A stretch of 64,000 nt of DNA from Dehalococcoidia bacterium (lineage in GTDB: Bacteria > Chloroflexota > Dehalococcoidia > GIF9 > AB-539-J10). The DNA lies in assembly GCA_030615625.1 (NCBI GenBank), contig JAUWYX010000002.1:185918-249917 (forward strand), written 5' to 3'. Positions within the stretch are counted from its first letter, which is position 1, and every line of letters starts with the position of its first letter. This document shows, one piece after another, positions 1-64,000 of the stretch. A model generated the notes under the pieces. It made no database searches and was not told the DNA's origin. It was given only the letters and a program-made list of their open reading frames with translations. Position numbers and translations under genes: made by a program.

Positions 1-36
1 AAGCACTATTCTTCTGGAGACATTCATCTTTGTTAA

Positions 37-1245
37 TTACTCCACTATTGGTCTTTCCTTAAGTGGTTTAAAGGTTATGCCTGACTCCACTCCAGGCAAC
101 GGAGCCACAGGCTCAGTAAGCAAAAACTCACCTTTTTCTATCCATTTTTTCAAGATACTGGCAATTTCCATCGCCTTGGGATAGCTAGATAAGGAAGCAG
201 TCGGGACATCCTTGCCTTGAATCTTTATAAAACCGCTCTTGAGTTCAGCGCAGCTAACCTCCCCCAGGATATCTGGCTTCATCTGGGGATAAGCCTCGGA
301 ATAGTCCACGACGGGTGCCAGAATGCCAGCATCGCTTACTGTAGTGTAGCGGAGAATTTCCTCAGAAAGTATGGGTATTGGGACACCTATGCCCACGGTT
401 AATGTGCAACCGTAACCGAGCATGCTTGTCCCTACTAACCACTCCGGCTTCATCTGCTTCAAATCTCCAATCACGGCCAGTGTCCCTGCCCCCCGCCGCG
501 GCACGCCATTATCTCCCCTGAGGGCAGTAGGGTTATGCTGCGTACCATGCCAGGCCACATAACCTATACCGCCGCCCAGGAAAATCTTCGTCCCGACACC
601 TATAGTCTTATAGTAGGGGTCATTCAACAGCGGTGAGAGTTGCCCCGCCGTAGAGTAATCAGCATTTCCCAGATTCGGCTTAAGCACCCCCATATAGGTA
701 TAGATAACCTTATTGGAGATGTTCACCGCCACATTATAGTTCTGGTAGGCATTTCTGAGATTAAATAGAATTGCCTCATTTATGTCCTTAATGTTGATTA
801 AGGTCTCCAGCTTTTTCCTGGGGTAGCAGTCCGTTCCAAAAGCGGTGGCGGTAAGTATTATGTCTTTCCCCGCTACCAGCTCCTCGATTACATGTCCACC
901 ACCATAATTGAACTCCCCCGGGTAGAACTTATTCCTGGGGTCATCATCGGGAAGGGCAGTTGCCCCGAGGAAAATATCAACAGCAGCTGTCCCGGTATAG
1001 ACCGGAACATCATTAAGGTAAACCTTGCCGCCGCCAAGTTTTATCCTTGGCCTGGAATGTCCAACATTGAAAAAAGCACCGGACCCACACATGGGGCTGA
1101 AGGTACCAGTGGTAACTACATCAATTTCCTCGGCCGCCCTGCTTACGCCTTTCTCCTTAGCGATGTTAATCACTTCCTCGGCAGTCACCACTACTGCCTT
1201 ACCTTTTCTGATTTTCTCGTTGATTTCAGCTATTGTCTTTGCCAT
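37..1245 (-). CDS. COG1900/DUF39-family homocysteine biosynthesis protein (sulfide-dependent route of anaerobes)
   Basis: ORF 37..1347 trimmed to the ATG at 1245 (MAKTIAEINEK...), because the longer form runs into the end of the upstream gene. The product is 402 aa. Conserved blocks VVTTGTFSPMCGSGAFFN, NYGGGHVIE and GVGTKIFLGGGIGYV were recognised from memory of the family. Confidence 0.7.
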   Translation of the reverse strand: MAKTIAEINEKIRKGKAVVVTAEEVINIAKEKGVSRAAEEIDVVTTGTFSPMCGSGAFFNVGHSRPRIKLGGGKVYLNDVPVYTGTAAVDIFLGATALPDDDPRNKFYPGEFNYGGGHVIEELVAGKDIILTATAFGTDCYPRKKLETLINIKDINEAILFNLRNAYQNYNVAVNISNKVIYTYMGVLKPNLGNADYSTAGQLSPLLNDPYYKTIGVGTKIFLGGGIGYVAWHGTQHNPTALRGDNGVPRRGAGTLAVIGDLKQMKPEWLVGTSMLGYGCTLTVGIGVPIPILSEEILRYTTVSDAGILAPVVDYSEAYPQMKPDILGEVSCAELKSGFIKIQGKDVPTASLSSYPKAMEIASILKKWIEKGEFLLTEPVAPLPGVESGITFKPLKERPIVE

Positions 1246-1258
1246 AGCAAACTTAACC

Positions 1259-2032
1259 TTATTTAAGCAACTCCATAGCCACCCGGGCAGCTTTTTTACC
1301 GGATAAAAGCATGCCACCAAAAATTGCTCCCATCCTCGGGGAACCAAAAACGGCGTTCGCCGTCATACCAGCGACTACTAACCCGGGATAGACCTCCCTG
1401 GTGTTTTTCAATATTTCCCTTTCCCCTCTCTCAGCCCACATGGACTTCTCCCCCATCACCTCTCCCGTCTTCGTCCTTAACTTCGGACCTATTTTCCTCA
1501 CCACGATACCGCAGACTTCAGCGTCATGCCCGGTGGCATCTACAGCCACCTTGCACCTTACAGTTAGAGGGTCCACATGAAGCTTGGACCAGGAAACAGC
1601 GCTCCAATTCAAAACAAGCCCGGTAATCCTGTCATCTTCCCGAATCATGACATCTTCAACACTAATCAAATTGAAAATCTGCGCCCCGGCTTTTATAGCC
1701 CTTGAGCAGATAGTGGAAATAGCCTCCAGCGAATCAGCGACATAGTACCCTTTTTCATATTCTTTAGCCGAAACTTCAAACTCGTCCAATATCCTCTTGC
1801 CTTCCTCCTGAAGAACGATGCGGTTAAACATCATCCCTCCCCCAGGCATGCCGCCGCCAACACGAAGCTGTCTTTCAAATACTATCACCTTTATTCCCTC
1901 TTTCGCCAGATAGTATGCAGTAACAAGCCCAGCCGGCCCTGCCCCAGCTACAGCGACATCCGCTTCCATCGCCCCCATGAAGTCTTTCATGTAGCTTTCA
2001 ACAATGGCACGGGAAATAATAACTTCATCCAT
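1259..2032 (-). CDS. thi4: Thi4-family thiazole synthase-like flavoprotein (paralog 1)
   Basis: 257 aa with dinucleotide fold VAVAGAGPAGL. Blocks GGGMPGGGMMF, VDATGHDAEV and GSPRMGAIFGGMLLSG are typical of Thi4/THI4. Confidence 0.75.
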   Translation of the reverse strand: MDEVIISRAIVESYMKDFMGAMEADVAVAGAGPAGLVTAYYLAKEGIKVIVFERQLRVGGGMPGGGMMFNRIVLQEEGKRILDEFEVSAKEYEKGYYVADSLEAISTICSRAIKAGAQIFNLISVEDVMIREDDRITGLVLNWSAVSWSKLHVDPLTVRCKVAVDATGHDAEVCGIVVRKIGPKLRTKTGEVMGEKSMWAERGEREILKNTREVYPGLVVAGMTANAVFGSPRMGAIFGGMLLSGKKAARVAMELLK

Positions 2033-2039
2033 CCTTAGT

Positions 2040-2290
2040 CAGCCCCCTTTTGGCTACTGGAGCGGCGGCTTGGAAGACGTGCTGGCTAGTATACCCCTAT
2101 TGGCAAGCAATGTCCAGCCACTTGAGGTTTTTGTCAATGCGCGCGCCTCACTTTTTTTGTCGTTGCGAGCCCTTCCCCTTTTGTCTTTGCGAGCCCCGAC
2201 TTGTCGGGGCGTGGCAATCTCATTACCATTCCACGAGATTGCTTCGTCTGACTTCGTCAGCCTCGCAATGACAAGAGGCGGGTGGTAAAA
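2040..2290. repeat. Cluster of short palindromic intergenic repeats (CATTGCGAG / GGCAATCT family)
   Basis: Units such as tgtcgttgcgagccc, tgtctttgcgagccc, gtggcaatctc and gattgcttcgtctgacttcgtcagcctcgcaatgaca recur at 29320, 31735, 35905, 36232, 40155, 41715, 42060 and 53240. Confidence 0.85.
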
Positions 2291-2314
2291 AAGAGCGGTG
2301 ACCCGGGCTCACCC
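2287..2314 (-). terminator. Possible intrinsic terminator after the binding-protein gene
   Basis: On the minus strand GGTGA-N7-TCACC is followed by GCTCTTTTTT. The stem is short. Confidence 0.35.
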
Positions 2315-2355
2315 AAGGTCTATCAATGGGCTACTGACCTTGCTCCGGTTGTTCT

Positions 2356-3930
2356 CTACTCAGGCGTGTGGTGGTCGATTACATTCTGCGGTATTACGAG
2401 GGCCACCGTGCCGGAGTACTCAAAGTTCCAGCAGCCGTACTGGTCAGTCAACGCCTCGTCGTAGTCGTCTCCGAAATCTATTGGCCAGACGCCCACCTTC
2501 TTCCACTGACCAGCCTCGTCGTCCCATTGCCACTGGACGCCAACGCCGGTCAAGAGGCCAGGACCATAGGCCAAGTCATGAGTAGTATGTGCTGGCATCG
2601 TCCAGTCCTTCACATCATACGTATACGTATAGTTATAGCTATCAAGGTCATACAACGAGCGTACCTGGGCCTCGGTGAGTGCTGGCTTCCCGGCTGCCGT
2701 GGTTCCCGGCCTGGGATAATAGGTGGTCAAGCCAGTTGTGGTCACCTGGGCGTTTGCCGGATCTTCCATCCATTGAATAATGTCGTCAGCCCACGCGTAT
2801 GCAACTCCGTCCTCCGCGTCGTACCACGCCACCGCTTCGATGGCCGCTTTCAGACCCAAAAAAGCATCATAGGTAGCCACGGTATTGAGTGGGTACTCTC
2901 CTGAGGTAAAGGTCATGAACGCGTCAAGGAAAGCTGCCGTCTTCTCGGTCTGCTCTAGACCCTCTGCCCAGGCATCCAGTATAACCTCATAAGCACAAGC
3001 CGGGGGACTCTCTTCATTGTCAAGGGCTCCCCAAGGGGACTTGAGTTGAGCAAGTACGTTAATGCCTACCGACATAGCATTCGTTACATCAGATGCACGC
3101 AGCACATCATAGAGAGCGCCAGCATCCGCGGAGAATAGAGGGATGATAAACTGGGGGTCCAAGCCTGCTATTGAGGTCAGTACATTCTGCATTTCTACTG
3201 TGCTTCCCGTTGCATCTACCCAATATGGGTCGTGGACAAGATTCACGTTTATACCCTCTAGCAGTCCCGTGATAACTACTACTTGCTCATAGGCCCATGC
3301 CAAATTATCAGCGATTATGGTGACATTCAGCGCATAATCAGCTGCTACTCCCATTTCCTCTCTGAGTTTTATTGCGACCACTCCCAGTGTTCTTACAACG
3401 CTCTGGCCCCAAAAATACTCATTGTACGGCGTGCCCTTGAACCAGAACCGGTAGCCCGCGTAATCGTTGACTACGCTGTGTTGTAGCGTCTCTGCGGCAG
3501 CACCACAGTTGATGAAAATCACCCCCTTATCCATAGCCACATCCCGGTAGACCTCAACGGCTTCTGCCCGGAAACCGCCGAGGATGAAGTCCACGCCGTC
3601 TATCGCAGCTGTAAGATTCAATACGCCAGTGAGACCAGTAGGGTCCACGGTTTCTTCACCGGTCTCTATGGGGACCAACTCGAAGATATAGGACACGCCG
3701 TCTATGTCTACCCCACCATTGCCGTTGATTGCCTCCTGTGCCAGCGTAGCGCCTGCCCATTGCATCGCGCCAGCCGTGTAGTTCAGTTCCCCGGCTACAC
3801 CGATATTAATCTTCCCACCTTCGAAGACATAGAGTACTGGTTCGGGTTCTTCTTCGGAAGGAGCACAGCTAGATAGGACCAACCCTATCACCAGCAGACT
3901 GGCCATAATCAGGAAAACAATTCTTTTCAC
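2356..3930 (-). CDS. Lipoprotein, type-1 periplasmic substrate-binding protein (LivK-like ABC SBP), paralog 1
   Basis: GTG start, signal peptide plus lipobox (LVLSSC), and blocks GGFRAEAV and IFINCGAA. It is a clear full-length paralog of ORF 29970..31652. Confidence 0.7.
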   Translation of the reverse strand: MKRIVFLIMASLLVIGLVLSSCAPSEEEPEPVLYVFEGGKINIGVAGELNYTAGAMQWAGATLAQEAINGNGGVDIDGVSYIFELVPIETGEETVDPTGLTGVLNLTAAIDGVDFILGGFRAEAVEVYRDVAMDKGVIFINCGAAAETLQHSVVNDYAGYRFWFKGTPYNEYFWGQSVVRTLGVVAIKLREEMGVAADYALNVTIIADNLAWAYEQVVVITGLLEGINVNLVHDPYWVDATGSTVEMQNVLTSIAGLDPQFIIPLFSADAGALYDVLRASDVTNAMSVGINVLAQLKSPWGALDNEESPPACAYEVILDAWAEGLEQTEKTAAFLDAFMTFTSGEYPLNTVATYDAFLGLKAAIEAVAWYDAEDGVAYAWADDIIQWMEDPANAQVTTTGLTTYYPRPGTTAAGKPALTEAQVRSLYDLDSYNYTYTYDVKDWTMPAHTTHDLAYGPGLLTGVGVQWQWDDEAGQWKKVGVWPIDFGDDYDEALTDQYGCWNFEYSGTVALVIPQNVIDHHTPE

Positions 3931-4113
3931 TGCGTATCAACTTCCTTCTTAGTTTGCAGTTGCTTGATTCATCAAGCTAACCTCTGGTGCTGGAAGAAAC
4001 CGGTCGTCCACCAGTTGCCTCCAGCAAATTAGTCCTTATAATACACTATACCGATAGATATCGATAGAACCATCTGCTTTCTTGCTTCTGGTCTCCAGAT
4101 TCTTGTAGTTGCC
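3931..4113 (-). promoter_or_regulatory. Conserved structured 5' leader shared with the paralogous SBP gene (copy 1)
   Basis: The minus-strand sequence GGCAACTACAAGAATCTGGAGACCAGAAGCAAG...GGTTCTATCG...TATAGTGTA...GCTGGAGGCAACTGG-TGGACGA-CCGGTTTCTTCCAGCACC aligns block by block with 29810-29969. Confidence 0.5.
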
Positions 4114-4260
4114 TGATTTATCAGACCCGGTTGCTAAAAGCTTTGCATTTTGAGTTGTCATCTTGATTTTTGCCTTCTGCCTTTTGAATTGTAACAGCTA
4201 AATGCTAAAATTCCGTTAAGATTTATGGAGCTGTGGCAATTTTGTAGCGAGCTGGGGTAT
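4114..4260. repeat. Intergenic repeat mosaic (CCTGATAAATCAGG hairpin, AT-rich CAAAATGACAA family, 62-nt element)
   Basis: 4186-4247 (reverse complement) matches 29522-29583 at about 53 of 62 positions by hand alignment. The gcctgatttatcag hairpin also occurs at 28755 and 29270. Confidence 0.7.
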
Positions 4261-4343
4261 TAGAGGGGGGAATAGATCCTCACCTGTCCTCTCCCTTCAA
4301 AAGAGAAGGATTCCCATGGAGATTTTGGGTCATACCGTAGTAG

Positions 4344-5711
4344 CTATCTCTTATTATACCTCCATCTTGTTCCTTGATGGGTATCTTCAAGGGTTACTCC
4401 TAAATCGGCCAATCCACTTCTAATTTTATCGGCTAGCTGCCACTGTTGGTTTTGACGCAAATCATCCCTAGTGGATGCTAGGAGACTGATAAATGCTTCT
4501 GCGTCGGGTGTGGGTTGTGTCTTTTCTTTTAAAGTAAGACCTAGGATGCCTCCTAGCTTCAGGAGGGTAAGCTGCGCTTCAGTTATATTTGCACCCTGTT
4601 CAGCACTCCGGTTTATTTCCCTTGTCAATTCGAAGAGCACTGCTATTGCCTGCGCAGTATTGAAGTCGTCGTCTATGGCTTCGACAAATTTCTGCTCAAA
4701 GGGCTCCGCGTTGAGTATAGCAACTCCCTCGTCTGCATTAGCTTGATGGGTCAATGCCCAACGTAATCTTTCTGCGCCCCTCTCGCTTGCTTCCAGAGCC
4801 TCTTCACTATAGGTAAGTGGATTCCTATAATGCGAGCTAAGTATAAAAAGGCGAATTGCATCAGAACTAAAGCGGCCTAGAGCGTCTTTGATGCTTACTA
4901 AATTACCAGTAGACTTACTCATTTTTTGCTTGTCCTGTTGCATTAACCCATTATGTAGCCAGTATCGAGCAAAGGGAACTACCTCGGTGAAACTTTCTGA
5001 TTGTGCTATCTCGTTCTCGTGATGAGGAAAGACGAGGTCTTGTCCGCCACCATGGATGTCTATGCTGTCGCCGAGGTACTTTAACACCATAGCACTGCAC
5101 TCTATGTGCCACCCTGGCCTACCCTTCCCCCAAGGACTCTCCCAGAAGGGTTCACCAGGCTTTGACGCTTTCCATAAAGCGAAATCTAACGGATATTCCT
5201 TCTTTTCTTCATAGCTGCTAGCTTTAGGAATCATCTCTGCCAGGTTCCGGCGACTTAGCTTGCCGTAGTCGGAAAAATTCCTGACGCGGAAATAAACACT
5301 CCCCTCAGACTCGTAAGCGTAACCTTTAGCAAGTAGACCTTGTATAATTTCAATAACTTTTGGTATTTCTTCGGTTGCCCTGGGATAGACATCCGCTCGC
5401 TCTACATTTAATGCATCCATATTAGCAAAGTACTGGTCAGTGTATTTAATGGCTAGCTCTGCTGGCGGAAGTCCCGACTGATTGGCACGATCTATAATCT
5501 TGTCGTCTATGTCGGTAAAGTTTTGTACATGCTTAACTTTATAGCCCTTGAATCCTAGATAGCGCTTGATTACATCGAAGATTATGTAGGTCATGGCATG
5601 CCCGATATGGCTTTCGTCATAAGCGGTAATGCCACACACATACATGCTCACCACTCCGCTGCGGGGATGAAAATCCTCTTTTTGTCCGGTTAAAGTATTA
5701 AATACTTTCAT
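4344..5711 (-). CDS. cysS: Cysteine--tRNA ligase
   Basis: HIGHAMTY (HIGH) and KMSKSTGN (KMSKS) class I motifs. Start trimmed to MKVFNTLTG (ATG 5711), which is preceded by GGGGAAAAGAG. Confidence 0.9.
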
Positions 5712-5792
5712 CTCTTTTCCCCAGTGGGTGACTGACAACCGTCTCAGTCTTATTCAGCGAATCATATCTCAGGTCGGCTAAATTTTCAAAAC

Positions 5793-5821
5793 TTGACAAG
5801 CTTATCACCCCATGTTATTTT
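5793..5821 (+). promoter_or_regulatory. Sigma70-like promoter for the Rrf2-cysK operon
   Basis: TTGACA (5793-5798), 17-nt spacer, TATTTT (5816-5821). The 5-bp inverted repeat GTTGA-N9-TCAAC lies just downstream. Confidence 0.4.
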
Positions 5822-5863
5822 ATACTAAGTTGATTATTTTTGTCAACAATTAAGGAGAAGTCA

Positions 5864-6307
5864 ATGAAACTTTCTACCAGGGGACGATATGGAGTGAGGG
5901 CACTTTTGGATTTGGCTCTTCATCAAGGTGAAGGGTTGATTCTATTAAAGGATATCGCCCGGAGGCAAGAGGTTTCACTGCCGTATCTGGAGCATTTGAT
6001 CACTCCTCTTATAGCTGCCGGCCTGGTGAAGAGCACACGGGGGGCTCGGGGTGGTGTCTTGCTACTTAAGCCGCCCTCGGAGATCAAGCTCAGTGAAGTT
6101 GTTCAACTTCTCGAAGGCTCAATTGCCCCAACGGACTGTGTCAATAATCCTGATACATGCCATCGCTCCGACTTTTGTGCTACCCGTGATATCTGGATTG
6201 ATATGAAGAAGGCAATGATTCAAGTTCTGGACGGAATGACATTACAGGACCTGGCAGATCGGCAGAGAGAGAAGGTGCAACCTGAAAAGGAGATGTATCA
6301 CATTTGA
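5864..6307 (+). CDS. Rrf2-family transcriptional regulator (IscR/CymR-like)
   Basis: MKLSTRGRYGVRALLDLAL is the typical Rrf2 N-terminal wHTH. A Cys cluster CVNNPDTCHRSDFC is present. The ATG at 5864 follows AAGGAGAAG. Confidence 0.85.
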   Translation: MKLSTRGRYGVRALLDLALHQGEGLILLKDIARRQEVSLPYLEHLITPLIAAGLVKSTRGARGGVLLLKPPSEIKLSEVVQLLEGSIAPTDCVNNPDTCHRSDFCATRDIWIDMKKAMIQVLDGMTLQDLADRQREKVQPEKEMYHI

Positions 6308-6398
6308 GAGGCCTTTAGCCCGGGAAATGTGTTTAAAGATATAGATAAAGCTTGTACCGATTATTTCGTTTATTATTTATGACCAGGAGGAAAACAAA

Positions 6399-7412
6399 AT
6401 GGCAAAGATAGCTCAAAATGTGGAGTTGCTTCAATATAAGACAGTGGAGATACCGAAGCTAACTAGGGGGATAGCTAACGACTCTACCGAGTTGATCGGG
6501 AATACGCCCTTAGTGAGGCTGAACCGGGTAACCGAGGGGGTGAAGGCAGAAGTGGTGGCTAAGCTTGAATCCTTTAATCCCCTGGGAAGTGTAAAGGACA
6601 GAATCGGGGTAGCAATGATTGTTGACGCTGAAGAGAAAGGGCTCATCAACGAAGATACGGTAATTGTCGAGCCCACCAGCGGCAACACTGGAATCGCTCT
6701 AGCTTTTGTCTGCGCTGCCAGGGGATACAGGCTCATCCTCACCATGCCTGACACTATGTCTTTGGAGCGGAGGCAGCTCCTCTCTATTTTTGGAGCCGCG
6801 CTGGTCTTGACTCCTGGGGCGGAAGGGATGCCGGGGGCGGTGAGGAAGGCGGAACAATTGGTGGCAGAGAATACCAATTACTTTATGCCCCAGCAGTTTA
6901 ACAATCCAGCAAATCTCGAGATACACCGACTGACTACCGCAGAAGAGATCTGGAGGGATACTGGAGGTGAAGTAAATATTCTGGTCTCTGGTGTGGGAAC
7001 GGGAGGGACGATCACCGGAGTAGCTGAGGTTATAAGGAAAAAGAAGCCTGAATTTAAGGCTATTGCTGTTGAGCCGACTGATTCCCCGGTTCTCTCCGGG
7101 GGCAAGCCTGGTTCTCATAAGATTCAGGGTATTGGCGCGGGATTTATACCCCAAATTCTCAAGCTAGATTTGGTTGACGAGATTATCAGAGTTACCAATG
7201 AAGATGCCGGAATAATGGCCAGGAGATTAGCTAAAGAGGAAGGGATACTGGCTGGCATATCCTCAGGCGCAGCAACCTGGGCAGCATTAGAGGTAGCCAA
7301 AAGAGCAGAAAACCAAGGCAAGCTTATCGTAGTGGTTCTACCTGACACGGGAGAGCGCTACCTGTCTACCTGGCTTTTCCAGGAACTGTACCAGGCGTCA
7401 TCAGGTCCATAA
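6399..7412 (+). CDS. cysK: Cysteine synthase A (O-acetylserine sulfhydrylase)
   Basis: [22 protein letters not shown] (PLP lysine), [12 protein letters not shown] and [10 protein letters not shown]. Confidence 0.9.
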
Positions 7413-7431
7413 AAAGTGGAATGTATTACAC

Positions 7432-7463
7432 GCTGAGATGGAGGAATTTCCCTCCATCTCAGC
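7432..7463 (+). other. Perfect 13-bp stem hairpin between cysK and thi4 paralog 2
   Basis: GCTGAGATGGAGG-AATTTC-CCTCCATCTCAGC is followed by CCAAAAAAC, with no U-tract on either strand. Confidence 0.6.
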
Positions 7464-7485
7464 CAAAAAACAAAAGGAGGAGTAA

Positions 7486-8289
7486 ATGGAGTTTTCAGAA
7501 ATATCCGAAAAACAGATTACGAAGGCGATCATATCAGAGTTCAGCAGGGAATTTGAGGATTACATCGAAACCGATGTAATCGTAGTAGGTGCTGGACCTA
7601 GCGGGCTTATTGCCTCAAAAGAACTCGCAGAGAAGGGCGTAAAAACGCTCCTTATCGAGAGCAACAACTACCTCGGTGGAGGCTTTTGGATCGGCGGTTA
7701 TCTAATGAACAAGATAACACTGAGGGCTCCGGCTCAGGGGATTCTGAATGAAATTGGAGCCCCATACAAAGAGGCGGAGGAGGGATTGTATGTGGCAAAT
7801 GGACCACACGCATGCTCTAAGTTAATTGCCGCAGCTTGTGACGCCGGCGTTAAGGTATTAAGCATGACCAAGTTCGATGATGTGGTGATAAGAGAAAACC
7901 GTGTCTGTGGGGTAGTCATCAACTGGACGCCTGTATCGGCACTTCCAAGGGCGATCACCTGCGTCGACCCAATTGGTATGGAATCAAAACTCGTCATCGA
8001 TGCCACAGGACATGATGCTGTGGTTGTTCGTTCACTCGCGAAGCGAGGTCTGGTGAATATCAAAGGATTTGACGGCATGTGGGTTGCACAATCGGAGGAC
8101 GTGGTTGTTGAGTATACAAAAGAGATATACCCGGGCCTAATTGTAGCGGGAATGGCGGTTGCCACCACATTTGGTCTTCCCAGGATGGGTCCGACTTTTG
8201 GCGCTATGCTCTTCTCAGGAAAGAGGGCTGCAAAAGCTGCTCTGGAGCTTTTATCAAAGGAACAGTCTTTAGTCGGCATCACCTCTTAA
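7486..8289 (+). CDS. thi4: Thi4-family thiazole synthase-like flavoprotein (paralog 2)
   Basis: [21 protein letters not shown] and [16 protein letters not shown]. It is collinear with ORF 1259..2032. Confidence 0.75.
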
Positions 8290-8340
8290 GAAATATGTTA
8301 CTACAAAAGTTAGCTAATAGGTAACAGGGGAAAGCGATTA

Positions 8341-9054
8341 ATGTTTAAGACGTTAAGAGAAGATATTCAAACGGTTTTTGCCAAAGACCCCGCGGCAAGG
8401 AGTACGCTGGAGGTCATTTTCTGCTATCCTGGCCTCCACGCCCTCTGGTTTCATCGTCTCGCCCACTTACTCTGGCGACATAAGCTCCGATTCCTAGCTC
8501 GTCTCCTGTCCCACCTCAATCGCTTCCTAACAGGCATCGAAATTCACCCTGGAGCCAAGATTGGCAGGAGGTTCTTTATCGACCATGGGGTAGGGGTGGT
8601 CATTGGAGAGACGGCTGAGATTGGGGATGATGTCTTGCTGTATCAGGGGGTTGTCCTGGGTGGAACGACTTTGAAGAGGGAGAAACGCCACCCTACCATT
8701 AACAAAAATGTGGTGATGGGAACCGGTGCAGTAGCCCTAGGTGCCATCACGATAGGAGACAGGGCTCGGATTGGTGCTGGCTCAGTGGTGGTAAAGTCAG
8801 TGCCGCCTGGGGCTACGGTGGTGGGAATTCCAGGAAGAATAGCAGAGGACCACCGAAAACCGCTCATGGATTTGGAACATGGTAACTTACCTGACCCGGT
8901 GGCGGAAGCTGTCAGGTTCGTCTTAAGAGAGCAGGACAAACTAGAGGAACGTTTGAGAATCTTGGAGAGTGCCAGTGGAATAGCGTCTCCCAAAGACGAA
9001 TTACAGGAGAAGATAATGATAGAAACGGTATTTAGCCAAGGAGGGGGAATATGA
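8341..9054 (+). CDS. cysE: Serine O-acetyltransferase
   Basis: [57 protein letters not shown] and hexapeptide repeats. Confidence 0.9.
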
Positions 9055-10193
9055 GATTTGAAACGATAGCCATTCATGCCGGGGATAGGCCAGATGCAAC
9101 AACCGGCGCTATTTCGGTGCCCATCCACCAGACATCAACATTCGTGTTTGAGGATGTGGGCAAGACAAGGGGATGGGATTACTCCCGCACGGCAAACCCA
9201 ACGAGGAAGGTTCTGGAAGATACTATCGCTCAGCTTGAAGGAGGAAAAGCCGGGTTTGCCTTTGCCACCGGTATGGCGGCTGAGACGACAGTTATGCACC
9301 TTTTGAAAACAGGCGACCATGTAATCTCGGGAGACGATGTCTACGGAGGAACCTACAGATTATTTCAGGATGTGATGCCTGCCTTTGGTCTGGAGTTTAC
9401 CTTTCTCAGATTGAACGACCGGAAAAGAATTGAGGAGGCAATAAAGCCCAATACCAGGATGTTGTGGTTAGAGACTCCCTCTAATCCACTACTCAACATC
9501 GTTGACATTGAGATGGTGGTTGATACTGCTAAGAAACACAAGTTGCTGACAGTAATAGATAATACCTTTGCCACCCCATATTTCTTAAAACCGATTGAGT
9601 ACGGAGTTGACCTTGTTGTCCACTCTACCACCAAGTACCTCAACGGGCACTGTGATGTTGTCGGTGGCGCTGTGGTGACCACCACCGATGAACTAACTGA
9701 GAGGTTGCAATTTCTACTCAATGCCATGGGAACCTGTGCTGCCCCCTTCGACTGCTGGCTGGTGCTCCGGGGGATTGAGACTCTCCCTGTGAGGATGAAG
9801 CAACATGAGGAGAATTCCTTTGCCGTGGCAAACTATCTTAAGGGACATCCTAAAGTAAAGAGGGTGCTCTATCCTGGACTCGAGTCCCATAGGGGACACG
9901 AAATCGCCAAGAGACAGATGAAAGGATTCGGTGGGGTAGTGTCCTTTGAACTGGGAGGTGGTATTGAAGGTGTTAATACCTTTCTAAGAAAGCTCAAGGT
10001 CTTTTCTCTGGCGGAATCGCTGGGTGGTGTCGCTTCTCTTGCTGAGCATCCAGCTACCATGAGTCATGCCTCGATGACCAAGGATTATAGGGAGAAGGTG
10101 GGGATTACCGATGAACTGATCAGGTTATCGGTTGGTTTGGAGAATGTTGATGATTTGACTGAGGATTTAGACCAGGCGCTCGAGCGCCTATGA
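9051..10193 (+). CDS. Cys/Met-metabolism PLP-dependent enzyme (cystathionine gamma-lyase / gamma-synthase / beta-lyase family)
   Basis: YSRTANPT, the ETPSNPLL block and [15 protein letters not shown] (PLP lysine). There is an ATGA overlap with cysE. Confidence 0.85.
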
Positions 10194-10204
10194 AGTAGGA
10201 TTTG

Positions 10205-11395
10205 ATGAAACTGTACCAGATAGTTGTGAAAGACGTCACACGAAGGAAAAAGCGTATGTTATACACCTCGCTCGGTGTGGTTATCGGTGTGGCAACAATT
10301 GTTGCTGTGCTTACAATCGCCCTTGCCGGGGAGACGAACATCTATGGTCAGTTGGAAAAATATGGCGCTAACTTAGTGGTCATGCCTGCGATAAGCGATA
10401 TTGACGTAGGATTAGGAGGCTTAAGTCTTGGCACTTTGGCAGTTGGAGAGAACTACATTTCTGAGAACGAATTGCCGCAGATCAGACAGATAGCAGATGG
10501 CAAGATAAGAGAGGCATTAGGTATTGAGGATGAGGGTGATATTGCCACGATTGCTCCAAGACTTTACATGAACACCGAGATAAGAGGAACATCTGTGATA
10601 ATAGTTGGAGTGGATCCTCAACAGGAACGTCAACTCAAGACGTGGTGGAGAATCCGAGAAGGGGAATACCTCGAAAGTGCAGACCAGGCTCTAGTTGGAG
10701 CAATGGCTGCTGAGTTACTGGAGCTCAATGTAGGCGACAAAATTGCACTTAACGGGAGGGAAGTAAGCATCACCGGTATTCTCGAGGAGACAGGCTCAAA
10801 CGAAGATTACCAAGTTTTCCTTCATATAAAAACGGCACAGGAGGCATTCGATAAAGAAGGGTTGGTTTCCTCGATAGACGTTCGTGCCCTATGTAGTGCC
10901 TGTCCTACATCAGATATTGCGGGGTCCATTAATGAGAATATCCCAGGAGTTCGGGCAGTTGCCGTAAAGCAAATAGCTGAAACTGAAATGGGCATGATGG
11001 AAAAGGTAAGCAAATTTCTGCTGGCTTTAGCTGGAATCACACTGGCTGTGGGCTGCTTTGGTGTGGTCAATACGATGCTGACCTCGGTTCATGAAAGAAT
11101 CAAGGACATCGGCATAATGAGAGCAGTGGGAGCATCACGCAATCAGATAATTAAGATTTTTCTCTACGAGGCCATAATCATTGGGGTAGCGGGAGGCTTC
11201 CTTGGATATGTAGTTGGGACTTTACTAGCATACATAGTCGGGCCGCTGATTTTTGGGGGTGTAGCTGTTACTTATGTTCCCCAGTATTTCCTTCCTGCAT
11301 TGGCTCTGGCTGCCTTTATTGCGGTCATAGCGACTGTTTACCCTGCGTTCCGTGCCTCTAAAATCAAGATTGCCGACTCTTTCAGGTCTTTGTGA
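10205..11395 (+). CDS. ABC transporter permease, MacB/FtsX-like
   Basis: N-terminal TM helix, a large extracytoplasmic domain, and a C-terminal FtsX block (IGIMRAVGASRNQI). Confidence 0.8.
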   Translation: MKLYQIVVKDVTRRKKRMLYTSLGVVIGVATIVAVLTIALAGETNIYGQLEKYGANLVVMPAISDIDVGLGGLSLGTLAVGENYISENELPQIRQIADGKIREALGIEDEGDIATIAPRLYMNTEIRGTSVIIVGVDPQQERQLKTWWRIREGEYLESADQALVGAMAAELLELNVGDKIALNGREVSITGILEETGSNEDYQVFLHIKTAQEAFDKEGLVSSIDVRALCSACPTSDIAGSINENIPGVRAVAVKQIAETEMGMMEKVSKFLLALAGITLAVGCFGVVNTMLTSVHERIKDIGIMRAVGASRNQIIKIFLYEAIIIGVAGGFLGYVVGTLLAYIVGPLIFGGVAVTYVPQYFLPALALAAFIAVIATVYPAFRASKIKIADSFRSL

Positions 11396-11404
11396 GGTAG
11401 CAAA

Positions 11405-12097
11405 ATGCTGGAAATTAAAAATGTATCGAAAACCTATGGACAGGGAACGGCTAAAGTAGTTGCCTTAAGCAACGTTTCATTTCGTGTGGATGAAAGCGAC
11501 TTCATAGCCATTATGGGGCCTTCTGGAAGTGGGAAGTCCACCCTCTTAAATGTCATCGGCGGCTTAGACTATCCTTCCAGTGGTGAAGTAATTTTAGATG
11601 GGAAGCGCATCGACAATCTAGACGAAAATGATTTTGTTGATATAAGAAGAAACAAAATTGCCTATGTCTTTCAGCTGTATCATTTGCTTCCGTCACTCAC
11701 TGCCTTGGAGAATGTAATGTTGCCCCTGACTTTTTGTGGATTGGATAAAGGGGAGGAGAAAGGGTTGGAGATATTGAAAGAGGTGGGGTTAGGGGGAAGG
11801 ACGGAACACAAACCCAGCCAGTTAAGCGGTGGGGAGCAGCAAAGAGTAGCCATTGCGCGGGCTTTGGTTAATTCCCCCTCATTGATTCTAGCAGATGAGC
11901 CAACAGGTAATATGGACCAAAAAACGGGAGGAGAAATCCTGGATTTGTTTCGCCAACTGAATAGAGATGGGCGCAGCATTATCATGGTTACCCATGACCC
12001 TGTGATAGCCCAGTATGCAAAAGAAATCATAGTCCTACAGGATGGGCAAATCATAGACAGGATTACTCAAAAGAGCAAGGAGGTAATGAATGTTTAA
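11405..12097 (+). CDS. ABC transporter ATP-binding protein (MacB/LolD-like)
   Basis: Walker A GPSGSGKST, signature LSGGEQQRVAIARAL, Walker B LILADEPTG. Confidence 0.9.
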   Translation: MLEIKNVSKTYGQGTAKVVALSNVSFRVDESDFIAIMGPSGSGKSTLLNVIGGLDYPSSGEVILDGKRIDNLDENDFVDIRRNKIAYVFQLYHLLPSLTALENVMLPLTFCGLDKGEEKGLEILKEVGLGGRTEHKPSQLSGGEQQRVAIARALVNSPSLILADEPTGNMDQKTGGEILDLFRQLNRDGRSIIMVTHDPVIAQYAKEIIVLQDGQIIDRITQKSKEVMNV

Positions 12098-12587
12098 AAG
12101 GATGATATTCCGTTTCGTATCGAGTACAGACACATGGAGAATAGTTGGGTTATGCACATTACTGCTACTCATTACAGCATTATCCCTCGTTGGATGTACT
12201 GGCTCAACGTGTACAACAACGCCGAGTCTGACACAGCCAACAGGTCTGGCGGTATTCCAGACTGCCGAGTTGACGATTAACCCACCTGAGATTGACCTTG
12301 GGCAGGAACTAAGCATCACTGCTACGGTGGCAAATACTGGTGACGTTAAGGGCGGTTATATGGCTGAGTTGAAGATAAATGATACTACCCAACAAACAAT
12401 GCAGGTGATTGTGGATGCTGGGGAAACCAAATCCGTGACCTTCGTGGTGGTCAAGGATGCGCCGGGAATCTATGAGGTTGCGCTTGGTGGGCTTAATGGG
12501 CAATTTGAGGTGCTCAAGCCAGCCACACCACCACAATCATCTAATCCCACAATCGCCGACTCCACCAAGCCGAGATGTTGCAGATGA
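12090..12587 (+). CDS. Secreted/lipoprotein with CARDB-like Ig-fold domain
   Basis: Lipobox LSLVGC. The FQTAELTINPPEIDLGQELSITATVANTGDVKG... domain is paralogous to the N-terminal half of the next ORF. Confidence 0.5.
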   Translation: MFKRMIFRFVSSTDTWRIVGLCTLLLLITALSLVGCTGSTCTTTPSLTQPTGLAVFQTAELTINPPEIDLGQELSITATVANTGDVKGGYMAELKINDTTQQTMQVIVDAGETKSVTFVVVKDAPGIYEVALGGLNGQFEVLKPATPPQSSNPTIADSTKPRCCR

Positions 12588-12678
12588 CGCATCACAATGT
12601 GGGAGCGGGAAGATTATCATGTGAAGCTATCGCACTAGAATAAAGGCTTAGTTTAAACGGAAAGGATAATACAACAAA

Positions 12679-13533
12679 ATGTTAAGGAAGATCGCGATAG
12701 GAGTAATACTATTCTCTCTGATATTTATCGTCGTCGCATATACTGCTCCAACGTCAATACCAACACCAGTCCCAACAGCCTTCCAGACTGCCAATTTAGC
12801 GATTAACCCGACTGAGGTTAATCCTGGAGTGGAAATAATTATCACCGCTCAGGTGACAAACACCGCTGACACTGAGGGTACTTATGGTGCTGGACTGATG
12901 ATAAATGATGTTACTGTGGAAACGACGGAAGTGACTATGGCTTCTGGAGAAAGCAGACCTCTGAGTTTTGTAGGCTCTATGGCTACGCCTGGCACCTATG
13001 AAGTTACCTGGGCTGAGCTTGTTGGAGAATTTCTGGTCCCCAGGCTTATTGGAGAATTCGTGGTAGCGGGGGATGAGCCCCTGGATTTAGGCGGTTCCAA
13101 AATTACTGCCCCAGACTTTACTGCTGTAGATGTGGTGACTGGCGAGACGCTCTCACTTGGTCAGTTTAGCGGTTCTACAGTGTTACTAAACTTCGTGAAC
13201 CTTGGTTGTTCGTCGCGACTTAGCGAGGTAGTCAGCGCTCAGCTATTGGCGATCAAAGAGCTAAGAGGACAGCGCCACGATTTTATACCGGTCTCGGTCT
13301 TCTGTGGCTGCTGCCAGCCGGACGTGCTGCGCGAATTTGCAGTGCAAAATGACCTAACATGGCCTTGGATTCTTGATACGGGTAATTCCATTGTTCGTAA
13401 ATATGAGCGCTATCTCAAGCAATATGGCTACCCAACTCTGATTTTCATAGATAAGGAGCAGAATATCAGAGAGGTTACTGGTTATATTGATATCTCTACA
13501 CTAAGCGTGAAAATAGATGAAATATTGCAATAG
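12679..13533 (+). CDS. Membrane-anchored CARDB-like domain fused to a thioredoxin-fold (TlpA/redoxin-like) domain
   Basis: TM anchor, then FQTANLAINPTEVNPGVEIIITAQVTNT. The C-terminal APDFTAVDVVTGETLSLGQFSGSTVLLNFVNLGC block is redoxin-like but has GCSSR instead of CxxC. Confidence 0.55.
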   Translation: MLRKIAIGVILFSLIFIVVAYTAPTSIPTPVPTAFQTANLAINPTEVNPGVEIIITAQVTNTADTEGTYGAGLMINDVTVETTEVTMASGESRPLSFVGSMATPGTYEVTWAELVGEFLVPRLIGEFVVAGDEPLDLGGSKITAPDFTAVDVVTGETLSLGQFSGSTVLLNFVNLGCSSRLSEVVSAQLLAIKELRGQRHDFIPVSVFCGCCQPDVLREFAVQNDLTWPWILDTGNSIVRKYERYLKQYGYPTLIFIDKEQNIREVTGYIDISTLSVKIDEILQ

Positions 13534-13633
13534 AAAGGCGTAGAGATGATAAAGATTGGAAAATGGAAAAAAGAGCAAGAGAAGAATTCATAGAGTTGAG
13601 GCTTTATTGCACCACATAAGGAGAACAGAATAA

Positions 13634-14296
13634 ATGGGAACCCAAAAAAGATGTCTAGTAATCATAGCGGCAGCAGTGCTGCTCCTGGCCTCATCTTGCA
13701 ACAGCCAACGACCAGTTATCACCAGCCTGGAAGCTGAGGCAGAATGGACCGCTCCTTTGGATAGTCTCCAGGTGACGTGTAATGCTTCGGACCCTGATGG
13801 CGACGAGCTAAGCTATGAGTGGTCAACTACCGGAGGTAATATTACTGGCACGGGGCCTGAAGTTATCTGGAATGCTCCTGAAGAAGTTGGTATGTACGAC
13901 ATCACAGTTGTGGTTGAGAATGGTCAGGGCAGGAAAGACACAGAATCGATAGTCCTCATCGCGTCAAATGGTCCTCCGCCAATTATTGAAGACCTGATTG
14001 TTACTGCCGAGCACCAATATTTGAAAAAAATCACTACTGACTACAAGGTTCTGAAAATGATGGAATACTATATTGAGTGCATTGCTTCAAGCACGAACGG
14101 CGACCTGGTTTACGAATGGTCATGCGATGATGGCGAGATTTCCGGTGAGGGTTCTATGATTACCTGGACTGCCCCGAATGTTGAAGTTGAAGTTGACGTT
14201 ACGGTCACGGTAAAAGTGTTTGATGGCATAGGTAACTGGGTCAGTGAGAGCGTAGCTTTCGAGGTGATGTATTGCGAAACATGTGTAATTTGGTGA
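13634..14296 (+). CDS. Lipoprotein with two PKD/Ig-like repeats
   Basis: Lipobox LLASSC. The motif SDPDGDELSYEWSTTGGNITG / NGDLVYEWSCDDGEISG is repeated. Confidence 0.5.
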   Translation: MGTQKRCLVIIAAAVLLLASSCNSQRPVITSLEAEAEWTAPLDSLQVTCNASDPDGDELSYEWSTTGGNITGTGPEVIWNAPEEVGMYDITVVVENGQGRKDTESIVLIASNGPPPIIEDLIVTAEHQYLKKITTDYKVLKMMEYYIECIASSTNGDLVYEWSCDDGEISGEGSMITWTAPNVEVEVDVTVTVKVFDGIGNWVSESVAFEVMYCETCVIW

Positions 14297-14412
14297 TATT
14301 AGGAGGTAAATGGCAACTCTAGCTAAGGGCATAGTTTCCCAGGTGGTGACCTGCATACCACGTGCCTATCATGCAGAATATGCCTGAAAAGTCATTCAAA
14401 GGAGAGAAACTA

Positions 14413-14973
14413 ATGAGTAAAAAAAGAACGAGAAGAAACAGAGAGCTCAAACTGAGCAGAGGGAAGGTAAAAAGGAACAGGCTGGTGATAATATCAACGG
14501 TAATTGTGGTGATAATAGGGATTAGTATTTACTTTGCGATGTTCGCGGGTAACGGCATTAGTACACCAAGTAACGAGCCAATAAAGGCAACGTGGATTGA
14601 GTCACAGGTAGCTGGCAATACTGTGTCCATACCAGTAAGTGAGGTCGAAAATAATTGGAATGTCCACTTTAATGTGAAGACACAAGGTGAGGATATGAAT
14701 TTCATGGCCTATGTGTTGGATGGAGAAATCTCTGTCCGGGCAAATGTTTGCCCACCATGCCGGTCAATAGGCTTTTCTCTTGAAGAAACCGTCTTAATAT
14801 GCGATAGGTGCGCGACTACTTTCAAGGCCAAAACAGGCGATGGAATTGAGGGAGCGTGCGTGGATTTTCCCAAAGCAGCAGTTCCATACGAGATTAACGG
14901 TGGCAACATAGCAATGAAAGGCACTGATCTCATAGCTGCGTATCAAGATACCATTGAGCCTGGGTGGGCTTAA
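14413..14973 (+). CDS. DUF2318-like membrane-anchored Cys-rich (metal-binding) protein
   Basis: ATG at 14413 after AAAGGAGAG, one TM helix, and a Cys cluster CPPC...CDRC...GAC. Confidence 0.55.
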   Translation: MSKKRTRRNRELKLSRGKVKRNRLVIISTVIVVIIGISIYFAMFAGNGISTPSNEPIKATWIESQVAGNTVSIPVSEVENNWNVHFNVKTQGEDMNFMAYVLDGEISVRANVCPPCRSIGFSLEETVLICDRCATTFKAKTGDGIEGACVDFPKAAVPYEINGGNIAMKGTDLIAAYQDTIEPGWA

Positions 14974-14984
14974 AGGAGGAAGAT

Positions 14985-16202
14985 TTGTCCTATGCTATAG
15001 CCTTGCGCTGTCGGAAGTGTGGGCGAGAGTATCCGTTGGAGCCTCTCAATCTATGTGACTTTTGCTTCAGTCCGCTAGAGGTGAGCTACGACTACAAGTC
15101 CGTGGCTAAAGCGGTAAGTCGGGAAAAGATTACTGAAGGGCCGCCGAGCATGTGGCGCTATAGAGACTTGCTGCCTGTCGATGATGATATAGTGGACATT
15201 GGCACGGGATTTACCCCTCTCGTCAAGGCTGATAACCTGGGGCAGGAACTGGGGTTGGAGAAGCTTTATATCAAAAATGACTGCCTTAACCCAACGTACT
15301 CCTTCAAGGATCGGGTGGTCTCGGTAGCTATCACCAAGGCACGAGAATTTGGATTCGATACCGTGGCTTGTGCCTCAACAGGCAATCTGGCCGCTAGCGT
15401 GGCGGCTCATGCTGCCAAAGCAAATATAAAGTCCTATGTTTTCGTTCCCTCCGATGTAGAACCAGGTAAGCTGACGGGAATAGCAATCTATAACCCGGTT
15501 CTGGTGACTGTTAAGGGAAGCTACGACGATGTCAACCGCCTCTGTAGCCAGTTAGCACAGAGGTATAATTGGGGGTTCATCAACATTAATCTCCGACCTT
15601 ACTATGCTGAGGGAAGCAAGACCCTAGGCTACGAAGTGGCGGAGCAACTGGGGTGGCAAACTCCTGACTGTGTGGTAGCCCCGGCTGCCTCGGGACTCCT
15701 TTTTACTCGAATATGGAAAAGTCTGGATGAGTTAGCCATGCTTGGTTTAATCGAGCCAGTTAATACCCATATGTATGTTACTCAGGCTTCCGGTAGCTCG
15801 CCTATCGTTAACGCCTTTGAGGCAGGCGTGCACCATGTTCATCCGGTAAAATCAGAGACCATTGCCAAGTCCATAGCCATTGGGAACCCTGCTGATGGCT
15901 ATTATGCGTTGAGTGTCGCCCGGCAGTCAGGAGGTGGTGCCTGTGCCGTCACCGATGAGGAAATTATCTATGGGATGAAGCTACTCGCCCAAACTGAGGG
16001 CATCTTTGCTGAGGCGGTGGGTGGAGTGGTAGTAGGTGCGTTAAGGAAACTAACAGCTTCAGGAGCGATTAAGAGGGATGAGCTTACGGTAGCTGTAATT
16101 ACCGGGGCAGGACCGAGGACACAGGATATAATTTCAGACATTGTTCGACCCTTTGCTATCCAGCCCAGCCTTGAATCATTTGTGGAGGTGCTTGGAGTGT
16201 AA
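14985..16202 (+). CDS. thrC: Threonine synthase (zinc-ribbon N-terminus type)
   Basis: LRCRKCGREYP...CDFC ribbon, YSFKDR PLP-lysine motif and ASTGN. The probable start is TTG at 14985, following AAGGAGGA. Confidence 0.75.
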   Translation: MSYAIALRCRKCGREYPLEPLNLCDFCFSPLEVSYDYKSVAKAVSREKITEGPPSMWRYRDLLPVDDDIVDIGTGFTPLVKADNLGQELGLEKLYIKNDCLNPTYSFKDRVVSVAITKAREFGFDTVACASTGNLAASVAAHAAKANIKSYVFVPSDVEPGKLTGIAIYNPVLVTVKGSYDDVNRLCSQLAQRYNWGFININLRPYYAEGSKTLGYEVAEQLGWQTPDCVVAPAASGLLFTRIWKSLDELAMLGLIEPVNTHMYVTQASGSSPIVNAFEAGVHHVHPVKSETIAKSIAIGNPADGYYALSVARQSGGGACAVTDEEIIYGMKLLAQTEGIFAEAVGGVVVGALRKLTASGAIKRDELTVAVITGAGPRTQDIISDIVRPFAIQPSLESFVEVLGV

Positions 16203-16263
16203 GCTTGAGGCGACCAGACATCCACCGTGCTATACTAATTCCAACTAAATGAAGGAGGCTGAG

Positions 16264-16506
16264 ATGACAAAGAAACAGGTAATGTTTACCTTTCCACCGG
16301 AATTGATTAAGGAGCCCATCATTTACAACCTTGGTCAACAGTTCAAGATAGTGACCAATATCCGACGGGCTGATGTAAATGGCGATAAGGGCTGGGTAGT
16401 TCTTGAACTGGAGGGGGAAGGAGAAGATATCGAGCGTGGAATTGCCTGGGTGACTAACAAAGGGGTAAGGGTTGATCCCGTTGTCGGAGATATAGTAGAG
16501 GGTTAG
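16264..16506 (+). CDS. NIL-domain protein
   Basis: 80 aa. FPPELIKEPIIYNLGQQFKIVTNIRRADV...GWVVLELEGE resembles the NIL domain. The ATG follows AAGGAGG. Confidence 0.6.
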   Translation: MTKKQVMFTFPPELIKEPIIYNLGQQFKIVTNIRRADVNGDKGWVVLELEGEGEDIERGIAWVTNKGVRVDPVVGDIVEG

Positions 16507-17673
16507 ATGCGAAGGATATATCTTGACCATGCTGCCACCACGCCAACACATCCCGAGGTAGTGGAGGCAATGCTGCCTTTTTTTACCGACGCCTTCGGCA
16601 ACCCTTCGAGCATCCATTCTCAGGGACAGGAAGCGAAGGGAGCCATAGAAGGAGCCAGAATCAAGGTGGCGGAACTTATCGGCGCCCGGAGCGAGGAGAT
16701 TATTTTTACCAGTGGAGGAACGGAGGCAGATAACTTCGCCCTGAAGGGCGTTGCCTATGCTAACGAGCATAAAGGGAATCACATCATCACTACTCCAATT
16801 GAGCACCATGCAGTGATGGAGGCATGCAAGTTTTTAGAAAGAAGAGGATTTAGAATAACTTACCTCCCCGTAGACGAGCATGGCCTGGTTGATCCTCAGG
16901 ATGTCAGGAAAGCTATTACCGATAACACCATCCTTATCTCAGTCATGCATGCCAGTAACGAGGTAGGCACCATAGAGCCTGTGGAAGAAATAGGTAAAAT
17001 TGCCAGAGAGGCCGGGGTCTATTTTCACACCGATGCCGTGCAGACTGTGGGGCATATCCCGGTGAATGTGGATAAACTTAAGGTGGACTTGCTCTCCATT
17101 TCAGGGCATAAGTTATACGGACCTAAAGGAGTTGGAGCGCTGTATGTCAGGAAAGGTACCAGGTTAGTTTCCCTCATGCATGGAGGAGAGCAAGAAAAAA
17201 GACGCAGGGCTGGTACCGAAAACGTTCCTGCTATCGTGGGGCTTGGCAAGGCGGTGGGGCTTGCCGGGCGGGAGATAGACAAGGAAGCAGAACGGCTGGC
17301 TTATCTCCGGGATAAGCTAATTAAAGGTCTCGGAGAGAAGATTGACCACATCCGCTTAAATGGTCATCCCACGAGAAGGCTGCCCAACAATGTCAATGTA
17401 AGCGTTGATTTTGTGGAAGGGGAATCCATGCTTTTAAATCTTGATTTAGAGGGCATCTGTGCTTCTACCGGCTCAGCCTGTAGCTCGGCAATCCTTGAAC
17501 CGTCCCATGTTCTTCTGGCGCTGGGGCTTCCCCCCGAGCAGGCTCATGGCTCGCTCAGGTTCACCCTGGGGCGAGAAAACACGGAGGCAGATATAGAACG
17601 AGTCCTGGAGGTCTTACCCGAAATTGTCACCAAGCTGAGAGCCATGTCCCCACTTCTGAAAACTCAAAAATAG
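16507..17673 (+). CDS. nifS: Cysteine desulfurase (NifS/IscS class)
   Basis: SGGTEADN, SISGHKLYGPKGVGALY (PLP lysine) and STGSACSS (catalytic Cys loop). Confidence 0.9.
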   Translation: MRRIYLDHAATTPTHPEVVEAMLPFFTDAFGNPSSIHSQGQEAKGAIEGARIKVAELIGARSEEIIFTSGGTEADNFALKGVAYANEHKGNHIITTPIEHHAVMEACKFLERRGFRITYLPVDEHGLVDPQDVRKAITDNTILISVMHASNEVGTIEPVEEIGKIAREAGVYFHTDAVQTVGHIPVNVDKLKVDLLSISGHKLYGPKGVGALYVRKGTRLVSLMHGGEQEKRRRAGTENVPAIVGLGKAVGLAGREIDKEAERLAYLRDKLIKGLGEKIDHIRLNGHPTRRLPNNVNVSVDFVEGESMLLNLDLEGICASTGSACSSAILEPSHVLLALGLPPEQAHGSLRFTLGRENTEADIERVLEVLPEIVTKLRAMSPLLKTQK

Positions 17674-17684
17674 GAGTGAAATAA

Positions 17685-18086
17685 ATGCCTGATGTCTGGT
17701 CACAGTACAGCGAGAAGGTGATGGAGCACTTCAGGAATCCTCGCAATGTCGGGGAGATAGAGAACCCCGACGGCATCGGGCATGTCGGGAATCCTGTCTG
17801 TGGCGATATCATGGAGCTTTACATTAAGGTTAAGGACGGCACCATCGTTGACGCTAAATTCAAGACTTTTGGCTGTGGAGCCGCCATTGCCACCAGTTCC
17901 ATAGTCACTGAGATGGTGAAGGGGAAGAGAATCGAGGAAGCTCTGAAGATCTCCAACAAAGCAGTAGCTGAAGCTTTAGATGGGCTGCCGGCGGTCAAGA
18001 TGCACTGCTCGATCCTGGCCGAGGAGGCTCTTAAATCGGCGATTGAGGATTACTTAGAACACCAGAACCTGAAGAAGCAGACCTAG
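17685..18086 (+). CDS. nifU: Fe-S cluster scaffold protein (NifU N-terminal / IscU-like)
   Basis: GNPVCGD, FKTFGCGAAIASS-like and MHCSILAEEAL supply the three scaffold cysteines. Confidence 0.9.
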   Translation: MPDVWSQYSEKVMEHFRNPRNVGEIENPDGIGHVGNPVCGDIMELYIKVKDGTIVDAKFKTFGCGAAIATSSIVTEMVKGKRIEEALKISNKAVAEALDGLPAVKMHCSILAEEALKSAIEDYLEHQNLKKQT

Positions 18087-18190
18087 CACCGGAATTTCAC
18101 GCTAGTCCCCAAAGCATGTATCCCCCCTTCGTTTTCCTGTCATTTTATGCATTCTGCTAGACATGTCAGCACTACCCCATTTAAGACTTG

Positions 18191-18226
18191 TTGACATTCC
18201 CCCATATATGAATTACAATTCATATA
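18191..18226 (+). promoter_or_regulatory. Promoter with overlapping 10-2-10 palindromic operator upstream of arsR-arsM
   Basis: TTGACA (18191-18196), 17 nt, TACAAT (18214-18219). A perfect inverted repeat TATATGAATT-AC-AATTCATATA (18205-18226) spans the -10. Confidence 0.6.
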
Positions 18227-18239
18227 AACAGAGGTTCAT

Positions 18240-18599
18240 ATGGCAGTACTGGAAGACCAAGCAAGGTTTCTGAGGTGCATTGGGGAGCCGACAAGACTCC
18301 AGATACTTAAGCTGCTGGCTGAGGGCGAGAGGTGCGTTGGTGACCTCGCCTGCGTTCTGAATAAGGAACAATCCCTGATTTCGCATCACCTTAGAGCTCT
18401 TAAGGAATGTAATATTGTGAAAGAGAGGCAGGAAGCTCAGAAAGTTTACTACAAGCTTACGGATGCTAGATTAGCCAGGTTAATTATTGATTGTGAAGCT
18501 CTAATGAAGGAGCTATTGCTATGCAAATGTCAGGAGGTGAATTATGAAAGAAAAGGAAATCAAGGAAGTGGTGAAGGGGAGATATGCCCAGATAGCTAA
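18240..18599 (+). CDS. arsR: ArsR/SmtB-family metalloregulator
   Basis: The wHTH block ERCVGDLACVLNKEQSLISHHLRALKE. Its tail overlaps the arsM start. Confidence 0.8.
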   Translation: MAVLEDQARFLRCIGEPTRLQILKLLAEGERCVGDLACVLNKEQSLISHHLRALKECNIVKERQEAQKVYYKLTDARLARLIIDCEALMKELLLCKCQEVNYERKGNQGSGEGEICPDS

Positions 18600-19308
18600 G
18601 CAAGACCAAGAGAGCTGCTGTCCAAGTTGCGGATGTGGTGCCAGTCCCTCGGTCCAAGCTGAAGCTATTGGATACTTGAGGGAGGACTTGGAGCATGTCC
18701 CGGAAGAGGCGATTATGGGGTTGGGGTGTGGTAACCCCACCGCCATAGCAGAACTGAAAGCGGGTGAGGTAGTCCTGGATTTAGGGTCGGGAGCCGGGGT
18801 AGATGTGTTCTTGGCAGCTAATAAAGTTGGCCCCACCGGCAGGGTTATCGGGGTTGATATGACGGAGGAGATGGTGGATAAGGCAAAAAATATCGCTAGG
18901 GATCATGGCTACCACAATGTTGAGTTTCGCCTGGGGGAAATTGAGAAACTCCCGGTCGAGGATGAATCTGTGGATGCGATTATCAGCAACTGCGTTATCA
19001 ATCTCTCACCGGATAAATCTAAAGTCTTCCGGGAAGCTTATCGAGCGCTGAAGCCCGGCGGAAGGCTCACGGTTTCTGATATTGTCTCGGAGGGAGCGCT
19101 CCCTAATGAGATAAAGAGTGACTCGAATGCCTGGGCATGTTGTATCGGCGGGGCTTTGGAACACCAAGAATACCTAAGGGAGATAAAGGAAGCCGGCTTT
19201 GAAAATATACAGGTGGTGTCCAGCAAGGAGTTTTACATAGAAGGCGAGGGAAGCCAAGCACTGACGAAGCTTCTGAGCATTACCGTGAATGCATATAAGA
19301 GAGTGTAG
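18544..19308 (+). CDS. arsM: Arsenite S-adenosylmethionine methyltransferase
   Basis: SAM motif VLDLGSGAGVD, Cys-rich CCPSCGC and WACCIGGA. RBS CAGGAGG. Confidence 0.8.
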   Translation: MKEKEIKEVVKGRYAQIAKQDQESCCPSCGCGASPSVQAEAIGYLREDLEHVPEEAIMGLGCGNPTAIAELKAGEVVLDLGSGAGVDVFLAANKVGPTGRVIGVDMTEEMVDKAKNIARDHGYHNVEFRLGEIEKLPVEDESVDAIISNCVINLSPDKSKVFREAYRALKPGGRLTVSDIVSEGALPNEIKSDSNAWACCIGGALEHQEYLREIKEAGFENIQVVSSKEFYIEGEGSQALTKLLSITVNAYKRV

Positions 19309-19457
19309 TGAGACCTTTCATTATAGTTTTCTCAGCTTGGCTATTTACGAGCGGAGCGTTTAGGAATTTCTTGTCTCCCGGGTTGCCTTGACGAGCAAGA
19401 CCTTTGTGGGTAGAGTATATGTAGATATTCAAATATAAGGATAACCCTACCTATCTG

Positions 19458-19838
19458 ATGGCAATGAGAAATTTCGCGAAGTTGTTTAAAGCTCTGTCTG
19501 ATGAGACCAGGATTAGAATCCTGAAAGTCCTCCTGGAAAGAGAGTGCTGTGTCTGTGAGGTTATGCAGGCATTGGACATCTCTCAGACTAGAGCGTCACG
19601 TAATTTGGCTGTACTTTACGAGGCCGGTTTTCTTAAACTGCGAAAGGATGGACTTTGGTCACTCTACTCCATTGATAGGGATACCATGAATGAACACTTA
19701 GCCGATTTGGTACAGGTAGTAACTAAGGCTCTGAAAGGTAACAAGGCGCTTGAACAGGATCGAGAGCGCTTGAGGAAAGCAGTACGGGTGGGCCCCAGTC
19801 GTGCTGAAAAGATGCATGGAGAAAAAACCATCGCATAA
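19458..19838 (+). CDS. arsR: ArsR/SmtB-family metalloregulator (second copy)
   Basis: ECCVCEVMQALDISQTRASRNLAVLYEAGFL carries the CVC metal-site motif. Confidence 0.8.
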   Translation: MAMRNFAKLFKALSDETRIRILKVLLERECCVCEVMQALDISQTRASRNLAVLYEAGFLKLRKDGLWSLYSIDRDTMNEHLADLVQVVTKALKGNKALEQDRERLRKAVRVGPSRAEKMHGEKTIA

Positions 19839-19845
19839 TTTTTTT

Positions 19846-19873
19846 ACGCATTTTATATGCGTTAATGCGCATT
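19846..19873 (+). promoter_or_regulatory. Two adjacent palindromes between arsR2 and the permease gene
   Basis: ACGCAT-TTTAT-ATGCGT (19846-19862) and the perfect 10-bp palindrome AATGCGCATT (19864-19873). Confidence 0.35.
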
Positions 19874-19880
19874 ATAGGAA

Positions 19881-20927
19881 ATGATTAGCATGTCGATTCT
19901 AATGCAATTATTACAGGGGGGTTGGAATGCTCTACTTGAGTACTTGTCAGCGCATGTATTGACCTGTCTTGTTCCGGCATTCTTCATTGCAGGAGCCATC
20001 GCAGTTTTTATCTCGCAGGCATCGGTGTTGAAATATTTCGGCCCACAGGCAAAGAAGCTCCTTTCATACAGCGTCGCCTCGGTTTCAGGAACTATTCTGG
20101 CCGTCTGTTCCTGCACGGTCCTGCCTTTATTCGGCGGCATCTACAAGAGAGGCGCTGGTATAGGTCCCGCAGTTGCGTTCCTTTACTCAGGTCCTGCAAT
20201 CAATGTCCTGGCTATTGTCTATACTGCGCGTATTCTCGGTTTTGACCTGGGACTGGCCAGAGCAATAGGCGCGGTCGTATTCGCTGCTGGCATCGGCCTG
20301 ATCATGGCAATGATTTACCGCAAGGAAGAGCCATTAAAAGACTCAGTAGCATTCGATGCGCTGATGGCTAACCCTGAATCTAAGAAATGGTGGCAGCAGA
20401 TTATTTTCTTCGCTGTCCTAGTAGGCATATTAATCTTTGCTGCCTTGAAGAACTGGATCGTAACTGGTGTTCTGCTGGTGGTCCTGGGCTTTATACTCTG
20501 GCGCTGGTTCACCAAGGGCGAACTCGGTATGTGGATGAAGGAGACGCTACACTTTGTTCGCCTTATTGTCCCCTGGCTACTGGTGGGAGTGTTTGCCGCA
20601 GGTATTATCACCACCTTTGTTCCTCAGGATATAGTTACCAGCTGGGTAGGCAGCAACAGTCTCTTTGCAAACTTTACTGCTTCCTTAGTGGGCGCACTAA
20701 TGTACTTTGCTACCCTTACTGAAGTTCCCATAATTCAAGCATTTATGGACTTGGGTATGGGCAAAGGCCCGTCATTGGCATTACTCCTTGCTGGCCCGGC
20801 TTTATCGTTACCTAACATGCTGGTTATCCGCAGTATTATGGGAACAAAGAAGACTCTTACTTACATCGCCTTGGTAGTGATATTTGCTACTATCACAGGT
20901 TATATCTTTGGACTTATTACGCAATAA
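19881..20927 (+). CDS. COG0701-family permease (ArsP-like)
   Basis: Polytopic membrane protein with blocks CSCTVLPLFGG, YSGPAINV and EVPIIQAF. Confidence 0.7.
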   Translation: MISMSILMQLLQGGWNALLEYLSAHVLTCLVPAFFIAGAIAVFISQASVLKYFGPQAKKLLSYSVASVSGTILAVCSCTVLPLFGGIYKRGAGIGPAVAFLYSGPAINVLAIVYTARILGFDLGLARAIGAVVFAAGIGLIMAMIYRKEEPLKDSVAFDALMANPESKKWWQQIIFFAVLVGILIFAALKNWIVTGVLLVVLGFILWRWFTKGELGMWMKETLHFVRLIVPWLLVGVFAAGIITTFVPQDIVTSWVGSNSLFANFTASLVGALMYFATLTEVPIIQAFMDLGMGKGPSLALLLAGPALSLPNMLVIRSIMGTKKTLTYIALVVIFATITGYIFGLITQ

Positions 20928-20947
20928 ATAGAATCAGGAGGTTAAAA

Positions 20948-21211
20948 ATGAATATCAAGATTCTCGGCCCCGGTTGCGCTAGATGTCACCAGTTGGAGAA
21001 GACCACCAAGGAGGTGGTAAAAGAGCTGGGCATTGATGCCGCTGTAGAAGAGGTCAAGGATATCAATAAAATAGTGGAGTATGCAATCCTGACCACTCCT
21101 GGATTGGTAATCGACGAAGAGTTGGTCTGTGCTGGGCGGGTGCCCACGAAGGCAGAGCTTACTCAGTTAATTGCTAACGCCCTAACCAAAGAAGATAAAA
21201 CTGGGAGATAG
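20948..21211 (+). CDS. Small thioredoxin-fold protein (redox-active disulfide protein 2 type)
   Basis: 87 aa. MNIKILGPGCARCHQL has a CxxC near the N-terminus and TTPGLVIDEELV follows. This protein is a typical neighbour of COG0701 permeases. Confidence 0.75.
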   Translation: MNIKILGPGCARCHQLEKTTKEVVKELGIDAAVEEVKDINKIVEYAILTTPGLVIDEELVCAGRVPTKAELTQLIANALTKEDKTGR

Positions 21212-21260
21212 AAGATTAATCTTGGTACAGGAGCCGTGCAAAGTATACAGGGAGGTAAAA

Positions 21261-21530
21261 ATGGCAGGAGAGAAACCATGTTGTGCCGCAGCCGCAGCTG
21301 CGGCAAGGATGGTAAAGAAACTGATCTTGCCCGGCGGTTTCCAAGTGGGCATCTCAAACCTGGAGAATATTCTTAAAGAGGTCGCTGACCTGAAGCTAGT
21401 TGATAATGAAACTATCAAAAAGGAATTGCTTAAAAGGGTCAAGATTTACAATTATGTTGCGCCTAGTGCAGATAATGAGTATTCAGAGGCATTGTTCAAC
21501 GAGTATAAGCGCCAATACGGGAAAAGATGA
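21261..21530 (+). CDS. Small hypothetical protein with N-terminal Cys-Cys/poly-Ala motif
   Basis: ATG at 21261 after CAGGGAGG, MAGEKPCCAAAAAAARM. No family was recognised. Confidence 0.45.
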   Translation: MAGEKPCCAAAAAAARMVKKLILPGGFQVGISNLENILKEVADLKLVDNETIKKELLKRVKIYNYVAPSADNEYSEALFNEYKRQYGKR

Positions 21531-21664
21531 ACAACGAGATGAACCGAGTAGTGAAAGAACTTAAACTGGAAAAAACAGCTACCGAGTGCTTGCCAGCAAT
21601 TCCGCTGGGGGTAGTTCCTCCAGGCGCTGGAATTTATGCCAGAATAAAAATGGAAGGTATATGA
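21527..21664 (+). CDS. Unlisted 45-aa micro-ORF, ATGA-coupled on both sides
   Basis: MNNEMNRVVKELKLEKTATECLPAIPLGVVPPGAGIYARIKMEGI. Its start ATG overlaps the TGA of the upstream ORF, and its TGA overlaps the ATG at 21661. Confidence 0.35.
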   Translation: MNNEMNRVVKELKLEKTATECLPAIPLGVVPPGAGIYARIKMEGI

Positions 21665-22188
21665 TGCTTCTTCATGACTACGAGATAACCAAAGTCAGGC
21701 GCAATTTATGCAATCCAGAATGGATTGTGTCAACAGCCGAGCTTAGCGATGACATCAGCGAGGTCTTCCCCTATCTTAATGCTGTCGTTAAAAATGCCGT
21801 ATATACCCCTGAAGCCCAAAACTTCAATTTCAAAATGGACGCAGGGGCCATAAGCCTTATGCCCCGCGAGATGATTGTGGGACAGGTGACATGTGAGGAG
21901 GATGCTATAAAGGTTCTGGATTATGTCAAAAAGGTGATAAACGATACCTGGGAAAGACGAACAAGAATCACCCCTATTTATGAGAGGAAGGAAGAGATAA
22001 AGGCGAAGGATATACTTGACTTTCTGCCCAAGACCGACTGTCGCGATTGTGGACTACCCGCGTGCTTTGCTTTTGCCGTAGCTTTGCTGAAGGGGCAAAA
22101 ACGCTTGAGTGACTGCCCCGCCTTAAGTAAAGTAGAATTTGCTCAAGATAAAGAAGCGCTGGCCAGGCTGCTCCAGACAGTTGCTTAG
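21661..22188 (+). CDS. (Fe-S)-binding protein with C-terminal 4Fe-4S 'FeS' domain
   Basis: Start trimmed to the ATG at 21661. LPKTDCRDCGLPACFAFAVALL resembles the RnfB / corrinoid Fe-S protein N-terminal cluster motif. Confidence 0.6.
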   Translation: MMLLHDYEITKVRRNLCNPEWIVSTAELSDDISEVFPYLNAVVKNAVYTPEAQNFNFKMDAGAISLMPREMIVGQVTCEEDAIKVLDYVKKVINDTWERRTRITPIYERKEEIKAKDILDFLPKTDCRDCGLPACFAFAVALLKGQKRLSDCPALSKVEFAQDKEALARLLQTVA

Positions 22189-22199
22189 GAGGAGGGATA

Positions 22200-23252
22200 A
22201 TGCCTGAAAAGGAACGAAAACTCGGTATCTGGGGAAAGTTTCTGACTTTATGGGTGGCTTTATGTATTGGGGCCGGGATTGGGCTAGGACGGTTGTTCCC
22301 ACAACTTTCCGATATGCTGGCTAGACTCGAGGTGGCAGGTATTTCTATACCGATTGCCATACTACTTTTTGCCATGATTTATCCCATTATGGTTCAGATA
22401 AGCTGGGAGGAGATTACAAAAGCAATCCGGTCGCCCAAGCCGATCGGGCTCACTCTGTTTGCTAACTGGGCAGTAAAACCCTTCACAATGGCTTTCTTCG
22501 CCTGGTTGTTCTTAAGCCTTATTTTCGGCAGGTTCCTTACCCCCGAGCAGATTGAACAATACCGCGCCGGAACAATATTGCTTGGTGTTGCCCCGTGCAC
22601 TGCCATGGTGCTGGTCTGGAGCTATCTGGCCAAAGGCAATATGGGGCATACCCTGGTAATGACCGCAATCAATTCACTCAGCATGGTCGTACTCTATGCC
22701 CCACTGGCCGTTTTACTGCTCGGAATTTCCGGTATAAGGGTACCCTGGGATACTATTGCCCTTTCTGTGGCTATTTACATCGTAATACCTTTGATAGCAG
22801 GTTATTTGACCCGCAGGTGGACCATACAGAAAAAGGGGCTGGAATGGTTTGAAAGCAAGCTGGAGCCTAATCTGGGGAAGGTCTCGGTAATTGCCCTGCT
22901 CATCACATTGGTTGTCCTGTTCATCTATCAGGGTCATATAATTGTTGAGTTGCCAGCCATAGTCGGCATGATAACTCTGGCTATCCTGGTAAATATCCTG
23001 GTGGTCTTTGGCATCACCTATCTGGCCGCCCGCATTATGAAACTCAGATATGCTGACGCTATACCAGCCGCCATCATCGCCGGCAGCAATCATTTTGAAG
23101 TCGCCATAGCCGTCGCCACAACCCTCTTTGGAGTAGCATCAGGCGCAGCTCTTGCTACAGTAGTGGGCGTGCTGACTGAAGTTCCCATAATGCTGTTCCT
23201 GGTATGGATTTCACTTTTAACCAGAAAGACTTTTCCAAAGCATTTACAATAG
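22200..23252 (+). CDS. acr3: Arsenite efflux transporter, ACR3 family
   Basis: LGIWGKFLTLWVALCIGAGIGLG, PIAILLFAMIYPIMV, GVAPCTAMVLVWS and about 10 TM segments. Confidence 0.85.
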   Translation: MPEKERKLGIWGKFLTLWVALCIGAGIGLGRLFPQLSDMLARLEVAGISIPIAILLFAMIYPIMVQISWEEITKAIRSPKPIGLTLFANWAVKPFTMAFFAWLFLSLIFGRFLTPEQIEQYRAGTILLGVAPCTAMVLVWSYLAKGNMGHTLVMTAINSLSMVVLYAPLAVLLLGISGIRVPWDTIALSVAIYIVIPLIAGYLTRRWTIQKKGLEWFESKLEPNLGKVSVIALLITLVVLFIYQGHIIVELPAIVGMITLAILVNILVVFGITYLAARIMKLRYADAIPAAIIAGSNHFEVAIAVATTLFGVASGAALATVVGVLTEVPIMLFLVWISLLTRKTFPKHLQ

Positions 23253-23392
23253 TATTAGATATCTGAATACGATGGGAAAGGAGCCTGCAAAGAAATCGAG
23301 CACATAGTTTCCATCACCCTTATAAGAGTGGGAATATATGTGATACAGTGGATACAGGCTTGAACGAAAGAAACTTCAAGAGGGAGAAACTA

Positions 23393-23866
23393 ATGAACAA
23401 AAAAAGACTTCTACTAATTATAGTAATTGTGGCGGCAGCAGTGCTACTTGCGATCCTATTTGACTCGATGCTAGCCAACCATCAGTCAAATTCAGACGCC
23501 GCTTCAAACAATTCTTCAGGCCCGGCTGACAGGGTCGAGGTTGTTTACTTTCACCGCACACAGCGCTGCCCCACTTGTATATATGCCGAAGAAGGGACAC
23601 GCTATACCTTAGAAACCTACTTTGCAGATGAGCTGGATAGCGGCAGGGTGACTTTCCAATCCATCAATGTAGAGGACGAGGAAAACGCTGACATCGTTGA
23701 GAGATATAATAACCCTTCATATTTAACCCTGTGCATTAACACTGTGAGAGATGGCACTGACCACATCGAACAGGTAACAGACATCTGGTTTGTCATTGGT
23801 GATGACGAGGCGTTTGTCGAAATAGTGAAGAGCAAGATTGAGAAAAGCCTCAATGGAGAGGCGTGA
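23393..23866 (+). CDS. Membrane-anchored thioredoxin-like protein (possibly ArsF-like)
   Basis: ATG at 23393 after AGAGGGAG, a TM anchor, and VVYFHRTQRCPTCIY (CxxC). The ArsF assignment is from memory of family names only. Confidence 0.45.
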   Translation: MNKKRLLLIIVIVAAAVLLAILFDSMLANHQSNSDAASNNSSGPADRVEVVYFHRTQRCPTCIYAEEGTRYTLETYFADELDSGRVTFQSINVEDEENADIVERYNNPSYLTLCINTVRDGTDHIEQVTDIWFVIGDDEAFVEIVKSKIEKSLNGEA

Positions 23867-24570
23867 TGGATTTGGGTGGCATTACGGGAAACCTCAATAT
23901 CCCGGTGCTCTCAGCACTGCTTCTGGGGTTGATAACCGCCATCAGTCCCTGTCCTCTGGCTACCAACATTGCTGCCATAGCATATGTTAGCCGTAGAGTG
24001 AAAGAGCGCAGATACGCTGTTATAACTGGAACGCTTTATACGCTGGGGCGCATGTTTTCTTATTCCATCATTGGCGCCCTGATAATTGTGGCTGGCCTTG
24101 AGGTGCCCGGATTAGCTTCATTCCTTCAGGATTTCGGTGAACAAGTCCTGGGGCCACTTCTGATAGTGGTAGGGGTGATAATGCTGAGTATAAACAGGAT
24201 GCCTTTTAGTTTGAGAGGAGGAAGATTGTCTTCAATAGGAGGAAAGGTCGCCGACTGGGGGATGATTGGTGGATTCCTGTTAGGTGCTCTTTTTGCCCTT
24301 GCCTTTTGCCCTTATAGCGCTGTCCTATTCTTTGGAGTATTGATACCTCTGTCCCTTAAATCCGCTGGCGGTGTGACACTGCCTGCGGTGTTTGCCATTG
24401 GCACCGGGCTACCTGTTTTAATATTCGGCGTGCTTATATCCGCTGGTGTAGCCAGGGTTTCTACCTGGCTTAACGCGGTCACCCGCGCTGAGAAAATCAT
24501 TCGTGTGGCAGTTTCCATTATCTTCATAGGGGTGGGAATATACCTTGTCGTGCTCTGGATACAGAGCTGA
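23866..24570 (+). CDS. DsbD/CcdA-like polytopic thiol-disulfide membrane protein (possibly ArsG-like)
   Basis: SPCPLATNIAAIAYV and FCPYSAVLFFGVL motifs, 6 TM segments, and a start overlapping the upstream stop (TGATG). Confidence 0.5.
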   Translation: MDLGGITGNLNIPVLSALLLGLITAISPCPLATNIAAIAYVSRRVKERRYAVITGTLYTLGRMFSYSIIGALIIVAGLEVPGLASFLQDFGEQVLGPLLIVVGVIMLSINRMPFSLRGGRLSSIGGKVADWGMIGGFLLGALFALAFCPYSAVLFFGVLIPLSLKSAGGVTLPAVFAIGTGLPVLIFGVLISAGVARVSTWLNAVTRAEKIIRVAVSIIFIGVGIYLVVLWIQS

Positions 24571-24579
24571 GCGTTAGTT

Positions 24580-24740
24580 CGTTGGGGAAGTTGAAAGAAG
24601 GTGCTACTCTCAGTGCAAGCAGCGGGCTGCTCTCTGAAGCCTTGATTAGCAGGGGTAAGTGTCGCCTTGAGGAATGCCCTATTTTGGACCAGCCTGAGTT
24701 TGCCACCGACCGGCAGGCTTTAGCTAAACTATTAGAGTAA
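24580..24740 (+). pseudogene. Remnant of the 3' end of a second (Fe-S)-binding protein gene
   Basis: The translation ...ALISRGKCRLEECPILDQPEFATDRQALAKLLE* aligns with ALLKGQKRLSDCPALSKVEFAQDKEALARLLQ of ORF 21661..22188. The upstream cluster cysteines are lost. Confidence 0.65.
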
Positions 24741-24755
24741 AGGCGGAAGTGATAA

Positions 24756-24875
24756 ATGTCCCGAGAAACAGAGCGGAGGCTTGGGGTTTGAGAGAAATAC
24801 CTGAGCTTATGGGTAGCGCTTTGCATTGGCGCTGGGATAGGACTAGGGAAAGTTTTCCCAAGATGCCGGAGGTAA
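24756..24875 (+). pseudogene. acr3: Remnant of the 5' end of a second acr3 gene with in-frame TGA
   Basis: MSRETERRLGV*EKYLSLWVALCIGAGIGLGKVFP compares with EKERKLGIWGKFLTLWVALCIGAGIGLGRLFP. TGG has become TGA at 24789-24791, and the remnant is truncated after about 38 codons. Confidence 0.75.
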
Positions 24876-24879
24876 ATAG

Positions 24880-25878
24880 TTGGTAGTCCAGTATCTTATA
24901 GCATTCAAGGTTTATCTCATCGACGTATTGCCCTTTCTGGCAATAGGGTTCCTACTGAGTGGCTTAATTCACGAATTCGTGCCCTCAGCATGGGTGGAGA
25001 GACACCTTGGTGGAGGGGGAATAAAGCCCATCCTTTACTCCACCCTCGCCGGGACAATCCTTCCCATCTGCTGTTTGGGCTCCCTCCCGGTGGCGGTGAG
25101 TCTGCACCAGAAAGGGGCGAGGTTAGGACCAGTTCTAGCTTTCCTGGTGGCAACGCCAGCCACCTCCATAACTGCCCTTCTGGTCACCTATGGTCTCCTG
25201 GGATTAAATTTCACCATATTCATCTTCTTTGCCGTGATAGCCATGGGTTTAGTCATGGGCCTGGTGGGAAATCTCATCAAGGTCAGACCTAAGGTTTTTA
25301 TTCCTCAAGAGCAACAGGCTCTCGATCCAGTTTGCGGGATGAGTGTCGAAGTGGGGAAGGCGGCTAAAACAGAATATGGCGGGGAGACATATTACTTTTG
25401 CTGTTCCCATTGCCAGCAAGCCTTTGAAAGTAGGCCAGAGGAATATGTAGGAGCTTATTCTCGGAATATTGCTCACCGAATAAAGCATGCGTTCAGATAT
25501 GCCTTTGTGGATATGGTCAAGGAAATTGGGCCGGAGTTGCTTCTGGGTCTGGCCCTGGCAGCTTTGGTAGTAGCGGTGGCTCCGGTGGGGGAGTTCGTTG
25601 GCGCTCATTTCGGTGGGGGATTGGGGTATCTTTTCAGCCTTGGCTTTGGCTTAATCATGTATATCTGCTCCACAGCCAGCGTTCCCCTGGTCCACGCCTT
25701 CGTGTCGCAGGGAATGAATATCGGCGCAGGAATGGTGCTCCTATTGGTGGGGCCGATTACCAGTTGGGGCACTATTCTGGTTCTGCGAAAGGAATTCGGC
25801 GGCAGGATTCTGGCTATTTATCTGGCGGTCGTCAGTGTGATGTCTTTGGCTCTGGGATACTGCTTTTCCATGATATAG
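24880..25878 (+). CDS. COG0701 permease with an internal YHS/TRASH metal-binding domain (SO_0444-like Cu/Zn transporter?)
   Basis: TTG start. Permease halves flank DPVCGMSVEVGKAAKTEYGGETYYFCCSHCQQAF. Confidence 0.6.
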   Translation: MVVQYLIAFKVYLIDVLPFLAIGFLLSGLIHEFVPSAWVERHLGGGGIKPILYSTLAGTILPICCLGSLPVAVSLHQKGARLGPVLAFLVATPATSITALLVTYGLLGLNFTIFIFFAVIAMGLVMGLVGNLIKVRPKVFIPQEQQALDPVCGMSVEVGKAAKTEYGGETYYFCCSHCQQAFESRPEEYVGAYSRNIAHRIKHAFRYAFVDMVKEIGPELLLGLALAALVVAVAPVGEFVGAHFGGGLGYLFSLGFGLIMYICSTASVPLVHAFVSQGMNIGAGMVLLLVGPITSWGTILVLRKEFGGRILAIYLAVVSVMSLALGYCFSMI

Positions 25879-25992
25879 CGATGAAATATAGGAGGAGGAA
25901 TACAATCTGTTAATTGTGTATAATAAGGACACGCGATTGCGGGTGGGGCTAACGAGAACCCGATTCTTAAGACGAAAGGAGGTATAGAAAGT

Positions 25993-26148
25993 ATGAAAAT
26001 CGTAAGTCTATGCAGTGAAGGTGGGTGTTGCCCAGTGGTCAAGGTCACAGATGCGCAGGTGGAAATAGGGGAGAAGGATAATACCTGTGTCCTCACCAAA
26101 GAACAGTGGGAGACTCTTAAAGAGAAGATACTCAAGAAAGAACTGTAA
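25993..26148 (+). CDS. Unlisted 51-aa Cys-containing small protein
   Basis: MKIVSLCSEGGCCPVVKVTDAQVEIGEKDNTCVLTKEQWETLKEKILKKEL. A strong RBS AAAGGAGG lies 8 nt upstream. Confidence 0.5.
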   Translation: MKIVSLCSEGGCCPVVKVTDAQVEIGEKDNTCVLTKEQWETLKEKILKKEL

Positions 26149-26205
26149 AACGAGAAACTCAAAGTCAAGCTGATAGCCCCACCCGCTCAAAAAAGATGCT
26201 GCTCA

Positions 26206-26649
26206 ATGGCTAAAATAATTGCCGTCTGTATGAGTGAAGAGAAGGGTACGAAAAAGGAAGCTGTAGTCGAAGGTATCCTTGAGGAAGACTACGGCCTTGT
26301 TGGCGATGCCCACGCTGACTGCTGTACCCATCGGCAGGTGAGCCTGCTGGCGATGGAAAGTATCAATAAAATGAGAAGGCTGGACTTCGAGGTAGGTCCC
26401 GGTGATTTTGCTGAAAATCTCACCACCCAAGGGGTGGAACTCGTCTCCCTGCCTGTAGGCACAAAAATCTCCATTGGAAAGGACGTCCTTCTTGAGGTTA
26501 CCCAGATTGGCAAGGAATGTCATAGCGGGTGTGCAATCTATCAGCAGATAGGCAAATGCATCATGCCTAAAGAAGGAATATTTGCCAGGGTATTTCGTGG
26601 TGGGTTTGTTAAGGCTGAAGACCAGGTAAGGATAGAAAAAAATGGATAA
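26206..26649 (+). CDS. MOSC domain-containing protein
   Basis: GLVGDAHA, HRQVSLLA, PGDFAENLTT and IGKECHSGCAIY are typical of the MOSC beta-barrel. Confidence 0.75.
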   Translation: MAKIIAVCMSEEKGTKKEAVVEGILEEDYGLVGDAHADCCTHRQVSLLAMESINKMRRLDFEVGPGDFAENLTTQGVELVSLPVGTKISIGKDVLLEVTQIGKECHSGCAIYQQIGKCIMPKEGIFARVFRGGFVKAEDQVRIEKNG

Positions 26650-27436
26650 TGGGACAGAGAAGATTTCTATATTGAAGCTTAGTGAAAGAGGGGGCAGCAG
26701 CATTGAAGATGTAGTGGCTAAAGAGTTTCCCCTTACTATCATCTTAAACAACCAGGAGCTGGTAACCTTGCTCTGTTCCCCGACAAATCTAAAGTATTTG
26801 GCGGTCGGTTTCCTTTTCTCGGAGGGATTACTTAAGAGTAAAGATGAGAGTAAGAAGATACTGGTTGATGACCGACGAGGCGTGGTGCGGGTAGAAACTG
26901 AAGGGGATGAAGAGCTTGCCGGTCATGCTTTGTTTAAGAGGTTCATAACTTCAGGATGTGGGAGGGGGGTCTCTTTCTATAGCGCCGCTGATGCTCAAGG
27001 TCAAGTGAGGGTCGAATCTCGGCTTGAAATATCAACTCTCGAGGTCTTAGCTCTAGTGAACGAGTTTCAACATCACTCTCAGATTTATCGGGCGACCGGT
27101 GGTGTGCATAGCGCCGCCTTGTGTGATACCACGAACATCATAGTATTCAGCGAAGATATAGGAAGGCATAATGCCATAGATAAAATTTTTGGCGAATGCC
27201 TTCTAAATGACATAACGACGGATGACCACATAATAATCACCAGCGGAAGGATCTCTTCAGAGATACTGCTCAAGGTAGCCAGAAGAAATGTCCCCATAAT
27301 TGTCTCTAAGTCCGCCCCTACTAGCTTGGGGGTGAGATTAGCTGACGATTTGGGCCTGACCTTGGTGGGCTTCGTCAGAGGAAAGAGGATGAATGTGTAC
27401 ACCCATGCCGGGAGGATAGCCACGGATGGAAAATAG
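26642..27436 (+). CDS. fdhD: Formate dehydrogenase accessory sulfurtransferase FdhD
   Basis: TSGCGRG, ATGGVHSAAL, DIGRHNAIDKI and SGRISSEILLKVA. Confidence 0.85.
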   Translation: MDNGTEKISILKLSERGGSSIEDVVAKEFPLTIILNNQELVTLLCSPTNLKYLAVGFLFSEGLLKSKDESKKILVDDRRGVVRVETEGDEELAGHALFKRFITSGCGRGVSFYSAADAQGQVRVESRLEISTLEVLALVNEFQHHSQIYRATGGVHSAALCDTTNIIVFSEDIGRHNAIDKIFGECLLNDITTDDHIIITSGRISSEILLKVARRNVPIIVSKSAPTSLGVRLADDLGLTLVGFVRGKRMNVYTHAGRIATDGK

Positions 27437-28367
27437 GGATGCTGAACTGGTAGAGAAAATCTCAGCTCTTAAGAAAAGAAGGAATGCTGTTATCCTTGCC
27501 CATAACTACCAACTGGGTGAGGTTCAGGATATAGCCGACTTTGTCGGCGATTCTTTGGAGCTGAGTCAGAGGGCTGCCGAAACCGGTGCCGATGTAATCG
27601 TGTTTTGCGGGGTCCACTTCATGGCGGAAACAGCCTCCATCCTCTGCCCTGATAAGGTAATTCTGCTTCCCGACAGGAATGCTGGCTGTCCCCTGGCGAA
27701 TATGATTACTGCGGAACGCTTGCGGGCGAAGAAAAAGGAACATCCTCAAGCAGTAGTGGTCTGTTACATTAACTCCTCAGCCGAAGTCAAGGCGGAATCA
27801 GATGTCTGCTGTACCTCCGCCAATGCCGTCGGGGTCATAGAAAGCCTGGATGCTCGGGAGATATTATTTGTCCCTGACCAGTATCTCGGGCATTATATCT
27901 CGGCCAGGACTGACAAAAAGATGATTCTCTGGCCCGGCTTCTGCCCTACTCATGTCAGGATAAAGCCTGAAAGGATAAAGGAGTTGAGGCAGGAGTATCC
28001 TCAAGCTAAGGTGGTAGTGCATCCGGAGTGCCGGCCGGAGGTCATTGCCCTTGCCGACGAAGTGCTCAGCACCGGCGGGATGTGTAGGTATGCCCAGAGA
28101 GATGAGGTCAGAGAGATGATTGTGGGTACGGAAGTGGGGATAATACACCGACTTAGAAAAGAGAATCCCGGCAAGAGGTTTATTCCTATTTCCGAGCAGG
28201 CAATATGTCCCAATATGAAGTTAATCACTTTGGAGAAAGTTTTGTGGTCTTTGGAGGAGATGAATCCTGAGGTGAAGGTTCCCGAGGAAATTCGGCTCAG
28301 AGCCAAAGCTGCCGTGGATAAGATGCTTGAGGGGAAATCAAAAATCAAAGGTCAAAAGTCAAAATGA
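27426..28367 (+). CDS. nadA: Quinolinate synthase
   Basis: NAVILAHNYQ, VGDSLELS, FCGVHFMAE, INSSAEVKA and HPEC. The last codons and the stop lie inside an AT-rich repeat. Confidence 0.9.
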   Translation: MENRDAELVEKISALKKRRNAVILAHNYQLGEVQDIADFVGDSLELSQRAAETGADVIVFCGVHFMAETASILCPDKVILLPDRNAGCPLANMITAERLRAKKKEHPQAVVVCYINSSAEVKAESDVCCTSANAVGVIESLDAREILFVPDQYLGHYISARTDKKMILWPGFCPTHVRIKPERIKELRQEYPQAKVVVHPECRPEVIALADEVLSTGGMCRYAQRDEVREMIVGTEVGIIHRLRKENPGKRFIPISEQAICPNMKLITLEKVLWSLEEMNPEVKVPEEIRLRAKAAVDKMLEGKSKIKGQKSK

Positions 28368-28800
28368 CAAATCAAAATGGAGGAATGTAGTGCGAGGCTT
28401 CAGCCTCGTGCCAGAGTGGGATTGCACGACCTTAAAAGGTCGCACTACAATCCTGTTTGGAATTTAGTGGGCGGGGAGGATGTGGGCTCAAACAATAACA
28501 AAGCGCAAAATAGCAATGACCGAAACAGCTCACGATTTTGATATTTGGAATTTGCGGTGGGGGGCAATGTGGGCGGGTACAAGACCCGCCCCTACGGTCA
28601 GGGATGTAGAATGTAGTGGCGGAGTTCATCTCCGCCTCTCGGGCGGGGACAAGCCCCGCCCCTACAAATAAATGGGGATGATGTGGGCGGCACAAATTAA
28701 TGTGGTGAACGTAGTGGCGAGGTTTATCCTCGCCTTATGGGAGGGGGCGAAACTGGGCCTGACGAATTAGGTAACTACAAAAAGCCCAAAACGGGAAATT
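28335..28800. repeat. Intergenic repeat mosaic (four families)
   Basis: The AT-rich unit AAATCAAAGGTCAAAAGTCAAAATGACAA, the GGGCGGG-N-CCCGCCCCTAC hairpins at 28571-28595 and 28641-28665, and GTAGTGGCGGAG..CTCCGCC hairpins at about 28610 and 28705. Confidence 0.85.
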
Positions 28801-28839
28801 GAAATTTGAGCGGCCGATGCTCAACAGAGAAGGGAAACG

Positions 28840-29229
28840 ATGAAAGGAACAGACAGGATAATTGTTCTTATCACTGCCGGCAGCGAGGAAGAAGCTCATA
28901 AGATTGCTGAGTCGCTGGTCAATGGGAAAAAGGCTGCCTGCGTAAACATCGTGCCGAGGGTGGATTCGCTTTTCCGGTGGGAAGGCAAGCTTGACTCAGC
29001 CCGGGAGAGCCTCTTGCTGGTTAAAACCAAAGCATCGCTGTTTTCTGAAATAGTTGAGATGGTAAAAAGAATGCACAGTTATGAAGTGCCTGAAATCATC
29101 GCCCTGCCTATTATTGCTGGCAACGAGGATTACCTCAAGTGGCTGGATATTGCTTGCCGACAGGGGTTTACCAGGGCAGGGGACGATGTGGGCGGGGACA
29201 AGACCCGCCCCTACAAATTAACGTATTAA
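28840..29229 (+). CDS. cutA: Divalent-cation tolerance protein CutA
   Basis: The pattern AACVNIVPRVDSLFRWEGK...LLLVKT...YEVPEIIALPI. The C-terminal DDVGGDKTRPYKLTY is encoded by a repeat unit. Confidence 0.8.
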   Translation: MKGTDRIIVLITAGSEEEAHKIAESLVNGKKAACVNIVPRVDSLFRWEGKLDSARESLLLVKTKASLFSEIVEMVKRMHSYEVPEIIALPIIAGNEDYLKWLDIACRQGFTRAGDDVGGDKTRPYKLTY

Positions 29230-29583
29230 TGTAGTGGCGGAGTCCATCTCCGCCTCGTGGGCGGGTACGAGGCCTGGCCTGATAAATCAGGCAACTACAA
29301 AAATGTGGAGAGGAGCTCGCAATGACACCCCCCTTCTGTCGTTGCGAGGAGCGTAGTGACGAAGCAATCTCGGTGGGGACAGCGGGCGGGGACGAGGCCC
29401 GCCCCTACAAATAAATGGGGATGATGTGGTCAGCACAAATTAATATGGTGAATGTAGTGGCGGAGTTTATCTCCGCCTCGTGGGCGGGGATGCTCGATGA
29501 AATCGGCATTTGGAATTTAGTCTATAAAATTGCCACACCTCCCTAAATTTTAACGGCATTTTAACATTTAGATGTTATACTTC
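29185..29583. repeat. Intergenic repeat mosaic
   Basis: GGGCGGGGACAAGACCCGCCCCTAC at 29190-29214 and 29384-29408, GTAGTGGCGGAG hairpins at about 29228 and 29452, CGCAATGACA units near 29320, and the 62-nt element at 29522-29583. Confidence 0.85.
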
Positions 29584-29638
29584 AAGTATCAAGATAGAAA
29601 AAGAATAAAGGAGAGAGTAAAGCGCACACAAGGGGTGA

Positions 29639-29667
29639 TTGACAAAGACCTGCAGACAATATATAAT
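29639..29667 (+). promoter_or_regulatory. Consensus sigma70-like promoter upstream of SBP paralog 2
   Basis: TTGACA (29639-29644), 17-nt spacer, TATAAT (29662-29667). This implies a leader of about 300 nt. Confidence 0.55.
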
Positions 29668-29809
29668 CAAAGGAGGTATGTGCGGGAAAAATTGGAGGCT
29701 CCAGGGGAACGTGGCACCAGCTAAATTGACAACAACGATTGGATACAATCAAAAAGGTCGAGGTTCCAACTAGCTTTTTGGGTCTCCCTATGACTGACTT
29801 GCCCCAGCG

Positions 29810-29969
29810 GGCAACTAAGAACCTGGAGACCAGAAGCACGAAAGGAGGTGGTTCTATCGGGATAGTGTACAAAGATTCAGGTTGCTGGAGGCAACTGGAG
29901 GTCGACCGGTTTATTCCAGCACCGAATGAAAGGTTAGGTAACTTAAATCAAAAAGGAGGTTGAAAAGTA
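29810..29969 (+). promoter_or_regulatory. Conserved structured 5' leader shared with the paralogous SBP gene (copy 2)
   Basis: It aligns block by block with the minus strand of 3931-4113. The nested stem GCTGGA/TCCAGC enclosing AACTGG-N7-CCGGTT lies at 29884-29920. Confidence 0.5.
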
Positions 29970-31652
29970 ATGAAAAAGATTGTTTTCCTGATTATCGCCA
30001 GTTTGCTGGTGCTAGGGGTGGTTCTACCTGGCTGTGATGGCGCAGCAGCAGTACCTACTATCAAATTCGCCATACTGGGGCCAATGGACCAGATACAGGG
30101 TACCCACATGATGATGGGCGCCGAAATGGCAGCGGATGAAATAAACGACAGTACCGGCAAAATAACGTCCGGCACTACGGAGTTCGAGGTCGAGCTAGTA
30201 GAGGTCGACACGGACGAAATTGACGCTCCTTCAGGGGCCGCGGACATAGTGTATGATGCCCTGGTCTCCGATGATCCTCATGTCTGTATCGGCGGCTTCC
30301 GGACAGAAGCTGTTTCGACTTACATAGACGACATTATGGACGCCGAGAAGCTTTACTTTATCGCCGGTGCCGCCACATATAGCCTACTAAGTCCCGTAGG
30401 CTACGAGGACCCGGGCTACAAATACGTGTTCCGAGGTACGCCATTCAACGACGTCTTCCTGGTCAACAACTGCTATCTGATGTTCGCAATGGTAGGCAAG
30501 GGAATACAGGACGCAATGGGATATACTGGGACCCCGACGGGAACACCCCCCTACTATGTGTCATGGTCGAATAAGGTTAAGGTTGCCCTGTTAGCCGAGA
30601 GCCTGACCTGGGCTGAGAGCATGAGGGCCAGCGCCAAAAAAATCATAGGTGGCTATGGTCCCTTCTTCGGCTGGGAGATGGCCACGGACACGGCACATCC
30701 AGATGGCGAGTGGCTGGTCACTGACACCGAGTCCTACGTCAACGTTCAAACCAAGCTCAACGAGATAAAGGATGCTGGTGCTCAGGTTATCTTTAGTATC
30801 CTGTCCGGACCGGTTGGTCTTACCTTCGGTAAGGCCATGGGCGCGGTCGGGGTACCGGCTATCGTGGTGGGCATCAACGTGGAAGCACAGGATCCCGGCT
30901 TCTGGCTCGGCACCGAGTGGGAGACCGGCAAGTTTGGAGCTAACTATCAAATCACTATGGCCACCTGGGCTCCAAACGTAACGCAGACCCCCTCAACGGC
31001 AGCTTTCCTTGCCGCCTTCGCCACTAAGTATGGTGGATTATTCCCGGTTTATACGGCATCCAGCTATGACATGATCTACACCATAAAGAAGGCCATCGAG
31101 GCAACCAATGCCGCTACCTGGGATGCAGTGACAGAAACTACCACTCTCGACTACGATGCCGTTATTGCTTGGCTGGAAAACCTCGACAATGCCCAAGTCA
31201 TCTCAACCGGTCGAGCCGGCTACTACCCTGTGTGGGATGGCAGCACGACGGGCAAATGGAGCTCAGCGCCAGGGGCGACACTGCCGGCACTCAACGCGAC
31301 CCAATTAGCTGACCTTTATGCCCCCGGCATGTACGCGATTCCAGGCGTGGGTTCATACAACTTCACAATGCCGCCTTACACCGGTCATGACCTGATCTAT
31401 GGTCCTCGGACCGACCCTAATGACCCCGAGACCGGTTGGATGACCGGCCTTGCCTTCCAGTGGGTAAACGGCGTCCAGAAGGGCGTCTGGCCCAAGGACG
31501 GGTACGACGTAAAAATAGGTGGTGCTCAGTTGCCGCTCTCGACCACAATATCAAGGGCGGTCAGCGGTCTCAGCTGGAGTAACAACCTGACGTATCCCGG
31601 CATAATAGACTTCGTAATACCCCAGGAGTATATCGACGAGTGGACTCCGTAA
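29970..31652 (+). CDS. Lipoprotein, type-1 periplasmic substrate-binding protein (LivK-like ABC SBP), paralog 2
   Basis: Signal peptide plus lipobox (VLPGC) and the GGFRTEAV block. It sits in the same locus as the livHM/livGF genes. Confidence 0.75.
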   Translation: MKKIVFLIIASLLVLGVVLPGCDGAAAVPTIKFAILGPMDQIQGTHMMMGAEMAADEINDSTGKITSGTTEFEVELVEVDTDEIDAPSGAADIVYDALVSDDPHVCIGGFRTEAVSTYIDDIMDAEKLYFIAGAATYSLLSPVGYEDPGYKYVFRGTPFNDVFLVNNCYLMFAMVGKGIQDAMGYTGTPTGTPPYYVSWSNKVKVALLAESLTWAESMRASAKKIIGGYGPFFGWEMATDTAHPDGEWLVTDTESYVNVQTKLNEIKDAGAQVIFSILSGPVGLTFGKAMGAVGVPAIVVGINVEAQDPGFWLGTEWETGKFGANYQITMATWAPNVTQTPSTAAFLAAFATKYGGLFPVYTASSYDMIYTIKKAIEATNAATWDAVTETTTLDYDAVIAWLENLDNAQVISTGRAGYYPVWDGSTTGKWSSAPGATLPALNATQLADLYAPGMYAIPGVGSYNFTMPPYTGHDLIYGPRTDPNDPETGWMTGLAFQWVNGVQKGVWPKDGYDVKIGGAQLPLSTTISRAVSGLSWSNNLTYPGIIDFVIPQEYIDEWTP

Positions 31653-31690
31653 TAGCCAGGCTCTGTAATTGACCTGGTGACAAGTCCTGC

Positions 31691-31724
31691 GGAGGCCCCG
31701 GCTGAGCCGGGGCCTCCGGTTTTT
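31691..31724 (+). terminator. Intrinsic terminator after SBP paralog 2
   Basis: An 11-bp perfect stem GGAGGCCCCGG-CTGAG-CCGGGGCCTCC is followed by GGTTTTT. Confidence 0.75.
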
Positions 31725-31734
31725 GGCGGCAAAA

Positions 31735-31900
31735 AATGACACCCCACTATGTCGTTGCGAGGCTGACGAAGTCAGCCGAAGCAATCTCCGTGGGGACAGG
31801 GGATTGCCACGCACCTTTCAGGTGCTCGCAATGACAACGAGAGTGGGGTCCTCGTAATGGCAAGAGCGATCGGCTCGCCATGATAAAAAAGAATTCGAGG
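31735..31900. repeat. Intergenic repeat cluster (CGCAATGACA / GGCAATC family)
   Basis: gtcgttgcgaggctgacgaagtcagccgaagcaatctc and gattgccacgcacctttcaggtgctcgcaatgaca are reverse-orientation relatives of the units at 35905 and 36232. Confidence 0.8.
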
Positions 31901-31995
31901 CTCGCTTGACAGCGTGGGGTGGTATAGTATATAAGTAGGGATCCTGAGCAAGCCAAGCTGTTATAGCGTCAGAACACCACGTCAGTAGATGGTCT

Positions 31996-33504
31996 ATGAA
32001 CAGGTCAAAAGATTCGATAACCCTGGGCATTATCCTTTGCTTAGCGTTGCTGTCTTTGTCCACGCCCATCCTGGCCGACACTGGCCGGACCCAGCTTGCC
32101 GACAGCCCCTGGCCAACGTTTGGCCAGAACTTACAGCGTACCGGCATAAGCCCTTACAGCGGTCCTGAGCACCCATACCTTAAGTGGATCTTCACGACTG
32201 GCTCATCTGTTGGCTCCTCTCCCGCTATAGGAGCTGATGGCACCATCTACGTCGGCTCCTGGGATAACAAGCTCTATGCTACAAGCCCGGATGGCAGCGA
32301 CAGATGGAGCTTCGCCACCGGCAAGGAAATCCTCTCCTCACCCACCGTAGGCGCTGATGGCACTATCTATGTCGGCTCCTGGGACAACGAGCTTTATGCC
32401 ATAAACCCCGATGGCAGCGAGAGGTGGAGCTTCACCACGGGCGAATATATAAGCTCCTCTCCCGCCATCGGAGCCGATGGCACCGTCTATACGGGCTCCG
32501 GTGACGGCAAACTCTATGCCGTAAACCCCGATGGCAGCGAGAGGTGGAGCTTCACCACGGGCGGATATATAAGCTCCTCGCCCGCCATCGGAGCCGATGG
32601 CACCGTATACGTGGGCTCCAGTGACAGCAACCTTTATGCCATAAATCCCGATGGCAGCGAGAAATGGAGGTTCACAACCGGTGCCGCCGTTGACTCTTCC
32701 CCGTCCATAGGGACTGATGACGCCATCTATGTCGGCTCTGCTGATAATGGTCTCTATGCCATAAACCCGGATGGCACCCTGAGATGGAGCTTCCCCACCG
32801 GCGATGCAGTTCTTTCGTGCCCGGCCATAGGGGCTGATGGCACCATCTATGTAGGCTCCTTCGATGGTAGACTTTATGCTGTGAACTCCGATGGCACCGA
32901 GAAATGGAGCTTCGCCACTGGCAATGTAATCTTCTCATCCCCGGCTATCGGTGCCGACGGCACCATCTATATCGGCTCCTTCGACGGCAGACTTTATGCT
33001 GTGAACCTCGATGGCACCGAGAAGTGGACCTTCGCCACTGGCTATTTGGTTCAGTCTTCCCCGGCCATCGGGGCCGATGGCACCGTTTACGTCGGCTCCT
33101 TTGATACAAAGCTCTATGCCATCACGGAAGCGCCGCGCTATAGCCTTACCGTCTCCGGTAGTGCTGGCGGCTCACTGACGGAACCTGGTGCCGGAGAGTT
33201 TATCTATCCCGCGGGCGCCGTGGTCAGTCTGGCGGCCACACCCGATAACCGCTACCGCTTTGTCAATTGGACCGGCGACACAGATGAAATTGCCGATGTC
33301 AACAGTGTCTCAACCACTATCACCATTCGCGGCGACTACTCAATCACCGCCAATTTTGAGAGGATTCCACTGGTCAGCTGGCCAGTGATCGGCACATTCG
33401 TGGTGGCAGTGGCAGTAGCGGGACTGCTGCTTTTCTTCGTGCGTGGAATAAGACCTGCCTGGATTGAAGGTAGAAGGAAAGCCGCCGGGGGTAAACGACG
33501 CTGA
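31996..33504 (+). CDS. Cell-surface PQQ-like beta-propeller repeat protein with C-terminal TM anchor
   Basis: Signal peptide, about 8 tandem 40-aa units (GADGTIYVGSxDxKLYAINPDGSERWSFTTG), a YSLTVSG...FVNWTGD B-repeat-like domain, and a hydrophobic tail followed by a basic stop-transfer segment. Confidence 0.75.
   Translation: MNRSKDSITLGIILCLALLSLSTPILADTGRTQLADSPWPTFGQNLQRTGISPYSGPEHPYLKWIFTTGSSVGSSPAIGADGTIYVGSWDNKLYATSPDGSDRWSFATGKEILSSPTVGADGTIYVGSWDNELYAINPDGSERWSFTTGEYISSSPAIGADGTVYTGSGDGKLYAVNPDGSERWSFTTGGYISSSPAIGADGTVYVGSSDSNLYAINPDGSEKWRFTTGAAVDSSPSIGTDDAIYVGSADNGLYAINPDGTLRWSFPTGDAVLSCPAIGADGTIYVGSFDGRLYAVNSDGTEKWSFATGNVIFSSPAIGADGTIYIGSFDGRLYAVNLDGTEKWTFATGYLVQSSPAIGADGTVYVGSFDTKLYAITEAPRYSLTVSGSAGGSLTEPGAGEFIYPAGAVVSLAATPDNRYRFVNWTGDTDEIADVNSVSTTITIRGDYSITANFERIPLVSWPVIGTFVVAVAVAGLLLFFVRGIRPAWIEGRRKAAGGKRR
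32170..33120 (+). repeat. In-frame 120-bp tandem repeats inside the propeller gene
   Basis: Period 120 nt. The adjacent units at about 32400-32520 and 32520-32640 are nearly identical at DNA level. Confidence 0.8.
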
Positions 33505-33800
33505 ATTGGTCCTTTTCCCTTTTGGGCGGGTACAAGACCCGCCCCTACAGGCGGATAAAATTGCCGGAAAATCGGGAAAACCCTTGACAAGGCGGGGCAC
33601 GATGATATATAGTATCCGACAATTGCCCGAAAGACGAAGGGTTTGTAAAATGCCCAAAGTAGAACGGACGGTCAGAATCAGACAGTGTATAGGCGGGGTT
33701 TATCCCCGCCTTATTTTTGCCGGGGACGAGGCCTGGGCGGGGACAAGTCCCGCCCCTACAAATGAATGAATGTAGTGGCGAGGTTTATCCTCGCCTTGTG
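33505..33800. repeat. Intergenic repeat mosaic with embedded promoter-like element
   Basis: GGGCGGG hairpins at 33524-33548 and 33735-33759, GGCGGGGTTTATCCCCGCC and GTAGTGGCGAGG units, and TTGACA (33584-33589) followed 18 nt later by TATAGT. Confidence 0.75.
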
Positions 33801-33814
33801 GGATTAGAAGTGCC

Positions 33815-34711
33815 ATGATTGGACGCATCATAGTTCATACACTGGTGAGCGGAGGTGTCTTCGCCATCCTGGCGATCGGGTTTTCCCTTATCTTCGGCGT
33901 GGCACGGGTTCTCAACCTGGCCCATACGGCGTTCTTCACTCTGGCCGCCTTTGGCACGTTCTACTTGCTTTCGTCGGTGGTCGGACTTGAACTAGCTGTT
34001 GCTCCAGCAATCATTATAGTTGTCATTATTGTTGGCCTATTAGGCATGCTGGCTTACAAGCTCGTTATCAACCCGGTACGGGAGCATCATGCTGCCGTAT
34101 TGCTGATTACCATCGCCTTAGCCATGATTGCTGAGCAGGTTCTGGTCTGGCGTTTTGGTGGCCAGCACCGCACCATTCGCTTTCTCGTCCCGGGAACCGT
34201 AGACATATTCGGAATGACAATCGCCAACCAGAATCTTCTAACACTGGGGGTAGTAGCGGTAGCTATTGTGGCTGTGTGGCTCATTTTGTCCAAGACAAAA
34301 CTGGGCATCGCCATCAGGGCGGTGGCCAACGATACTGAGATTGCCGGCTTGATGGGGATAAGTGCTTCCCGAGTCCTGATGATAACGATGGGCATTGCCA
34401 CAGCCCTGGCAGCAATTGCCGGTGTAGTGATGGCACCATTAACGACAATCGCACCCGGCATGTGGGCCCCTCCGCTGATGACGGTCATGGTGGTTGTGAT
34501 AATAGGGGGATTGGGAAGCATAAAGGGGAGTATCATTGGAGCTTTCATCTTAGGCCTCGTCTCGGCAGTGTCCGTGATTGACCCTCTGGCCTTGCTACGT
34601 GGTGGTGGCGCTTACCTGAATATGACATTTATCCTCGCGGCTATGGTGATAGTGCTTATAGTCAGACCGTCGGGACTATTCGGCACACTTTTCGAAGAGG
34701 AGAAATTGTAG
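33815..34711 (+). CDS. livH: Branched-chain amino acid ABC transporter permease LivH-like
   Basis: Polytopic membrane protein. AIRAVANDTEIAGLMGI is the typical LivH/BraD loop. Confidence 0.8.
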   Translation: MIGRIIVHTLVSGGVFAILAIGFSLIFGVARVLNLAHTAFFTLAAFGTFYLLSSVVGLELAVAPAIIIVVIIVGLLGMLAYKLVINPVREHHAAVLLITIALAMIAEQVLVWRFGGQHRTIRFLVPGTVDIFGMTIANQNLLTLGVVAVAIVAVWLILSKTKLGIAIRAVANDTEIAGLMGISASRVLMITMGIATALAAIAGVVMAPLTTIAPGMWAPPLMTVMVVVIIGGLGSIKGSIIGAFILGLVSAVSVIDPLALLRGGGAYLNMTFILAAMVIVLIVRPSGLFGTLFEEEKL

Positions 34712-34712
34712 A

Positions 34713-35840
34713 TTGCTGAGACGGCTGCTCAAGAACTTCCGATACGGTGTGATACCAGTCCCCGGGCGGGTTATCGCGGTTGTTTTCTTTCTCTTTCTGT
34801 ATCTTTTCCCAGTGATTTCTGGGCACCCCCTTTATATGCGCATGTTTATTTTCACCAGCATATTCGCCATTTTTGCTGTGAGCTGGGACTTGTTATCGGG
34901 CTATACCGGACTGGTGAACTTTGGTCACGCTCTGTTCTTCGGGGTAGCTGCCTACACAACAGGGCTATTATACAAGTTTCTGGGCTGGCAGCCCTCGGTG
35001 ACAATACCGCTGGCAGTTCTGGCTGCCGTAGCAGCAGGAGTGCTTACATGTTTTCCGGCCCTGAAGCTGAGAGGACCCTACCTATCATTGCTTACACTGG
35101 CCTTCCCTCTCATGTTGCTGGGATTAGTCATGTTTTTCAGGGAATACACAGGCGCGGAATATGGCATACCTGGCCTTCCCTCCATCGCTGGCTCGCAGAC
35201 AGGTGAGTATTATATATGTTTGATAGCAATGACCGCATCGGTGCTGATAATGTGGAAGCTCACCGATGCCGGGAGCAGGTATGTCAGGACCGGTCTAATT
35301 TTCCATGCCATTCGTGAAGACGAGATTGCGGCCCGTGCCACGGGAATAAATACCATAAGATACAAGCTGCTAGCTTTTGCCGTCGGCGGCTTTTTTGCCG
35401 GACTCGCCGGTGCTTTGTATGCCCATACCCACGGAATAGTCAGCATAAGCAGTCTTAACCTCACCATGTCCTTTCAGGCCGTAATATGGGTAATATTCGG
35501 CGGTATTGTCAGCATTTACGGGGGAGTTGTCGGCGTCTACATCCTCTATCCGCTTGTATTCCTGTCACGTCGTGTTGAAGCTTTATTTTCGGCTATGCAG
35601 AAGGCGCTTCCCAATGTTGCAGCGACGGTTCCTCTTGCCAAGATATTGGAATTTCTGCATGAACTTGCCGGCCGACCGTACCTCGTCCTGGCTGTCATAG
35701 TGATACTGATACTGCTTTTCATGCCCGAAGGAATTGCCGTGTGGATAAGAAACAAGATCGAGCGAGAATGTCCACGCTGTAAGCTAACTAATGCCGCCTG
35801 GCGCCGGGAGTGCCGGGCCTGTGGTGCCTCTCTACACTAG
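34713..35840 (+). CDS. livM: Branched-chain amino acid ABC transporter permease LivM-like with C-terminal zinc-ribbon tail
   Basis: TTG start. The LivM block is FHAIREDEIAARATGINTIRYKLLAF, and the extra tail is CPRCKLTNAAWRRECRACGASL. Confidence 0.8.
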   Translation: MLRRLLKNFRYGVIPVPGRVIAVVFFLFLYLFPVISGHPLYMRMFIFTSIFAIFAVSWDLLSGYTGLVNFGHALFFGVAAYTTGLLYKFLGWQPSVTIPLAVLAAVAAGVLTCFPALKLRGPYLSLLTLAFPLMLLGLVMFFREYTGAEYGIPGLPSIAGSQTGEYYICLIAMTASVLIMWKLTDAGSRYVRTGLIFHAIREDEIAARATGINTIRYKLLAFAVGGFFAGLAGALYAHTHGIVSISSLNLTMSFQAVIWVIFGGIVSIYGGVVGVYILYPLVFLSRRVEALFSAMQKALPNVAATVPLAKILEFLHELAGRPYLVLAVIVILILLFMPEGIAVWIRNKIERECPRCKLTNAAWRRECRACGASLH

Positions 35841-35854
35841 AAAGGGGGCAACTC

Positions 35855-36740
35855 TATTTTTCCCTTCTATATTCATTTGTAGGGGCGGGGCTTGTCCCCG
35901 CCCGCTTTTTGTCATTGTGAGCACCTGAAAGGTGCGTGGCAATCTCCGGGGATTGCTTCGGCACTATCGTGCCTCGCGAGGGACGGGATTCCTTCACACC
36001 TCGAAGGGAGACCCCACCCCGCCAGGCGGGGATGAACCCCGCCACTACACCCCCGACCGTAGGGGCGGGTCTTGTACCCGCCCACATTGTCCCCGCCTAT
36101 AAAGCTGAGATAAACTCCGCCACTACATCAATTTGTACCAGCACCCCACCCATAAGGCGAGGATAAACCTCGCCACTACATAATTATCTATTTGTTTGTT
36201 TAACGTTGTAGGGGCGGGTCTTGTACCCGCCCGCTTTTTGTCATTGTGAGCTCCTGAAAGGTTCGTGGCAATCTGCGTGGATTGCTTCGGCACTACCGGG
36301 CCCCGCGGGGGACGGGATCCCTTCACACCTCGAAGGGAGACCACACCCCGCCAGGCGGGGATAAACCCCGCCACTACACTCATTTGTAGGGGCGGGTCTT
36401 GTACCCGCCCACATTGTCCCCACCCATGAGGCGGGGATGAACTCCGCCACTACACTCATTTGTAGGGGCGGGTCTTGTACCCACCCACATTGTCCCCACC
36501 CATGAGGCGGGGATAAACCCCGCCACTACACTCATTTGTAGGGGCGGGCCTTGTACCCACCCTAATTTTGAATCCCAAACAATGTCAAATCAAGCCCAAA
36601 ACCCTAAGCAATGCCAAATGACAAAGTTCAAAACTCAAATAAGAAGAAAGGGCAGTTTTGGCATTTAAGCATACGGATTTCAATTGTTATTTGAATTTTG
36701 ACATTTGAGTTTTGTAGTGGCGGGGATGAATTCCACCACT
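35855..36740. repeat. Largest repeat cluster: duplicated ~175-bp composite units plus 75-bp tandem units
   Basis: Composite units at about 35873-36050 and about 36203-36380. The 75-bp unit CTCATTTGTAGGGGCGGGTCTTGTACCCGCCCACATTGTCCCCACCCATGAGGCGGGGATGAACTCCGCCACTACA occurs at 36381-36455 and 36456-30, with a partial copy at 36531-36565. An AT-rich palindromic unit spans 36565-36720. Confidence 0.85.
35883..35910 (+). terminator. Intrinsic terminator after livM formed by a repeat unit
   Basis: GGGCGGGG-CTTGT-CCCCGCCC is followed by GCTTTTT. Confidence 0.6.
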
Positions 36741-36799
36741 ACACCAGCAAGGCCTTCTGGAAACCTCGTAAACTCGATTTATAAATCTGCGGAGTGCTA

Positions 36800-37549
36800 T
36801 TACAAGCCCAGGTATGTCTTCCTGATAGTCTCGTCCTTGAGCAATTCTTCGGCTGTTCCCTGGGCGATGATGTGTCCCCTCGACATGACATAGTTCCTCT
36901 TGGAGAGGGCGAAGGCAAAACTGATATCCTGCTCAGCCAGGAGTATAGTGACTCCCAGCTCCTTGTAAATCTCCTCCACGCGCTTGAACAGGTCATCTTT
37001 TATCTTTGGGGCCAGTCCGCTTGACGGCTCATCGACTAACATCAATTTAGGACGGCGCATCAGTGAGCGGCCAACAGCCAGCATCTGTCGTTCCCCACCC
37101 GATAAAGTCCCGGATAGCTGTTTTTCCCTTTCCTTCAGCCTGGGAAACAGCTCATAAACTCTGGCCAGGCTCTCGCCGACTTCTTTCCTGTCCTTGCACA
37201 GGTAGGCTCCGGCGAGGAGATTCTCCTTCACCGTCAGCTCAGCAAAAGGTCGGCCCATTTGCGGGCAGAGCTGGAGACCCTTCCTGGCGATTTCAAATGC
37301 CGATAGCTTGTTAATCTTCTCCCCTTCAAACTCTATGCTGCCTTCAAAGGTTACATCTTGCATCCTGGTGCCTCTGAGAACTTCCCTGTCCCAGTTTATC
37401 AAACCAGCGATAGCGCGGAGGAGAGTAGTCTTGCCGGCACCATTAGGACCGACGAGCCCGACCAGCTCCCCTTTCTCCACCGTCAGGCTGGCTTCATCCA
37501 GGATGGTCGCTGTATCGTAGCGGACAGTTACATTTTTTACCTCAAGCAA
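36800..37549 (-). CDS. livF: Branched-chain amino acid ABC transporter ATP-binding protein LivF-like
   Basis: Walker A GPNGAGKTT, signature LSGGERQMLAVGRSL, Walker B LMLVDEPS. The probable start is TTG at 37549, 6 nt after AAGGAGG. Confidence 0.8.
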   Translation of the reverse strand: MLEVKNVTVRYDTATILDEASLTVEKGELVGLVGPNGAGKTTLLRAIAGLINWDREVLRGTRMQDVTFEGSIEFEGEKINKLSAFEIARKGLQLCPQMGRPFAELTVKENLLAGAYLCKDRKEVGESLARVYELFPRLKEREKQLSGTLSGGERQMLAVGRSLMRRPKLMLVDEPSSGLAPKIKDDLFKRVEEIYKELGVTILLAEQDISFAFALSKRNYVMSRGHIIAQGTAEELLKDETIRKTYLGL

Positions 37550-38312
37550 TGAGCACCTCCTTGCCGGTATAAGCTTCAATCACGGTGGGATTTTTGACTA
37601 CTTCTTCTGGGGTACCCTGAGCGATGATTTCTCCGTAATTGATGACAATCACCCGGTCAACTATTTTCATAAGCTCCATTAGCTTGTGTTCAATTATCAG
37701 CATAGCCGGTCCTTCGCTATGAAGCCTGCCGAACCGCCCTCCTTTGTGCAATCTTTTCATGGATTTAGCGACAAGCTCTGTTTCGGCAGGATTAAGTCCC
37801 CCGAAGGGCTCATCGAGGATAAGGAGTTCGGGCTCGGTAGCAATGGCCCTGGCTACCTCCAGTCGTTTCAAGTCTCCATGAGACAAGACGGAGGCTGGCT
37901 CACGAGCCCGATCGGCAATGCCCACGAACTCCAGCGCGTCCCGTGCTTTCACCACGGTGGTCTTGGTCCATTCACCTCTCTTGGTTATCCGCGGGCAGAG
38001 GCAACCGACCATGACATTGGCGATAACAGGGAGGCGGCGGAATGGCTTAACTACCTGGAAAGTCCCTACGAGCCCTCTCTGGACAATTTTCCAGGGACGC
38101 CATCCGGTTATATCCTCGCCCTTAAACCGGACTTTTCCGGACTCGGGCTTAAATATGCCGATTACGCACCGCACCAGTGTGGTCTTCCCGGAACCATTAG
38201 GCCCAATCAGGCCCACGATTTCGTCCCTGCCTATTTGGAAGCTAACATTGTTGACGGCGACCAGTCCGCCGAAACGCTTGGTCAAGTTTTCTACTTCGAA
38301 AAATGGCGCCAT
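37542..38312 (-). CDS. livG: Branched-chain amino acid ABC transporter ATP-binding protein LivG-like
   Basis: Walker A GPNGSGKTT, LSHGDLKRLEVARAI and LLILDEPFGG. Confidence 0.85.
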   Translation of the reverse strand: MAPFFEVENLTKRFGGLVAVNNVSFQIGRDEIVGLIGPNGSGKTTLVRCVIGIFKPESGKVRFKGEDITGWRPWKIVQRGLVGTFQVVKPFRRLPVIANVMVGCLCPRITKRGEWTKTTVVKARDALEFVGIADRAREPASVLSHGDLKRLEVARAIATEPELLILDEPFGGLNPAETELVAKSMKRLHKGGRFGRLHSEGPAMLIIEHKLMELMKIVDRVIVINYGEIIAQGTPEEVVKNPTVIEAYTGKEVLIA

Positions 38313-38313
38313 T

Positions 38314-40029
38314 CTATAACTCCTCCTCTCTCAGTTCGCGGCGTGATACCTTGCCGATGTCCGTCTTGGGCACCTCGCCCCTGAACTCGATTATCTTGGG
38401 TACCATATAGCCAGCAAGCTTTCCAGTGCAATACTTCGTAATATCTTCTTCCGACACTTTCCCTCTGGCTTCCGACTCAAGAACGACGATGGCTTTAACT
38501 CTCTCACCAACCTCGGGGTCGGGGACGCCGATGACGCCGGCTTCCCTGATCTGAGGATGAGAAGTAAGTACTTCCTCTACCTCTCTGGCAAATACTTGCA
38601 GACCTTTGTATTTAATCATGTCTTTCTTCCTATCGAAGAAGTAGAAATAGCCCTCTTCATCCATTCTTGCCAGGTCCCCAGTGCGCAGCCAGGTTTCACC
38701 GTCGATTTCCAAAAGCACTTCCTTGGTTTCTTCCGGTTTCTCCCAGTATCCCGGGAAGACATTGGGTCCTTTGAATACCAATTCGCCTGTTTCCCCAACG
38801 GGAAGGAACTTGGTGCCTTCCGGCTCCATTATGCCCGCCACACAACCAGGCATAGGTACACCGAAGGAACCGATTTTCGCCCTGCCGTAGGGATTGACCA
38901 TACCGGTCGAGGTCGTCTCGGTCATTCCCCAGCCCTCGTGGATTCTAGCGCCGGTCCGCTTTTCCCAGCCCCGGGCAGTGTCCTCGAGAAGGGCATCAGC
39001 ACCGGAGATAAGGACTTTTATTTTCTTCCAATTTACTCTGGTAGTCTTTTCATAGTCCTTGAGATATTCATACAGGGCGGGAACGCTGTAGAAGATAGTT
39101 CCTTTGTAATTTTCTAGTGCGCCCAGAATGTCATCAGGGTCAGGAGTGGTGATTAGTATTGAAGTGTAGCCCTCGGTCATTCCTCCCATCATGACCACTG
39201 CTTGACCATAGATGTGATAGAAAGGCAAATAGGCTATTACGGTTTCCTTCCCTTCCTGTACGATATCACCCCAGAATCCATCGGCGATCTCTCGGGCAGC
39301 GGCGAAATTGTAATGAGTTATCACAGCACCTTTGGGCTTCCCGGTTGTCCCTCCAGTGTAGGGAAGAGTTACTATGTCCTCTCTAATATTGAACTCGATT
39401 TTGGGCGGATTCGGGGGATATTTCTTAATCAAATCCTGGAATCGATAAAATCCCTCTCTTTCAAACAGTTCAACAGGCGGGGCGGCCATTTTCTGATATA
39501 CAGCCCGGAGCACACTGCTGCCCAGAAACTTCTTCATTCCCGGCAGGTATTCGCTGATGCTGGTCAGGATAACAGCATCCAGCTTGACTCCGCTTTTTTC
39601 CACGTTATCATAAAGAATATCCAGGCAAACAATCATTCTCGCCCCGCTGTCTTCAAGCTGATACTTGATTTCGGAGCTGACATAAACAGGGCTGATTGCC
39701 GTCAAGGTAGCTCCGGCTTTCAGGGCTCCCATATAAGCTATGATGAACTGAGGCGAATTAAGCAGCAGGAGGGCAATCTTGTCTCCTTTCTTGACCCCCA
39801 AATCATGTAGCGCCGTAGCAAACCTGTCAACCTGGTCTCTGAGCTCTCGGTAGCTTACCTTTCTACCATAGAATACTACAGCGGTCTTGTCTTTCCATTT
39901 TTCCGTATTCTCATTAAAGGTGTCCACCACGGACTTTTCCTCGACTGTAATATCTGGCGACACCCCCGGCAGATACCATTTTATCCACGGCCTGGCTTCA
40001 TATTGGGCTTTGTTATCGTCCTGTGTCAT
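38314..40029 (-). CDS. AMP-dependent acyl-CoA synthetase/ligase (long-chain fatty acid--CoA ligase-like)
   Basis: LPYTGGTTGKPKG AMP-binding motif, GWGMTE and TGDLARMDEEGYFYFFDRKKDMIK. Confidence 0.85.
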   Translation of the reverse strand: MTQDDNKAQYEARPWIKWYLPGVSPDITVEEKSVVDTFNENTEKWKDKTAVVFYGRKVSYRELRDQVDRFATALHDLGVKKGDKIALLLLNSPQFIIAYMGALKAGATLTAISPVYVSSEIKYQLEDSGARMIVCLDILYDNVEKSGVKLDAVILTSISEYLPGMKKFLGSSVLRAVYQKMAAPPVELFEREGFYRFQDLIKKYPPNPPKIEFNIREDIVTLPYTGGTTGKPKGAVITHYNFAAAREIADGFWGDIVQEGKETVIAYLPFYHIYGQAVVMMGGMTEGYTSILITTPDPDDILGALENYKGTIFYSVPALYEYLKDYEKTTRVNWKKIKVLISGADALLEDTARGWEKRTGARIHEGWGMTETTSTGMVNPYGRAKIGSFGVPMPGCVAGIMEPEGTKFLPVGETGELVFKGPNVFPGYWEKPEETKEVLLEIDGETWLRTGDLARMDEEGYFYFFDRKKDMIKYKGLQVFAREVEEVLTSHPQIREAGVIGVPDPEVGERVKAIVVLESEARGKVSEEDITKYCTGKLAGYMVPKIIEFRGEVPKTDIGKVSRRELREEEL

Positions 40030-40149
40030 TTCTTACCTCCATTTTGTTACAGACACTGTTTGTAGTTAAGCTTGTAGTTAAGCGCAAAACGTAATAATCC
40101 AGCGCTTCCAAAACTCAAACCCATCTTAGCCATATTTTATCAAACTGTC

Positions 40150-40335
40150 AAGCTTTTTGTCATTGTGAGCCCTTCACTTTTTTGTCATTGCGAGCCCCTT
40201 ATTTTTTGTCATTGCGAGCGAAGCGTGGCAATCTCTGGGATTGCTTCGGCACTATCGTGCCTCGCAACGACAAAAGGAAAATGTCATTCTGAGCCGCAGG
40301 CGGGGATAAACTCCGCCATTACACTCCTTCACCGG
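40150..40335. repeat. Intergenic repeat cluster (tandem TTTTTGTCATTGCGAGCCC units)
   Basis: Three head-to-tail tgtcattg(t/c)gagc units, followed by gaagcgtggcaatctctgggattgcttcggcactatcgtgcctcgcaacgaca. Confidence 0.85.
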
Positions 40336-40364
40336 GTTGATGAAACTCTCGACAAAACCTCGCC

Positions 40365-40393
40365 TTGACAGTAGGGCGAGATTGAGCTAACAT
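40365..40393 (+). promoter_or_regulatory. Sigma70-like promoter for the thiolase gene
   Basis: TTGACA (40365-40370), 17-nt spacer, TAACAT (40388-40393). Confidence 0.45.
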
Positions 40394-40460
40394 AGCGGCG
40401 GCCGCAATTTCAGAAAAGATAGACGAAATTACAAAATTCAAAGATAAGGAGACTAATTAT

Positions 40461-41657
40461 ATGGAAGAAGCTGTAATTGTCAGTTATCTGAGGGCACCCT
40501 TTTCCAGGGCGAGGCCGAGGGAACCAGAGAGGGACGTGTTCAACGGTCTGAGAATGGACGACCTGGCAGCCAGACTGGTCCAGGAAATGCTAAAGCAGAC
40601 CAAGATAAACCCCGAGGAAATCGGCGATGTGCTCACGGGGACGGCGATGCCGGTACTCGAGCAGTGGCTCTATGGGGGAAAGTCTATCAACTTCCTGGCC
40701 AAGCTGCCGTTCAATGTCGCGGCCCAAGGGATTGACCGCCAGTGTGCCTCTTCGATGTCCACGGTGCACCAGGGAGCCATGGAAATCATGCTGGGATACT
40801 CCGATATCGTCATTTCCTGCGGAATCGAACACATGACTCACATCCCGACCCTGGGAGGTGGCGGGCTACAGGTACCGGTGCAACCTAATCCGAGATTGGC
40901 CACCGAAGAGTTCAAAGAAGTGGACATAATGACCACCATGAACATGGGCCTGACTGCGGAGAAGCTACTATCACAGACCACCTTCACCCGGGAGGACATG
41001 GACAAATGGGCGCTGAAAAGTCATCAGATGGCGGCAAAGGCCGTCGAAGAAGGGTATTTCAAGGGGGAGATACTGCCGATTGAGGCGGTGCAGGCGGACG
41101 GGACGAAGAGAGTCATTGACCATGACGTAAGCATCAGGGGTGATACTTCGATGGAGGCTCTCGCCCAGTTGAAGCCTTCCTTCAAGCCAGACGGGCAAAT
41201 AACGCCAGGCAACTCCTCACCGCTCAACGCCGGGGCCAGTGCCCTAATGCTGATGTCGAAGAAAAAAGCACAGAAGTGCAACCTCAAGCCCCTGGCCAAG
41301 GTCATATCCATGGGGTGGGCTGGCGTTGACCCGACAATGATGGGGAAAGGCCCGGTCCCGGCTAGCCGCATGGCTCTGGAACATGCTGGCCTTGAAGCGA
41401 AGGACATCGATTTCTGGGAGATCAACGAGGCCTTCGTCATCGTGGCGCTCTATACCATGAGAGAACTGGGTATCGACCCCGAGAAAGTCAACGTCAAGGG
41501 TGGCGCTACTGCCATCGGACACCCGTTGGGAGCCACCGGCACCAGGCTGGTCGGCACCCTCGCCAGAATACTCAACGTCGAAGGAGGGAAATACGGCCTG
41601 GCCACCGCCTGCATTGGTGGCGGTCAAGGCGCTTCCACCATACTGGAGCGGGAATAA
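40461..41657 (+). CDS. Acetyl-CoA C-acetyltransferase / thiolase
   Basis: The IDRQCASSMS active-site Cys region, NEAF and a C-terminal CIGGGQG. Confidence 0.85.
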   Translation: MEEAVIVSYLRAPFSRARPREPERDVFNGLRMDDLAARLVQEMLKQTKINPEEIGDVLTGTAMPVLEQWLYGGKSINFLAKLPFNVAAQGIDRQCASSMSTVHQGAMEIMLGYSDIVISCGIEHMTHIPTLGGGGLQVPVQPNPRLATEEFKEVDIMTTMNMGLTAEKLLSQTTFTREDMDKWALKSHQMAAKAVEEGYFKGEILPIEAVQADGTKRVIDHDVSIRGDTSMEALAQLKPSFKPDGQITPGNSSPLNAGASALMLMSKKKAQKCNLKPLAKVISMGWAGVDPTMMGKGPVPASRMALEHAGLEAKDIDFWEINEAFVIVALYTMRELGIDPEKVNVKGGATAIGHPLGATGTRLVGTLARILNVEGGKYGLATACIGGGQGASTILERE

Positions 41658-41659
41658 AA

Positions 41660-42130
41660 GAGGGCAACTCTATTTCTCTCTTCTACATTGATTTGCAGGG
41701 GCGGGGCTTGTCCCCGCTCTCTCTTTTTGTCAGCCAGCCCTTCCTTTTTCGTCATTGCGAGCCCTTCACTTTCTTGTCATTGCCAGCCCTTTACTTTCTC
41801 GTCATTGCGAGCGAAGCGTGGCAATCCCATTGGCTAAATTCTAAATCCCAACAAAGTCAAATATTAAAATGGAAAAGGCAAAATGACAGAGCAAAAATTT
41901 AAAATAGCTAACTGAGAACACCTGGACCTTTAGTTTTGAACTTTGATTTGTAATTTTGAGTTTTTACCTTTGAATTTTAATATTGTCCCGGCTTTGCCGA
42001 GGATGCCCGATGAAATCGGCAAATTGTCATTTGGATTTTGACATTTGAGTCTGTTCATGGTTCCTGTCGTGCCAGGGATTGCCTCGGCTGACTTCGTCAG
42101 CCTCGCAAAGACAGAAGGGGTACCATTGCC
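41660..42130. repeat. Intergenic repeat mosaic
   Basis: tcgtcattgcgagccc units, gaagcgtggcaatccc, an AT-rich palindromic block at 41830-42060, and gattgcctcggctgacttcgtcagcctcgcaaagaca. Confidence 0.8.
41698..41729 (+). terminator. Possible intrinsic terminator after the thiolase gene (repeat-derived)
   Basis: GCGGGG-CTTGT-CCCCGC is followed by TCTCTCTTTTTGT. The preceding ~40 nt are homologous to 35850-35880. Confidence 0.45.
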
Positions 42131-42205
42131 AGCTCTTCTCCACATTTTTTGAACACCCTCAATATGGTAGAATAATCCCCACAACTCAGATTTAGTGCGG
42201 GAGAG

Positions 42206-42304
42206 ATGAACAAGAAGAAGAAAGTGGCTGCCCTGAAGCATCGGCGGCGCCAAAAGAAGCTCGAGGAAAAGAGAAAAACCCAGGCTCCACCGAAGGAACA
42301 ATGA
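42206..42304 (+). CDS. Unlisted 32-aa highly basic micro-ORF, ATGA-coupled to the NTPase gene
   Basis: MNKKKKVAALKHRRRQKKLEEKRKTQAPPKEQ. Its TGA overlaps the ATG at 42301. Confidence 0.3.
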   Translation: MNKKKKVAALKHRRRQKKLEEKRKTQAPPKEQ

Positions 42305-42825
42305 AAAGGGTCCTCCTGTTGACTGGCAAGCCAGGCACAGGTAAAACTGCTCTCATCAAAGAAGCCCTGGCCAGGACCAAAGTCAAGGGGGGCGGCTTCT
42401 ATACTGAGGAGATACGGACTGGGGGAATAAGGCAGGGGTTCAGGATTGTTACCCTCGACGGTCGGGAGGCGATATTAGCCCATGTCGGCATCTCCAGCCC
42501 CTACCAGGTAAGCAAATACAGGGTGGACACGGATAGCCTGAACAGAGTTGGAGTTTCTGTTCTGCGCCAGGCGCTGAAAGAAACCGATTTGATAGTCATT
42601 GATGAGATTGGCAAGATGGAGCTCTTGTCGCCCCAGTTCAAGGAAGCCGTGACGCAAGCAATAAACAGTGGCAAAAAAGTTTTGGGCACTATTATGCTCA
42701 ACCCCCATCCCTTCGCCGACGAAATCAAACGCCGTCCTGAAGTCGAAACGCTCCTGGTAACCAGAGATAACCGCACTGAGGTAATGAAGAAAGTCCTAGA
42801 CTGGCTAACGGCAGAGGTGAACTGA
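42301..42825 (+). CDS. Nucleoside-triphosphatase, COG1618/THEP1-like
   Basis: 174 aa with P-loop GKPGTGKT and Walker B-like LIVIDEIGKME. Confidence 0.7.
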   Translation: MKRVLLLTGKPGTGKTALIKEALARTKVKGGGFYTEEIRTGGIRQGFRIVTLDGREAILAHVGISSPYQVSKYRVDTDSLNRVGVSVLRQALKETDLIVIDEIGKMELLSPQFKEAVTQAINSGKKVLGTIMLNPHPFADEIKRRPEVETLLVTRDNRTEVMKKVLDWLTAEVN

Positions 42826-42828
42826 AGC
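42716..42828 (+). repeat. 113-bp direct repeat, copy 1 (authentic 3' end of the NTPase gene)
   Basis: Identical at all 113 positions to 43644-43756, by direct reading. Confidence 0.9.
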
Positions 42829-42964
42829 TCTCGCTCTCTGCCGCTGAACACTACGCTATCTTGTTGGATAGCCTTCTATTAAAACGATACTTAATCATTG
42901 CGTGTATCAACGAATTTCCATACATACAAGTGAGATTTGATAAGAAAAGTTAAGATAATGTATC

Positions 42965-42994
42965 TTGACCGCTATAGATGCAGAGATATACAAT
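42965..42994 (+). promoter_or_regulatory. Promoter-like element inside the 815-bp insert
   Basis: TTGACC (42965-42970), 18-nt spacer, TACAAT (42989-42994). Confidence 0.35.
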
Positions 42995-43135
42995 GAAATG
43001 CTCGCCAAGGATTTTCGGACCTCTTAGCGACAAATACTGATAAGCCTTTAACAACATAATATTGTTCCGATGACATAGAGGGCACTAAACTGCCACCTGT
43101 ATATGGTCACTTGGGTGGCGGGGAGCCAATAGTGA

Positions 43136-43166
43136 AACCGACCTAGAAATGGTCGGTTTTTGTTTT
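43136..43166 (+). terminator. Intrinsic terminator 25 nt upstream of the DUF5658-like ORF
   Basis: AACCGACC-TAGAAAT-GGTCGGTT is followed by TTTTTGTTTT. Confidence 0.7.
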
Positions 43167-43190
43167 GAAGGGGGGTGATAACTTCCGCAC

Positions 43191-43541
43191 ATGAAAGTAT
43201 TGAAAGTTCCCAAGTTCCTTCATATTGAAAGCCGGACCGTTAGGTATACTCTCTGCGTCCTATTTGGCATAATAGTCGCAGACGGCCTGATAAGCCAGTT
43301 TCTGGTGACAGGTGGATACGGGTCAGAAGCGAACCCTTTGCTGATGTCTTGGGTAGGCGGGGAGTCGTTTCTAGCTATAAAGATATCAGGTGCGTTTCTG
43401 GCCACGTTACTTCTATGGATTAAGTATAATGCCAAGCCCAGACTCGTAAATACGGTCGCAGTGGTAGCTCTGGGATTTTACACAGCCATTGTTTACTGGA
43501 ACTTGTTTGTATTTCTTTTTACTGCTTACCAACCTATCTGA
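43191..43541 (+). CDS. Small polytopic membrane protein, DUF5658-like
   Basis: 116 aa with 4 hydrophobic segments and the motif GSEANPLL. Confidence 0.5.
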   Translation: MKVLKVPKFLHIESRTVRYTLCVLFGIIVADGLISQFLVTGGYGSEANPLLMSWVGGESFLAIKISGAFLATLLLWIKYNAKPRLVNTVAVVALGFYTAIVYWNLFVFLFTAYQPI

Positions 43542-43610
43542 ACAAGGGCACCGGGATCACAAAATCGTCAGAAAAGTGCAATCCCCTTTCGAGGATTAAG
43601 CTCTTTCCGG

Positions 43611-43645
43611 TGTAGGCCTGATTGGTATGGTGTCCTTGGAATTCC
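43611..43645 (-). repeat. X repeat copy A (tRNA acceptor-end-like scar)
   Basis: TGTAGGCCTGATTGGTATGGTGTCCTTGGAATTC directly abuts the second 113-bp copy. Confidence 0.7.
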
Positions 43646-43756
43646 GACGAAATCAAACGCCGTCCTGAAGTCGAAACGCTCCTGGTAACCAGAGATAACC
43701 GCACTGAGGTAATGAAGAAAGTCCTAGACTGGCTAACGGCAGAGGTGAACTGAAGC
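43644..43756 (+). repeat. 113-bp direct repeat, copy 2 (orphan duplicate of the NTPase 3' end)
   Basis: Identical to 42716-42828 and followed by CCCTGCTCAGAAAGCAGCCG, the anticodon-arm-like piece of the R2 repeat. Confidence 0.9.
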
Positions 43757-43953
43757 CCCTGCTCAGAAAGCAGCCGTTTTGCCGGGAGCCATGCTTGATG
43801 GTGACGGGCGAGTCCGATGAGTGGACAGATGATGATGAGGGCGCTCTGCACCCGCTCCCTGCCGCTGAACAGTACGCCAGAAAGTGCAGTGGGGCGAGAG
43901 AGTTTTAGTAAGGCGAGTGCCTGGCCCCGACATTATGAAAATGCAGGACGCAG

Positions 43954-45159
43954 CTAATCCGTTGTCTGGCTTGGCTTGTAAACAAAGGAGACCACCAGCA
44001 ACGCGATGCCACCGGCGATAAATCCAATGCCGAGCCATTGAAGTGGAGCCAGAAGATTGACCAGTACCTGCGATGCCCAGACCTGTAGTTGTGGGGGCGC
44101 AGCAAACATTGCTTGCAATATCTGCTCACCGCCAACATTCTTACCAATCAGTGCGACAGCCAGCACAACAAGTCCAGATGCCAGGAACACTATGCCCAGC
44201 GTGCGCGTTGACCCTTTTACATTGCGGTAGATGAGCACAATACCCGCTATAAGCAGCGCGCTGACGACAATACTGAGAATATATGCAAGCCGGACATAGC
44301 CGACATATTCTCTTACCTTGCTGAGGACTGTTTCCACTGTTGATGTAAACGAAGCAATCTGCAAGGGCGCGTCTTCGCCAATCACCGTCTCGTCAATCTG
44401 GAATGGCGTCGGTAGCATTTCCTCGGAGAATTCAGCCCAAAATGCATCAAATGCCTGCTCCAGCTCTTCAGGTGGCAGCCCTTCCAGTTCATCAGGGGGA
44501 AAATCCAAAAAGATTCCTAGCAGCATTCCCCTCAGGCCATCTATCAGGGGTTCGAGGGAGATGGTAATGCTGAAGCTCTCTACTTCTCCCGCCAGATAAT
44601 CTGCTATCGGACCGGCGGCGTATTTTACTTGCTCTTTTATCCACGGTTCCAGGTCTGTCAGCAGTTCCTCAAAGCCGGCAACCAGATGAGGGAATGCTTC
44701 TTTGGGTAATGGAAATTCCTGCAAGATTTCCTCTCCAAATACTTCCCAGATTATCCTGGCCAGCTGCGGACCATCCATTGTATCTATGACAGCGACAATC
44801 GAATCCGAATTGAGGAGAGTGAGCCGCAGTAAATTCGCTAACTCGGGGTTCTCCCGCTCGCCATGCAGATACTCATAAACAGAATAGACTATGGTATTAA
44901 GTTTGCCTTTAAGATGCGGTTCCAGCGCGGTGATTGTTTCTGTCAGGGAGCCAAGGGCTTCTTCCGAAAGTTCCTCTTGCAACATCTGACTCATTGCTTC
45001 GCTAGCAAGCGGGGCTATTTCCAACCTGTCGCCTTCAGCGGTAACAAAATCGGGGTTGAGTGCGGTCCGGTTGAGCGAAAATGCCAGACCAAATGCGATC
45101 AGGGAGATGAAGAGAATAAAACTTAGTATAATCAGTCCCGCTATCTTTAGTCCTCTCAT
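43954..45159 (-). CDS. Hypothetical membrane protein (N-terminal TM, acidic helical ectodomain, C-terminal multi-TM)
   Basis: Start trimmed to MRGLKIAGL (ATG 45159) after AAGGAG. No family was recognised. Confidence 0.5.
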   Translation of the reverse strand: MRGLKIAGLIILSFILFISLIAFGLAFSLNRTALNPDFVTAEGDRLEIAPLASEAMSQMLQEELSEEALGSLTETITALEPHLKGKLNTIVYSVYEYLHGERENPELANLLRLTLLNSDSIVAVIDTMDGPQLARIIWEVFGEEILQEFPLPKEAFPHLVAGFEELLTDLEPWIKEQVKYAAGPIADYLAGEVESFSITISLEPLIDGLRGMLLGIFLDFPPDELEGLPPEELEQAFDAFWAEFSEEMLPTPFQIDETVIGEDAPLQIASFTSTVETVLSKVREYVGYVRLAYILSIVVSALLIAGIVLIYRNVKGSTRTLGIVFLASGLVVLAVALIGKNVGGEQILQAMFAAPPQLQVWASQVLVNLLAPLQWLGIGFIAGGIALLVVSFVYKPSQTTD

Positions 45160-45347
45160 TAAAATATAACTCCTTGGCTTTTTATTCCAACCCGCACGTA
45201 GCAATAATCCTGGTCACGGCCTGTGCCGCCAAGCATAACCACGCTCTGCAAATATGTCAAGACCGACAAGCATTATTCTAAATTGCCCGTCGTTGATGCA
45301 CAATACATCGGATTGTTCACTTTGCCATGGTATTCTGGGAAAATAAT

Positions 45348-45405
45348 ACCTGGTTTGTAGTAAGCCTAATCCTTCACAAGGTGAAGGATGGTGTCCCTGG
45401 AATTC
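45348..45405 (-). repeat. X repeat copy B (with CCTTCAC-AA-GGTGAAGG hairpin insert)
   Basis: ACCTGGTTTGTAGTAAGCCTAATCCTTCACAAGGTGAAGGATGGTGTCCCTGGAATTC. Confidence 0.75.
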
Positions 45406-45460
45406 GCCCGGTCAGAAAACCGTACCTGTTCTTCCATACGTGCTACTTTAGGTACTCCAG

Positions 45461-45883
45461 CTATTCGATTTCAAAGGTTATATTCTTTAGCTTGTGGTAA
45501 TAGTTACCCTTATGAGCTGTAAAACAGAGCACTGAATAGTCCGGGTCTTCCACACCGAGGGGATAGTATCTTTCATCCCCATCACTCCAGAGCATCTGCC
45601 TTGATTTCAGGTCTTGGAGAATCTGTATGGTTCCGGTTAACATCAATCCTTTAAAGTCTTTGTCATCAACATAATAAACGCATGCCCGGTTATCCTTTTT
45701 TAATTGTTGCACCCTTTTAGAAGAGGTATTGGTGCTGAACCATATCTTATTGATCCCCTCATGTTTAGCATTCATCATGGCTTTGATATTGGGGAACCCG
45801 TCTTCTCCGTTTGTACCGAGCAGGCAAATGTTTGACCTCTCAATAAGTTGTAATCCCTCTGCCAAAGCTTCCTGCTTGTCCAT
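45461..45883 (-). CDS. Pyridoxamine 5'-phosphate oxidase-family (general stress protein 26-like) protein
   Basis: 140 aa. The pattern LGTNGEDGFPNIKAMM...IWFSTNTSSKRVQQLKKDNRACVYY. Confidence 0.6.
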   Translation of the reverse strand: MDKQEALAEGLQLIERSNICLLGTNGEDGFPNIKAMMNAKHEGINKIWFSTNTSSKRVQQLKKDNRACVYYVDDKDFKGLMLTGTIQILQDLKSRQMLWSDGDERYYPLGVEDPDYSVLCFTAHKGNYYHKLKNITFEIE

Positions 45884-45884
45884 A

Positions 45885-46013
45885 TTAGACCCTTCCTGTC
45901 TTTAACATTTCTTTTTTGGATTTTTGCTCGTATTCAACCAGATTTATATCAAAGTCATCTCTCAGAGTCTGCTCAAAAGCTTCTAGTAGACTCCTTTTCC
46001 TATCTATTGTCAT
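45885..46013 (-). CDS. Unlisted 42-aa ORF immediately upstream of the PNPOx-like gene
   Basis: MTIDRKRSLLEAFEQTLRDDFDINLVEYEQKSKKEMLKTGRV, with RBS AAGGAG. Its stop lies 1 nt before the next ATG. Confidence 0.3.
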   Translation of the reverse strand: MTIDRKRSLLEAFEQTLRDDFDINLVEYEQKSKKEMLKTGRV

Positions 46014-46138
46014 CCTGCTCTCCTTTACCTTGCGTTACTTCCATAATACCACGCAACACAGTAAGCGACAATGTTGCCGCTCCATTAAGCAAAACTAGAA
46101 GGAGATCAGAGACAGTATCTGTAGACTGAACAAGAAAC

Positions 46139-46275
46139 CATATTGTCACCTGATATTCTTACCCACTTAGAAAAGCAGTTGCCCCGGCTTTGTGGCGTCC
46201 CTGGAGGGATTCGAAACGCCGACCTCTCGCTTGGAAAGCAGCCGCTAGCTATCTCTTCCGCTGAACACTACGCTG
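46139..46275 (-). repeat. R2 repeat copy 1 with degenerate tRNA-like 3' part (46193-46252)
   Basis: CCATATTGTCACCTGATATTC...TGGCGTCCCTGGAGGGATTCGAAACGCC...GGAAAGCAGCCGC...GCCGCTGAACACTACGC. Confidence 0.7.
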
Positions 46276-46301
46276 TTTCTTTGTGGTTCTGGGGATGTGA
46301 T

Positions 46302-46359
46302 ATCTGATTTGTAGCAGGCCTGATCCTTCACAAGGTGAAGGATGGTGCCCCTGGAATTC
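46302..46359 (-). repeat. X repeat copy C (with hairpin insert)
   Basis: ATCTGATTTGTAGCAGGCCTGATCCTTCACAAGGTGAAGGATGGTGCCCCTGGAATTC. Confidence 0.75.
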
Positions 46360-46622
46360 AGGAGTAACATTCCGCTATTTCGTGCAATACTTCGCGGGGG
46401 CTAAGGTAACAACCTGAGTTTCTTTGCAATTCAGCAAATTGCATAAAAGTCAGAATCGTGTACTGGCAGCTCACCGTTTGACCCACGATGCCAGAAAATG
46501 CAATTGTGAGCGATCATTGACTTTAGTAAAGGTACATCTTATTCTTCTGTAAAGGGCTCGAGGTGTATTGACAGCAAAAACTTGATGGTGGCAGACTTAA
46601 CGCTTGGAACTTGGAATAATTA

Positions 46623-47564
46623 ATGAAGAACATAGCCATTACAGGCATCTCAGGATATATTGGTACTAGGCTCCTGTCCCAGCTTGACACTATCGATAGT
46701 ATTCAGAAGATCATTGGAATTGATATTAGGCAACCAACATTCAGACCCCCAAAGCTTAAATTCTACCTTCAGGACGTACTCAAGCCGTTTAGTGACCTTT
46801 TTATTGAGAACGAAGTCGATACTGCTATACATTTAGCATTCGTATTAAAGCCCACTCGCGAAAGGACATCAGTTCAGAAGATCGATGTCGAAGGTACAAT
46901 AAACTTCGTACGAGCATGCCGACAAGCCAAAGTTGGGCATGCCCTGTACCTGAGCAGTCATACCGTCTACGGCGCACATCATGATAACCCAATTCCACTT
47001 ACCGAGGACTCACCACTGCGACCATTACCTGGTTTCCAGTACTCGTGGGATAAAGCTCAAGCTGAACAAATCATCCGTGATTTTGATCAATCTCAACGTG
47101 ATGTCACTATCACCATCTTGCGCTGCTGTCCGGTAATCGGACCACACGCAGCTGGTTCTGTGCCCGTCCTCATGTTCAAGCCACCCGTAATGATTGGTGT
47201 GGCAGGTTTCGATCCCAGAATGCAATTTGTCCATGAATATGATCTGATACAAGTGATTGAAACCTTCCTGAATCAAAAGAAGAGGGGCATCTTCAATGTG
47301 GCTGGCGAAAGAGATCTCAGATATAGTGAAGTCGCTAAACTAGCAAGGAAAAAATTGCTGAGGCTGCCCGATAGTTTGATTAAGCCTTTGATGCATATAT
47401 CTTGGGCGCTGCATTTGCAGAACGATTCCCCGTATAGTGGCCTTGAGTTCATAAAGTACCCACCCGTAGTAAGCACAGGGAAACTACTGAAGGAGACAGG
47501 ATTCAGGTTTCAGTACTCCACTGAGGAGGCATTATCATCCTTCGTATCCACTCTAAGGAATTGA
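46623..47564 (+). CDS. NAD-dependent epimerase/dehydratase (extended SDR)
   Basis: Rossmann motif TGISGYIG and catalytic YSWDK. Confidence 0.75.
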   Translation: MKNIAITGISGYIGTRLLSQLDTIDSIQKIIGIDIRQPTFRPPKLKFYLQDVLKPFSDLFIENEVDTAIHLAFVLKPTRERTSVQKIDVEGTINFVRACRQAKVGHALYLSSHTVYGAHHDNPIPLTEDSPLRPLPGFQYSWDKAQAEQIIRDFDQSQRDVTITILRCCPVIGPHAAGSVPVLMFKPPVMIGVAGFDPRMQFVHEYDLIQVIETFLNQKKRGIFNVAGERDLRYSEVAKLARKKLLRLPDSLIKPLMHISWALHLQNDSPYSGLEFIKYPPVVSTGKLLKETGFRFQYSTEEALSSFVSTLRN

Positions 47565-47600
47565 TGAGACTTACTGAACAAAACGTCATGTGGACATAAT

Positions 47601-47645
47601 GCCTGATTTATAGCAGGCCTGATTGGTATGGTGTCCCTGGAATTC
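47601..47645 (-). repeat. X repeat copy D
   Basis: GCCTGATTTATAGCAGGCCTGATTGGTATGGTGTCCCTGGAATTC. Confidence 0.75.
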
Positions 47646-47795
47646 CGTGCCTGGTGGTAACTGGCAAGTCCGATGAATGACCAGTTCTGTGATAGATGCT
47701 AAGGGCATCATCAAAGGTAAGAGACTTTGAATACTTATCACCTATGTATCTGAAGTAGCTATGTCTTCAGATTTCTAGTCTCTTGAATTATTAGT

Positions 47796-48524
47796 CTATA
47801 ACTGTCTTCTAGGTTTCCTCTTGACTTTTTTCATGCCTAGCCCTGTAAAGAATGAGTGCCGTTTTTCACAGGCGCGGCATTTGCCACACACACTGCCATT
47901 TGTCGGGTAATAGCAACTCCATGTCATGTTCTTTAGTAGAGAGAAAACATCGAGTGAATGTGCTATTTCTATGAGTTTGTTCACACTAACACGTCCCTTC
48001 TGATTTTTGGGTATTAAGGGTGTGACCACCTCGACCGGCTGACTCATCACCTGCAATAGCTTATTCAATGCATTAACAAAACTAATGGATGTATCATAGA
48101 ACTCATTAAGAAATCCTGTAATTAGCTCAATATGACCTTTTAGCTGTAATATTGCCCGCTCAGACATAATTACAGATAGAGCACAGGAAATAAGAACCAT
48201 ATTTCGATTTTCAACATCAGTTTGTCCAGATTTCGGCCTACCCTTGAGAAGGGCTGACTGACTCCATGGGAAAAAATCGATGTCCGAACTTCTAATCTTA
48301 AAGATCTTGCACTCTTCCACTTGTGTGTCTAGATGCTTCTGCTTCCCAAACTCACGGAGCTTTGGAACCAGTTGCAGCACAGCTCTAGTTTCCTCATTTA
48401 GCGCCTTCTGCCCATAGTCAAAGAATATCGGTATAATTTTCACGGGTTCATTTCCTGACACAGTCTTTAGTATTGCCAAGGTTGAGTCCAACCCTCCTGA
48501 GAATAGGCTATAACAATGCCTCAT
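47796..48524 (-). CDS. QueC-like PP-loop ATPase (7-cyano-7-deazaguanine synthase family, divergent)
   Basis: PP-loop FSGGLDST, FDYGQK, ENRNMVLISCA, and the C-terminal four-Cys zinc motif SCYYPTNGSVCGKCRACEKR. RBS AAGGAGG. Confidence 0.7.
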   Translation of the reverse strand: MRHCYSLFSGGLDSTLAILKTVSGNEPVKIIPIFFDYGQKALNEETRAVLQLVPKLREFGKQKHLDTQVEECKIFKIRSSDIDFFPWSQSALLKGRPKSGQTDVENRNMVLISCALSVIMSERAILQLKGHIELITGFLNEFYDTSISFVNALNKLLQVMSQPVEVVTPLIPKNQKGRVSVNKLIEIAHSLDVFSLLKNMTWSCYYPTNGSVCGKCRACEKRHSFFTGLGMKKVKRKPRRQL

Positions 48525-48653
48525 TTCTTCGCCTCCTTAGGTATTCTTTGGTCGATTGTCCTACCTCATTAGATTGAGATGCTTCTCACTTACTCAAGTA
48601 GCTACAATCAGAAATACGATTAGACTATCGACTAATAGCCCGATTGGATACAC

Positions 48654-49322
48654 CTAGACACTAGTCAATCTATCAATATAGTTGCACCATTGGCAGTTAG
48701 GGGAGGCTTCAGGTGCTTCAGATAATTCAAGCACATCCAGTACTTCATCTATGAACTCTAAGAAGCTTTGCTCGTTCTTTTCTACTTCAATCCAAGTGAT
48801 TTCAGCCTCATAAGAAAGGCGTTCAATGCATTGCTGGCTGATAGTTGAAGGATAGAAATATAGCAACCCTAACCTCGTAATAGGCGATAGGGCTAGAGCA
48901 TTAGGAGCAGGATGTTCTAGAGAATAAGCATATGCATGCAATTGACGACCATAAAGGCTACTCCACTCCATATTTGGATTACCAGTCTTGAAGTCTATAA
49001 CACCATAGGTTGCATCTTCAAAACTAACAGCGATGTCAAATCTTCCACTAAGATAACAAGTGGCACTATGATTTGGTAACTGTATGACTTCCGATCTTAC
49101 CCACTGTTCACCATAACTCACAATGCCAGGAGGTAGAGCAATATGTAGTTCACTTGTATGCTTGCCATCATAGTAGTTTTTCAATAGACTTGCAATCTGG
49201 CTAAAGATAGAGGGCAAGGGAATAGATGGTTGGGATATACCATTAATCATTCTCCAATAAAAGCAACGCTTGCACCTATCATATAGAAACGTGAGGTCTG
49301 ATGGGCTTAGTCTAAAGTTCAT
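48654..49322 (-). CDS. PD-(D/E)XK nuclease, Cas4/RecB-like with terminal Cys pairs
   Basis: GRFDIA...GVIDFKTG (D...D-x-K), QLHAYAY (QxxxY), an N-terminal CKRC and a C-terminal CQWC. Confidence 0.6.
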   Translation of the reverse strand: MNFRLSPSDLTFLYDRCKRCFYWRMINGISQPSIPLPSIFSQIASLLKNYYDGKHTSELHIALPPGIVSYGEQWVRSEVIQLPNHSATCYLSGRFDIAVSFEDATYGVIDFKTGNPNMEWSSLYGRQLHAYAYSLEHPAPNALALSPITRLGLLYFYPSTISQQCIERLSYEAEITWIEVEKNEQSFLEFIDEVLDVLELSEAPEASPNCQWCNYIDRLTSV

Positions 49323-49533
49323 TGAGAATCATCCTCTTGTTGTGATTAGTCTACCATGTCACTCATGCCAAGAATATCTAGAAATCCGACGATATAATTT
49401 GCATATTCCCAACTTTCTCGTGAATTCGACATCCTAGGTATCCATTTCAGCTTATACTAAACATATGCTATCTATATAATACCGCTTTCTAAGGCACTAT
49501 TAAACCCTGTGAAGGGTATTCCGGGGACATGAT

Positions 49534-49577
49534 ACCTGATTTGTAGTAGGCCTGATTGGCATGGTGTCCCTGGAATT
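49534..49577 (-). repeat. X repeat copy E
   Basis: ACCTGATTTGTAGTAGGCCTGATTGGCATGGTGTCCCTGGAATT. Confidence 0.75.
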
Positions 49578-49694
49578 GTACAAGACGGGGCTGACTGGGT
49601 TCTACTTCCCCCCCCTAGTAATGTAACATTCCGTCACAATGTGCAAGTTACTTCAACCGACAATGCAGTTACCACTACCTGTGCTTTATATATT

Positions 49695-49733
49695 TTGACA
49701 AAATTTGACAAAATCTGACGCATAATTTATAAT
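49695..49733 (+). promoter_or_regulatory. Consensus promoter with tandem TTGACAAAA boxes; near-leaderless start of the kinase gene
   Basis: TTGACAAAA occurs twice (49695 and 49705). The second TTGACA is followed by a 17-nt spacer and TATAAT (49728-49733). The ATG at 49742 lies only 8 nt after the -10. Confidence 0.55.
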
Positions 49734-49741
49734 ATCTGAAA

Positions 49742-50848
49742 ATGGAAGAAACAAAGATAGCTGAACTGCTTACTATAAACGAAGCAGCAAGAAAGATGCA
49801 TGTTACAAGACAGACTATTTATGCGTGGATAAGTAGCGGAAGGATTTTGCCTGTAACTACACCGGGGGGAAGACTTAGGATACCAGAGGAGCAGTTGATA
49901 TTGGAAACACCACAAATTAATGAAAGGGGAAACAATGGAGTTTTCAATATTTATGATATTTCTGTTGTTGAACCAATTCAGGATGAACAAATGGGAACCA
50001 AACGGAAATTCTGGTTTGAAATTGAAGGTTCTCGATTCTGGTTTAAATTTGGCAGAGACAACACCGGTGATAACTGGGCCGAGAAAGTGGCAAGTGAATT
50101 ATGTGAACTTATTGGATTACCCCATGCGGAATATGAGTTAGCAGTATGGAGAAAAGCAAAAGGAGTAGTAAGTCCAACGTTCGTTCCGGTTGGAGCTCAG
50201 CTTAGACCTGGGAATGAATTATTGGCTAGAATAATGCGTGGATATGAGATAAAGAAATATTATAAACAAAGAAAACACACTTTGAGATTAGTGATGACAG
50301 TAATGGAAAACAAAGAAATTAAGTTGCCAATTGATTGGTCAGGTTTGGACGGCATTCATTCGGCAGCCGATGTTTTTGTCGGCTATCTCATGCTAGATGC
50401 ATGGATTGCAAATCAAGATAGACATCATGAGAACTGGGCTCATATAGTAGTGCCGGAGGATGGAACTAGAAGTGTGCATTTGGCTCCCTCATACGATCAT
50501 GCATCTAGCTTCGGAAGTAATGAGACAGATGCTAATAGGAAATCGAGATTAACTACGAGAGATACTGGGCGAAGCATGGAAAAATATGTTGAAAGGGCAA
50601 GATCAGCATTTTATTTGACGCCAAATAGTAGTAAACCGTTGTCAACTATTGATGCCTTTCAAAAAGCAGCAAACAGAAGGCCAGAGGCTGCACGGTTATG
50701 GCTTAAGCAACTGGAGGGGATATCTTCATCAGACACACGATCAATATTTGAACGAATACCAAAAACAGAGATAACAGAGGTAGGTATAGAATTCACCCAG
50801 AGAATACTTGGCTTAAATAGCGAAAGACTACTGAAGTTAAGAACATAA
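49742..50848 (+). CDS. Excisionase-type HTH fused to a HipA-like Ser/Thr kinase catalytic domain
   Basis: HTH LLTINEAARKMHVTRQTIYAWISSGRILPV..GGRLRIP. Kinase blocks GTKRKFWF, WAEKVASELCELIGL, IANQDRHHENWAHIV (catalytic loop) and LAPSYDHASS. Confidence 0.75.
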   Translation: MEETKIAELLTINEAARKMHVTRQTIYAWISSGRILPVTTPGGRLRIPEEQLILETPQINERGNNGVFNIYDISVVEPIQDEQMGTKRKFWFEIEGSRFWFKFGRDNTGDNWAEKVASELCELIGLPHAEYELAVWRKAKGVVSPTFVPVGAQLRPGNELLARIMRGYEIKKYYKQRKHTLRLVMTVMENKEIKLPIDWSGLDGIHSAADVFVGYLMLDAWIANQDRHHENWAHIVVPEDGTRSVHLAPSYDHASSFGSNETDANRKSRLTTRDTGRSMEKYVERARSAFYLTPNSSKPLSTIDAFQKAANRRPEAARLWLKQLEGISSSDTRSIFERIPKTEITEVGIEFTQRILGLNSERLLKLRT

Positions 50849-50869
50849 GGTTAAGAGAGGTGAAATATA

Positions 50870-52114
50870 ATGAAGGTGAATGAATTGTATTTGGCTTGGG
50901 AAGATCCGATTGAGCGCAGATGGATGCCAGTAGGTCGGCTAACAATTGACGATAACAATATGCATAAATTTGTATATACAAAAGGAGCTAAGAGTTCTAG
51001 AAACTTCGAACCTTTTGCAAGAATGGAGAAGCTTGATGAAGTGTATAGATCAGAAACTCTATTTCCTTTATTCAACAATCGTCTTTTGTCAGAGTCAAGG
51101 CCAGAACACAATAACTATATGGAGTGGTTGGATATTAAGGACAACGAATATGATGCTTTCACGATGCTCGCGATTACCGGAGGCATCAGGGGCACAGATA
51201 CATTCGAAGTATTTCAATGTCCTAAGCCAAATGATGAAGGAAAATACGAGGTTAAGTTTCTTAGTCACGGATTGCGGCATTTACCTAGACATGCTATTGA
51301 GAGGGTGAACAGTTTTCATAAGGGTGATAGGTTGTTCATTTTACCTGATATTCAGAATAGCTATGATACAATGGCGCTAGGATTGCGCACGGACGACCCG
51401 GTTGAGTGGGTAGGATATTGTCCACGTTATCTTAGTCCAGATTTTTATGAACTGCTGGAAAAATCCAGAACTATGGACATCAAAGTTTCTGTTGAAAGGG
51501 TTAACGTAGATGCACCCCTTCACCTACGTTTGCTCTGTAAAATGGTTGCTCCTTGGCCAGAGGGTTTTGAACCGTGTTCTGGTGAAGAGTTCAAGCCGTT
51601 AGTTGAATATGATTGTGGGTTAACGCCCCTTCCTAAAATTGAGACCCCTGTGAAAGCTACAGAGGTCTCGCACAGCAGTCTCGTGGGGGACTTGAGTAGT
51701 GTAGGTGGCTATGATGATAGCCGTAGCAACTCAAAAAAGTCAAGCGGTATGGTCGATTACCTCCCCAAGGGACGAGTTCTTGGGAGTAATGAAAAACTGA
51801 TGAACAACACACGTTATGGTCGTAGGCAAGAACATAAGGTGGCTCGCCAATTAAGGGGTCATGGTGCTAAAGTCTCGATGAGCCCTGGCAGCAGAGGAGC
51901 TGCTGACCTCAAAGTGCGTTTTCACTCTGGAAGATCCTGGAACGTGCAGGTTAAATCTTCTAGGTCTAGAACAGCAGCATCTCCATCCGCCAAGGAATTA
52001 GGACGCCTTAAAATTAGTGCCAACAGAAGCGCTGCCACGCCTGTTATTGCAGAGGTGACTCCAAAGGGTATTTCTTACAGGTCAGCTCGTTCTAGAAAGA
52101 AACTAAACCCTTAG
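50870..52114 (+). CDS. Three-part fusion: HipA-N/HipS-like domain + HIRAN domain + Hjc/Mrr-like PD-(D/E)XK nuclease domain
   Basis: The N-terminal LFPLFNNRLLSE...FTMLAITGGIRGTDTFEV resembles the HipA N-terminal subdomain. KGDRLFILPDIQNSYDTMALGL...WVGYCPRYLSPDFYELL is HIRAN-like. The C-terminal GRRQEHKVARQLRGHGAKVS..GSRGAADLKV...NVQVKSS aligns with the Hjc/Mrr E...D...QxK core. Confidence 0.6.
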   Translation: MKVNELYLAWEDPIERRWMPVGRLTIDDNNMHKFVYTKGAKSSRNFEPFARMEKLDEVYRSETLFPLFNNRLLSESRPEHNNYMEWLDIKDNEYDAFTMLAITGGIRGTDTFEVFQCPKPNDEGKYEVKFLSHGLRHLPRHAIERVNSFHKGDRLFILPDIQNSYDTMALGLRTDDPVEWVGYCPRYLSPDFYELLEKSRTMDIKVSVERVNVDAPLHLRLLCKMVAPWPEGFEPCSGEEFKPLVEYDCGLTPLPKIETPVKATEVSHSSLVGDLSSVGGYDDSRSNSKKSSGMVDYLPKGRVLGSNEKLMNNTRYGRRQEHKVARQLRGHGAKVSMSPGSRGAADLKVRFHSGRSWNVQVKSSRSRTAASPSAKELGRLKISANRSAATPVIAEVTPKGISYRSARSRKKLNP

Positions 52115-52276
52115 GTACAGACTAACCTATTGGATAGATTGGATAGAATAGGGTCAAGACATTCAAGCCTTGGCCTTATTTTATTGAGATTTTCCACACC
52201 CGGCAAATCGACAGACTTATGGGTGGCAGCAATTTTGTGCCTTCTCAGGATGACCTTGTTAGCAAGATAACGAAAA

Positions 52277-52414
52277 GCCATATTGTTACCTGATATTCTC
52301 GCTTACGTGGAAAAGTAATTGCCCTGGCTGGCGTTGTGGAGTCCCTGGAGGGATTCGAACCCACGACCCGCTGCTCAGAAAGCAGCCGCTATCTACCTCT
52401 GCGGCTCGATAATC
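52277..52414 (-). repeat. R2 repeat copy 2 including the best tRNA-like fragment and a 22-bp copy of the ADH 3' end
   Basis: GCCATATTGTTACCTGATATTCTCGC...TGGAGTCCCTGGAGGGATTCGAACCC...GCTGCTCAGAAAGCAGC...CTACCTCTGCGGCTCGATAATC (52393-52414). Confidence 0.8.
52337..52393 (-). other. tRNA-Arg(UCU)-like 3' fragment (anticodon arm to CCA), not an intact tRNA
   Basis: The minus strand reads GCTGC-TTTCTGA-GCAGC, GGGTC, GTGGG-TTCGAAT-CCCTC, CAGGGAC-T-CCA. There is no complementary 5' acceptor strand and one T-stem mismatch. Confidence 0.6.
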
Positions 52415-52418
52415 TCCA

Positions 52419-52877
52419 TCATATCAAATGCATCCACTCTTCAATCAACTTGAAGGATAGAGAATTAGGATCTCGCAATGGTGAAATGGTATCAGTCATA
52501 GTTATTTGTTGCCAGGATTTAGCATTAGTTACAAAATCCGCATAGTATCTTACAGCTTTTACCTTCCGAAAATGCCTAAACCAAATCCCAAGCTTGGGAT
52601 CTTTTGACCGCACATAGTTATACTTACCAGAAACAGTAGCCAAAGCAAAGGGAAAATGGTGAGCAATGATAAGAACGACATCGTCAACCTTCATTTCGTG
52701 GGCGAATGCCCAGTAGTCTCGTTCATATTCAGGTAGTTTTTCTTGAGCTGTTTTCATTAGATCACCAATGTCGTACTCAAAGTCCAAACCAATGTAACCG
52801 GCAGCAAGGCTTTCAACGCAGTGCTTTACTGCCTCACTGGGTTTGGCTGGATGAAGCTGCATTCTCCAATAAGTCAT
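52419..52877 (-). CDS. Hypothetical 152-aa protein (single-gene module)
   Basis: MTYWRMQLHPAKPSEAVKHCVESLAAGYIGLDF... No family was recognised confidently. Confidence 0.45.
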   Translation of the reverse strand: MTYWRMQLHPAKPSEAVKHCVESLAAGYIGLDFEYDIGDLMKTAQEKLPEYERDYWAFAHEMKVDDVVLIIAHHFPFALATVSGKYNYVRSKDPKLGIWFRHFRKVKAVRYYADFVTNAKSWQQITMTDTISPLRDPNSLSFKLIEEWMHLI

Positions 52878-52995
52878 TTTATTCCTCCAGTTGTTCGTAT
52901 TAACAGAAGCAACTAGCTCCAGCTACACAAAATGGTAGAACCAGTGTTTATACTAATAATTATAACATCCTCTTGTTATCAAAAGTGCACATTAA

Positions 52996-53081
52996 GCCAG
53001 ATTGTTACCTGATATTCTCGCTTACTTGGAAGACAGCCGCTACCTACCTCTGCGGCTCGATAATCACTTTTAGAGAGTCCT
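52996..53081 (-). repeat. R2 repeat copy 3 (tRNA part deleted) plus 38-bp copy of the ADH 3' end
   Basis: GCCAGATTGTTACCTGATATTCTCGCTTACTTGGAAGACAGCCGC. 53044-53081 matches 55149-55186 with one mismatch. Confidence 0.8.
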
Positions 53082-53085
53082 CAAC

Positions 53086-53300
53086 AAAACTCAAAAATTA
53101 AAGGTCAAAAATCAAAATGACAACTCAAAACGCAAAATTTGAACAAACCCAAATATCAAAATCCAAATGTCTAAATGCCAACCCGACTTGTCTTTGTCAT
53201 TTGAGCTCTGTAATTTGACATTATTTAGGATTTGGTCAAGAGATTGCTTCGGCTTCTCCTCGCAATGACAAATAGAAGTAGCCTGTTTCCGCCAGCCCCA
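53086..53300. repeat. Genome-type intergenic repeats inside the island
   Basis: AAAACTCAAAAATTAAAGGTCAAAAATCAAAATGACAACTCAAAA resembles 28335-28380. gagattgcttcggcttctcctcgcaatgacaa belongs to the CGCAATGACA family. Confidence 0.7.
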
Positions 53301-53438
53301 GCCGAAACTTTGCTCCATAAGTGCCACTTGCTCTAAAAGTATTTGTCCTATTTTTGTTTCTTCAATAGGATGGGCTGAAAGAGAACGCTATCCTTCCCAT
53401 CAACTTGGTAGGGTAGAATGTCAACCACTACACGTCTC

Positions 53439-54341
53439 TCATTCATAATCACAGGATCGCCTTTTCTTAATTGCATTACGCGGAAGAGGCGGTGACAAGG
53501 CATACTCTACGGAATCACAGACCGGTTTGAATCCAATCTTTAGATATATAGAATTAGATGTAGGGTTGTTTAAATCTGTATAGAGCGTGCAGAAGTCGTA
53601 ACCACTTTTCAGTATATCCCGGCAGACACCGGCTACGCAGGCTGTAGCATAACCATTTCGGCGGAGTTCCGGTGGTGTATAAACAAGGGTAATTGACATA
53701 CCATGTTCAGTCGGGCGATCTTTCATCACCATAGAGACAGGTTCTTCCGAGTATTCCCACAGATAAATTAGACACTTTCCAATAAATGGAGTAACGTCGC
53801 GTTCGGGTATATTCTGGTTTATTGGACTTCCCACTTCCAACATAAAAGAACGGGTCCATGCAGATGCCAAATCTTTATCTGCCAACGTTGCCAGTCGCAT
53901 ATGACCGGGTATGGAAGAAATGTTATTTACAGAATCAAGACGGTAGATACGCTGTGCCATTGTTGATTTTATAGAGGTTCCAAAATTCTTACACCATCTA
54001 TCCGCAAAGGGGTCTGTTACTTCTCTATGCCCGGCAACCCCCGGTATTTCTGCCCAGCGGCTGTGGACGGCTGCAATCAACGGTAAAACAGCTTTTTCCG
54101 GGTCACCGGCATGCCAAGCCAGACCGACTGGATATGGCGGAGTCCTCCAGGTGAGTGCACTGATACCGTTATTGTCATTCACCGTACAGAACAACGGATC
54201 TTCTTCTCCGTAGTGGTGTGGATTAGCATCCACTAACCGGGCAATACCATAAATGAGACCGTAACGAGCTTCGTCAGAACGAAGCAGGTCACCGGTTTTC
54301 CTAAGGAAATCCGCAGCATCTGAGCAAATTTTAACTTCCAT
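53439..54341 (-). CDS. GNAT-family N-acetyltransferase (two-domain, 300 aa)
   Basis: The C-terminal block LVYTPPELRRNGYATACVAGVCRDIL...TLYTDLNNPTSNSIYLKIGF is the acetyl-CoA binding core. Confidence 0.7.
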   Translation of the reverse strand: MEVKICSDAADFLRKTGDLLRSDEARYGLIYGIARLVDANPHHYGEEDPLFCTVNDNNGISALTWRTPPYPVGLAWHAGDPEKAVLPLIAAVHSRWAEIPGVAGHREVTDPFADRWCKNFGTSIKSTMAQRIYRLDSVNNISSIPGHMRLATLADKDLASAWTRSFMLEVGSPINQNIPERDVTPFIGKCLIYLWEYSEEPVSMVMKDRPTEHGMSITLVYTPPELRRNGYATACVAGVCRDILKSGYDFCTLYTDLNNPTSNSIYLKIGFKPVCDSVEYALSPPLPRNAIKKRRSCDYE

Positions 54342-54432
54342 GCACCCAAATTATAGTATAGCAGGTCAATATAGAACACTTTACACTGATAGCTAATGTG
54401 GAGAATATAATCCATGGTGGAAGAAGGCGAGC

Positions 54433-54569
54433 AGCCTCTATCAATTCGAGCGCTGCGGCATAATCCACCGGGCTGCCACCATAGGAGCTGGTGAGCGTTA
54501 TCTCGTTACGCCAGAACCAGTCCTTCACCGATATAGGAAGGCTAACGCCCGGCTCTGTGGGAGCAAAGA
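54433..54569 (-). pseudogene. Internal fragment copy of the alcohol dehydrogenase gene
   Basis: 54433-54569 aligns with 55272-55408 (FWRNEITLTSSYGGSP.DYAAALELI). The listed ORF 54331..54528 is this fragment. Confidence 0.8.
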
Positions 54570-54580
54570 CTGACGCCTTA

Positions 54581-54904
54581 TTAGCTCCACTCTACTGTGG
54601 GCATTGTCCTGTATGCTGTTATTCTGGGCGTCCCCGTCACAGATGTTCTGGCTCGCCGAAGCAATGCTAGTGTTCCCTTCGACCCCACCCATGTCCTCCA
54701 GTTTTCCATCGTCTCCCACGTGCTTATCATTACGCCGACAGACTCATCCCCCTCGCTGACGAGAAACTCAGCGGTAATGAAGCCCGGATGTTGCATGGCA
54801 CACGACCTGAGCTGCGTCAATATGGGTTCTACGTTCTTATAATCCAACACCTTGTATCCTATGATACCTTTTATCATGCCGTTTTTTTTCACTATCGCTT
54901 GCAT
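54581..54904 (-). CDS. Antibiotic-biosynthesis-monooxygenase (ABM/Dabb) domain protein
   Basis: 107 aa with the ferredoxin-like pattern GFITAEFLVSEGDESVGVMISTWETMENWRTW. Confidence 0.55.
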   Translation of the reverse strand: MQAIVKKNGMIKGIIGYKVLDYKNVEPILTQLRSCAMQHPGFITAEFLVSEGDESVGVMISTWETMENWRTWVGSKGTLALLRRARTSVTGTPRITAYRTMPTVEWS

Positions 54905-55100
54905 TTTCCTTCCCTTTCATGCTTCAGGCTATCTCAATGTGTCCATATACCCTGCCGACATGCAGCCTCTCGAAAGCCTCGGCATCATGACCAATAGCTC
55001 TCTGAACCAACATAGCCTCATCTGATGTTTGTCCTTCAAAACGGTTCTGGTTCACCCAATCGCCTTCTTTAACAAATAAGCCGCTGAAATGTTACAGAAA

Positions 55101-55148
55101 GCCATATTGTTACCTGATATTCTCGCCTGCTTAGAAAGCAGCCGCTAT
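55101..55148 (-). repeat. R2 repeat copy 4, abutting the stop codon of the alcohol dehydrogenase gene
   Basis: GCCATATTGTTACCTGATATTCTCGCCTGCTTAGAAAGCAGCCGCTAT. Only the anticodon-arm piece is kept (loop TTTCTAA on the minus strand). Confidence 0.8.
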
Positions 55149-56177
55149 CTACCTCTGGGGCTCGATAATCACTTTTAGAGAGTCCTGAGCCTGGGCCACA
55201 AGCTGAAATCCCAGGCCTGTTTCCGCCAGCCCCAGCCGGTGGGTAATCATCTCCCGCACACGTTTTTTGCCAGCCTGTATCAGTTCCAGTGCCGCGGCAT
55301 AATCCCCGGGGCTGCCACCATAGGAGCTGGTAAGCGTTATCTCATTGCGCCAGAACAGGTCGTTCACTGATATCGGAATGCTAACGCCCGGCTCTGTGGG
55401 GGCAAAGAAGAGAACAGTGCCTCCCCGCTCCACCGACTCCAATACCTGAGCTATAGCTGATGTCGCCCCGCTGCATATCACGACAAGGTCAGCGAGACGA
55501 CCATCGGCTACCTGACGTAGATAAGTTGGGGTATATTCCTTAGCGTGAATGGCAATATCGGCTCCAAATTTTCGCGCTGCCTCCAGGCGATAATCAACGA
55601 TGTCCGTCGCTATAATGTAACTGGCACCTGAAGTCCGAGCTAGTTGTATATGGAGCAGCCCGGCAACGCCGCTGCCGACAACGAGCACACTTTGCCCTGA
55701 CTGTAGATGAGCTAATCTTTGCCCGCGCAGGACGCAAGCCAGCGGCTCAATAAAGGTCGCTTCCTCAAAAGATACTTCGTCAGGCAAGGGAAATATGCCC
55801 TGGTCGACATTGATGCTTGGCAGCCGCACATATTCAGCAAAGCCACCGGGGTCGAAATTCGTCTGGCGCAGGGTATCGCAAACGGTGTGGTGTCCACCAA
55901 GACAATAGTGGCACGTGTTGCAGGGGACATGATGAGCGGCACAAATCCGATCACCCACTTTACAATGTTCCACCCCCTTCCCGACAGCAACAACCACGCC
56001 GGCAACTTCATGACCCAGGACTAAAGGTGCTTTGTGCAGGCGATACCATTCCAGCAAATCGGTGCCACAGATGCCGCTGGCCTCCACCCGCATCAGTACC
56101 TCGCCGGGGCCAATCTGCGGCGTGGGCATCTCCTCCAGCCGCACATCCTGGTTACTGTAATACATAGCTACACGCAT
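55149..56177 (-). CDS. Zinc-dependent medium-chain alcohol/threonine/sorbitol dehydrogenase
   Basis: GHEVAGVV, the structural zinc Cys cluster CNTCHYCLGGHHTVC, and Rossmann motif VVGSGVAGL. Confidence 0.85.
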   Translation of the reverse strand: MRVAMYYSNQDVRLEEMPTPQIGPGEVLMRVEASGICGTDLLEWYRLHKAPLVLGHEVAGVVVAVGKGVEHCKVGDRICAAHHVPCNTCHYCLGGHHTVCDTLRQTNFDPGGFAEYVRLPSINVDQGIFPLPDEVSFEEATFIEPLACVLRGQRLAHLQSGQSVLVVGSGVAGLLHIQLARTSGASYIIATDIVDYRLEAARKFGADIAIHAKEYTPTYLRQVADGRLADLVVICSGATSAIAQVLESVERGGTVLFFAPTEPGVSIPISVNDLFWRNEITLTSSYGGSPGDYAAALELIQAGKKRVREMITHRLGLAETGLGFQLVAQAQDSLKVIIEPQR

Positions 56178-56311
56178 GACAGTTTCCCCTTAGCAGCTTA
56201 CCTTTTTCAACTCCACATGATTCGCCCGGGCTCTGCGAAGTGCGAAGCCCCTGTTAGACGATGTAGCGGCACCGCATGTACCGAACCTGCGAATCACTTA
56301 CTTTGCTGCTT

Positions 56312-56620
56312 CTATGGCATTGTCATGTAGAATTCGACTTCCATACCCTCAATGACCTTCTCAAACTTCGGCATGAGCGCCTGCATCTCTGGATCAGCTC
56401 CCATCTTCTGGGGGTGGGCTTCAAATGCAGCGAGGCTATCGAACTCACCCTCGGAAATGATGGTATTCATGGTATCGCCTCCACCACTAAGGGGGCGGTA
56501 GCACCTCCCAGATATCCCTAATACACGATTCGCGATAGCCATGTGCTTTTTTTCAAGTTCCACCACCTCTGCCATTTTGCCAGGGACAGCTTTCATAATG
56601 GTTCGCACCATTACTTTCAT
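56312..56620 (-). CDS. Small hypothetical alpha/beta protein (about 102 aa)
   Basis: Start trimmed to MKVMVRTIMK (ATG 56620) after AAAGGAGGG. No family was recognised confidently. Confidence 0.5.
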   Translation of the reverse strand: MKVMVRTIMKAVPGKMAEVVELEKKHMAIANRVLGISGRCYRPLSGGGDTMNTIISEGEFDSLAAFEAHPQKMGADPEMQALMPKFEKVIEGMEVEFYMTMP

Positions 56621-56726
56621 TGTACCCTCCTTTTTATTAGCTTTATTGGACTGTTGAAGTAGAACGAACCAACCTCCCACCATTTGCAGCGAAGAAGCTG
56701 GCTTTAGTTTACCATGGGCATCATCA

Positions 56727-57521
56727 TTATCCCTTCCCGCTCTTTACGCTATCGTATAGTTCCTGGGCCTGCTCAGGAGTAGCGTTCTCATGGATAATGG
56801 CGCGTAGGGCTCTTATCATGGCCACGGGGTGCTCATTTTGCCAGATGTTTCTTCCCAGATTCACACCTATGGCACCTTTCTGGATGCCATCATAAACAAA
56901 TTGAAGTACTTCGTATCCTGTAGGTACTTTGGGCCCACCAGCAATGACTATTGGAACGGGGCAACCCCTTGTAACCCTCTCGAATTTTTCACAGTAATAG
57001 GTCTTTACCACTCGAGCACCCAGCTCAGCAGCAATACGGCTGGACAGAGCAAGATAGCGGGCGTCACGCTTCTCCAGTTCTCTGCCCACAGCGGTAACCG
57101 CCATCACCGGTATGCCATACCTTTCCCCTTCATCAACAAGCCTGGCCAGATTCAGCAAGGAATCGTGCTCATAATCAGTCCCGACGAAGATGGAGATGCC
57201 CACGGCACACGCATTGAGCCGGATGGCTTCCTCCATAGAGGTAGTTATCCCCTCGTGAGCCAGGTCTTTTCCCTCTATGCTGGTGCCGCCAGATACTCTA
57301 AGGATAATCGGTTTCGACTTGCCAGGGTCTACCGATGACCTTAAAACTCCCCTGGTAATGAAAATCGCATCGGTGTAAGGGAGAAGAGGTTCGAGAGTTT
57401 TACGCGGGTTCTCCAATTTTTTGACAGGACCTTGAAAATACCCGTGGTCCACGGGCAGGAACAAACAGCGACCATCCGCTTGAATTAATCGTGCCAAACG
57501 GTTTTGCATCCCCCAATCCAT
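56727..57521 (-). CDS. Class I aldolase, DhnA/FbaB (COG1830) family (fructose-bisphosphate aldolase or ADH synthase-like)
   Basis: LFLPVDHGYFQGP, ARVVKTYY (Schiff-base lysine region) and GAIGVNLGRNIWQ. Confidence 0.75.
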   Translation of the reverse strand: MDWGMQNRLARLIQADGRCLFLPVDHGYFQGPVKKLENPRKTLEPLLPYTDAIFITRGVLRSSVDPGKSKPIILRVSGGTSIEGKDLAHEGITTSMEEAIRLNACAVGISIFVGTDYEHDSLLNLARLVDEGERYGIPVMAVTAVGRELEKRDARYLALSSRIAAELGARVVKTYYCEKFERVTRGCPVPIVIAGGPKVPTGYEVLQFVYDGIQKGAIGVNLGRNIWQNEHPVAMIRALRAIIHENATPEQAQELYDSVKSGKG

Positions 57522-57605
57522 AATAACAAGCCTCCTCTCTATAAGACTTTAGAATTATTATACCACAGGAACGCAGCAAACCGTTTCCCTGGACAACCCA
57601 CAAAG

Positions 57606-57634
57606 TTGCATATTCTTCCTAGAATGGCTATACT
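57606..57634 (+). promoter_or_regulatory. Dedicated promoter of the 5S rRNA gene
   Basis: TTGCAT (57606-57611), 17-nt spacer, TATACT (57629-57634). The predicted start lies at the base of the 5S precursor stem. Confidence 0.55.
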
Positions 57635-57645
57635 TAATTAGAGAG

Positions 57646-57768
57646 CTTTTTGGTAACTCTAGCGGAGTGGAACCACCCGTTCCCATCCCGAACACGGAAG
57701 TGAAACTCTCCAGCGCAGACGATACTTGAGGGGCAACCTTCCGGGAAAATATGTCGTTGCCAGGAAGC
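57646..57768 (+). rRNA. rrf: 5S ribosomal RNA (stand-alone)
   Basis: The CCACCCGTTCCCATCCCGAACACGGAAGTGAAAC loop B/C signature. Helix I pairs CTTTTTGGTAAC with GTTGCCAGGAAG. The flanking GAGAGC/GCTCTC extension is followed by ATTTTT. Confidence 0.9.
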
Positions 57769-57864
57769 TCTCATTTTTGCTGCTGAAGTCAATCTTTCTA
57801 CCATTAGATGTCATCGTTCCTAGAGCATCAAGTGTGTTATCATTTATAAAAGGGGGGTGAAGAA

Positions 57865-58785
57865 ATGAATGCAGTACAAACCTTTAAGCTCACCAGGGAG
57901 TTTGATAGCCTGGTAGCGGTAAACGGCATTGATTTAGAGATAAAGAAGGGCGAGCTTTTCTCCCTCCTCGGCCCTAACGGGGCAGGGAAGACTACCACCA
58001 TCAGGATGCTATGTTGCCTCTTAAAGCCAACCAAGGGGACTGCTTCCATATTGGGCTATGACGTAATTAAAACACCATTTGCGGTTAAAAGGCTCATTGG
58101 GGTATCGCCACAAGATACCATTCTCTCTGAGCGCCTTAACTGCTGGGAGAACCTGGCTCTGATTGGCAAGGTCCATGGCCTGAGCTCTAAGGAAGTAAAA
58201 AGGCGGTCGAAGGAACTACTGGAGACGATGGGGCTTATGGAAAGGTCTAAAGACCAAGTGCGGAAGTTTTCCGGAGGGATGAAACGCAGGCTCAACATAG
58301 CCATGGCTCTTGTTTCTGACCCCCAGGTACTATTTCTGGATGAACCCACCTTAGGCCTTGACCCCCAGGCAAGAAGAGCCATCTGGGAATATATAGCTGA
58401 GCTTAAGGGAAAGAAGACCATTCTTCTCACTACCCATTATATGGAGGAGGCGGATTTCCTCTCTGACCGAATAGGGATTATTGACGAAGGAAGGGTTGTA
58501 GCTCTGGGTACGTCTCAAGAGCTAAAGACAAATCTCTTTGAGATGCACAGCATGGTCGTCTCAACAGAAAACCTCACCGCTGAGGTCATAGCGGATTTGC
58601 TAAGCAAATACTCCAGGCTGGAGAAGGTCAAGGGGAGGCTTAAGATTTACCACAAGGACTTAAACTTCAAAGAGATCGTGGACTATCTCCATTCTCGAGG
58701 AGTTACCGTTTATTCTGCTGCCTTAGAGCAGCCAACCCTGGAGGACGTCTTTATCCAGATAACGGGAAAGAAGCTTAGAGACTAG
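57865..58785 (+). CDS. ABC-2 type transporter ATP-binding protein (DrrA-like)
   Basis: Walker A GPNGAGKTT, signature FSGGMKRRL, Walker B LFLDEPT. Confidence 0.9.
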   Translation: MNAVQTFKLTREFDSLVAVNGIDLEIKKGELFSLLGPNGAGKTTTIRMLCCLLKPTKGTASILGYDVIKTPFAVKRLIGVSPQDTILSERLNCWENLALIGKVHGLSSKEVKRRSKELLETMGLMERSKDQVRKFSGGMKRRLNIAMALVSDPQVLFLDEPTLGLDPQARRAIWEYIAELKGKKTILLTTHYMEEADFLSDRIGIIDEGRVVALGTSQELKTNLFEMHSMVVSTENLTAEVIADLLSKYSRLEKVKGRLKIYHKDLNFKEIVDYLHSRGVTVYSAALEQPTLEDVFIQITGKKLRD

Positions 58786-58801
58786 AAGGGAGGTGAAGGA
58801 A

Positions 58802-59881
58802 ATGAAGTTCTGGGAAATTGGCAAAAGAAATCTGAAGGAGATTTATAGAAATCCTGTACTTCTAGGCTTTCTTCTGGGAATGCCCCTTGCCTTTATGCTG
58901 GTATTTTGCGCCGCCGCTGGCGGGGGACAGGCCAGCCCTATTGCGCTGGGCATAGTGGATGAAGACCGCTCCCAAGATTCCTCTGCTTTTATACAAAATC
59001 TGGGAGGCATAGAGGCTATTGAGCTGAATGAGCCGATATACAGTGAAAAATCTCAGGCCCAAGAGGACCTGGAGGACGGCAGAATATCATTATATTTATT
59101 AATTCCCTCAGGATTCGAGGAGGCAACGCGAGCCCAACAAGCTATCAACTTAGAGTTATTCTACAAGGAAGCAGACCCGATGATAGGCCTACAATTAAAA
59201 CTTATAATAGAGGCTGTCGGCTCTGAATTCCTGGGAGTGGCTCCCCCTTTAAATGTTGAGCTAAAAGGGACGGAAAGCAAAATAAAGAATTTGGCTGTCA
59301 ATTTCTACTTTCCCGGGATAGCTGTCTTCGGGCTCATGATTTTAATTTCCACAGCGGCGGAGATAATTGCCGGTGATAGAGAGAAGGGCTTTCTGGCTCG
59401 AATGTTCACTACCCCGGCAAGACCCTGGGATTTCATTCTGGCTTATTCCTTGCCTTTTATCCCGGTGCTCATTGTCTCCACGCTGATTTATCTTGGTGTG
59501 GGTATGGCGCTGGGCTTGACCGTTGTCGGCAATCTGGGGTATGCCTTTCTTATTTTCTTTCTTATCGGGCTTTGCTCTATCGGGATAGGCATGATAGTGG
59601 GCAGCCTGGTCAAAAGCGAGTCTCAAGCGGGTGTTTCCTGGATCTTCATCGTTCCCATGGCCATGATCTCCGGGGCCTGGTTCTCAGTGGAGCGTATGCC
59701 CTCGGCTATTAAAAGCGTCGCTGGAGTCCTTCCCTTCATCCATGCCATAGACGCCTCCCGGGCTGTTCTCAACGGCTCCTCTTTCTCAGCTATCATACTC
59801 GATCTTTACTGGCTTGCTGGCTGGACAGTTGTCCTCTTCGTGACTGGGATTATATTATTCAGAAGGACGATGGTGAGTTAG
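58802..59881 (+). CDS. ABC-2 type transporter permease
   Basis: The ATG at 58802 lies 9 nt after GGGAGG. It has an N-terminal TM helix, a large loop and 5 C-terminal TM segments. Confidence 0.8.
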   Translation: MKFWEIGKRNLKEIYRNPVLLGFLLGMPLAFMLVFCAAAGGGQASPIALGIVDEDRSQDSSAFIQNLGGIEAIELNEPIYSEKSQAQEDLEDGRISLYLLIPSGFEEATRAQQAINLELFYKEADPMIGLQLKLIIEAVGSEFLGVAPPLNVELKGTESKIKNLAVNFYFPGIAVFGLMILISTAAEIIAGDREKGFLARMFTTPARPWDFILAYSLPFIPVLIVSTLIYLGVGMALGLTVVGNLGYAFLIFFLIGLCSIGIGMIVGSLVKSESQAGVSWIFIVPMAMISGAWFSVERMPSAIKSVAGVLPFIHAIDASRAVLNGSSFSAIILDLYWLAGWTVVLFVTGIILFRRTMVS

Positions 59882-60018
59882 AACTTACTATGGTAGAGCT
59901 TGTATCCTATCATCTCTCTAACTCCACCCACGAAAATCTTGCGATTTTCGTGGGAACCCGGTTAGGCTTAAAATCAATTCTGTCGGGGTCCACAAAAAGT
60001 CCGCAAGACTTTTTGGGG

Positions 60019-60792
60019 TCAACCTAATTGTGCCAGGTCGAACTTCAGGCCATCTCTGGCGGCAATGACTGAGACTCCGGTTTCCTCAGTCAATTTCTCA
60101 GCCAACTCCCAGGGTTTAGCCCGCCACATGGTCATGCCAAAATGAGTAAGTATGGCTATCCTGGGCCTTAGTTTATAAATTATGCTCTTAGCCTCAGGAA
60201 GAGCTAGATGGTCAATGGGAGCTCCGGGGTTCAATCGGACCACGTTGATAACCAGCAAATCACCTTCATAGTGACTAGCTAAATCATCAAAATATCTGGT
60301 ATCAATAATCCAGGAGAAAGTATGCCGTGGCGTTTGGAAGATAAAGCCATATGTTTCTACGGGATGTTTGTGCCTGATTGGGGTCTTAAAGGAAACGTCG
60401 TTAATTACATAGGACCCTCCTTCAGTTAAGAGCTGGATACTCTGGGGATAAGACTGCAAATAAGAGAAGATAACAGGGTCTTGAGTTAAGGCATCGGCGG
60501 GAACAAAGACCGTGCCGCGCTTCTTTGTACCTCCGTCGGTCATAGCTTCAATCATAATGTTAATATCCCCACTGTGGTCTAAATGTTTATGAGATAAGAC
60601 AATAGCTGCGAGTTTCGTAGGGTCTAGTTTTCTCCTGGCAGCCTGCACCAAGGAACCAGGACCGGGGTCAAGGAGTATTTGAGTATTGCCAAGACTGAGC
60701 CAAGCGCCTCCCGAAGCGAGAAATTGGTGAGCCACTACAAACCTGGCACCGGCAGTACCCAGAAAGGTTATTACGTCGCTCAATTCAGCCAT
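60019..60792 (-). CDS. MBL-fold metallo-hydrolase
   Basis: The SHKHLDHSGD (HxHxDH) motif. Confidence 0.8.
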   Translation of the reverse strand: MAELSDVITFLGTAGARFVVAHQFLASGGAWLSLGNTQILLDPGPGSLVQAARRKLDPTKLAAIVLSHKHLDHSGDINIMIEAMTDGGTKKRGTVFVPADALTQDPVIFSYLQSYPQSIQLLTEGGSYVINDVSFKTPIRHKHPVETYGFIFQTPRHTFSWIIDTRYFDDLASHYEGDLLVINVVRLNPGAPIDHLALPEAKSIIYKLRPRIAILTHFGMTMWRAKPWELAEKLTEETGVSVIAARDGLKFDLAQLG

Positions 60793-60833
60793 CGCTGAAT
60801 TATAGCAGGGAGATCTGCTAAAATTAACGAATA

Positions 60834-61343
60834 ATGGCAGAACTGGAAGCAGAAATTGCCCGGCTAATAAGGGAATACCAAGCCAAAACAGGAAAATCCT
60901 TGACCATCGGCGCTGTCGAGTCAGCTACTGGTGGCAGGATAGCTGATAGGATAACTAATGTCCCCGGTAGCTCTGATTACTTCAAGGGCTCTGTAGTAGC
61001 TTACAGCAACGAAGTAAAGACTGCCTTGCTTGGGGTAAGAAAGGCGACCATCGAAAATTATGGAGCCGTGAGCGAGCAAACAGCTCTGGAGATGGCTCAA
61101 GGTGGCAGGAAGCTCTTGAATGTGGACATATGCGTCTCTGATACTGGGGTTGCCGGTCCCTCAGGCGCTACTCCCGAAAAACCACTGGGTTTGTTTTACC
61201 TTGGCCTGGCAACCAAAGATGAAAGCTTGAGTCAGAAACATGCCTTTCCAGGAAATCGCGAGGAAAACAAGCGAGATGTTGCTGAAGCCGCGCTAAACAT
61301 GCTGAAGCAATACTTGTTGCAGTGCTTCAGCAGTCAGAATTAG
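60834..61343 (+). CDS. CinA C-terminal domain / nicotinamide-nucleotide amidohydrolase PncC-like
   Basis: AVESATGGRIADRIT, GSSDYFKGSVVAYSNEVK and TGVAGPSG. Confidence 0.8.
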   Translation: MAELEAEIARLIREYQAKTGKSLTIGAVESATGGRIADRITNVPGSSDYFKGSVVAYSNEVKTALLGVRKATIENYGAVSEQTALEMAQGGRKLLNVDICVSDTGVAGPSGATPEKPLGLFYLGLATKDESLSQKHAFPGNREENKRDVAEAALNMLKQYLLQCFSSQN

Positions 61344-61428
61344 CTCTTTGAAATGCATTAATGCCAAGCTGGAAACATAGTCAAAGACTGAAGACAAGGA
61401 GATCAAGAGTGAAAGGAGGTTAAGGACA

Positions 61429-61704
61429 ATGACAACCGAGAAGTTCACTGTAGATGGAAGTCAAGTGGTCGAGAAGATCAAGGAGCTAATACATCAAGGA
61501 AATATCAGGAGAGTTCGTTTAATACATAAGGGGCGTCCCCTGATAGACATCCCACTGACAGTAGGCGTTTCCGTAGCTGCGGTAACGGCCCTGGCAGCTC
61601 CAGTACTGGCTGCGCTCGGAGCAATTGCCGCACTGGTCACAGAATGCACTATCGAGGTGGAAAGGGTAGAAAATACCCCAGAAGAGAAGGAGGAAAAGCA
61701 ATAG
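61429..61704 (+). CDS. DUF4342-like small protein
   Basis: FTVDGSQVVEKIKELIHQGNIRRVRLIHKGRPLIDIPLTVG, followed by a hydrophobic segment. Confidence 0.6.
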   Translation: MTTEKFTVDGSQVVEKIKELIHQGNIRRVRLIHKGRPLIDIPLTVGVSVAAVTALAAPVLAALGAIAALVTECTIEVERVENTPEEKEEKQ

Positions 61705-61800
61705 AAAGCCAGCTACTCTCTACGCAATGGTTCGGGTACTGAAAGCGCTGGCGACCTGAACGCTCTGCATTCCACCCAGGGCTATAAGGACAAGAAGTAG

Positions 61801-62052
61801 GTGCCAAAAATGAAAAACGAGGAAATAAGGGTTAGGGACAGAATGCGAATGCGGGGACTGAAGAACAAAGGTCTTATAGAAATTTCCCAGGACACCAAGA
61901 CAGATGATTTTGTTCTGGTCATGAGCAAGGGGACTCATAGGAAATGGTTGCTCTTCAACTTTCCGGATGGAATGTGGAGAGCCAGCTGCCCAAAGGAACA
62001 AGTCTTCGATGTAGTGAAGGATTTCTTGACTGAGAGAATTCTGAAGGATTAG
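61801..62052 (+). CDS. Hypothetical protein
   Basis: 83-aa ORF with no recognised motif. The start is uncertain. Confidence 0.35.
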   Translation: MPKMKNEEIRVRDRMRMRGLKNKGLIEISQDTKTDDFVLVMSKGTHRKWLLFNFPDGMWRASCPKEQVFDVVKDFLTERILKD

Positions 62053-62276
62053 AGTCCATCCCTCGAAACAGGGCGAAGGGCTAATCCTTTTCCAAACTAA
62101 GAGAGGAAGGACGTAATGTAGATGATACCCCTGGCATTGAATGGTGATATGTGAACCTCCAGCCTAATCCTTTGTTTCATTTTCCTCTTCAATGAGAGTC
62201 GTGAGGTCACGCGGCAGAGGACGATGGCGGGTCGGCCTTCGTCGAAGAAAGCCATAGAAGCTCGACAAGTTAGCCG

Positions 62277-63209
62277 CTATCCGTCCTGGGGAAAGCTCCC
62301 GGGGGTGAACACAAGAAAAATGAGCTGGAAGCCCACTTGAGCAATCCGAAACAGGCTTCGGAAGGAGAACTGTCGGAGGTACACTGACCAGTAAATCCCC
62401 CCAACTAGAAGGCTCCCACCGATTATATTGCCCAAGGTGACCGGTAGTAAGTTCTTAACCAAAAAGCCAGCTATAGTTAAGTTGCCCAGCATTATCGGCT
62501 GCCCTACCATACCTTGGGCAGCAGCCAGCACATCAGGTTGCCCCTTTAATGCTATTCCCATAGGGATGAAATACATGTTTGCTACGCTATGTTCAAAACC
62601 AGATGCTACGAATGCTGTAATGGGGAAAATGACCGCCAGAATCTTGTCGATTGTGCTGCGACCACTGAAAGCAAGCCAGATTGCAAGACAGACCAAGACA
62701 TTACAGAGAATGCCCCTCACGAATGCTTCAAGGAAACTCATATTGACCTTGGCATTAGCGATGAGTAGAGCCTTCCCCCCGACCATAGCATCATGGAAAC
62801 CCCACTGCGCTGTATAATACATAAGCAATACCATTACCAGTGCCCCTACAAAATTGCCAAGATATACTATCCCCCAGCCTTTTAGAAGTTGACGTGCGTT
62901 GACTTTTCCCTCGATAAAACCCATAACCACAAGGGTATTGCCGGTAAAGAGCTCTGCCCCAGCGACTACAACCAAAATGAGCCCAAGGCAAAAAGCAAGC
63001 CCACCAATCAGACTGTTCAAACCAAAGGCGAGTCCGCTATCATGCACTACCAAGGTATAAAACTCAGCACCAAGTGCAATGAAAACACCTGCCAGGATGG
63101 CGAGTACAAACATCCTGAAGAAGTCAAGGCCAGACTTCTTTTCGGCAACTGCGGCAATCCTTTTGGCGATTTCGGGGGGAGAGTAGGCATCTACTCGTAG
63201 TTCTTCCAT
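62277..63209 (-). CDS. Formate/nitrite transporter (FNT) family channel
   Basis: GAELFTGN, FEHSVANMYF and 6 TM segments. Confidence 0.85.
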   Translation of the reverse strand: MEELRVDAYSPPEIAKRIAAVAEKKSGLDFFRMFVLAILAGVFIALGAEFYTLVVHDSGLAFGLNSLIGGLAFCLGLILVVVAGAELFTGNTLVVMGFIEGKVNARQLLKGWGIVYLGNFVGALVMVLLMYYTAQWGFHDAMVGGKALLIANAKVNMSFLEAFVRGILCNVLVCLAIWLAFSGRSTIDKILAVIFPITAFVASGFEHSVANMYFIPMGIALKGQPDVLAAAQGMVGQPIMLGNLTIAGFLVKNLLPVTLGNIIGGSLLVGGIYWSVYLRQFSFRSLFRIAQVGFQLIFLVFTPGSFPQDG

Positions 63210-63225
63210 AGCTCAGATCCCTTGG

Positions 63226-63684
63226 CTACTCCCACAGGACGCTTGCGACTAACATCAAATCGGTCCTGCGCAGCCGCCCGGCTAGTAGTTGAGCCAGATT
63301 CCTCATAACTATATAGCCAAGCGGACTATCTCGCTCAAAAAGCTCATTGAGCTTATCTCTATCAATAGTAATTATCTCGCAGTCATTCTCACAGATAGCA
63401 GTCGCAGAACGGCTTCTCCTATCCACCAATGCCAACTCACCAAAAATCTGCCCCACGCCCAGCCGTTGTATGGTGGCTGTGTTGGGCTTGCCTTTTAACC
63501 CCAGCTCTATGCACACTTTGCCCTTTTTGATGATGTACACCTCAGCGCCTGAGCTATGCTCAGTAAACACCACCGCACCTCCATGATATTTCCTTTCTTC
63601 TGAGACCTGTGCAAGGGATTCAAGCTGGCGCGGGCTCAGACTCCGGAATATATCGACCTTCTCCAAAATCTTTGTACTATCCAT
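63226..63684 (-). CDS. Cyclic nucleotide-binding domain protein
   Basis: The cNMP-binding cassette FGELALVDRRSRSATA. Confidence 0.75.
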   Translation of the reverse strand: MDSTKILEKVDIFRSLSPRQLESLAQVSEERKYHGGAVVFTEHSSGAEVYIIKKGKVCIELGLKGKPNTATIQRLGVGQIFGELALVDRRSRSATAICENDCEIITIDRDKLNELFERDSPLGYIVMRNLAQLLAGRLRRTDLMLVASVLWE

Positions 63685-64000
63685 GGCAGCCTCCCGAACA
63701 AATTACTTTTCTAATACACCCACTACTCTGTGAACACCCCGTACATCTAGGCACCTCACTGACAGGTTTGAGAACGAAGCCATTGTAGTAATCTTGGATC
63801 TCAGCTGTCAAGGGGGATAATGCTTGTCCCCCTTGACATAAGCAACCCACTTCAAGACGAATTGCCATTGGAGCACTAGCTGGGGTTGTTTTCGGCACCT
63901 TTGAGCCAGCTTGAATTATTAACGCTGTGTTGCTGCCATTCAAGTATTCAATATGGTGCAGCTTAAAGTCTTGGCTCGTATTAGTTGCAGCGCTACTCAC
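63677..64000 (-). CDS. Partial ORF running off the window edge, Cys-rich C-terminus, function unknown
   Basis: The open frame reaches position 64000, so the 5' end lies outside the window. The tail is CTGCSQSSGCIRKVICSGGC. Confidence 0.3.
   Translation of the reverse strand: MSSAATNTSQDFKLHHIEYLNGSNTALIIQAGSKVPKTTPASAPMAIRLEVGCLCQGGQALSPLTAEIQDYYNGFVLKPVSEVPRCTGCSQSSGCIRKVICSGGCHG

Follow-up and report, generated by a model that had tools for sequence, protein, structure and literature searches.

The 12-kb stretch described here is one among many gene-cassette arrays in uncultured Dehalococcoidia, in which modules of one or two genes are separated by a 63-base palindromic site, X. The X-bounded modules have been gained, lost and exchanged as independent units across arrays, loci and genomes. 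In the best reading, which we consider reasonably probable, the arrays form an integron-like cassette system that has a new type of site and would be serviced in trans by a putative recombinase. The window, i.e., the whole stretch of DNA that was analysed, comprises 64,000 nt of a Dehalococcoidia bacterium (contig JAUWYX010000002.1 of GCA_030615625.1, positions 185,918-249,917, forward strand).

As shown in Table 1, the array is located between two convergent core genes, which encode an NTPase and a Zn-dependent alcohol dehydrogenase (ADH). It is richer in AT than its surroundings (GC of 0.39-0.45 over 45-54 kb, compared with 0.48-0.55 outside) and consists of approximately 8-9 modules of 1-2 genes in mixed orientations, in agreement with the sequence-only reading, which had described about 8 such modules as a cassette-like accessory array divided by recurring sites. 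The X and R2 repeats that it had located were recovered in place and nowhere else in the window; all copies are on one strand, none lies beyond 43.6-55.2 kb, and 3-5 matches were found where 0-0.2 were expected from shuffled-sequence controls.

The NTPase gene is the array border also in the relatives L139, L141, L154, L158 and L200, and the DeoC-NIPSNAP-ADH synteny is preserved in L001 and L004, where the DNA past the ADH stop codon is different. The whole array is bracketed by direct repeats of approximately 23 nt, termed hairpin H, which originates from a pseudo-tRNA-Arg(UCU), namely from its anticodon arm. H also lies downstream of the NTPase stop codon in L158, L141, L139 and L154, and several relatives have hybrid sites of H plus an X arm at both array ends. 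The 113-nt NTPase 3' end is duplicated in the window, which had gone unremarked in the sequence-only reading; the second copy is the ancestral gene end because H comes after it, as in the relatives.

Table 1. Features of the array and its borders (positions in the window; cassettes are numbered from the NTPase side).
Feature	Position	Strand	Remarks
NTPase gene	42301-42825	+	Pfam NTPase_1, E 7e-49; conserved left border, 3' end toward array
113-nt perfect direct repeat, copy 1	42716-42828	+	NTPase 3' end, stop codon and 3 nt; 100% identical to 43644-43756
Cassette 0	42829-43611	+	c-di-GMP-II riboswitch (43069-43151), DUF5658 membrane protein gene (43191-43541)
X1, partial	43612-43644	+	Loop end and 3' arm; last base abuts second NTPase 3'-end copy
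113-nt repeat, copy 2	43644-43756	+	Second NTPase 3' end; abuts last base of X1
Hairpin H, left copy	43759-43779	+	CTGCTCAGAAAGCAGCC...; complement of pseudo-tRNA anticodon arm; left copy of ~23-nt bracketing repeat
Cassette 1	43780-45328	-	416-aa membrane protein gene (43954-45204), remnant of small recurrent cassette (43785-43882)
X2	45329-45405	+	77-nt variant with extra loop hairpin (CCTTCACAAGGTGAAGG)
Cassette 2	45406-46284	-	PNPOx-like gene (45461-45883), 42-aa ORF (45885-46013), R2 copy 1
R2 copy 1	46129-46283		Within cassette 2; degenerate pseudo-tRNA and H (46228-46247)
X3	46285-46359	+	76-nt-type variant, loop hairpin as in X2
Cassette 3	46360-47591	+	NAD-dependent epimerase/dehydratase gene (46623-47564)
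X4	47592-47645	+	Lacks first ~9 nt of 5' arm
Cassette 4	47646-49514	-	QueC-like gene (47796-48524), Cas4-like PD-(D/E)XK nuclease gene (48654-49322)
X5	49515-49578	+	Complete 63-nt form
Cassette 5	49579-52268	+	HTH and HipA-like kinase gene (49742-50848), HIRAN/REase gene (50870-52114)
R2 copy 2	52269-52414	+	In order: X-like 5' half (ATTGTTACCTGATATTCTCGC), pseudo-tRNA-Arg(UCU) remnant (52337-52402, minus strand), H (52372-52391), last 24 nt of dehydrogenase gene
Cassette 6	52415-52987	-	152-aa protein gene, no family assigned (52419-52877)
R2 copy 3	52988-53081	+	X-like 5' half, degenerate H, last 38 nt of dehydrogenase gene
MITE-like insertion and dehydrogenase fragment	53082-53304	.	Insertion (53082-53280) splits dehydrogenase 3' fragment, which continues at 53281-53304
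GNAT acetyltransferase gene	53439-54341	-	
Foreign dehydrogenase allele fragment	54432-54569	-	88% identical to 55271-55408
ABM monooxygenase-like gene	54581-54904	-	
R2 copy 4	55094-55186	+	X-like 5' half, H (55127-55147), dehydrogenase stop codon and last 38 nt; right array boundary
ADH gene	55149-56177	-	Conserved right border, 3' end toward array

The contents of the cassettes are typical of chromosomal integrons; across the arrays they include HicB, HEPN/MNT, MazF, Fic, GNAT, candidate defence systems and small membrane proteins. The gene pair of cassette 5 matches the PADLOC candidate defence pair PDC-M03 A+B (E 1.9e-116 and 6.1e-91). Cassette 0 is the first cassette past the NTPase gene in L158, L154, L139 and L141 too, cassette 1 is 92% identical to positions 2713-4258 of L154, and the MITE-like insertion is present in L022 as well. 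The dehydrogenase 3' end inside R2 and the two further dehydrogenase fragments of Table 1 are additional to what the sequence-only reading had remarked.

The independence of the cassettes is seen in the comparison of homologous segments between X copies. Among 78 inter-locus pairs of such segments, the testable cases comprised 72 with unrelated neighbours and 3 with related ones. The homology of common cassettes includes the X on either side and is lost abruptly at the outer edges of these X copies; co-inheritance of the flanking X copies with the cassette was not detectable in the shared-cassette comparisons. At the locus of the window itself, L158, L141, L139, L154 and L200 contain different cassette sets between the same NTPase and ADH genes. 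In L154, cassette 2 is absent and only one X is present, with the sequence left of X2 on one side and the sequence right of X3 on the other, which indicates that this 879-nt cassette is a precise insertion or deletion. The module-level presence and absence that the sequence-only reading had proposed to look for in relatives occurs as both gain and loss at this locus.

These comparisons bear on the reading of X as a REP- or MITE-like dispersed repeat, which accumulates in the intergenic DNA of variable islands and takes no part in gene movement. In its favour, X is short, palindromic and present many times in each genome, its loop has a GTAGGCCTGAT-like sequence that may be reminiscent of enterobacterial REP heads, and another MITE-like element litters the region. 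Against this stand the uniform orientation of X within arrays, the unrelated neighbours of common cassettes, indels at the level of the cassette rather than of X, and the absence of X from the window's 51 kb of core genes. The reading is already strongly disfavoured, and we give it hardly any weight.

The X family is large. In approximately 2 Mb of Dehalococcoidia DNA collected, 622 profile matches were obtained, including 444 full copies. Species-representative genomes contributed 79 X-bearing stretches, nearly all from Dehalococcoidia and with many contigs per genome, and metagenomes at least 120. X is co-oriented in 132 of the 134 loci with at least two copies, namely 46/46 genome loci and, among the metagenome matches listed, 86/88 loci; for the genome set alone, the probability of uniform orientation by chance is 2^-116. 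The median spacing is 1072 nt. Relative to the genes, X is on the same strand in 37 cases and on the opposite strand in 74, and this independence of gene orientation suggests a role at the DNA level rather than the RNA level.

X is a sharply bounded, imperfect palindrome of approximately 63 nt (consensus GGTATTCYGGGGACATAATACC / TGATTTGTAGYAGGCCTRATT / GGTATGGTGTCCCTGGAATTC); its stem has 19 bp and its loop 21 nt, and some copies have an additional hairpin. It is approximately 87% conserved over hundreds of copies at many loci in many genomes; most columns are more than 90% conserved, a few are hypervariable, and the 3' end is intact in 95% of the copies. The fold z-scores range from −3.9 to −4.5. 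The hairpin has no covariation support, as 91% of the cells pair, which equals the shuffled control.

The sequence-only reading had explained both repeats by integration into a tRNA gene: the modules would be remnants of elements integrated in the 3' half of tRNA-Arg(UCU), X and R2 the direct repeats of the tRNA 3' end (att scars) left by one tandem integration after another, and the array, in the version considered here, a fossil. The likeness of X to a tRNA 3' end holds for its outer 17 nt (minus strand, GAATTCCAGGGACACCA), which resemble the acceptor end of the pseudo-tRNA; the pseudo-tRNA of L113 reads ...CCATTCCAGGGATGCCA. The rest of the 63 nt, including the palindromic partner arm and the loop, is unlike tRNA and equally conserved. 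X is a complete palindrome with sharp edges on both sides rather than a degenerate scar, and for X the tRNA explanation is already contradicted.

For R2, the derivation from tRNA-Arg(UCU) stands as far as the remnant within it is concerned. The minus strand of R2 copy 2 combines a tRNA-like D arm with a TCT-bearing anticodon arm, a T-loop reading GGTTCGAATCC and a terminal CCA; it matches positions 10-63 of the Rfam tRNA model with 25.9 bits (E 0.09), which is below the gathering score of 29. The pseudo-tRNA lies immediately past the dehydrogenase stop codon in L001, L004, L075, L025 and L200, and its L200 homologue is called tRNA-Arg(tct) by ARAGORN. However, an Rfam tRNA search with E up to 1 gave no match in the remnants of L004, L025, L075 and L200, nor in that of L113. 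The anticodon-arm repeats bracketing the array also fit an origin by integration. On the other hand, R2 is restricted to the NTPase/ADH locus and H to the same locus plus two occurrences in L113, whereas hundreds of X copies lie at many loci where the H motif was not found. R2 does not represent another class of cassette boundary, as had been proposed, but the dehydrogenase-proximal boundary of the array (dehydrogenase 3' end, pseudo-tRNA and X-like half), copied inward and duplicated three times. A tandem-island model needs an intact tRNA and integrases borne by the elements; neither is present, neither array end has an intact tRNA, and the modules are integrase-free units of 0.3-2.7 kb that move individually. 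As an account of the array, integration into a tRNA gene appears quite unlikely.

The absence of an integrase, a transposase and an intact tRNA had been noted from the sequence and was borne out for the 64 kb: ARAGORN detected no tRNA gene, the domain search of ORFs of at least 200 aa no recombinase or transposase domain, and tblastn with four recombinase seeds no recombinase. Over approximately 1.35 Mb of X-bearing DNA, the only recombinases found beside arrays were two unrelated phage-type integrases, and the ten largest gene clusters of X loci, checked with Pfam, contain no recombinase or transposase family. The absence of a recombinase nearby supports the earlier statement that the array is either a fossil or serviced in trans.

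In the integron-like reading, X would be the recombination site of a putative site-specific recombinase whose gene would lie elsewhere in the genome. Each X arm may consist of two inverted boxes of approximately 7 bp with an 8-bp spacer between them (GGTATTC-TGGGGACA-TAATACC), and the two arms could pair into one box-spacer-box duplex, similar to the hairpin sites of integron attC and the CTX phage. Exchange between neighbouring X copies would produce a circle with one cassette and one X, which could re-enter at any X or, now and then, at pseudo-sites or the pseudo-tRNA boundary. The R2 copies may be boundary joints from entries at the dehydrogenase end, and the NTPase duplication would fit a re-inserted circle with a junction between the X 3' edge and NTPase position 42716. 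The cassette reading is supported by the size, co-orientation and roughly 1-kb spacing of the X family, the shuffling, the homology breaks at X edges, the same-locus polymorphism, the site-like conservation of X, the NTPase duplication, where non-X DNA directly follows the X 3' edge, the hybrid sites of H plus an X arm, and the integron-type contents. Counted against it are that no recombinase is tied to X, that the hairpin lacks covariation, that co-inheritance of flanking X copies with their cassette was not detectable, and that long-loop variants cluster.

The main rival is homologous recombination between X copies. X would then have another sequence-constrained role, e.g., as a protein-binding or insulator site, and supply portable homology with no dedicated recombinase; transduced or transformed cassettes would be swapped by RecA-dependent crossovers in the flanking X, and unequal crossing-over would change the slots. 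Homologous recombination also predicts co-orientation and breakpoints at X edges, and it agrees with the lack of a recombinase near any array examined. Rare long-loop variants occur in neighbouring X copies (12 pairs, compared with 3.2 expected), as unequal crossing-over would give. The foreign dehydrogenase 3' fragments (88-91% identity) and the NTPase duplication resemble Campbell-type homologous insertions, and a small-terminase-like gene carried in approximately 17 arrays hints at phage-mediated transfer. However, X copies differ by 7.4 mismatches per 63 nt within one array, compared with 8.5 between genomes, and neighbouring copies resemble each other no more closely than distant copies do. 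Such short, mismatch-ridden homology is a poor RecA-type substrate and speaks against homogenisation by gene conversion, although some homologous recombination is possible because X hardly varies at about 20 of its nucleotides. Homology alone also leaves unexplained the strong position-specific conservation and the 19-bp palindrome across genomes, and the junction of the X 3' edge with unrelated DNA counts against this rival as well. We regard it as unlikely, though worth serious attention.

Among known systems, REP/BIME elements with RAYT transposases and the dRS3/NIME arrays of Neisseria, the latter associated with variable intergenic regions, are palindromes acted on in trans. They resemble X in being short, conserved, intergenic and present in many copies; they are known neither to border independently mobile gene cassettes nor to keep a single orientation over arrays of ten or more units. 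Tandem genomic islands at tRNA/tmRNA genes, e.g., the ssrA-specific islands of Dehalococcoides mccartyi, share the host class, a variable region abutting a tRNA-like sequence, bracketing direct repeats derived from an RNA gene, and a duplicated target-gene 3' end. These islands are multi-kb elements that each encode an integrase, and the 3' segment of the RNA gene is all that their repeats contain, whereas the small, integrase-free modules described here are separated by a full palindromic X, also at loci where H was not found.

The pdif modules of Acinetobacter plasmids and Xer-dependent integrating elements rely on a housekeeping tyrosine recombinase that acts in trans, and resemble the X arrays as small gene modules bounded by short recombinase-type sites. 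In the CTX-phage hairpin site, a single strand can fold back to restore a duplex core site; the X arms may have a comparable box-spacer-box arrangement. The pdif sites, with a length of 28 bp (11-6-11), match dif and occur in alternating orientation. The 63-nt X copies are co-oriented, and a comparison by eye revealed no convincing dif-like consensus in them.

The X arrays also resemble sedentary chromosomal integrons (attC, IntI; e.g., the Vibrio VCR) and CALINs, i.e., clusters of attC sites lacking an integrase. A co-oriented palindromic site of variable loop length recurs approximately every 1 kb, site-bounded units of one or two genes are independently gained, lost and reshuffled, the cassettes are rich in genes for toxin-antitoxin systems, acetyltransferases and small uncharacterised proteins, and many arrays have no integrase nearby. 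The array could accordingly be a CALIN or part of an ordinary sedentary integron, with X as a lineage-specific attC and IntI encoded elsewhere; integrons have been reported in Chloroflexi, and CALINs in general are common (PMC4889954). This reading is very improbable. The AAC/GTT triplet is the most highly conserved attC feature (PMC4889954), whereas RYYYAAC and GTTRRRY, sought on either strand, were found in 0/194 X copies. The X stem is continuous over 19 bp with one mismatch, whereas attC has R and L boxes, an unpaired central spacer and extrahelical bases; the box spacing is 8 nt in X and 5 in attC. No IntI-like gene was found by tblastn with IntI1 in the approximately 1.35 Mb of X-bearing DNA, and the one nearby Xer-like integrase has no IntI insertion and is a member of a phage family that lacks X. 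Also unlike integrons, the genes of X arrays point both ways at approximately 1:2, and several arrays occur per genome, at least one of them bracketed by pseudo-tRNA-derived repeats.

As listed in the table, the array between the NTPase gene and the dehydrogenase gene contains five X copies and four R2 copies. Both repeats are genuine and lie where the sequence-only reading had placed them, with 3–5 matches to their core patterns compared with 0–0.2 in dinucleotide shuffles, and no further copy was found within the 64-kb window beyond 43.6–55.2 kb. The higher AT content noted in that reading was reproduced, the GC content being 0.39–0.45 over 45–54 kb versus 0.48–0.55 in the flanks, and ARAGORN likewise found no tRNA in the window.

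Coordinates of the repeats and recurrent elements in the window and at other X-bearing or related loci (L numbers)
Feature	Locus	Position	Strand	Remark
X1	window	43612-43644	+	partial
X2	window	45329-45405	+	
X3	window	46285-46359	+	
X4	window	47592-47645	+	
X5	window	49515-49578	+	
R2 copy 1	window	46129-46283	+	
R2 copy 2	window	52269-52414	+	
R2 copy 3	window	52988-53081	+	
R2 copy 4	window	55094-55186	+	
357-nt cassette	L019; L068; L037; L055; L028	4758-5114; 2641-2992, 6413-6769; 1792-2148, 5866-6222; 6793-7144; 407-763		
138-aa protein gene	L092; L188; L194; L001; L078	2656-3069; 10062-10475; 7756-8169; 12985-13398; 		two copies in L078; also others
Sigma-70 gene	L015	2338-3816		also L020, L039, L079
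Heliorhodopsin gene	L153; L001	12349-13188; 17437-18204		
GAGCCATGCYTGATGGTRAC...CCCTGCCGCTGAACACTACGC	window; L001	42832-42857, 43853-43877, 46252-46274; 19392-19505		3'-end remnants in window; also L016, L075, L076
MITE-like repeat	window; L086	40165-40368, 41693-41902, 42018-42057, 53082-53280; 6170-6330		also L154, L141
5S rRNA gene	window; L001; L004	57649-57765; 6892-7008; 5285-5401		

Pfam assigned the genes of the array and its borders to NTPase_1, DUF5658, PNPOx-like, epimerase, QueC-like, PD-(D/E)XK nuclease, HTH plus HipA-like, HIRAN/REase, GNAT acetyltransferase, ABM-family and Zn-dependent dehydrogenase; a 416-aa membrane protein and a 152-aa protein without known family are also encoded. 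Elsewhere in the window, all larger ORFs are housekeeping genes. An exact-protein look-up returned no record for the NTPase or dehydrogenase protein, and dehydrogenase homologues with 87–92% identity come from Dehalococcoidia and Chloroflexota assemblies. At the gathering thresholds of Rfam, only a c-di-GMP-II riboswitch (43069–43151; 57.1 bits) and a lone 5S rRNA gene were found in the window. The riboswitch lies upstream of the DUF5658 membrane protein gene in a mobile cassette (43069–43541), which comes first after the NTPase gene also in L158, L154, L139 and L141. The 5S rRNA gene has no neighbouring 16S/23S and stands beside the DeoC aldolase gene, a position kept in relatives. A MITE-like repeat gives rise to junk ORFs such as 'VIASEAWQS / SLRGPTCRAVAIS'; within the array, one of its copies splits a dehydrogenase 3' fragment, an insertion also found in L022.

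That the stretch between the NTPase and dehydrogenase genes is a cassette array is well supported, and we hold it with high confidence. It had been read from the sequence as partitioned into modules, and module-level presence/absence variation among relatives was found at this locus: in L158, L141, L139, L154 and L200, the bordering genes are those of the window and the cassette sets are different. L154 has cassettes 0 and 1 followed by a single X, whose left flank is that of X2 and whose right flank is that of X3; therefore, cassette 2 (45406–46284) represents a precise gain or loss. In L001 and L004, the DeoC-NIPSNAP-dehydrogenase side is syntenic and all DNA past the dehydrogenase stop codon differs; in L001, six X copies on the same relative strand follow the dehydrogenase gene, and the genes that they set apart are unrelated (SHOCT, heliorhodopsin, fasciclin, TspO and HicA, among others).

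The same behaviour was observed across loci. The 172 inter-X segments form 78 homologous inter-locus pairs, covering at least 80% of both members at 72–99% identity, and, where the neighbours of the shared cassettes could be compared, 72 cases had unrelated neighbours and 3 had related ones. The homology comes within a median of 2–3.5 nt of X, runs through X and collapses at its outer edge on both sides. Mapping of crossovers through the X copies flanking shared cassettes was uninformative because the cassettes have diverged by 3–18%. The longest ORF covering at least half of an inter-X segment lies on the X strand in 37 segments and on the opposite strand in 74, a mixed orientation which argues for a DNA-level over an RNA-level role of X. 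Shortly 3' of X3 and X5, the motif GTAACATTCCG...TGTGCAA occurs at 46364–46387 and 49623–49646, and it also follows the single X of L154 (2684–2712); it could be a common 5' element or promoter of cassettes.

A perfect 113-nt repeat of the NTPase gene brackets the riboswitch-DUF5658 cassette plus X1. The second repeat copy is the one followed, as in relatives, by H, a hairpin complementary to the pseudo-tRNA anticodon arm, and the last base of X1 abuts the sequence of NTPase position 42716. An NTPase A-B-A structure of this kind would result from a single crossover of a circle that held the cassette and X together with the NTPase 3' end, X being joined by its 3' edge to NTPase sequence. The duplication may be the sole hint here of circular intermediates.

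The aligned X copies give the consensus GGTATTCTGGGGACATAATACC TGATTTGTAGYAGGCCTRATT GGTATGGTGTCCCTGGAATTC, and the edges of the element are sharp. In the predicted fold, the arms form a 19-bp stem with a single A.G mismatch and no bulges around a 21-nt loop, with folding z-scores of −3.9 to −4.5, and the + strand folds better because three stem pairs are G.U on that strand. In our reading, each arm would consist of two ~7-bp inverted boxes flanking an 8-bp spacer. The length variants of 63, 76 and 86 nt differ solely by a hairpin inserted in the loop. Covariation was not found in the X hairpin, where 91% of cells pair, equal to the shuffled control; therefore, the palindrome is maintained by sequence conservation. 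The 3' end is intact in 95% of the copies, truncation being commoner at the 5' end. Approximately 17 nt of X resemble a tRNA acceptor end and the remaining 46 nt are not tRNA-like.

X was found in 79 stretches of a one-genome-per-species collection, nearly all of them Dehalococcoidia MAGs and often with many contigs per MAG, in at least 120 stretches of a metagenome scan and in one contig of a viral collection, giving 622 profile hits and 444 full copies across the DNA collected, with a median spacing of 1072 nt. Among loci with at least two copies, the orientation is uniform in all 46 genome loci, for which the chance probability is 2^-116, and in 86 of the 88 metagenome loci among the matches listed (132 of 134 altogether). 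If real, the X system makes several arrays per genome in a widespread uncultured sediment lineage. Across all loci, long-loop copies (76 or 86 nt) cluster, with 12 adjacent long-long pairs versus 3.2 expected, as exemplified by X2 and X3 and by L001 16826–17395; this is a hint either of partial copying of a resident X at cassette entry or of unequal crossing-over.

The sequence-only reading had described R2 copy 2 as carrying part of a tRNA. Its minus strand does match the Rfam tRNA model (E 0.09, model positions 10–63), but only at the permissive threshold, the score of 25.9 bits being under the gathering score of 29, and the remnant is without its 5' part. Beyond this weak match, no Rfam family was found for R2, X or an ORF-less 357-nt cassette at gathering or permissive thresholds. 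In L001, L004, L075, L025 and L200, a degenerate tRNA-like sequence lies directly 3' of the dehydrogenase stop codon, comprising a D-loop remnant, an anticodon arm with TCT, a T arm, an acceptor 3' strand and a CCA end; the L200 version is called tRNA-Arg(tct) by ARAGORN, its acceptor stem barely pairs and it has no Rfam score.

R2 copies 2–4 each contain H, an X-like 5' half (ATTGTTACCTGATATTCTCGC) and the final 24–38 nt of a dehydrogenase gene; copy 1 has H, a degenerate pseudo-tRNA and the X-like half, without the dehydrogenase end. The T arm and acceptor are retained in copies 1 and 2. In relatives, the NTPase stop codon is followed on the same strand by H, ~25 nt and the X 3' arm TGGTGTCCCTGGAATTC. 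H comes after both border genes, and thus the array is bracketed by ~23-nt direct H repeats, each fused to opposite halves of X. H gave 13 hits in all, always on the X strand, at the NTPase/dehydrogenase locus only, apart from two in contig L113, and R2 is rare outside this locus. Judging from these sequences, R2 would be the boundary joint on the dehydrogenase side, copied inward in a series of entries or imports, which is supported by the presence of foreign dehydrogenase fragments with 88–91% identity. The tRNA link of the array boundary is real, and a tRNA origin of the X arm is plausible.

The HTH/HipA-like and HIRAN/REase pair (49742–52114) matches the A and B components of the PADLOC candidate PDC-M03 (E 1.9e-116 and 6.1e-91), and another cassette (47796–49322) combines a QueC-like gene and a gene for a Cas4-like nuclease; both cassettes look like defence modules. 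The 357-nt cassette, with seven occurrences and no plausible ORF, contains a TTGACA...TATGAT resembling a promoter and a structured, G-rich body, and its end is terminator-like. A full sigma-70 gene forms an X-bounded cassette in several arrays with different neighbours, and heliorhodopsin genes occur inside the X arrays of nine loci, in L001 with X copies on both sides. A small recurrent sequence, ...GAGCCATGCYTGATGGTRAC...CCCTGCCGCTGAACACTACGC, often begins right after an X and could encode an acidic peptide of ~37 aa. A 138-aa protein with the motif KRKRGGQKGNRNACKHGFYS is encoded at ~17 X loci with 87–99% identity and is 33–36% identical to the protein encoded immediately upstream of the large terminase in Dehalococcoidia phages of ~20 kb (L087-L091). 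It looks like a small-terminase-like gene riding in the arrays, through which the spread of cassettes could be tied to phage packaging.

As the sequence-only reading had stated, the window contains no recombinase, either among its larger ORFs or by tblastn with IntI1, XerD, lambda Int and gamma-delta resolvase. The same four seeds had no match in 719 kb of metagenomic X loci, and no recombinase or transposase family was found among the largest clusters of 1140 X-locus ORFs, of which the ten largest were Pfam-checked. Only two recombinase genes lie near X. The integrase of L053 is an ordinary phage-type enzyme beside tRNA-Lys with one X 4.5 kb off, and was judged unrelated. In L086 (IMGVR_UViG_3300032118_002471), a prophage that encodes a portal protein, a terminase and a Xer-like integrase occupies positions 1–5839 and ends ~700 bp away from where an array has its first X; at 7687–7750, the locus carries an inverted X copy, a rare arrangement. 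This integrase, at the prophage end, lacks the IntI insertion, and was rejected as the X recombinase because its homologues occur in ~20-kb phage genomes without X.

Since no recombinase was tied to X in the loci searched, the enzyme, if any, would act in trans. Recombination between X copies by homology only, with no dedicated recombinase, is less likely: within an array, X copies show 7.4 mismatches per 63 nt, close to the 8.5 between genomes, and the conservation of X is strongly position-specific, both of which favour a protein-recognised site. Site-specific recombination in trans is the most likely mechanism, which we favour with some reserve; the enzyme could be a host Xer-type recombinase or a new one.

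In our judgement, the chances are about even that uncultured Dehalococcoidia possess an undescribed, non-integron cassette system with a 63-nt palindromic site, possibly derived from the acceptor/T-arm end of a tRNA-Arg attachment site, a trans-acting enzyme, several arrays per genome and clade-wide cargo. The cargo moved through the clade would include toxin-antitoxin pairs, candidate defence systems, riboswitch-controlled genes, sigma factors, heliorhodopsins and ORF-less RNA cassettes. If real, the system would mean that the integron lifestyle evolved or diversified beyond IntI/attC, and would offer a route to the flexible-genome content of Dehalococcoidia, including defence systems, rhodopsins and sigma factors. 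The reach of integrons is usually mapped via attC and IntI searches, to which an abundant cassette system with another site and no linked integrase would be invisible. X can be used as a simple 63-nt probe to harvest metagenome cassettes and hunt the cognate recombinase.

No paper in the literature searched connected attC, integrons or comparable cassette arrays to Dehalococcoidia. REP/BIME elements are dispersed extragenic palindromes that go with a RAYT gene in the genome. X is a palindrome and occurs at many loci; unidirectional arrays and cassette mobility are not known as REP traits. In pdif/Xer modules, 28-bp dif-like XerC/XerD sites alternate in orientation, whereas X sites are co-oriented; the likeness of X to a dif site, judged by eye, was weak and unconvincing. 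The sequence-only reading had explained the array by serial integration at a tRNA 3' half. Tandem tRNA islands have an intact target tRNA at one end and an integrase per element, whereas the window has the 5'-less remnant (25.9 bits versus 29) and no integrase in its elements by Pfam or tblastn. In such islands, repeats of the tRNA 3' segment also flank each element; here, repeats of the anticodon arm (H) bracket the whole array and recur in R2, and X resembles the acceptor end over approximately 17 nt. The model of serial integration fits the pseudo-tRNA boundary, but that boundary only.

To our knowledge, integrons alone are well understood among systems for storing and shuffling single-gene cassettes. 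Integron arrays are associated with IntI, a tyrosine recombinase with an extra domain of ~35 residues, whereas neither the window nor ~1.35 Mb of X loci yielded an IntI-like gene. The attC site has an unpaired central spacer and extrahelical bases, whereas the predicted X stem is continuous with none, and most integron genes share one orientation relative to the site, which lies at their 3' end, whereas X cassettes are mixed (37 versus 74). The most conserved attC feature is the AAC/GTT triplet, in the boxes R'' (RYYYAAC) and R' (GTTRRRY) (PMC4889954). These boxes occurred together in 0 of 194 full X copies on either strand, within 25 nt of the X ends including 8-nt flanks. X arrays are probably not integrons, since X has neither these boxes nor the unpaired spacer and extrahelical bases, and no IntI was found in the DNA searched. 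It is in behaviour that integron arrays are their closest match: the sites are co-oriented, the cassettes move independently, and attC, like X, is a palindrome with a variable terminal structure, which in X is a stem with a loop of varying length.

Follow-up and report, generated by a model that had tools for sequence, protein, structure and literature searches.

Recent work on two anti-phage systems has shown that QueC-family enzymes there join a deazaguanine base to proteins, and its authors predicted the existence of further repurposed members of the family. QueC has a zinc site C(x)8CxxCxxC with an essential Tyr after the first Cys, and the E. coli enzyme requires Y35, R99, Y131 (F is partly active) and Y189; within its VPxRN motif, essentiality has been shown for the Arg only (PMC13329287). 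Cap9 of type IV CBASS (PDB 9NTO) is a minimal family member of ∼185 aa with Y/FxQ(x)5E, RN and YxDC motifs, and QatC of the QatABCD system (PDB 9Y01/9Y02) has ∼400 aa, is extended at both the N- and the C-terminus and carries a remodelled active site (PMC13329287). The known substrates of QueC-family ligases have a Met-Gly N-terminus, and the partner of Cap9 begins with Met-Gly-Gly-Ser.

An earlier note on the DNA studied here had described a QueC-like gene and a Cas4-like nuclease gene as a discrete module with a possible stand-alone defence or DNA-modification function. Both ORFs are present in the window (the 64-kb stretch of DNA that was analysed), on the minus strand and with the lengths reported, and the repeats said to flank them were found as X3 and X4, which are 91% identical (Table 1). 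X4 can form a hairpin with a stem of ∼13 bp (z = −3.4). The discrete, X-bounded unit also held up: 129 nt separate the two same-strand genes, and no terminator-like or minus-strand promoter-like site was found in this spacer, the scan overall being at the level of shuffled sequence. The spacer is ∼85% conserved relative to homologous locus L001 in a comparison by eye. A relic X repeat within it was considered and rejected, as the X-similarity score falls inside the shuffled null. The GC content of both genes is below that of the flanks, and dN/dS values of 0.13–0.26 in both indicate purifying selection. The neighbouring module, described earlier as HipA-like, matches the PADLOC system PDC-M03 (PDC-M03A, E = 1.9e-116; PDC-M03B, E = 6.1e-91), with both components adjacent in the window; the unit adjoins a known defence candidate. 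Comparison with homologous loci indicates that the two genes are probably separate units, joined into a single repeat-bounded cassette in one Chloroflexota lineage, and do not constitute an obligate two-gene system.

Table 1. Features of the QueC-like/nuclease cassette and of the surrounding array (window coordinates).
Feature	Position	Strand	Remarks
X0 repeat	43576..43643	+	outermost X copy
Z repeat	43644-43742		directly after X0; duplicates the 3' end of an NTPase gene (42695-42814)
X1 repeat	45333..45405	+	long form with internal palindrome
Y repeat	46129..46262	+	fragment like a tRNA 3' end; core TGGnGTCCCTGGA in common with X
X2 repeat	46287..46359	+	long form
X3 repeat	47592..47644	+	cassette boundary, QueC-like side
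QueC-like PP-loop ATPase	47796..48524	-	242 aa; from a rare clade of the QueC family
Spacer, 129 nt	48525..48653	-	AAGGAGG ribosome-binding site immediately before the QueC-like ATG; free of X relics
Cas4/RecB-like PD-(D/E)XK nuclease	48654..49322	-	222 aa; CxxC pairs at both termini
X4 repeat	49525..49577	+	cassette boundary, nuclease side; homology with loci L001-3 ends exactly here
PDC-M03A (HTH + HipA-like kinase) and PDC-M03B (HIRAN/REase-like)	49742..52114	+	neighbouring cassette, outside the pair
Y repeat, long form	52269..52414	+	shorter copies at 52994-53065 and 55096-55170
DUF8426 gene	52419..52877	-	separate cassette

The QueC-like protein matches the Pfam QueC family (E = 3e-22; 79.6 bits, cut-off 22) and scores half the cut-off or less against the NCBIfam QueC equivalogs (73.7 vs 150.3 for TIGR00364 and 48 vs 378 for NF008317), in keeping with the divergent central region noted earlier and with the view that this is not a standard QueC. 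The three motifs on which the family assignment had been based are present and invariant in 29 clade members: the PP-loop SGGLDS (residues 9-14; S9, G10, G11, D13 and S14, within SGGxDST), Y37-G-Q39, and the zinc site C204(x8)C213xxC216xxC219 together with Y205. Also invariant are E45, R107, N108 and D144. The counterpart of YxQxHxxE is Y37-G-Q39-K-A-x-x-x-E45, with Ala or another residue at the His position, which yields the spacing YxQ(x)5E. The counterpart of VPxRN is (V/I/L)ENRN, in which R107 and N108 are kept and VP is replaced, and that of YPDC is F142-Y143-D144-T145, with the Asp and the aromatic residue kept and Cys replaced by Thr; in the profile alignment to QueC, ENRN pairs with VPGRN and FYDT with YPDC. 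Every clade member lacks the canonical His of YxQxHxxE and Cys of YPDC, and the clade has an invariant FxWSxS motif or insertion of its own as well as a basic C-terminal tail.

The AlphaFold2 model of the protein (mean pLDDT 91.2) confidently predicts a QueC/Cap9-like fold, and the closest solved folds in a Foldseek search are QueC (3bl5, 2pg3) and Cap9 (9nto_B). With canonical QueC (PF06508 cluster 1; PDB 3BL5, 2PG3; Foldseek E = 1.6e-9) the protein shares its fold, the SGGxDS loop, the C(x)8CxxCxxC site with its Tyr, the Y-x-Q, R-N and aromatic-x-D elements and a similar length, but it differs in having Ala for His, Thr for Cys and (I/V)E for VP. Cap9 (E = 1.2e-7, TM-score 0.76 normalised to the target) shares with it a near-canonical active site, the His-less YxQ(x)5E spacing, the Arg, aromatic and Asp residues that hold deazaguanine, and a setting in defence islands. 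The Cap9 equivalents of D144, the aromatic residue and R107 contact deazaguanine. The QueC-like protein is longer than Cap9, contains an extra insertion and has FYDT where Cap9 has YxDC; the sequence profiles match in two stretches only. CD-NTase, Cap10 (TGT-like) and Cap11 are absent near the QueC-like gene, whose annotated neighbours are an epimerase, the nuclease, PDC-M03 and DUF8426, and no CD-NTase or TGT-like family occurs in the annotated neighbourhoods. QatC is likewise a QueC-family PP-loop enzyme serving anti-phage defence, but at 242 aa the QueC-like protein is much shorter and the structural match is far weaker (9y01_B, E = 2e-4). QatA, QatB and QatD are absent, with no KAP ATPase or TatD among the annotated window neighbours.

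The likeness to QueC raises the possibility of a working, horizontally acquired 7-cyano-7-deazaguanine (preQ0) synthase that serves tRNA queuosine or archaeosine synthesis or precursor salvage and has no role in defence. In its favour, each of the four residues essential in E. coli QueC (Y35, R99, Y131, Y189) has a counterpart here, the PP-loop and the zinc site are of the canonical type, little of the canonical signature is missing, QueC itself is the best structural match, and metabolic genes also travel in the array. We nevertheless consider this reading unlikely, given the equivalog scores, the replacement of His and Cys in every member and the clade's own FxWSxS motif. The gene content of the window and the distribution of the clade also count against it. 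Pathway probes were taken from ∼70 canonical-QueC loci and read by sequence motifs as QueD, QueE, FolE, QueF-like, DpdA and Gat; at E < 1e-6 they matched nothing else of that pathway across the 64-kb window, bearing out the earlier remark that no other queuosine or deazaguanine genes lie nearby, and no tgt-like gene or transglycosylase for DNA insertion was found there either. The distribution is extremely rare and patchy: 1.84 billion representatives include at most 25 clusters of the clade (E ≤ 1e-30), which were found in Dehalococcoidia and Bathyarchaeia, and searches with exact peptide patterns found four QueC-like loci in 185,579 species genomes and at least two further loci in metagenomes. 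The copies in L048 and L055 are decayed.

The neighbours of the clade are mostly defence genes, which also speaks against a preQ0 synthase. Most members adjoin restriction-modification, Mza, SIR2 or PDC-M03 genes; beside homologues we found a methyltransferase with a specificity subunit, MzaB, a type IIG/DrmMI-like enzyme and SIR2, and further neighbours are HD-CE, DndB-like with a methyltransferase, RelA_SpoT and PIN. Because the window array holds non-defence cargo too (an epimerase, a PNPOx-like protein and a GNAT), this setting suggests a defence role by association only. A phage origin was tried and rejected: 2.9 million viral contigs yielded one clade member, with an internal stop, and the nuclease in none.

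Judged by its conserved residues, the QueC-like protein is most likely a stand-alone ATP-dependent enzyme that activates a deazaguanine carboxylate. The predicted enzyme would bind ATP at the SGGxDS loop and a 7-deazaguanine carboxylate, most likely 7-carboxy-7-deazaguanine, through R107, F142/Y143 and D144. An acyl-adenylate would form, and the acyl group would then pass to an amine, giving an amide. Because the clade has the YxQ(x)5E spacing of Cap9 and no canonical His, the reaction may stop at the amide, as in Cap9, short of the nitrile preQ0. The acceptor would not be a fixed neighbouring protein. No neighbour has the Met-Gly-Gly-Ser N-terminus: the nuclease begins MNFRLSP and other upstream proteins begin MKSL, MYFI, MTYW and MSRP. 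There is a slim chance that the FxWSxS/ENRN clade represents a third, as yet undescribed use of the QueC scaffold in immunity, in which a deazaguanine carboxylate would be placed on a non-adjacent target by integron-like cassette cargo. The enzyme would then be stand-alone or partner-swapping, its target could be, for example, a protein of phage or host origin or an amine of a nucleic acid, and it would be carried in a Dehalococcoidia repeat-delimited exchange array without a recognisable integrase. The clade is a concrete candidate for the predicted repurposed enzymes: it is rare, keeps base-binding and ATP-activating residues, has no fixed partner and sits among defence genes of sediment bacteria and archaea. 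Knowing its acylation target would extend the chemistry of deazaguanine attachment.

The nuclease, a Cas4/RecB-like PD-(D/E)XK enzyme whose four Cys form a metal site, is old and under strong constraint. It matches Pfam PDDEXK_1 (E = 8e-11), and PADLOC Cas4 profiles align with it over its full length (E = 4e-7); against the Cas4 family TIGR00372 it scores 24 bits (cut-off 65). With the Cas4/RecB family it shares the D...D-x-K and QxxxY motifs and four Cys. These motifs and the CxxC pairs, as first read from the single sequence, withstood an alignment of 20 homologues, in which D96 (of GRFD), D110-F-K112, Q127...Y131, C17xxC20 and C210xxC213 are invariant. In Cas4, one Cys is N-terminal and three are C-terminal, whereas the nuclease has them arranged 2 + 2, with a CxxC at each end. 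No cas genes occur among the annotated neighbours, and a tandem-repeat scan found no CRISPR-like array. Relative to homologues of 71–73% identity, dS is saturated and dN/dS falls as low as 0.04, indicating ancient constraint and not recent spread. The AlphaFold2 model is poor (pLDDT 51.7), and sequence and profile searches of the PDB for a close solved structure gave weak matches only.

A dedicated two-gene defence or DNA-modification system, in which a deazaguanine derivative made or attached by the QueC-like enzyme controls or directs the nuclease, would be in keeping with several features of the cassette: same-strand genes, a spacer without a terminator-like site, a strong ribosome-binding site, purifying selection and low GC in both genes. 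In CBASS type IV and Qat, partner proteins are indeed substrates of QueC-family enzymes. The unit recurs intact and X-bounded as one 1.9-kb segment of 87–88% nucleotide identity in L001-3 and L053, in three different neighbourhoods, with spacers of 125–129 nt and both genes on the same strand. The survey covered 13 QueC-like contexts after dereplication and three independent contexts of the nuclease, many of them on short contigs. A neighbouring nuclease gene occurs only in the window, L001-3 and L053, where the QueC-like protein is at least 81% identical, and all pair-bearing loci are one lineage. The nuclease is found in none of the 10 more distant contexts, where identity is 31–61%: L042 (61%), L005 (56%), L043 (52%), L046 (47%), L009 (47%), L020 (42%), L055 (41%) and L021-23 (31–37%). 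Conversely, none of the 3 nuclease contexts, which were chosen irrespective of QueC, has a QueC-like gene. Co-localisation in other genomes, which the earlier note had proposed as a test of the pairing, thus holds within the close lineage and fails beyond it.

Two loci show each gene without the other. In L042, the place expected for the nuclease is taken by an X repeat, 26 nt upstream of the QueC-like start. L013 has the window's Z/X0 boundary repeat and a nuclease of 85% identity without a QueC-like gene; the order there is Hachiman genes, the nuclease and directly a partial X repeat, whose core (a 21-nt match to X) lies ∼20–35 nt past the nuclease stop codon. In one database, the nuclease forms 1076 clusters and the QueC-like protein 59, a ratio of ∼18. 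The nuclease starts with Met-Asn and lacks the Met-Gly N-terminus modified by known QueC-family protein ligases, and its N-terminus, MN(F/Y)(R/K)LSPSDLTF, is equally conserved in homologues without a QueC-like neighbour. No DNA-insertion transglycosylase is present in the window. These results make the two-gene system rather improbable and correct a plausible yet unsupported call of a new system of that kind. The separate-units reading, which takes the QueC-like gene as variable cargo belonging to a rare QueC-family clade whose members usually stand alone in defence islands, fits both loci. Since the pair is intact in three neighbourhoods, with both genes on the same strand and a spacer free of terminator-like sites, lineage-specific co-transcription and functional coupling are possible. 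In the literature we found no description of the nuclease/QueC-like pair or of the X repeats.

Across the contexts of 13 QueC-like loci, no conserved partner ORF of at least 18 aa was found within 1.5 kb on each side. Uncharacterised same-strand genes lie directly upstream of several homologues, encoding 231 aa in L043 and DUF8426 in L046, which leaves some room for partner swapping. A modular system that keeps the QueC-like enzyme constant and swaps its effectors between lineages is nevertheless highly unlikely: the window nuclease, SIR2 in L055, a 201-aa L020 neighbour with an RNRIAH motif (read as HEPN-like) and the 231-aa and 152-aa uncharacterised proteins directly upstream of other members could be such effectors, but several neighbours are divergent or separated by other ORFs and not operonic, some belong to complete known systems (restriction-modification, Mza), L009, L022 and L042 have no candidate, and none of the neighbours has a Met-Gly N-terminus. 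DUF8426 was also considered as the true partner. Its homologue (81% identical) lies directly upstream of the QueC-like gene in L046 and adjacent to the decayed copy in L048. With more than 690 clusters in the family, and with occurrences in Acidobacteriia that lack a QueC-like gene, this candidate was rejected.

The cassette belongs to a low-GC array at 43.6–55.2 kb, in which cassettes alternate with hairpin repeats. The X core motif occurs in five copies in the window, all on the plus strand, compared with 0.14 expected by chance, and intact X copies have hairpin z-scores of about −3.1 to −3.7. The X0/Z junction is common to the window, L001 and L013, and the nuclease is the sole gene common to these three arrays. 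The window, L001, L013 and L053 carry different sets of cassettes, and homology breaks at X. This repeat-bounded array may be more novel than the pair itself, and may explain the shuffling of defence genes in Dehalococcoidia.

The array resembles integron cassette arrays, including attC clusters without an integrase, in its ∼60-nt imperfect palindromes of one orientation, which cut a variable region into cassettes of 1-3 genes with content differing between related genomes. Unlike integrons, it has genes on both strands, lacks the attC R-box consensus by inspection, and has no integrase or recombinase among ORFs of at least 120 aa at 38–59 kb (which encode thiolase, NTPase, ADH, DeoC, ABC and similar proteins). 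ARAGORN found no tRNA in the window; an Rfam tRNA match within the long Y repeat, at 52348-52402 on the minus strand, reaches 25.9 bits and is sub-threshold (gathering score 29). A further difference from integrons is the core common to the repeats, which resembles a tRNA 3' end, together with the duplication of a gene 3' end at one boundary; with these two features the array looks more like the product of repeated site-specific integration.

Both open reading frames (ORFs) described in the earlier note, and the X repeats on either side of them, were confirmed, as was the neighbouring HipA-like module, which is the PADLOC candidate defence system PDC-M03. All motifs quoted there were found and are invariant among homologues: SGGxDS, YGQ and C204(x8)C213xxC216xxC219 in the QueC-like PP-loop ATPase, and GRFD96, D110-F-K112, Q127xxxY131, C17xxC20 and C210xxC213 in the nuclease. 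Pfam QueC aligns with the whole of the QueC-like protein (E = 3e-22, 79.6 bits); the protein also hits the PADLOC QueC profile (E = 8e-18), and scores 73.7 bits with the QueC equivalog TIGR00364 (cut-off 150.3) and 48 with NF008317 (cut-off 378). The nuclease matches PDDEXK_1 (E = 8e-11) and, more weakly, Cas4 profiles (PADLOC E = 4e-7; TIGR00372 24 bits, below the cut-off of 65). It shares its motifs with Cas4/RecB but differs from Cas4 in this score, in its 2 + 2 Cys layout and in the lack of a cas or CRISPR context. Among close relatives dN/dS is 0.13-0.26, indicating purifying selection on both genes. The conserved segment at the nuclease N-terminus has a local profile match (E = 2.9e-6) in the C-terminal portion of PvuII restriction endonuclease (PDB 3ksk), which may be spurious.

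Features of the window and of compared loci (window positions unless a locus is named)
Feature	Position	Strand	Remarks
QueC-like ORF	47796-48524	-	242 aa
Nuclease ORF	48654-49322	-	222 aa
Nuclease residues 3-42	49197-49316		YKLSPSDLTFxYxxCKRCFY...PSIPLP; resembles PvuII
X repeat X3	47592-47644		91% identical to X4
X repeat X4	49525-49577		91% identical to X3
Recurring stretch with the pair	47664-49577		1914 bp
Cassette array	43576-55170		GC 0.43; flanks ~0.49
Y repeats	46129-46262; 52269-52414; 52994-53065; 55096-55170
Z repeat	43644-43742		next to X0
NTPase gene 3' end	42695-42814		duplicated by Z, ~100-120 nt
Z/X0 junction, L001	7014-7133
Z/X0 junction, L013	9069-9233
PDC-M03	49742-52114	+	complete pair
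Promoter-like site	49705-49733		perfect TTGACA-17-TATAAT, before PDC-M03
DUF8426 protein	52419-52877	-	152 aa
DUF8426 homologue, L046	5488-5946		81% identical
DUF8426, L048	3064-3741
Decayed clade member, L055	5986-6645		in-frame stop
Decayed clade member, L048	3595-3911		frameshifted, truncated
tRNA-like fragment in Y repeat	52348-52402	-	25.9 bits, under gathering score
Second copy of fragment	46186-46262
c-di-GMP-II riboswitch aptamer	43069-43151	+	57.1 bits, above gathering score
Arrays of 24-25-nt unit	2128-2197; 40154-40219; 41736-41812		TTTTTGTCATTGCGAGCCCCTCAC
Tandem repeat	36353-36562		76-nt unit x 2.8, 95% identity
Tandem repeat	32214-33042		120-nt unit x 6.9; probably coding repeats of ORF 31996-33504
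5S rRNA gene	57649-57765	+	94 bits

The stretch carrying the pair was found again in close relatives: in L001-L003 (88% nucleotide identity), where homology ends exactly at the end of X4, and in L053 (87%). The flanking cassettes differ: the pair adjoins PDC-M03 in the window (E = 1.9e-116 and 6.1e-91), an HD-CE three-gene set in L001, and a DndB-like protein with a methyltransferase, RelA_SpoT and PIN in L053. The spacer between the two genes is 125-129 nt; it lacks any terminator-like site, and its ribosome-binding site, AAGGAGG, is strong. Every copy of the pair has a QueC-like protein at least 81% identical to that of the window, and these copies amount to one cassette met several times.

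Outside this lineage the pairing is absent. The 61%-identical QueC-like gene (L042) has an X repeat 26 nt upstream of its start codon, followed by a PCC-domain gene; upstream of the 56% copy (L005) lie a methyltransferase (PADLOC MTase_II, 2.7e-134) and a specificity subunit, and upstream of the 52% copy (L043), which faces MzaB (4.8e-98), a 231-aa protein without assigned function. Two copies are 47% identical, one between DUF8426 and an EVE/NmeDI-like protein with a type IIG/DrmMI-like enzyme (L046), the other by itself, flanked by an HTH gene and a YopA-like gene (L009). Further copies occur in a Dehalococcoidia MAG (L020, 42%), in Bathyarchaeia (L021-23, 31-37%) and, with an internal stop and adjoining SIR2, on a viral or prophage contig (L055, 41%). 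By tblastn the nuclease is absent from all of these loci, and an all-against-all comparison of ORFs of at least 18 aa within 1.5 kb of the QueC-like gene found none conserved across contexts. Conversely, three nuclease contexts picked regardless of QueC had no QueC-like gene beside the nuclease homologue, which lies next to Hachiman HamA/HamB (L013, 85% identical), next to DUF3999 and an integrase (L016), or between dnaN/polyketide-cyclase and methyltransferase genes (L017). The same database holds 1076 nuclease clusters as against 59 for the QueC-like protein. The two genes recur together within one lineage but not beyond it. The proposal that they form a stand-alone two-gene system is lineage-specific at best, and as a general reading it is most likely wrong.

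The low-GC array around the pair is divided by same-strand repeats into cassettes of 1-3 genes. There are five X repeats, of which the intact ones fold into hairpins with ~13-bp stems; the core TGGnGTCCCTGGA is common to X and Y. The window, L001, L013 and L053 differ in their cassettes, with homology breaking at the repeats. No integrase was found from 38 to 59 kb; in appearance the array resembles an integron or the outcome of repeated site-specific integration. Because the same Z/X0 junction occurs in L001 and L013, the window shares a boundary repeat with both: the duplicated NTPase 3' end marks the shared boundary of a variable array, and we take the three arrays to be the same hotspot in related genomes, compared up to the junction, where L001 and L013 end. 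In nuclease orientation the gene orders are PDC-M03 / X / nuclease, QueC-like / X / epimerase / X / PNPOx-like / X / membrane protein / Z-X0 (window), HD-CE set / X / nuclease, QueC-like / Z / X0 (L001), and Y / HamA, HamB, nuclease / partial X / trypsin-CAP protein / Z-X0 (L013, whose X core, a 21-nt match, lies within ~20-35 nt past the nuclease stop). The nuclease is the sole gene common to all three. Nuclease copies that still have 71-73% protein identity are saturated at synonymous sites, so the conservation of this gene is old and due to selection rather than to a recent sweep. We conclude that the nuclease has long resided here and that the QueC-like gene arrived next to it as cargo.

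The QueC-like protein belongs to a rare clade. Searched exhaustively with a profile, 1.84 billion representatives yielded only 25 clusters at E <= 1e-30: a core of about 13 and a sister tier having the same motifs; canonical QueC enters from ~1e-29 downward. A scan by exact peptide patterns placed the clade in 4/185,579 species genomes (1 Dehalococcoidia, 3 Bathyarchaeia). AlphaFold2 models the protein with high confidence (pLDDT 91.2, pTM 0.89), and the model's closest solved structures are QueC (3bl5 and 2pg3, E about 2e-9), followed by Cap9 of type IV CBASS (9nto_B, 1.2e-7) and QatC (2e-4). Compared with the canonical signature (PMC13329287), the clade retains the PP-loop, the zinc site and its Tyr, Y-x-Q, R-N and aromatic-x-Asp. 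Throughout the clade the His of YxQxHxxE has given way to Ala or another residue, the Cys in YPDC to Thr and VP to (I/V)E. An invariant FxWSxS motif within a loop-rich insertion is added, and close members have a Lys/Arg-rich C-terminal tail. The clade has in common with Cap9 the YxQ(x)5E spacing that lacks the His. All four residues essential in E. coli QueC (Y35, R99, Y131, where Phe is partly active, and Y189) have counterparts. The protein is set apart from canonical QueC by its curated scores, by two of the signature motifs and by its gene context; from Cap9 by the absence of a CD-NTase, Cap10 and a Met-Gly partner and by its greater length; and from QatC by size, motifs and operon. No paper was found on the clade, the pair or the X repeats.

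The protein has a QueC fold, intact ATP and zinc sites and conserved residues at the base-holding positions; in the Cap9-CdnD structure an Asp, an aromatic residue and an Arg hold the deazaguanine. The enzyme would adenylate 7-carboxy-7-deazaguanine and join the carboxylate to an amine as an amide; that amine might be ammonia, the acceptor of QueC, or a different one, as with Cap9 and QatC. Known protein substrates of QueC-family ligases begin Met-Gly-(Gly/Thr)-Ser. The nuclease begins MNFRLSP..., neither it nor the other upstream proteins carry the substrate sequence, and its N-terminus is as conserved where the QueC-like gene is absent; a substrate role for the nuclease therefore finds no support in these sequences. 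Housekeeping preQ0 synthesis is less favoured: defence genes adjoin most clade members, GC is below that of the flanks, distribution is patchy, and the L048 and L055 copies are decayed, as would fit accessory genes that can be dispensed with. We favour an accessory, probably defence-linked role, which we infer with reserve because the array also has metabolic cargo. Two things keep their interest: the QueC-family clade, which is rare, solo and carried in islands and has a nearly intact putative deazaguanine-activating site, and the repeat-delimited cassette array that carries it.

Several other features of the window were recorded. In one PDC-M03 protein an excisionase-type HTH is joined to a HipA-like kinase; its partner combines a Couple_hipA-like N-terminus with a HIRAN-like region and a C-terminus resembling REase. 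DUF8426 is a highly conserved family of >690 clusters, whose 120 top-scoring clusters, Acidobacteriia included, are all at least 63% identical; it lies directly upstream of the QueC-like gene in L046 and, in L048/L049, upstream of a frameshifted QueC-like pseudogene, and in other contexts occurs without any QueC-like gene. The tRNA-like fragment spans D-arm to T-arm with an Arg-UCU-like anticodon loop; ARAGORN found no intact tRNA in the 64 kb. The 5S rRNA gene lies between DeoC-like aldolase and ABC transporter genes, and 23S and 16S rRNA had no match in the window. The 24-25-nt unit, in short tandem arrays, is another dispersed repeat family. The riboswitch aptamer, between the NTPase gene and X0, has no obvious plus-strand gene downstream; the long ORF that comes next runs in the opposite direction.
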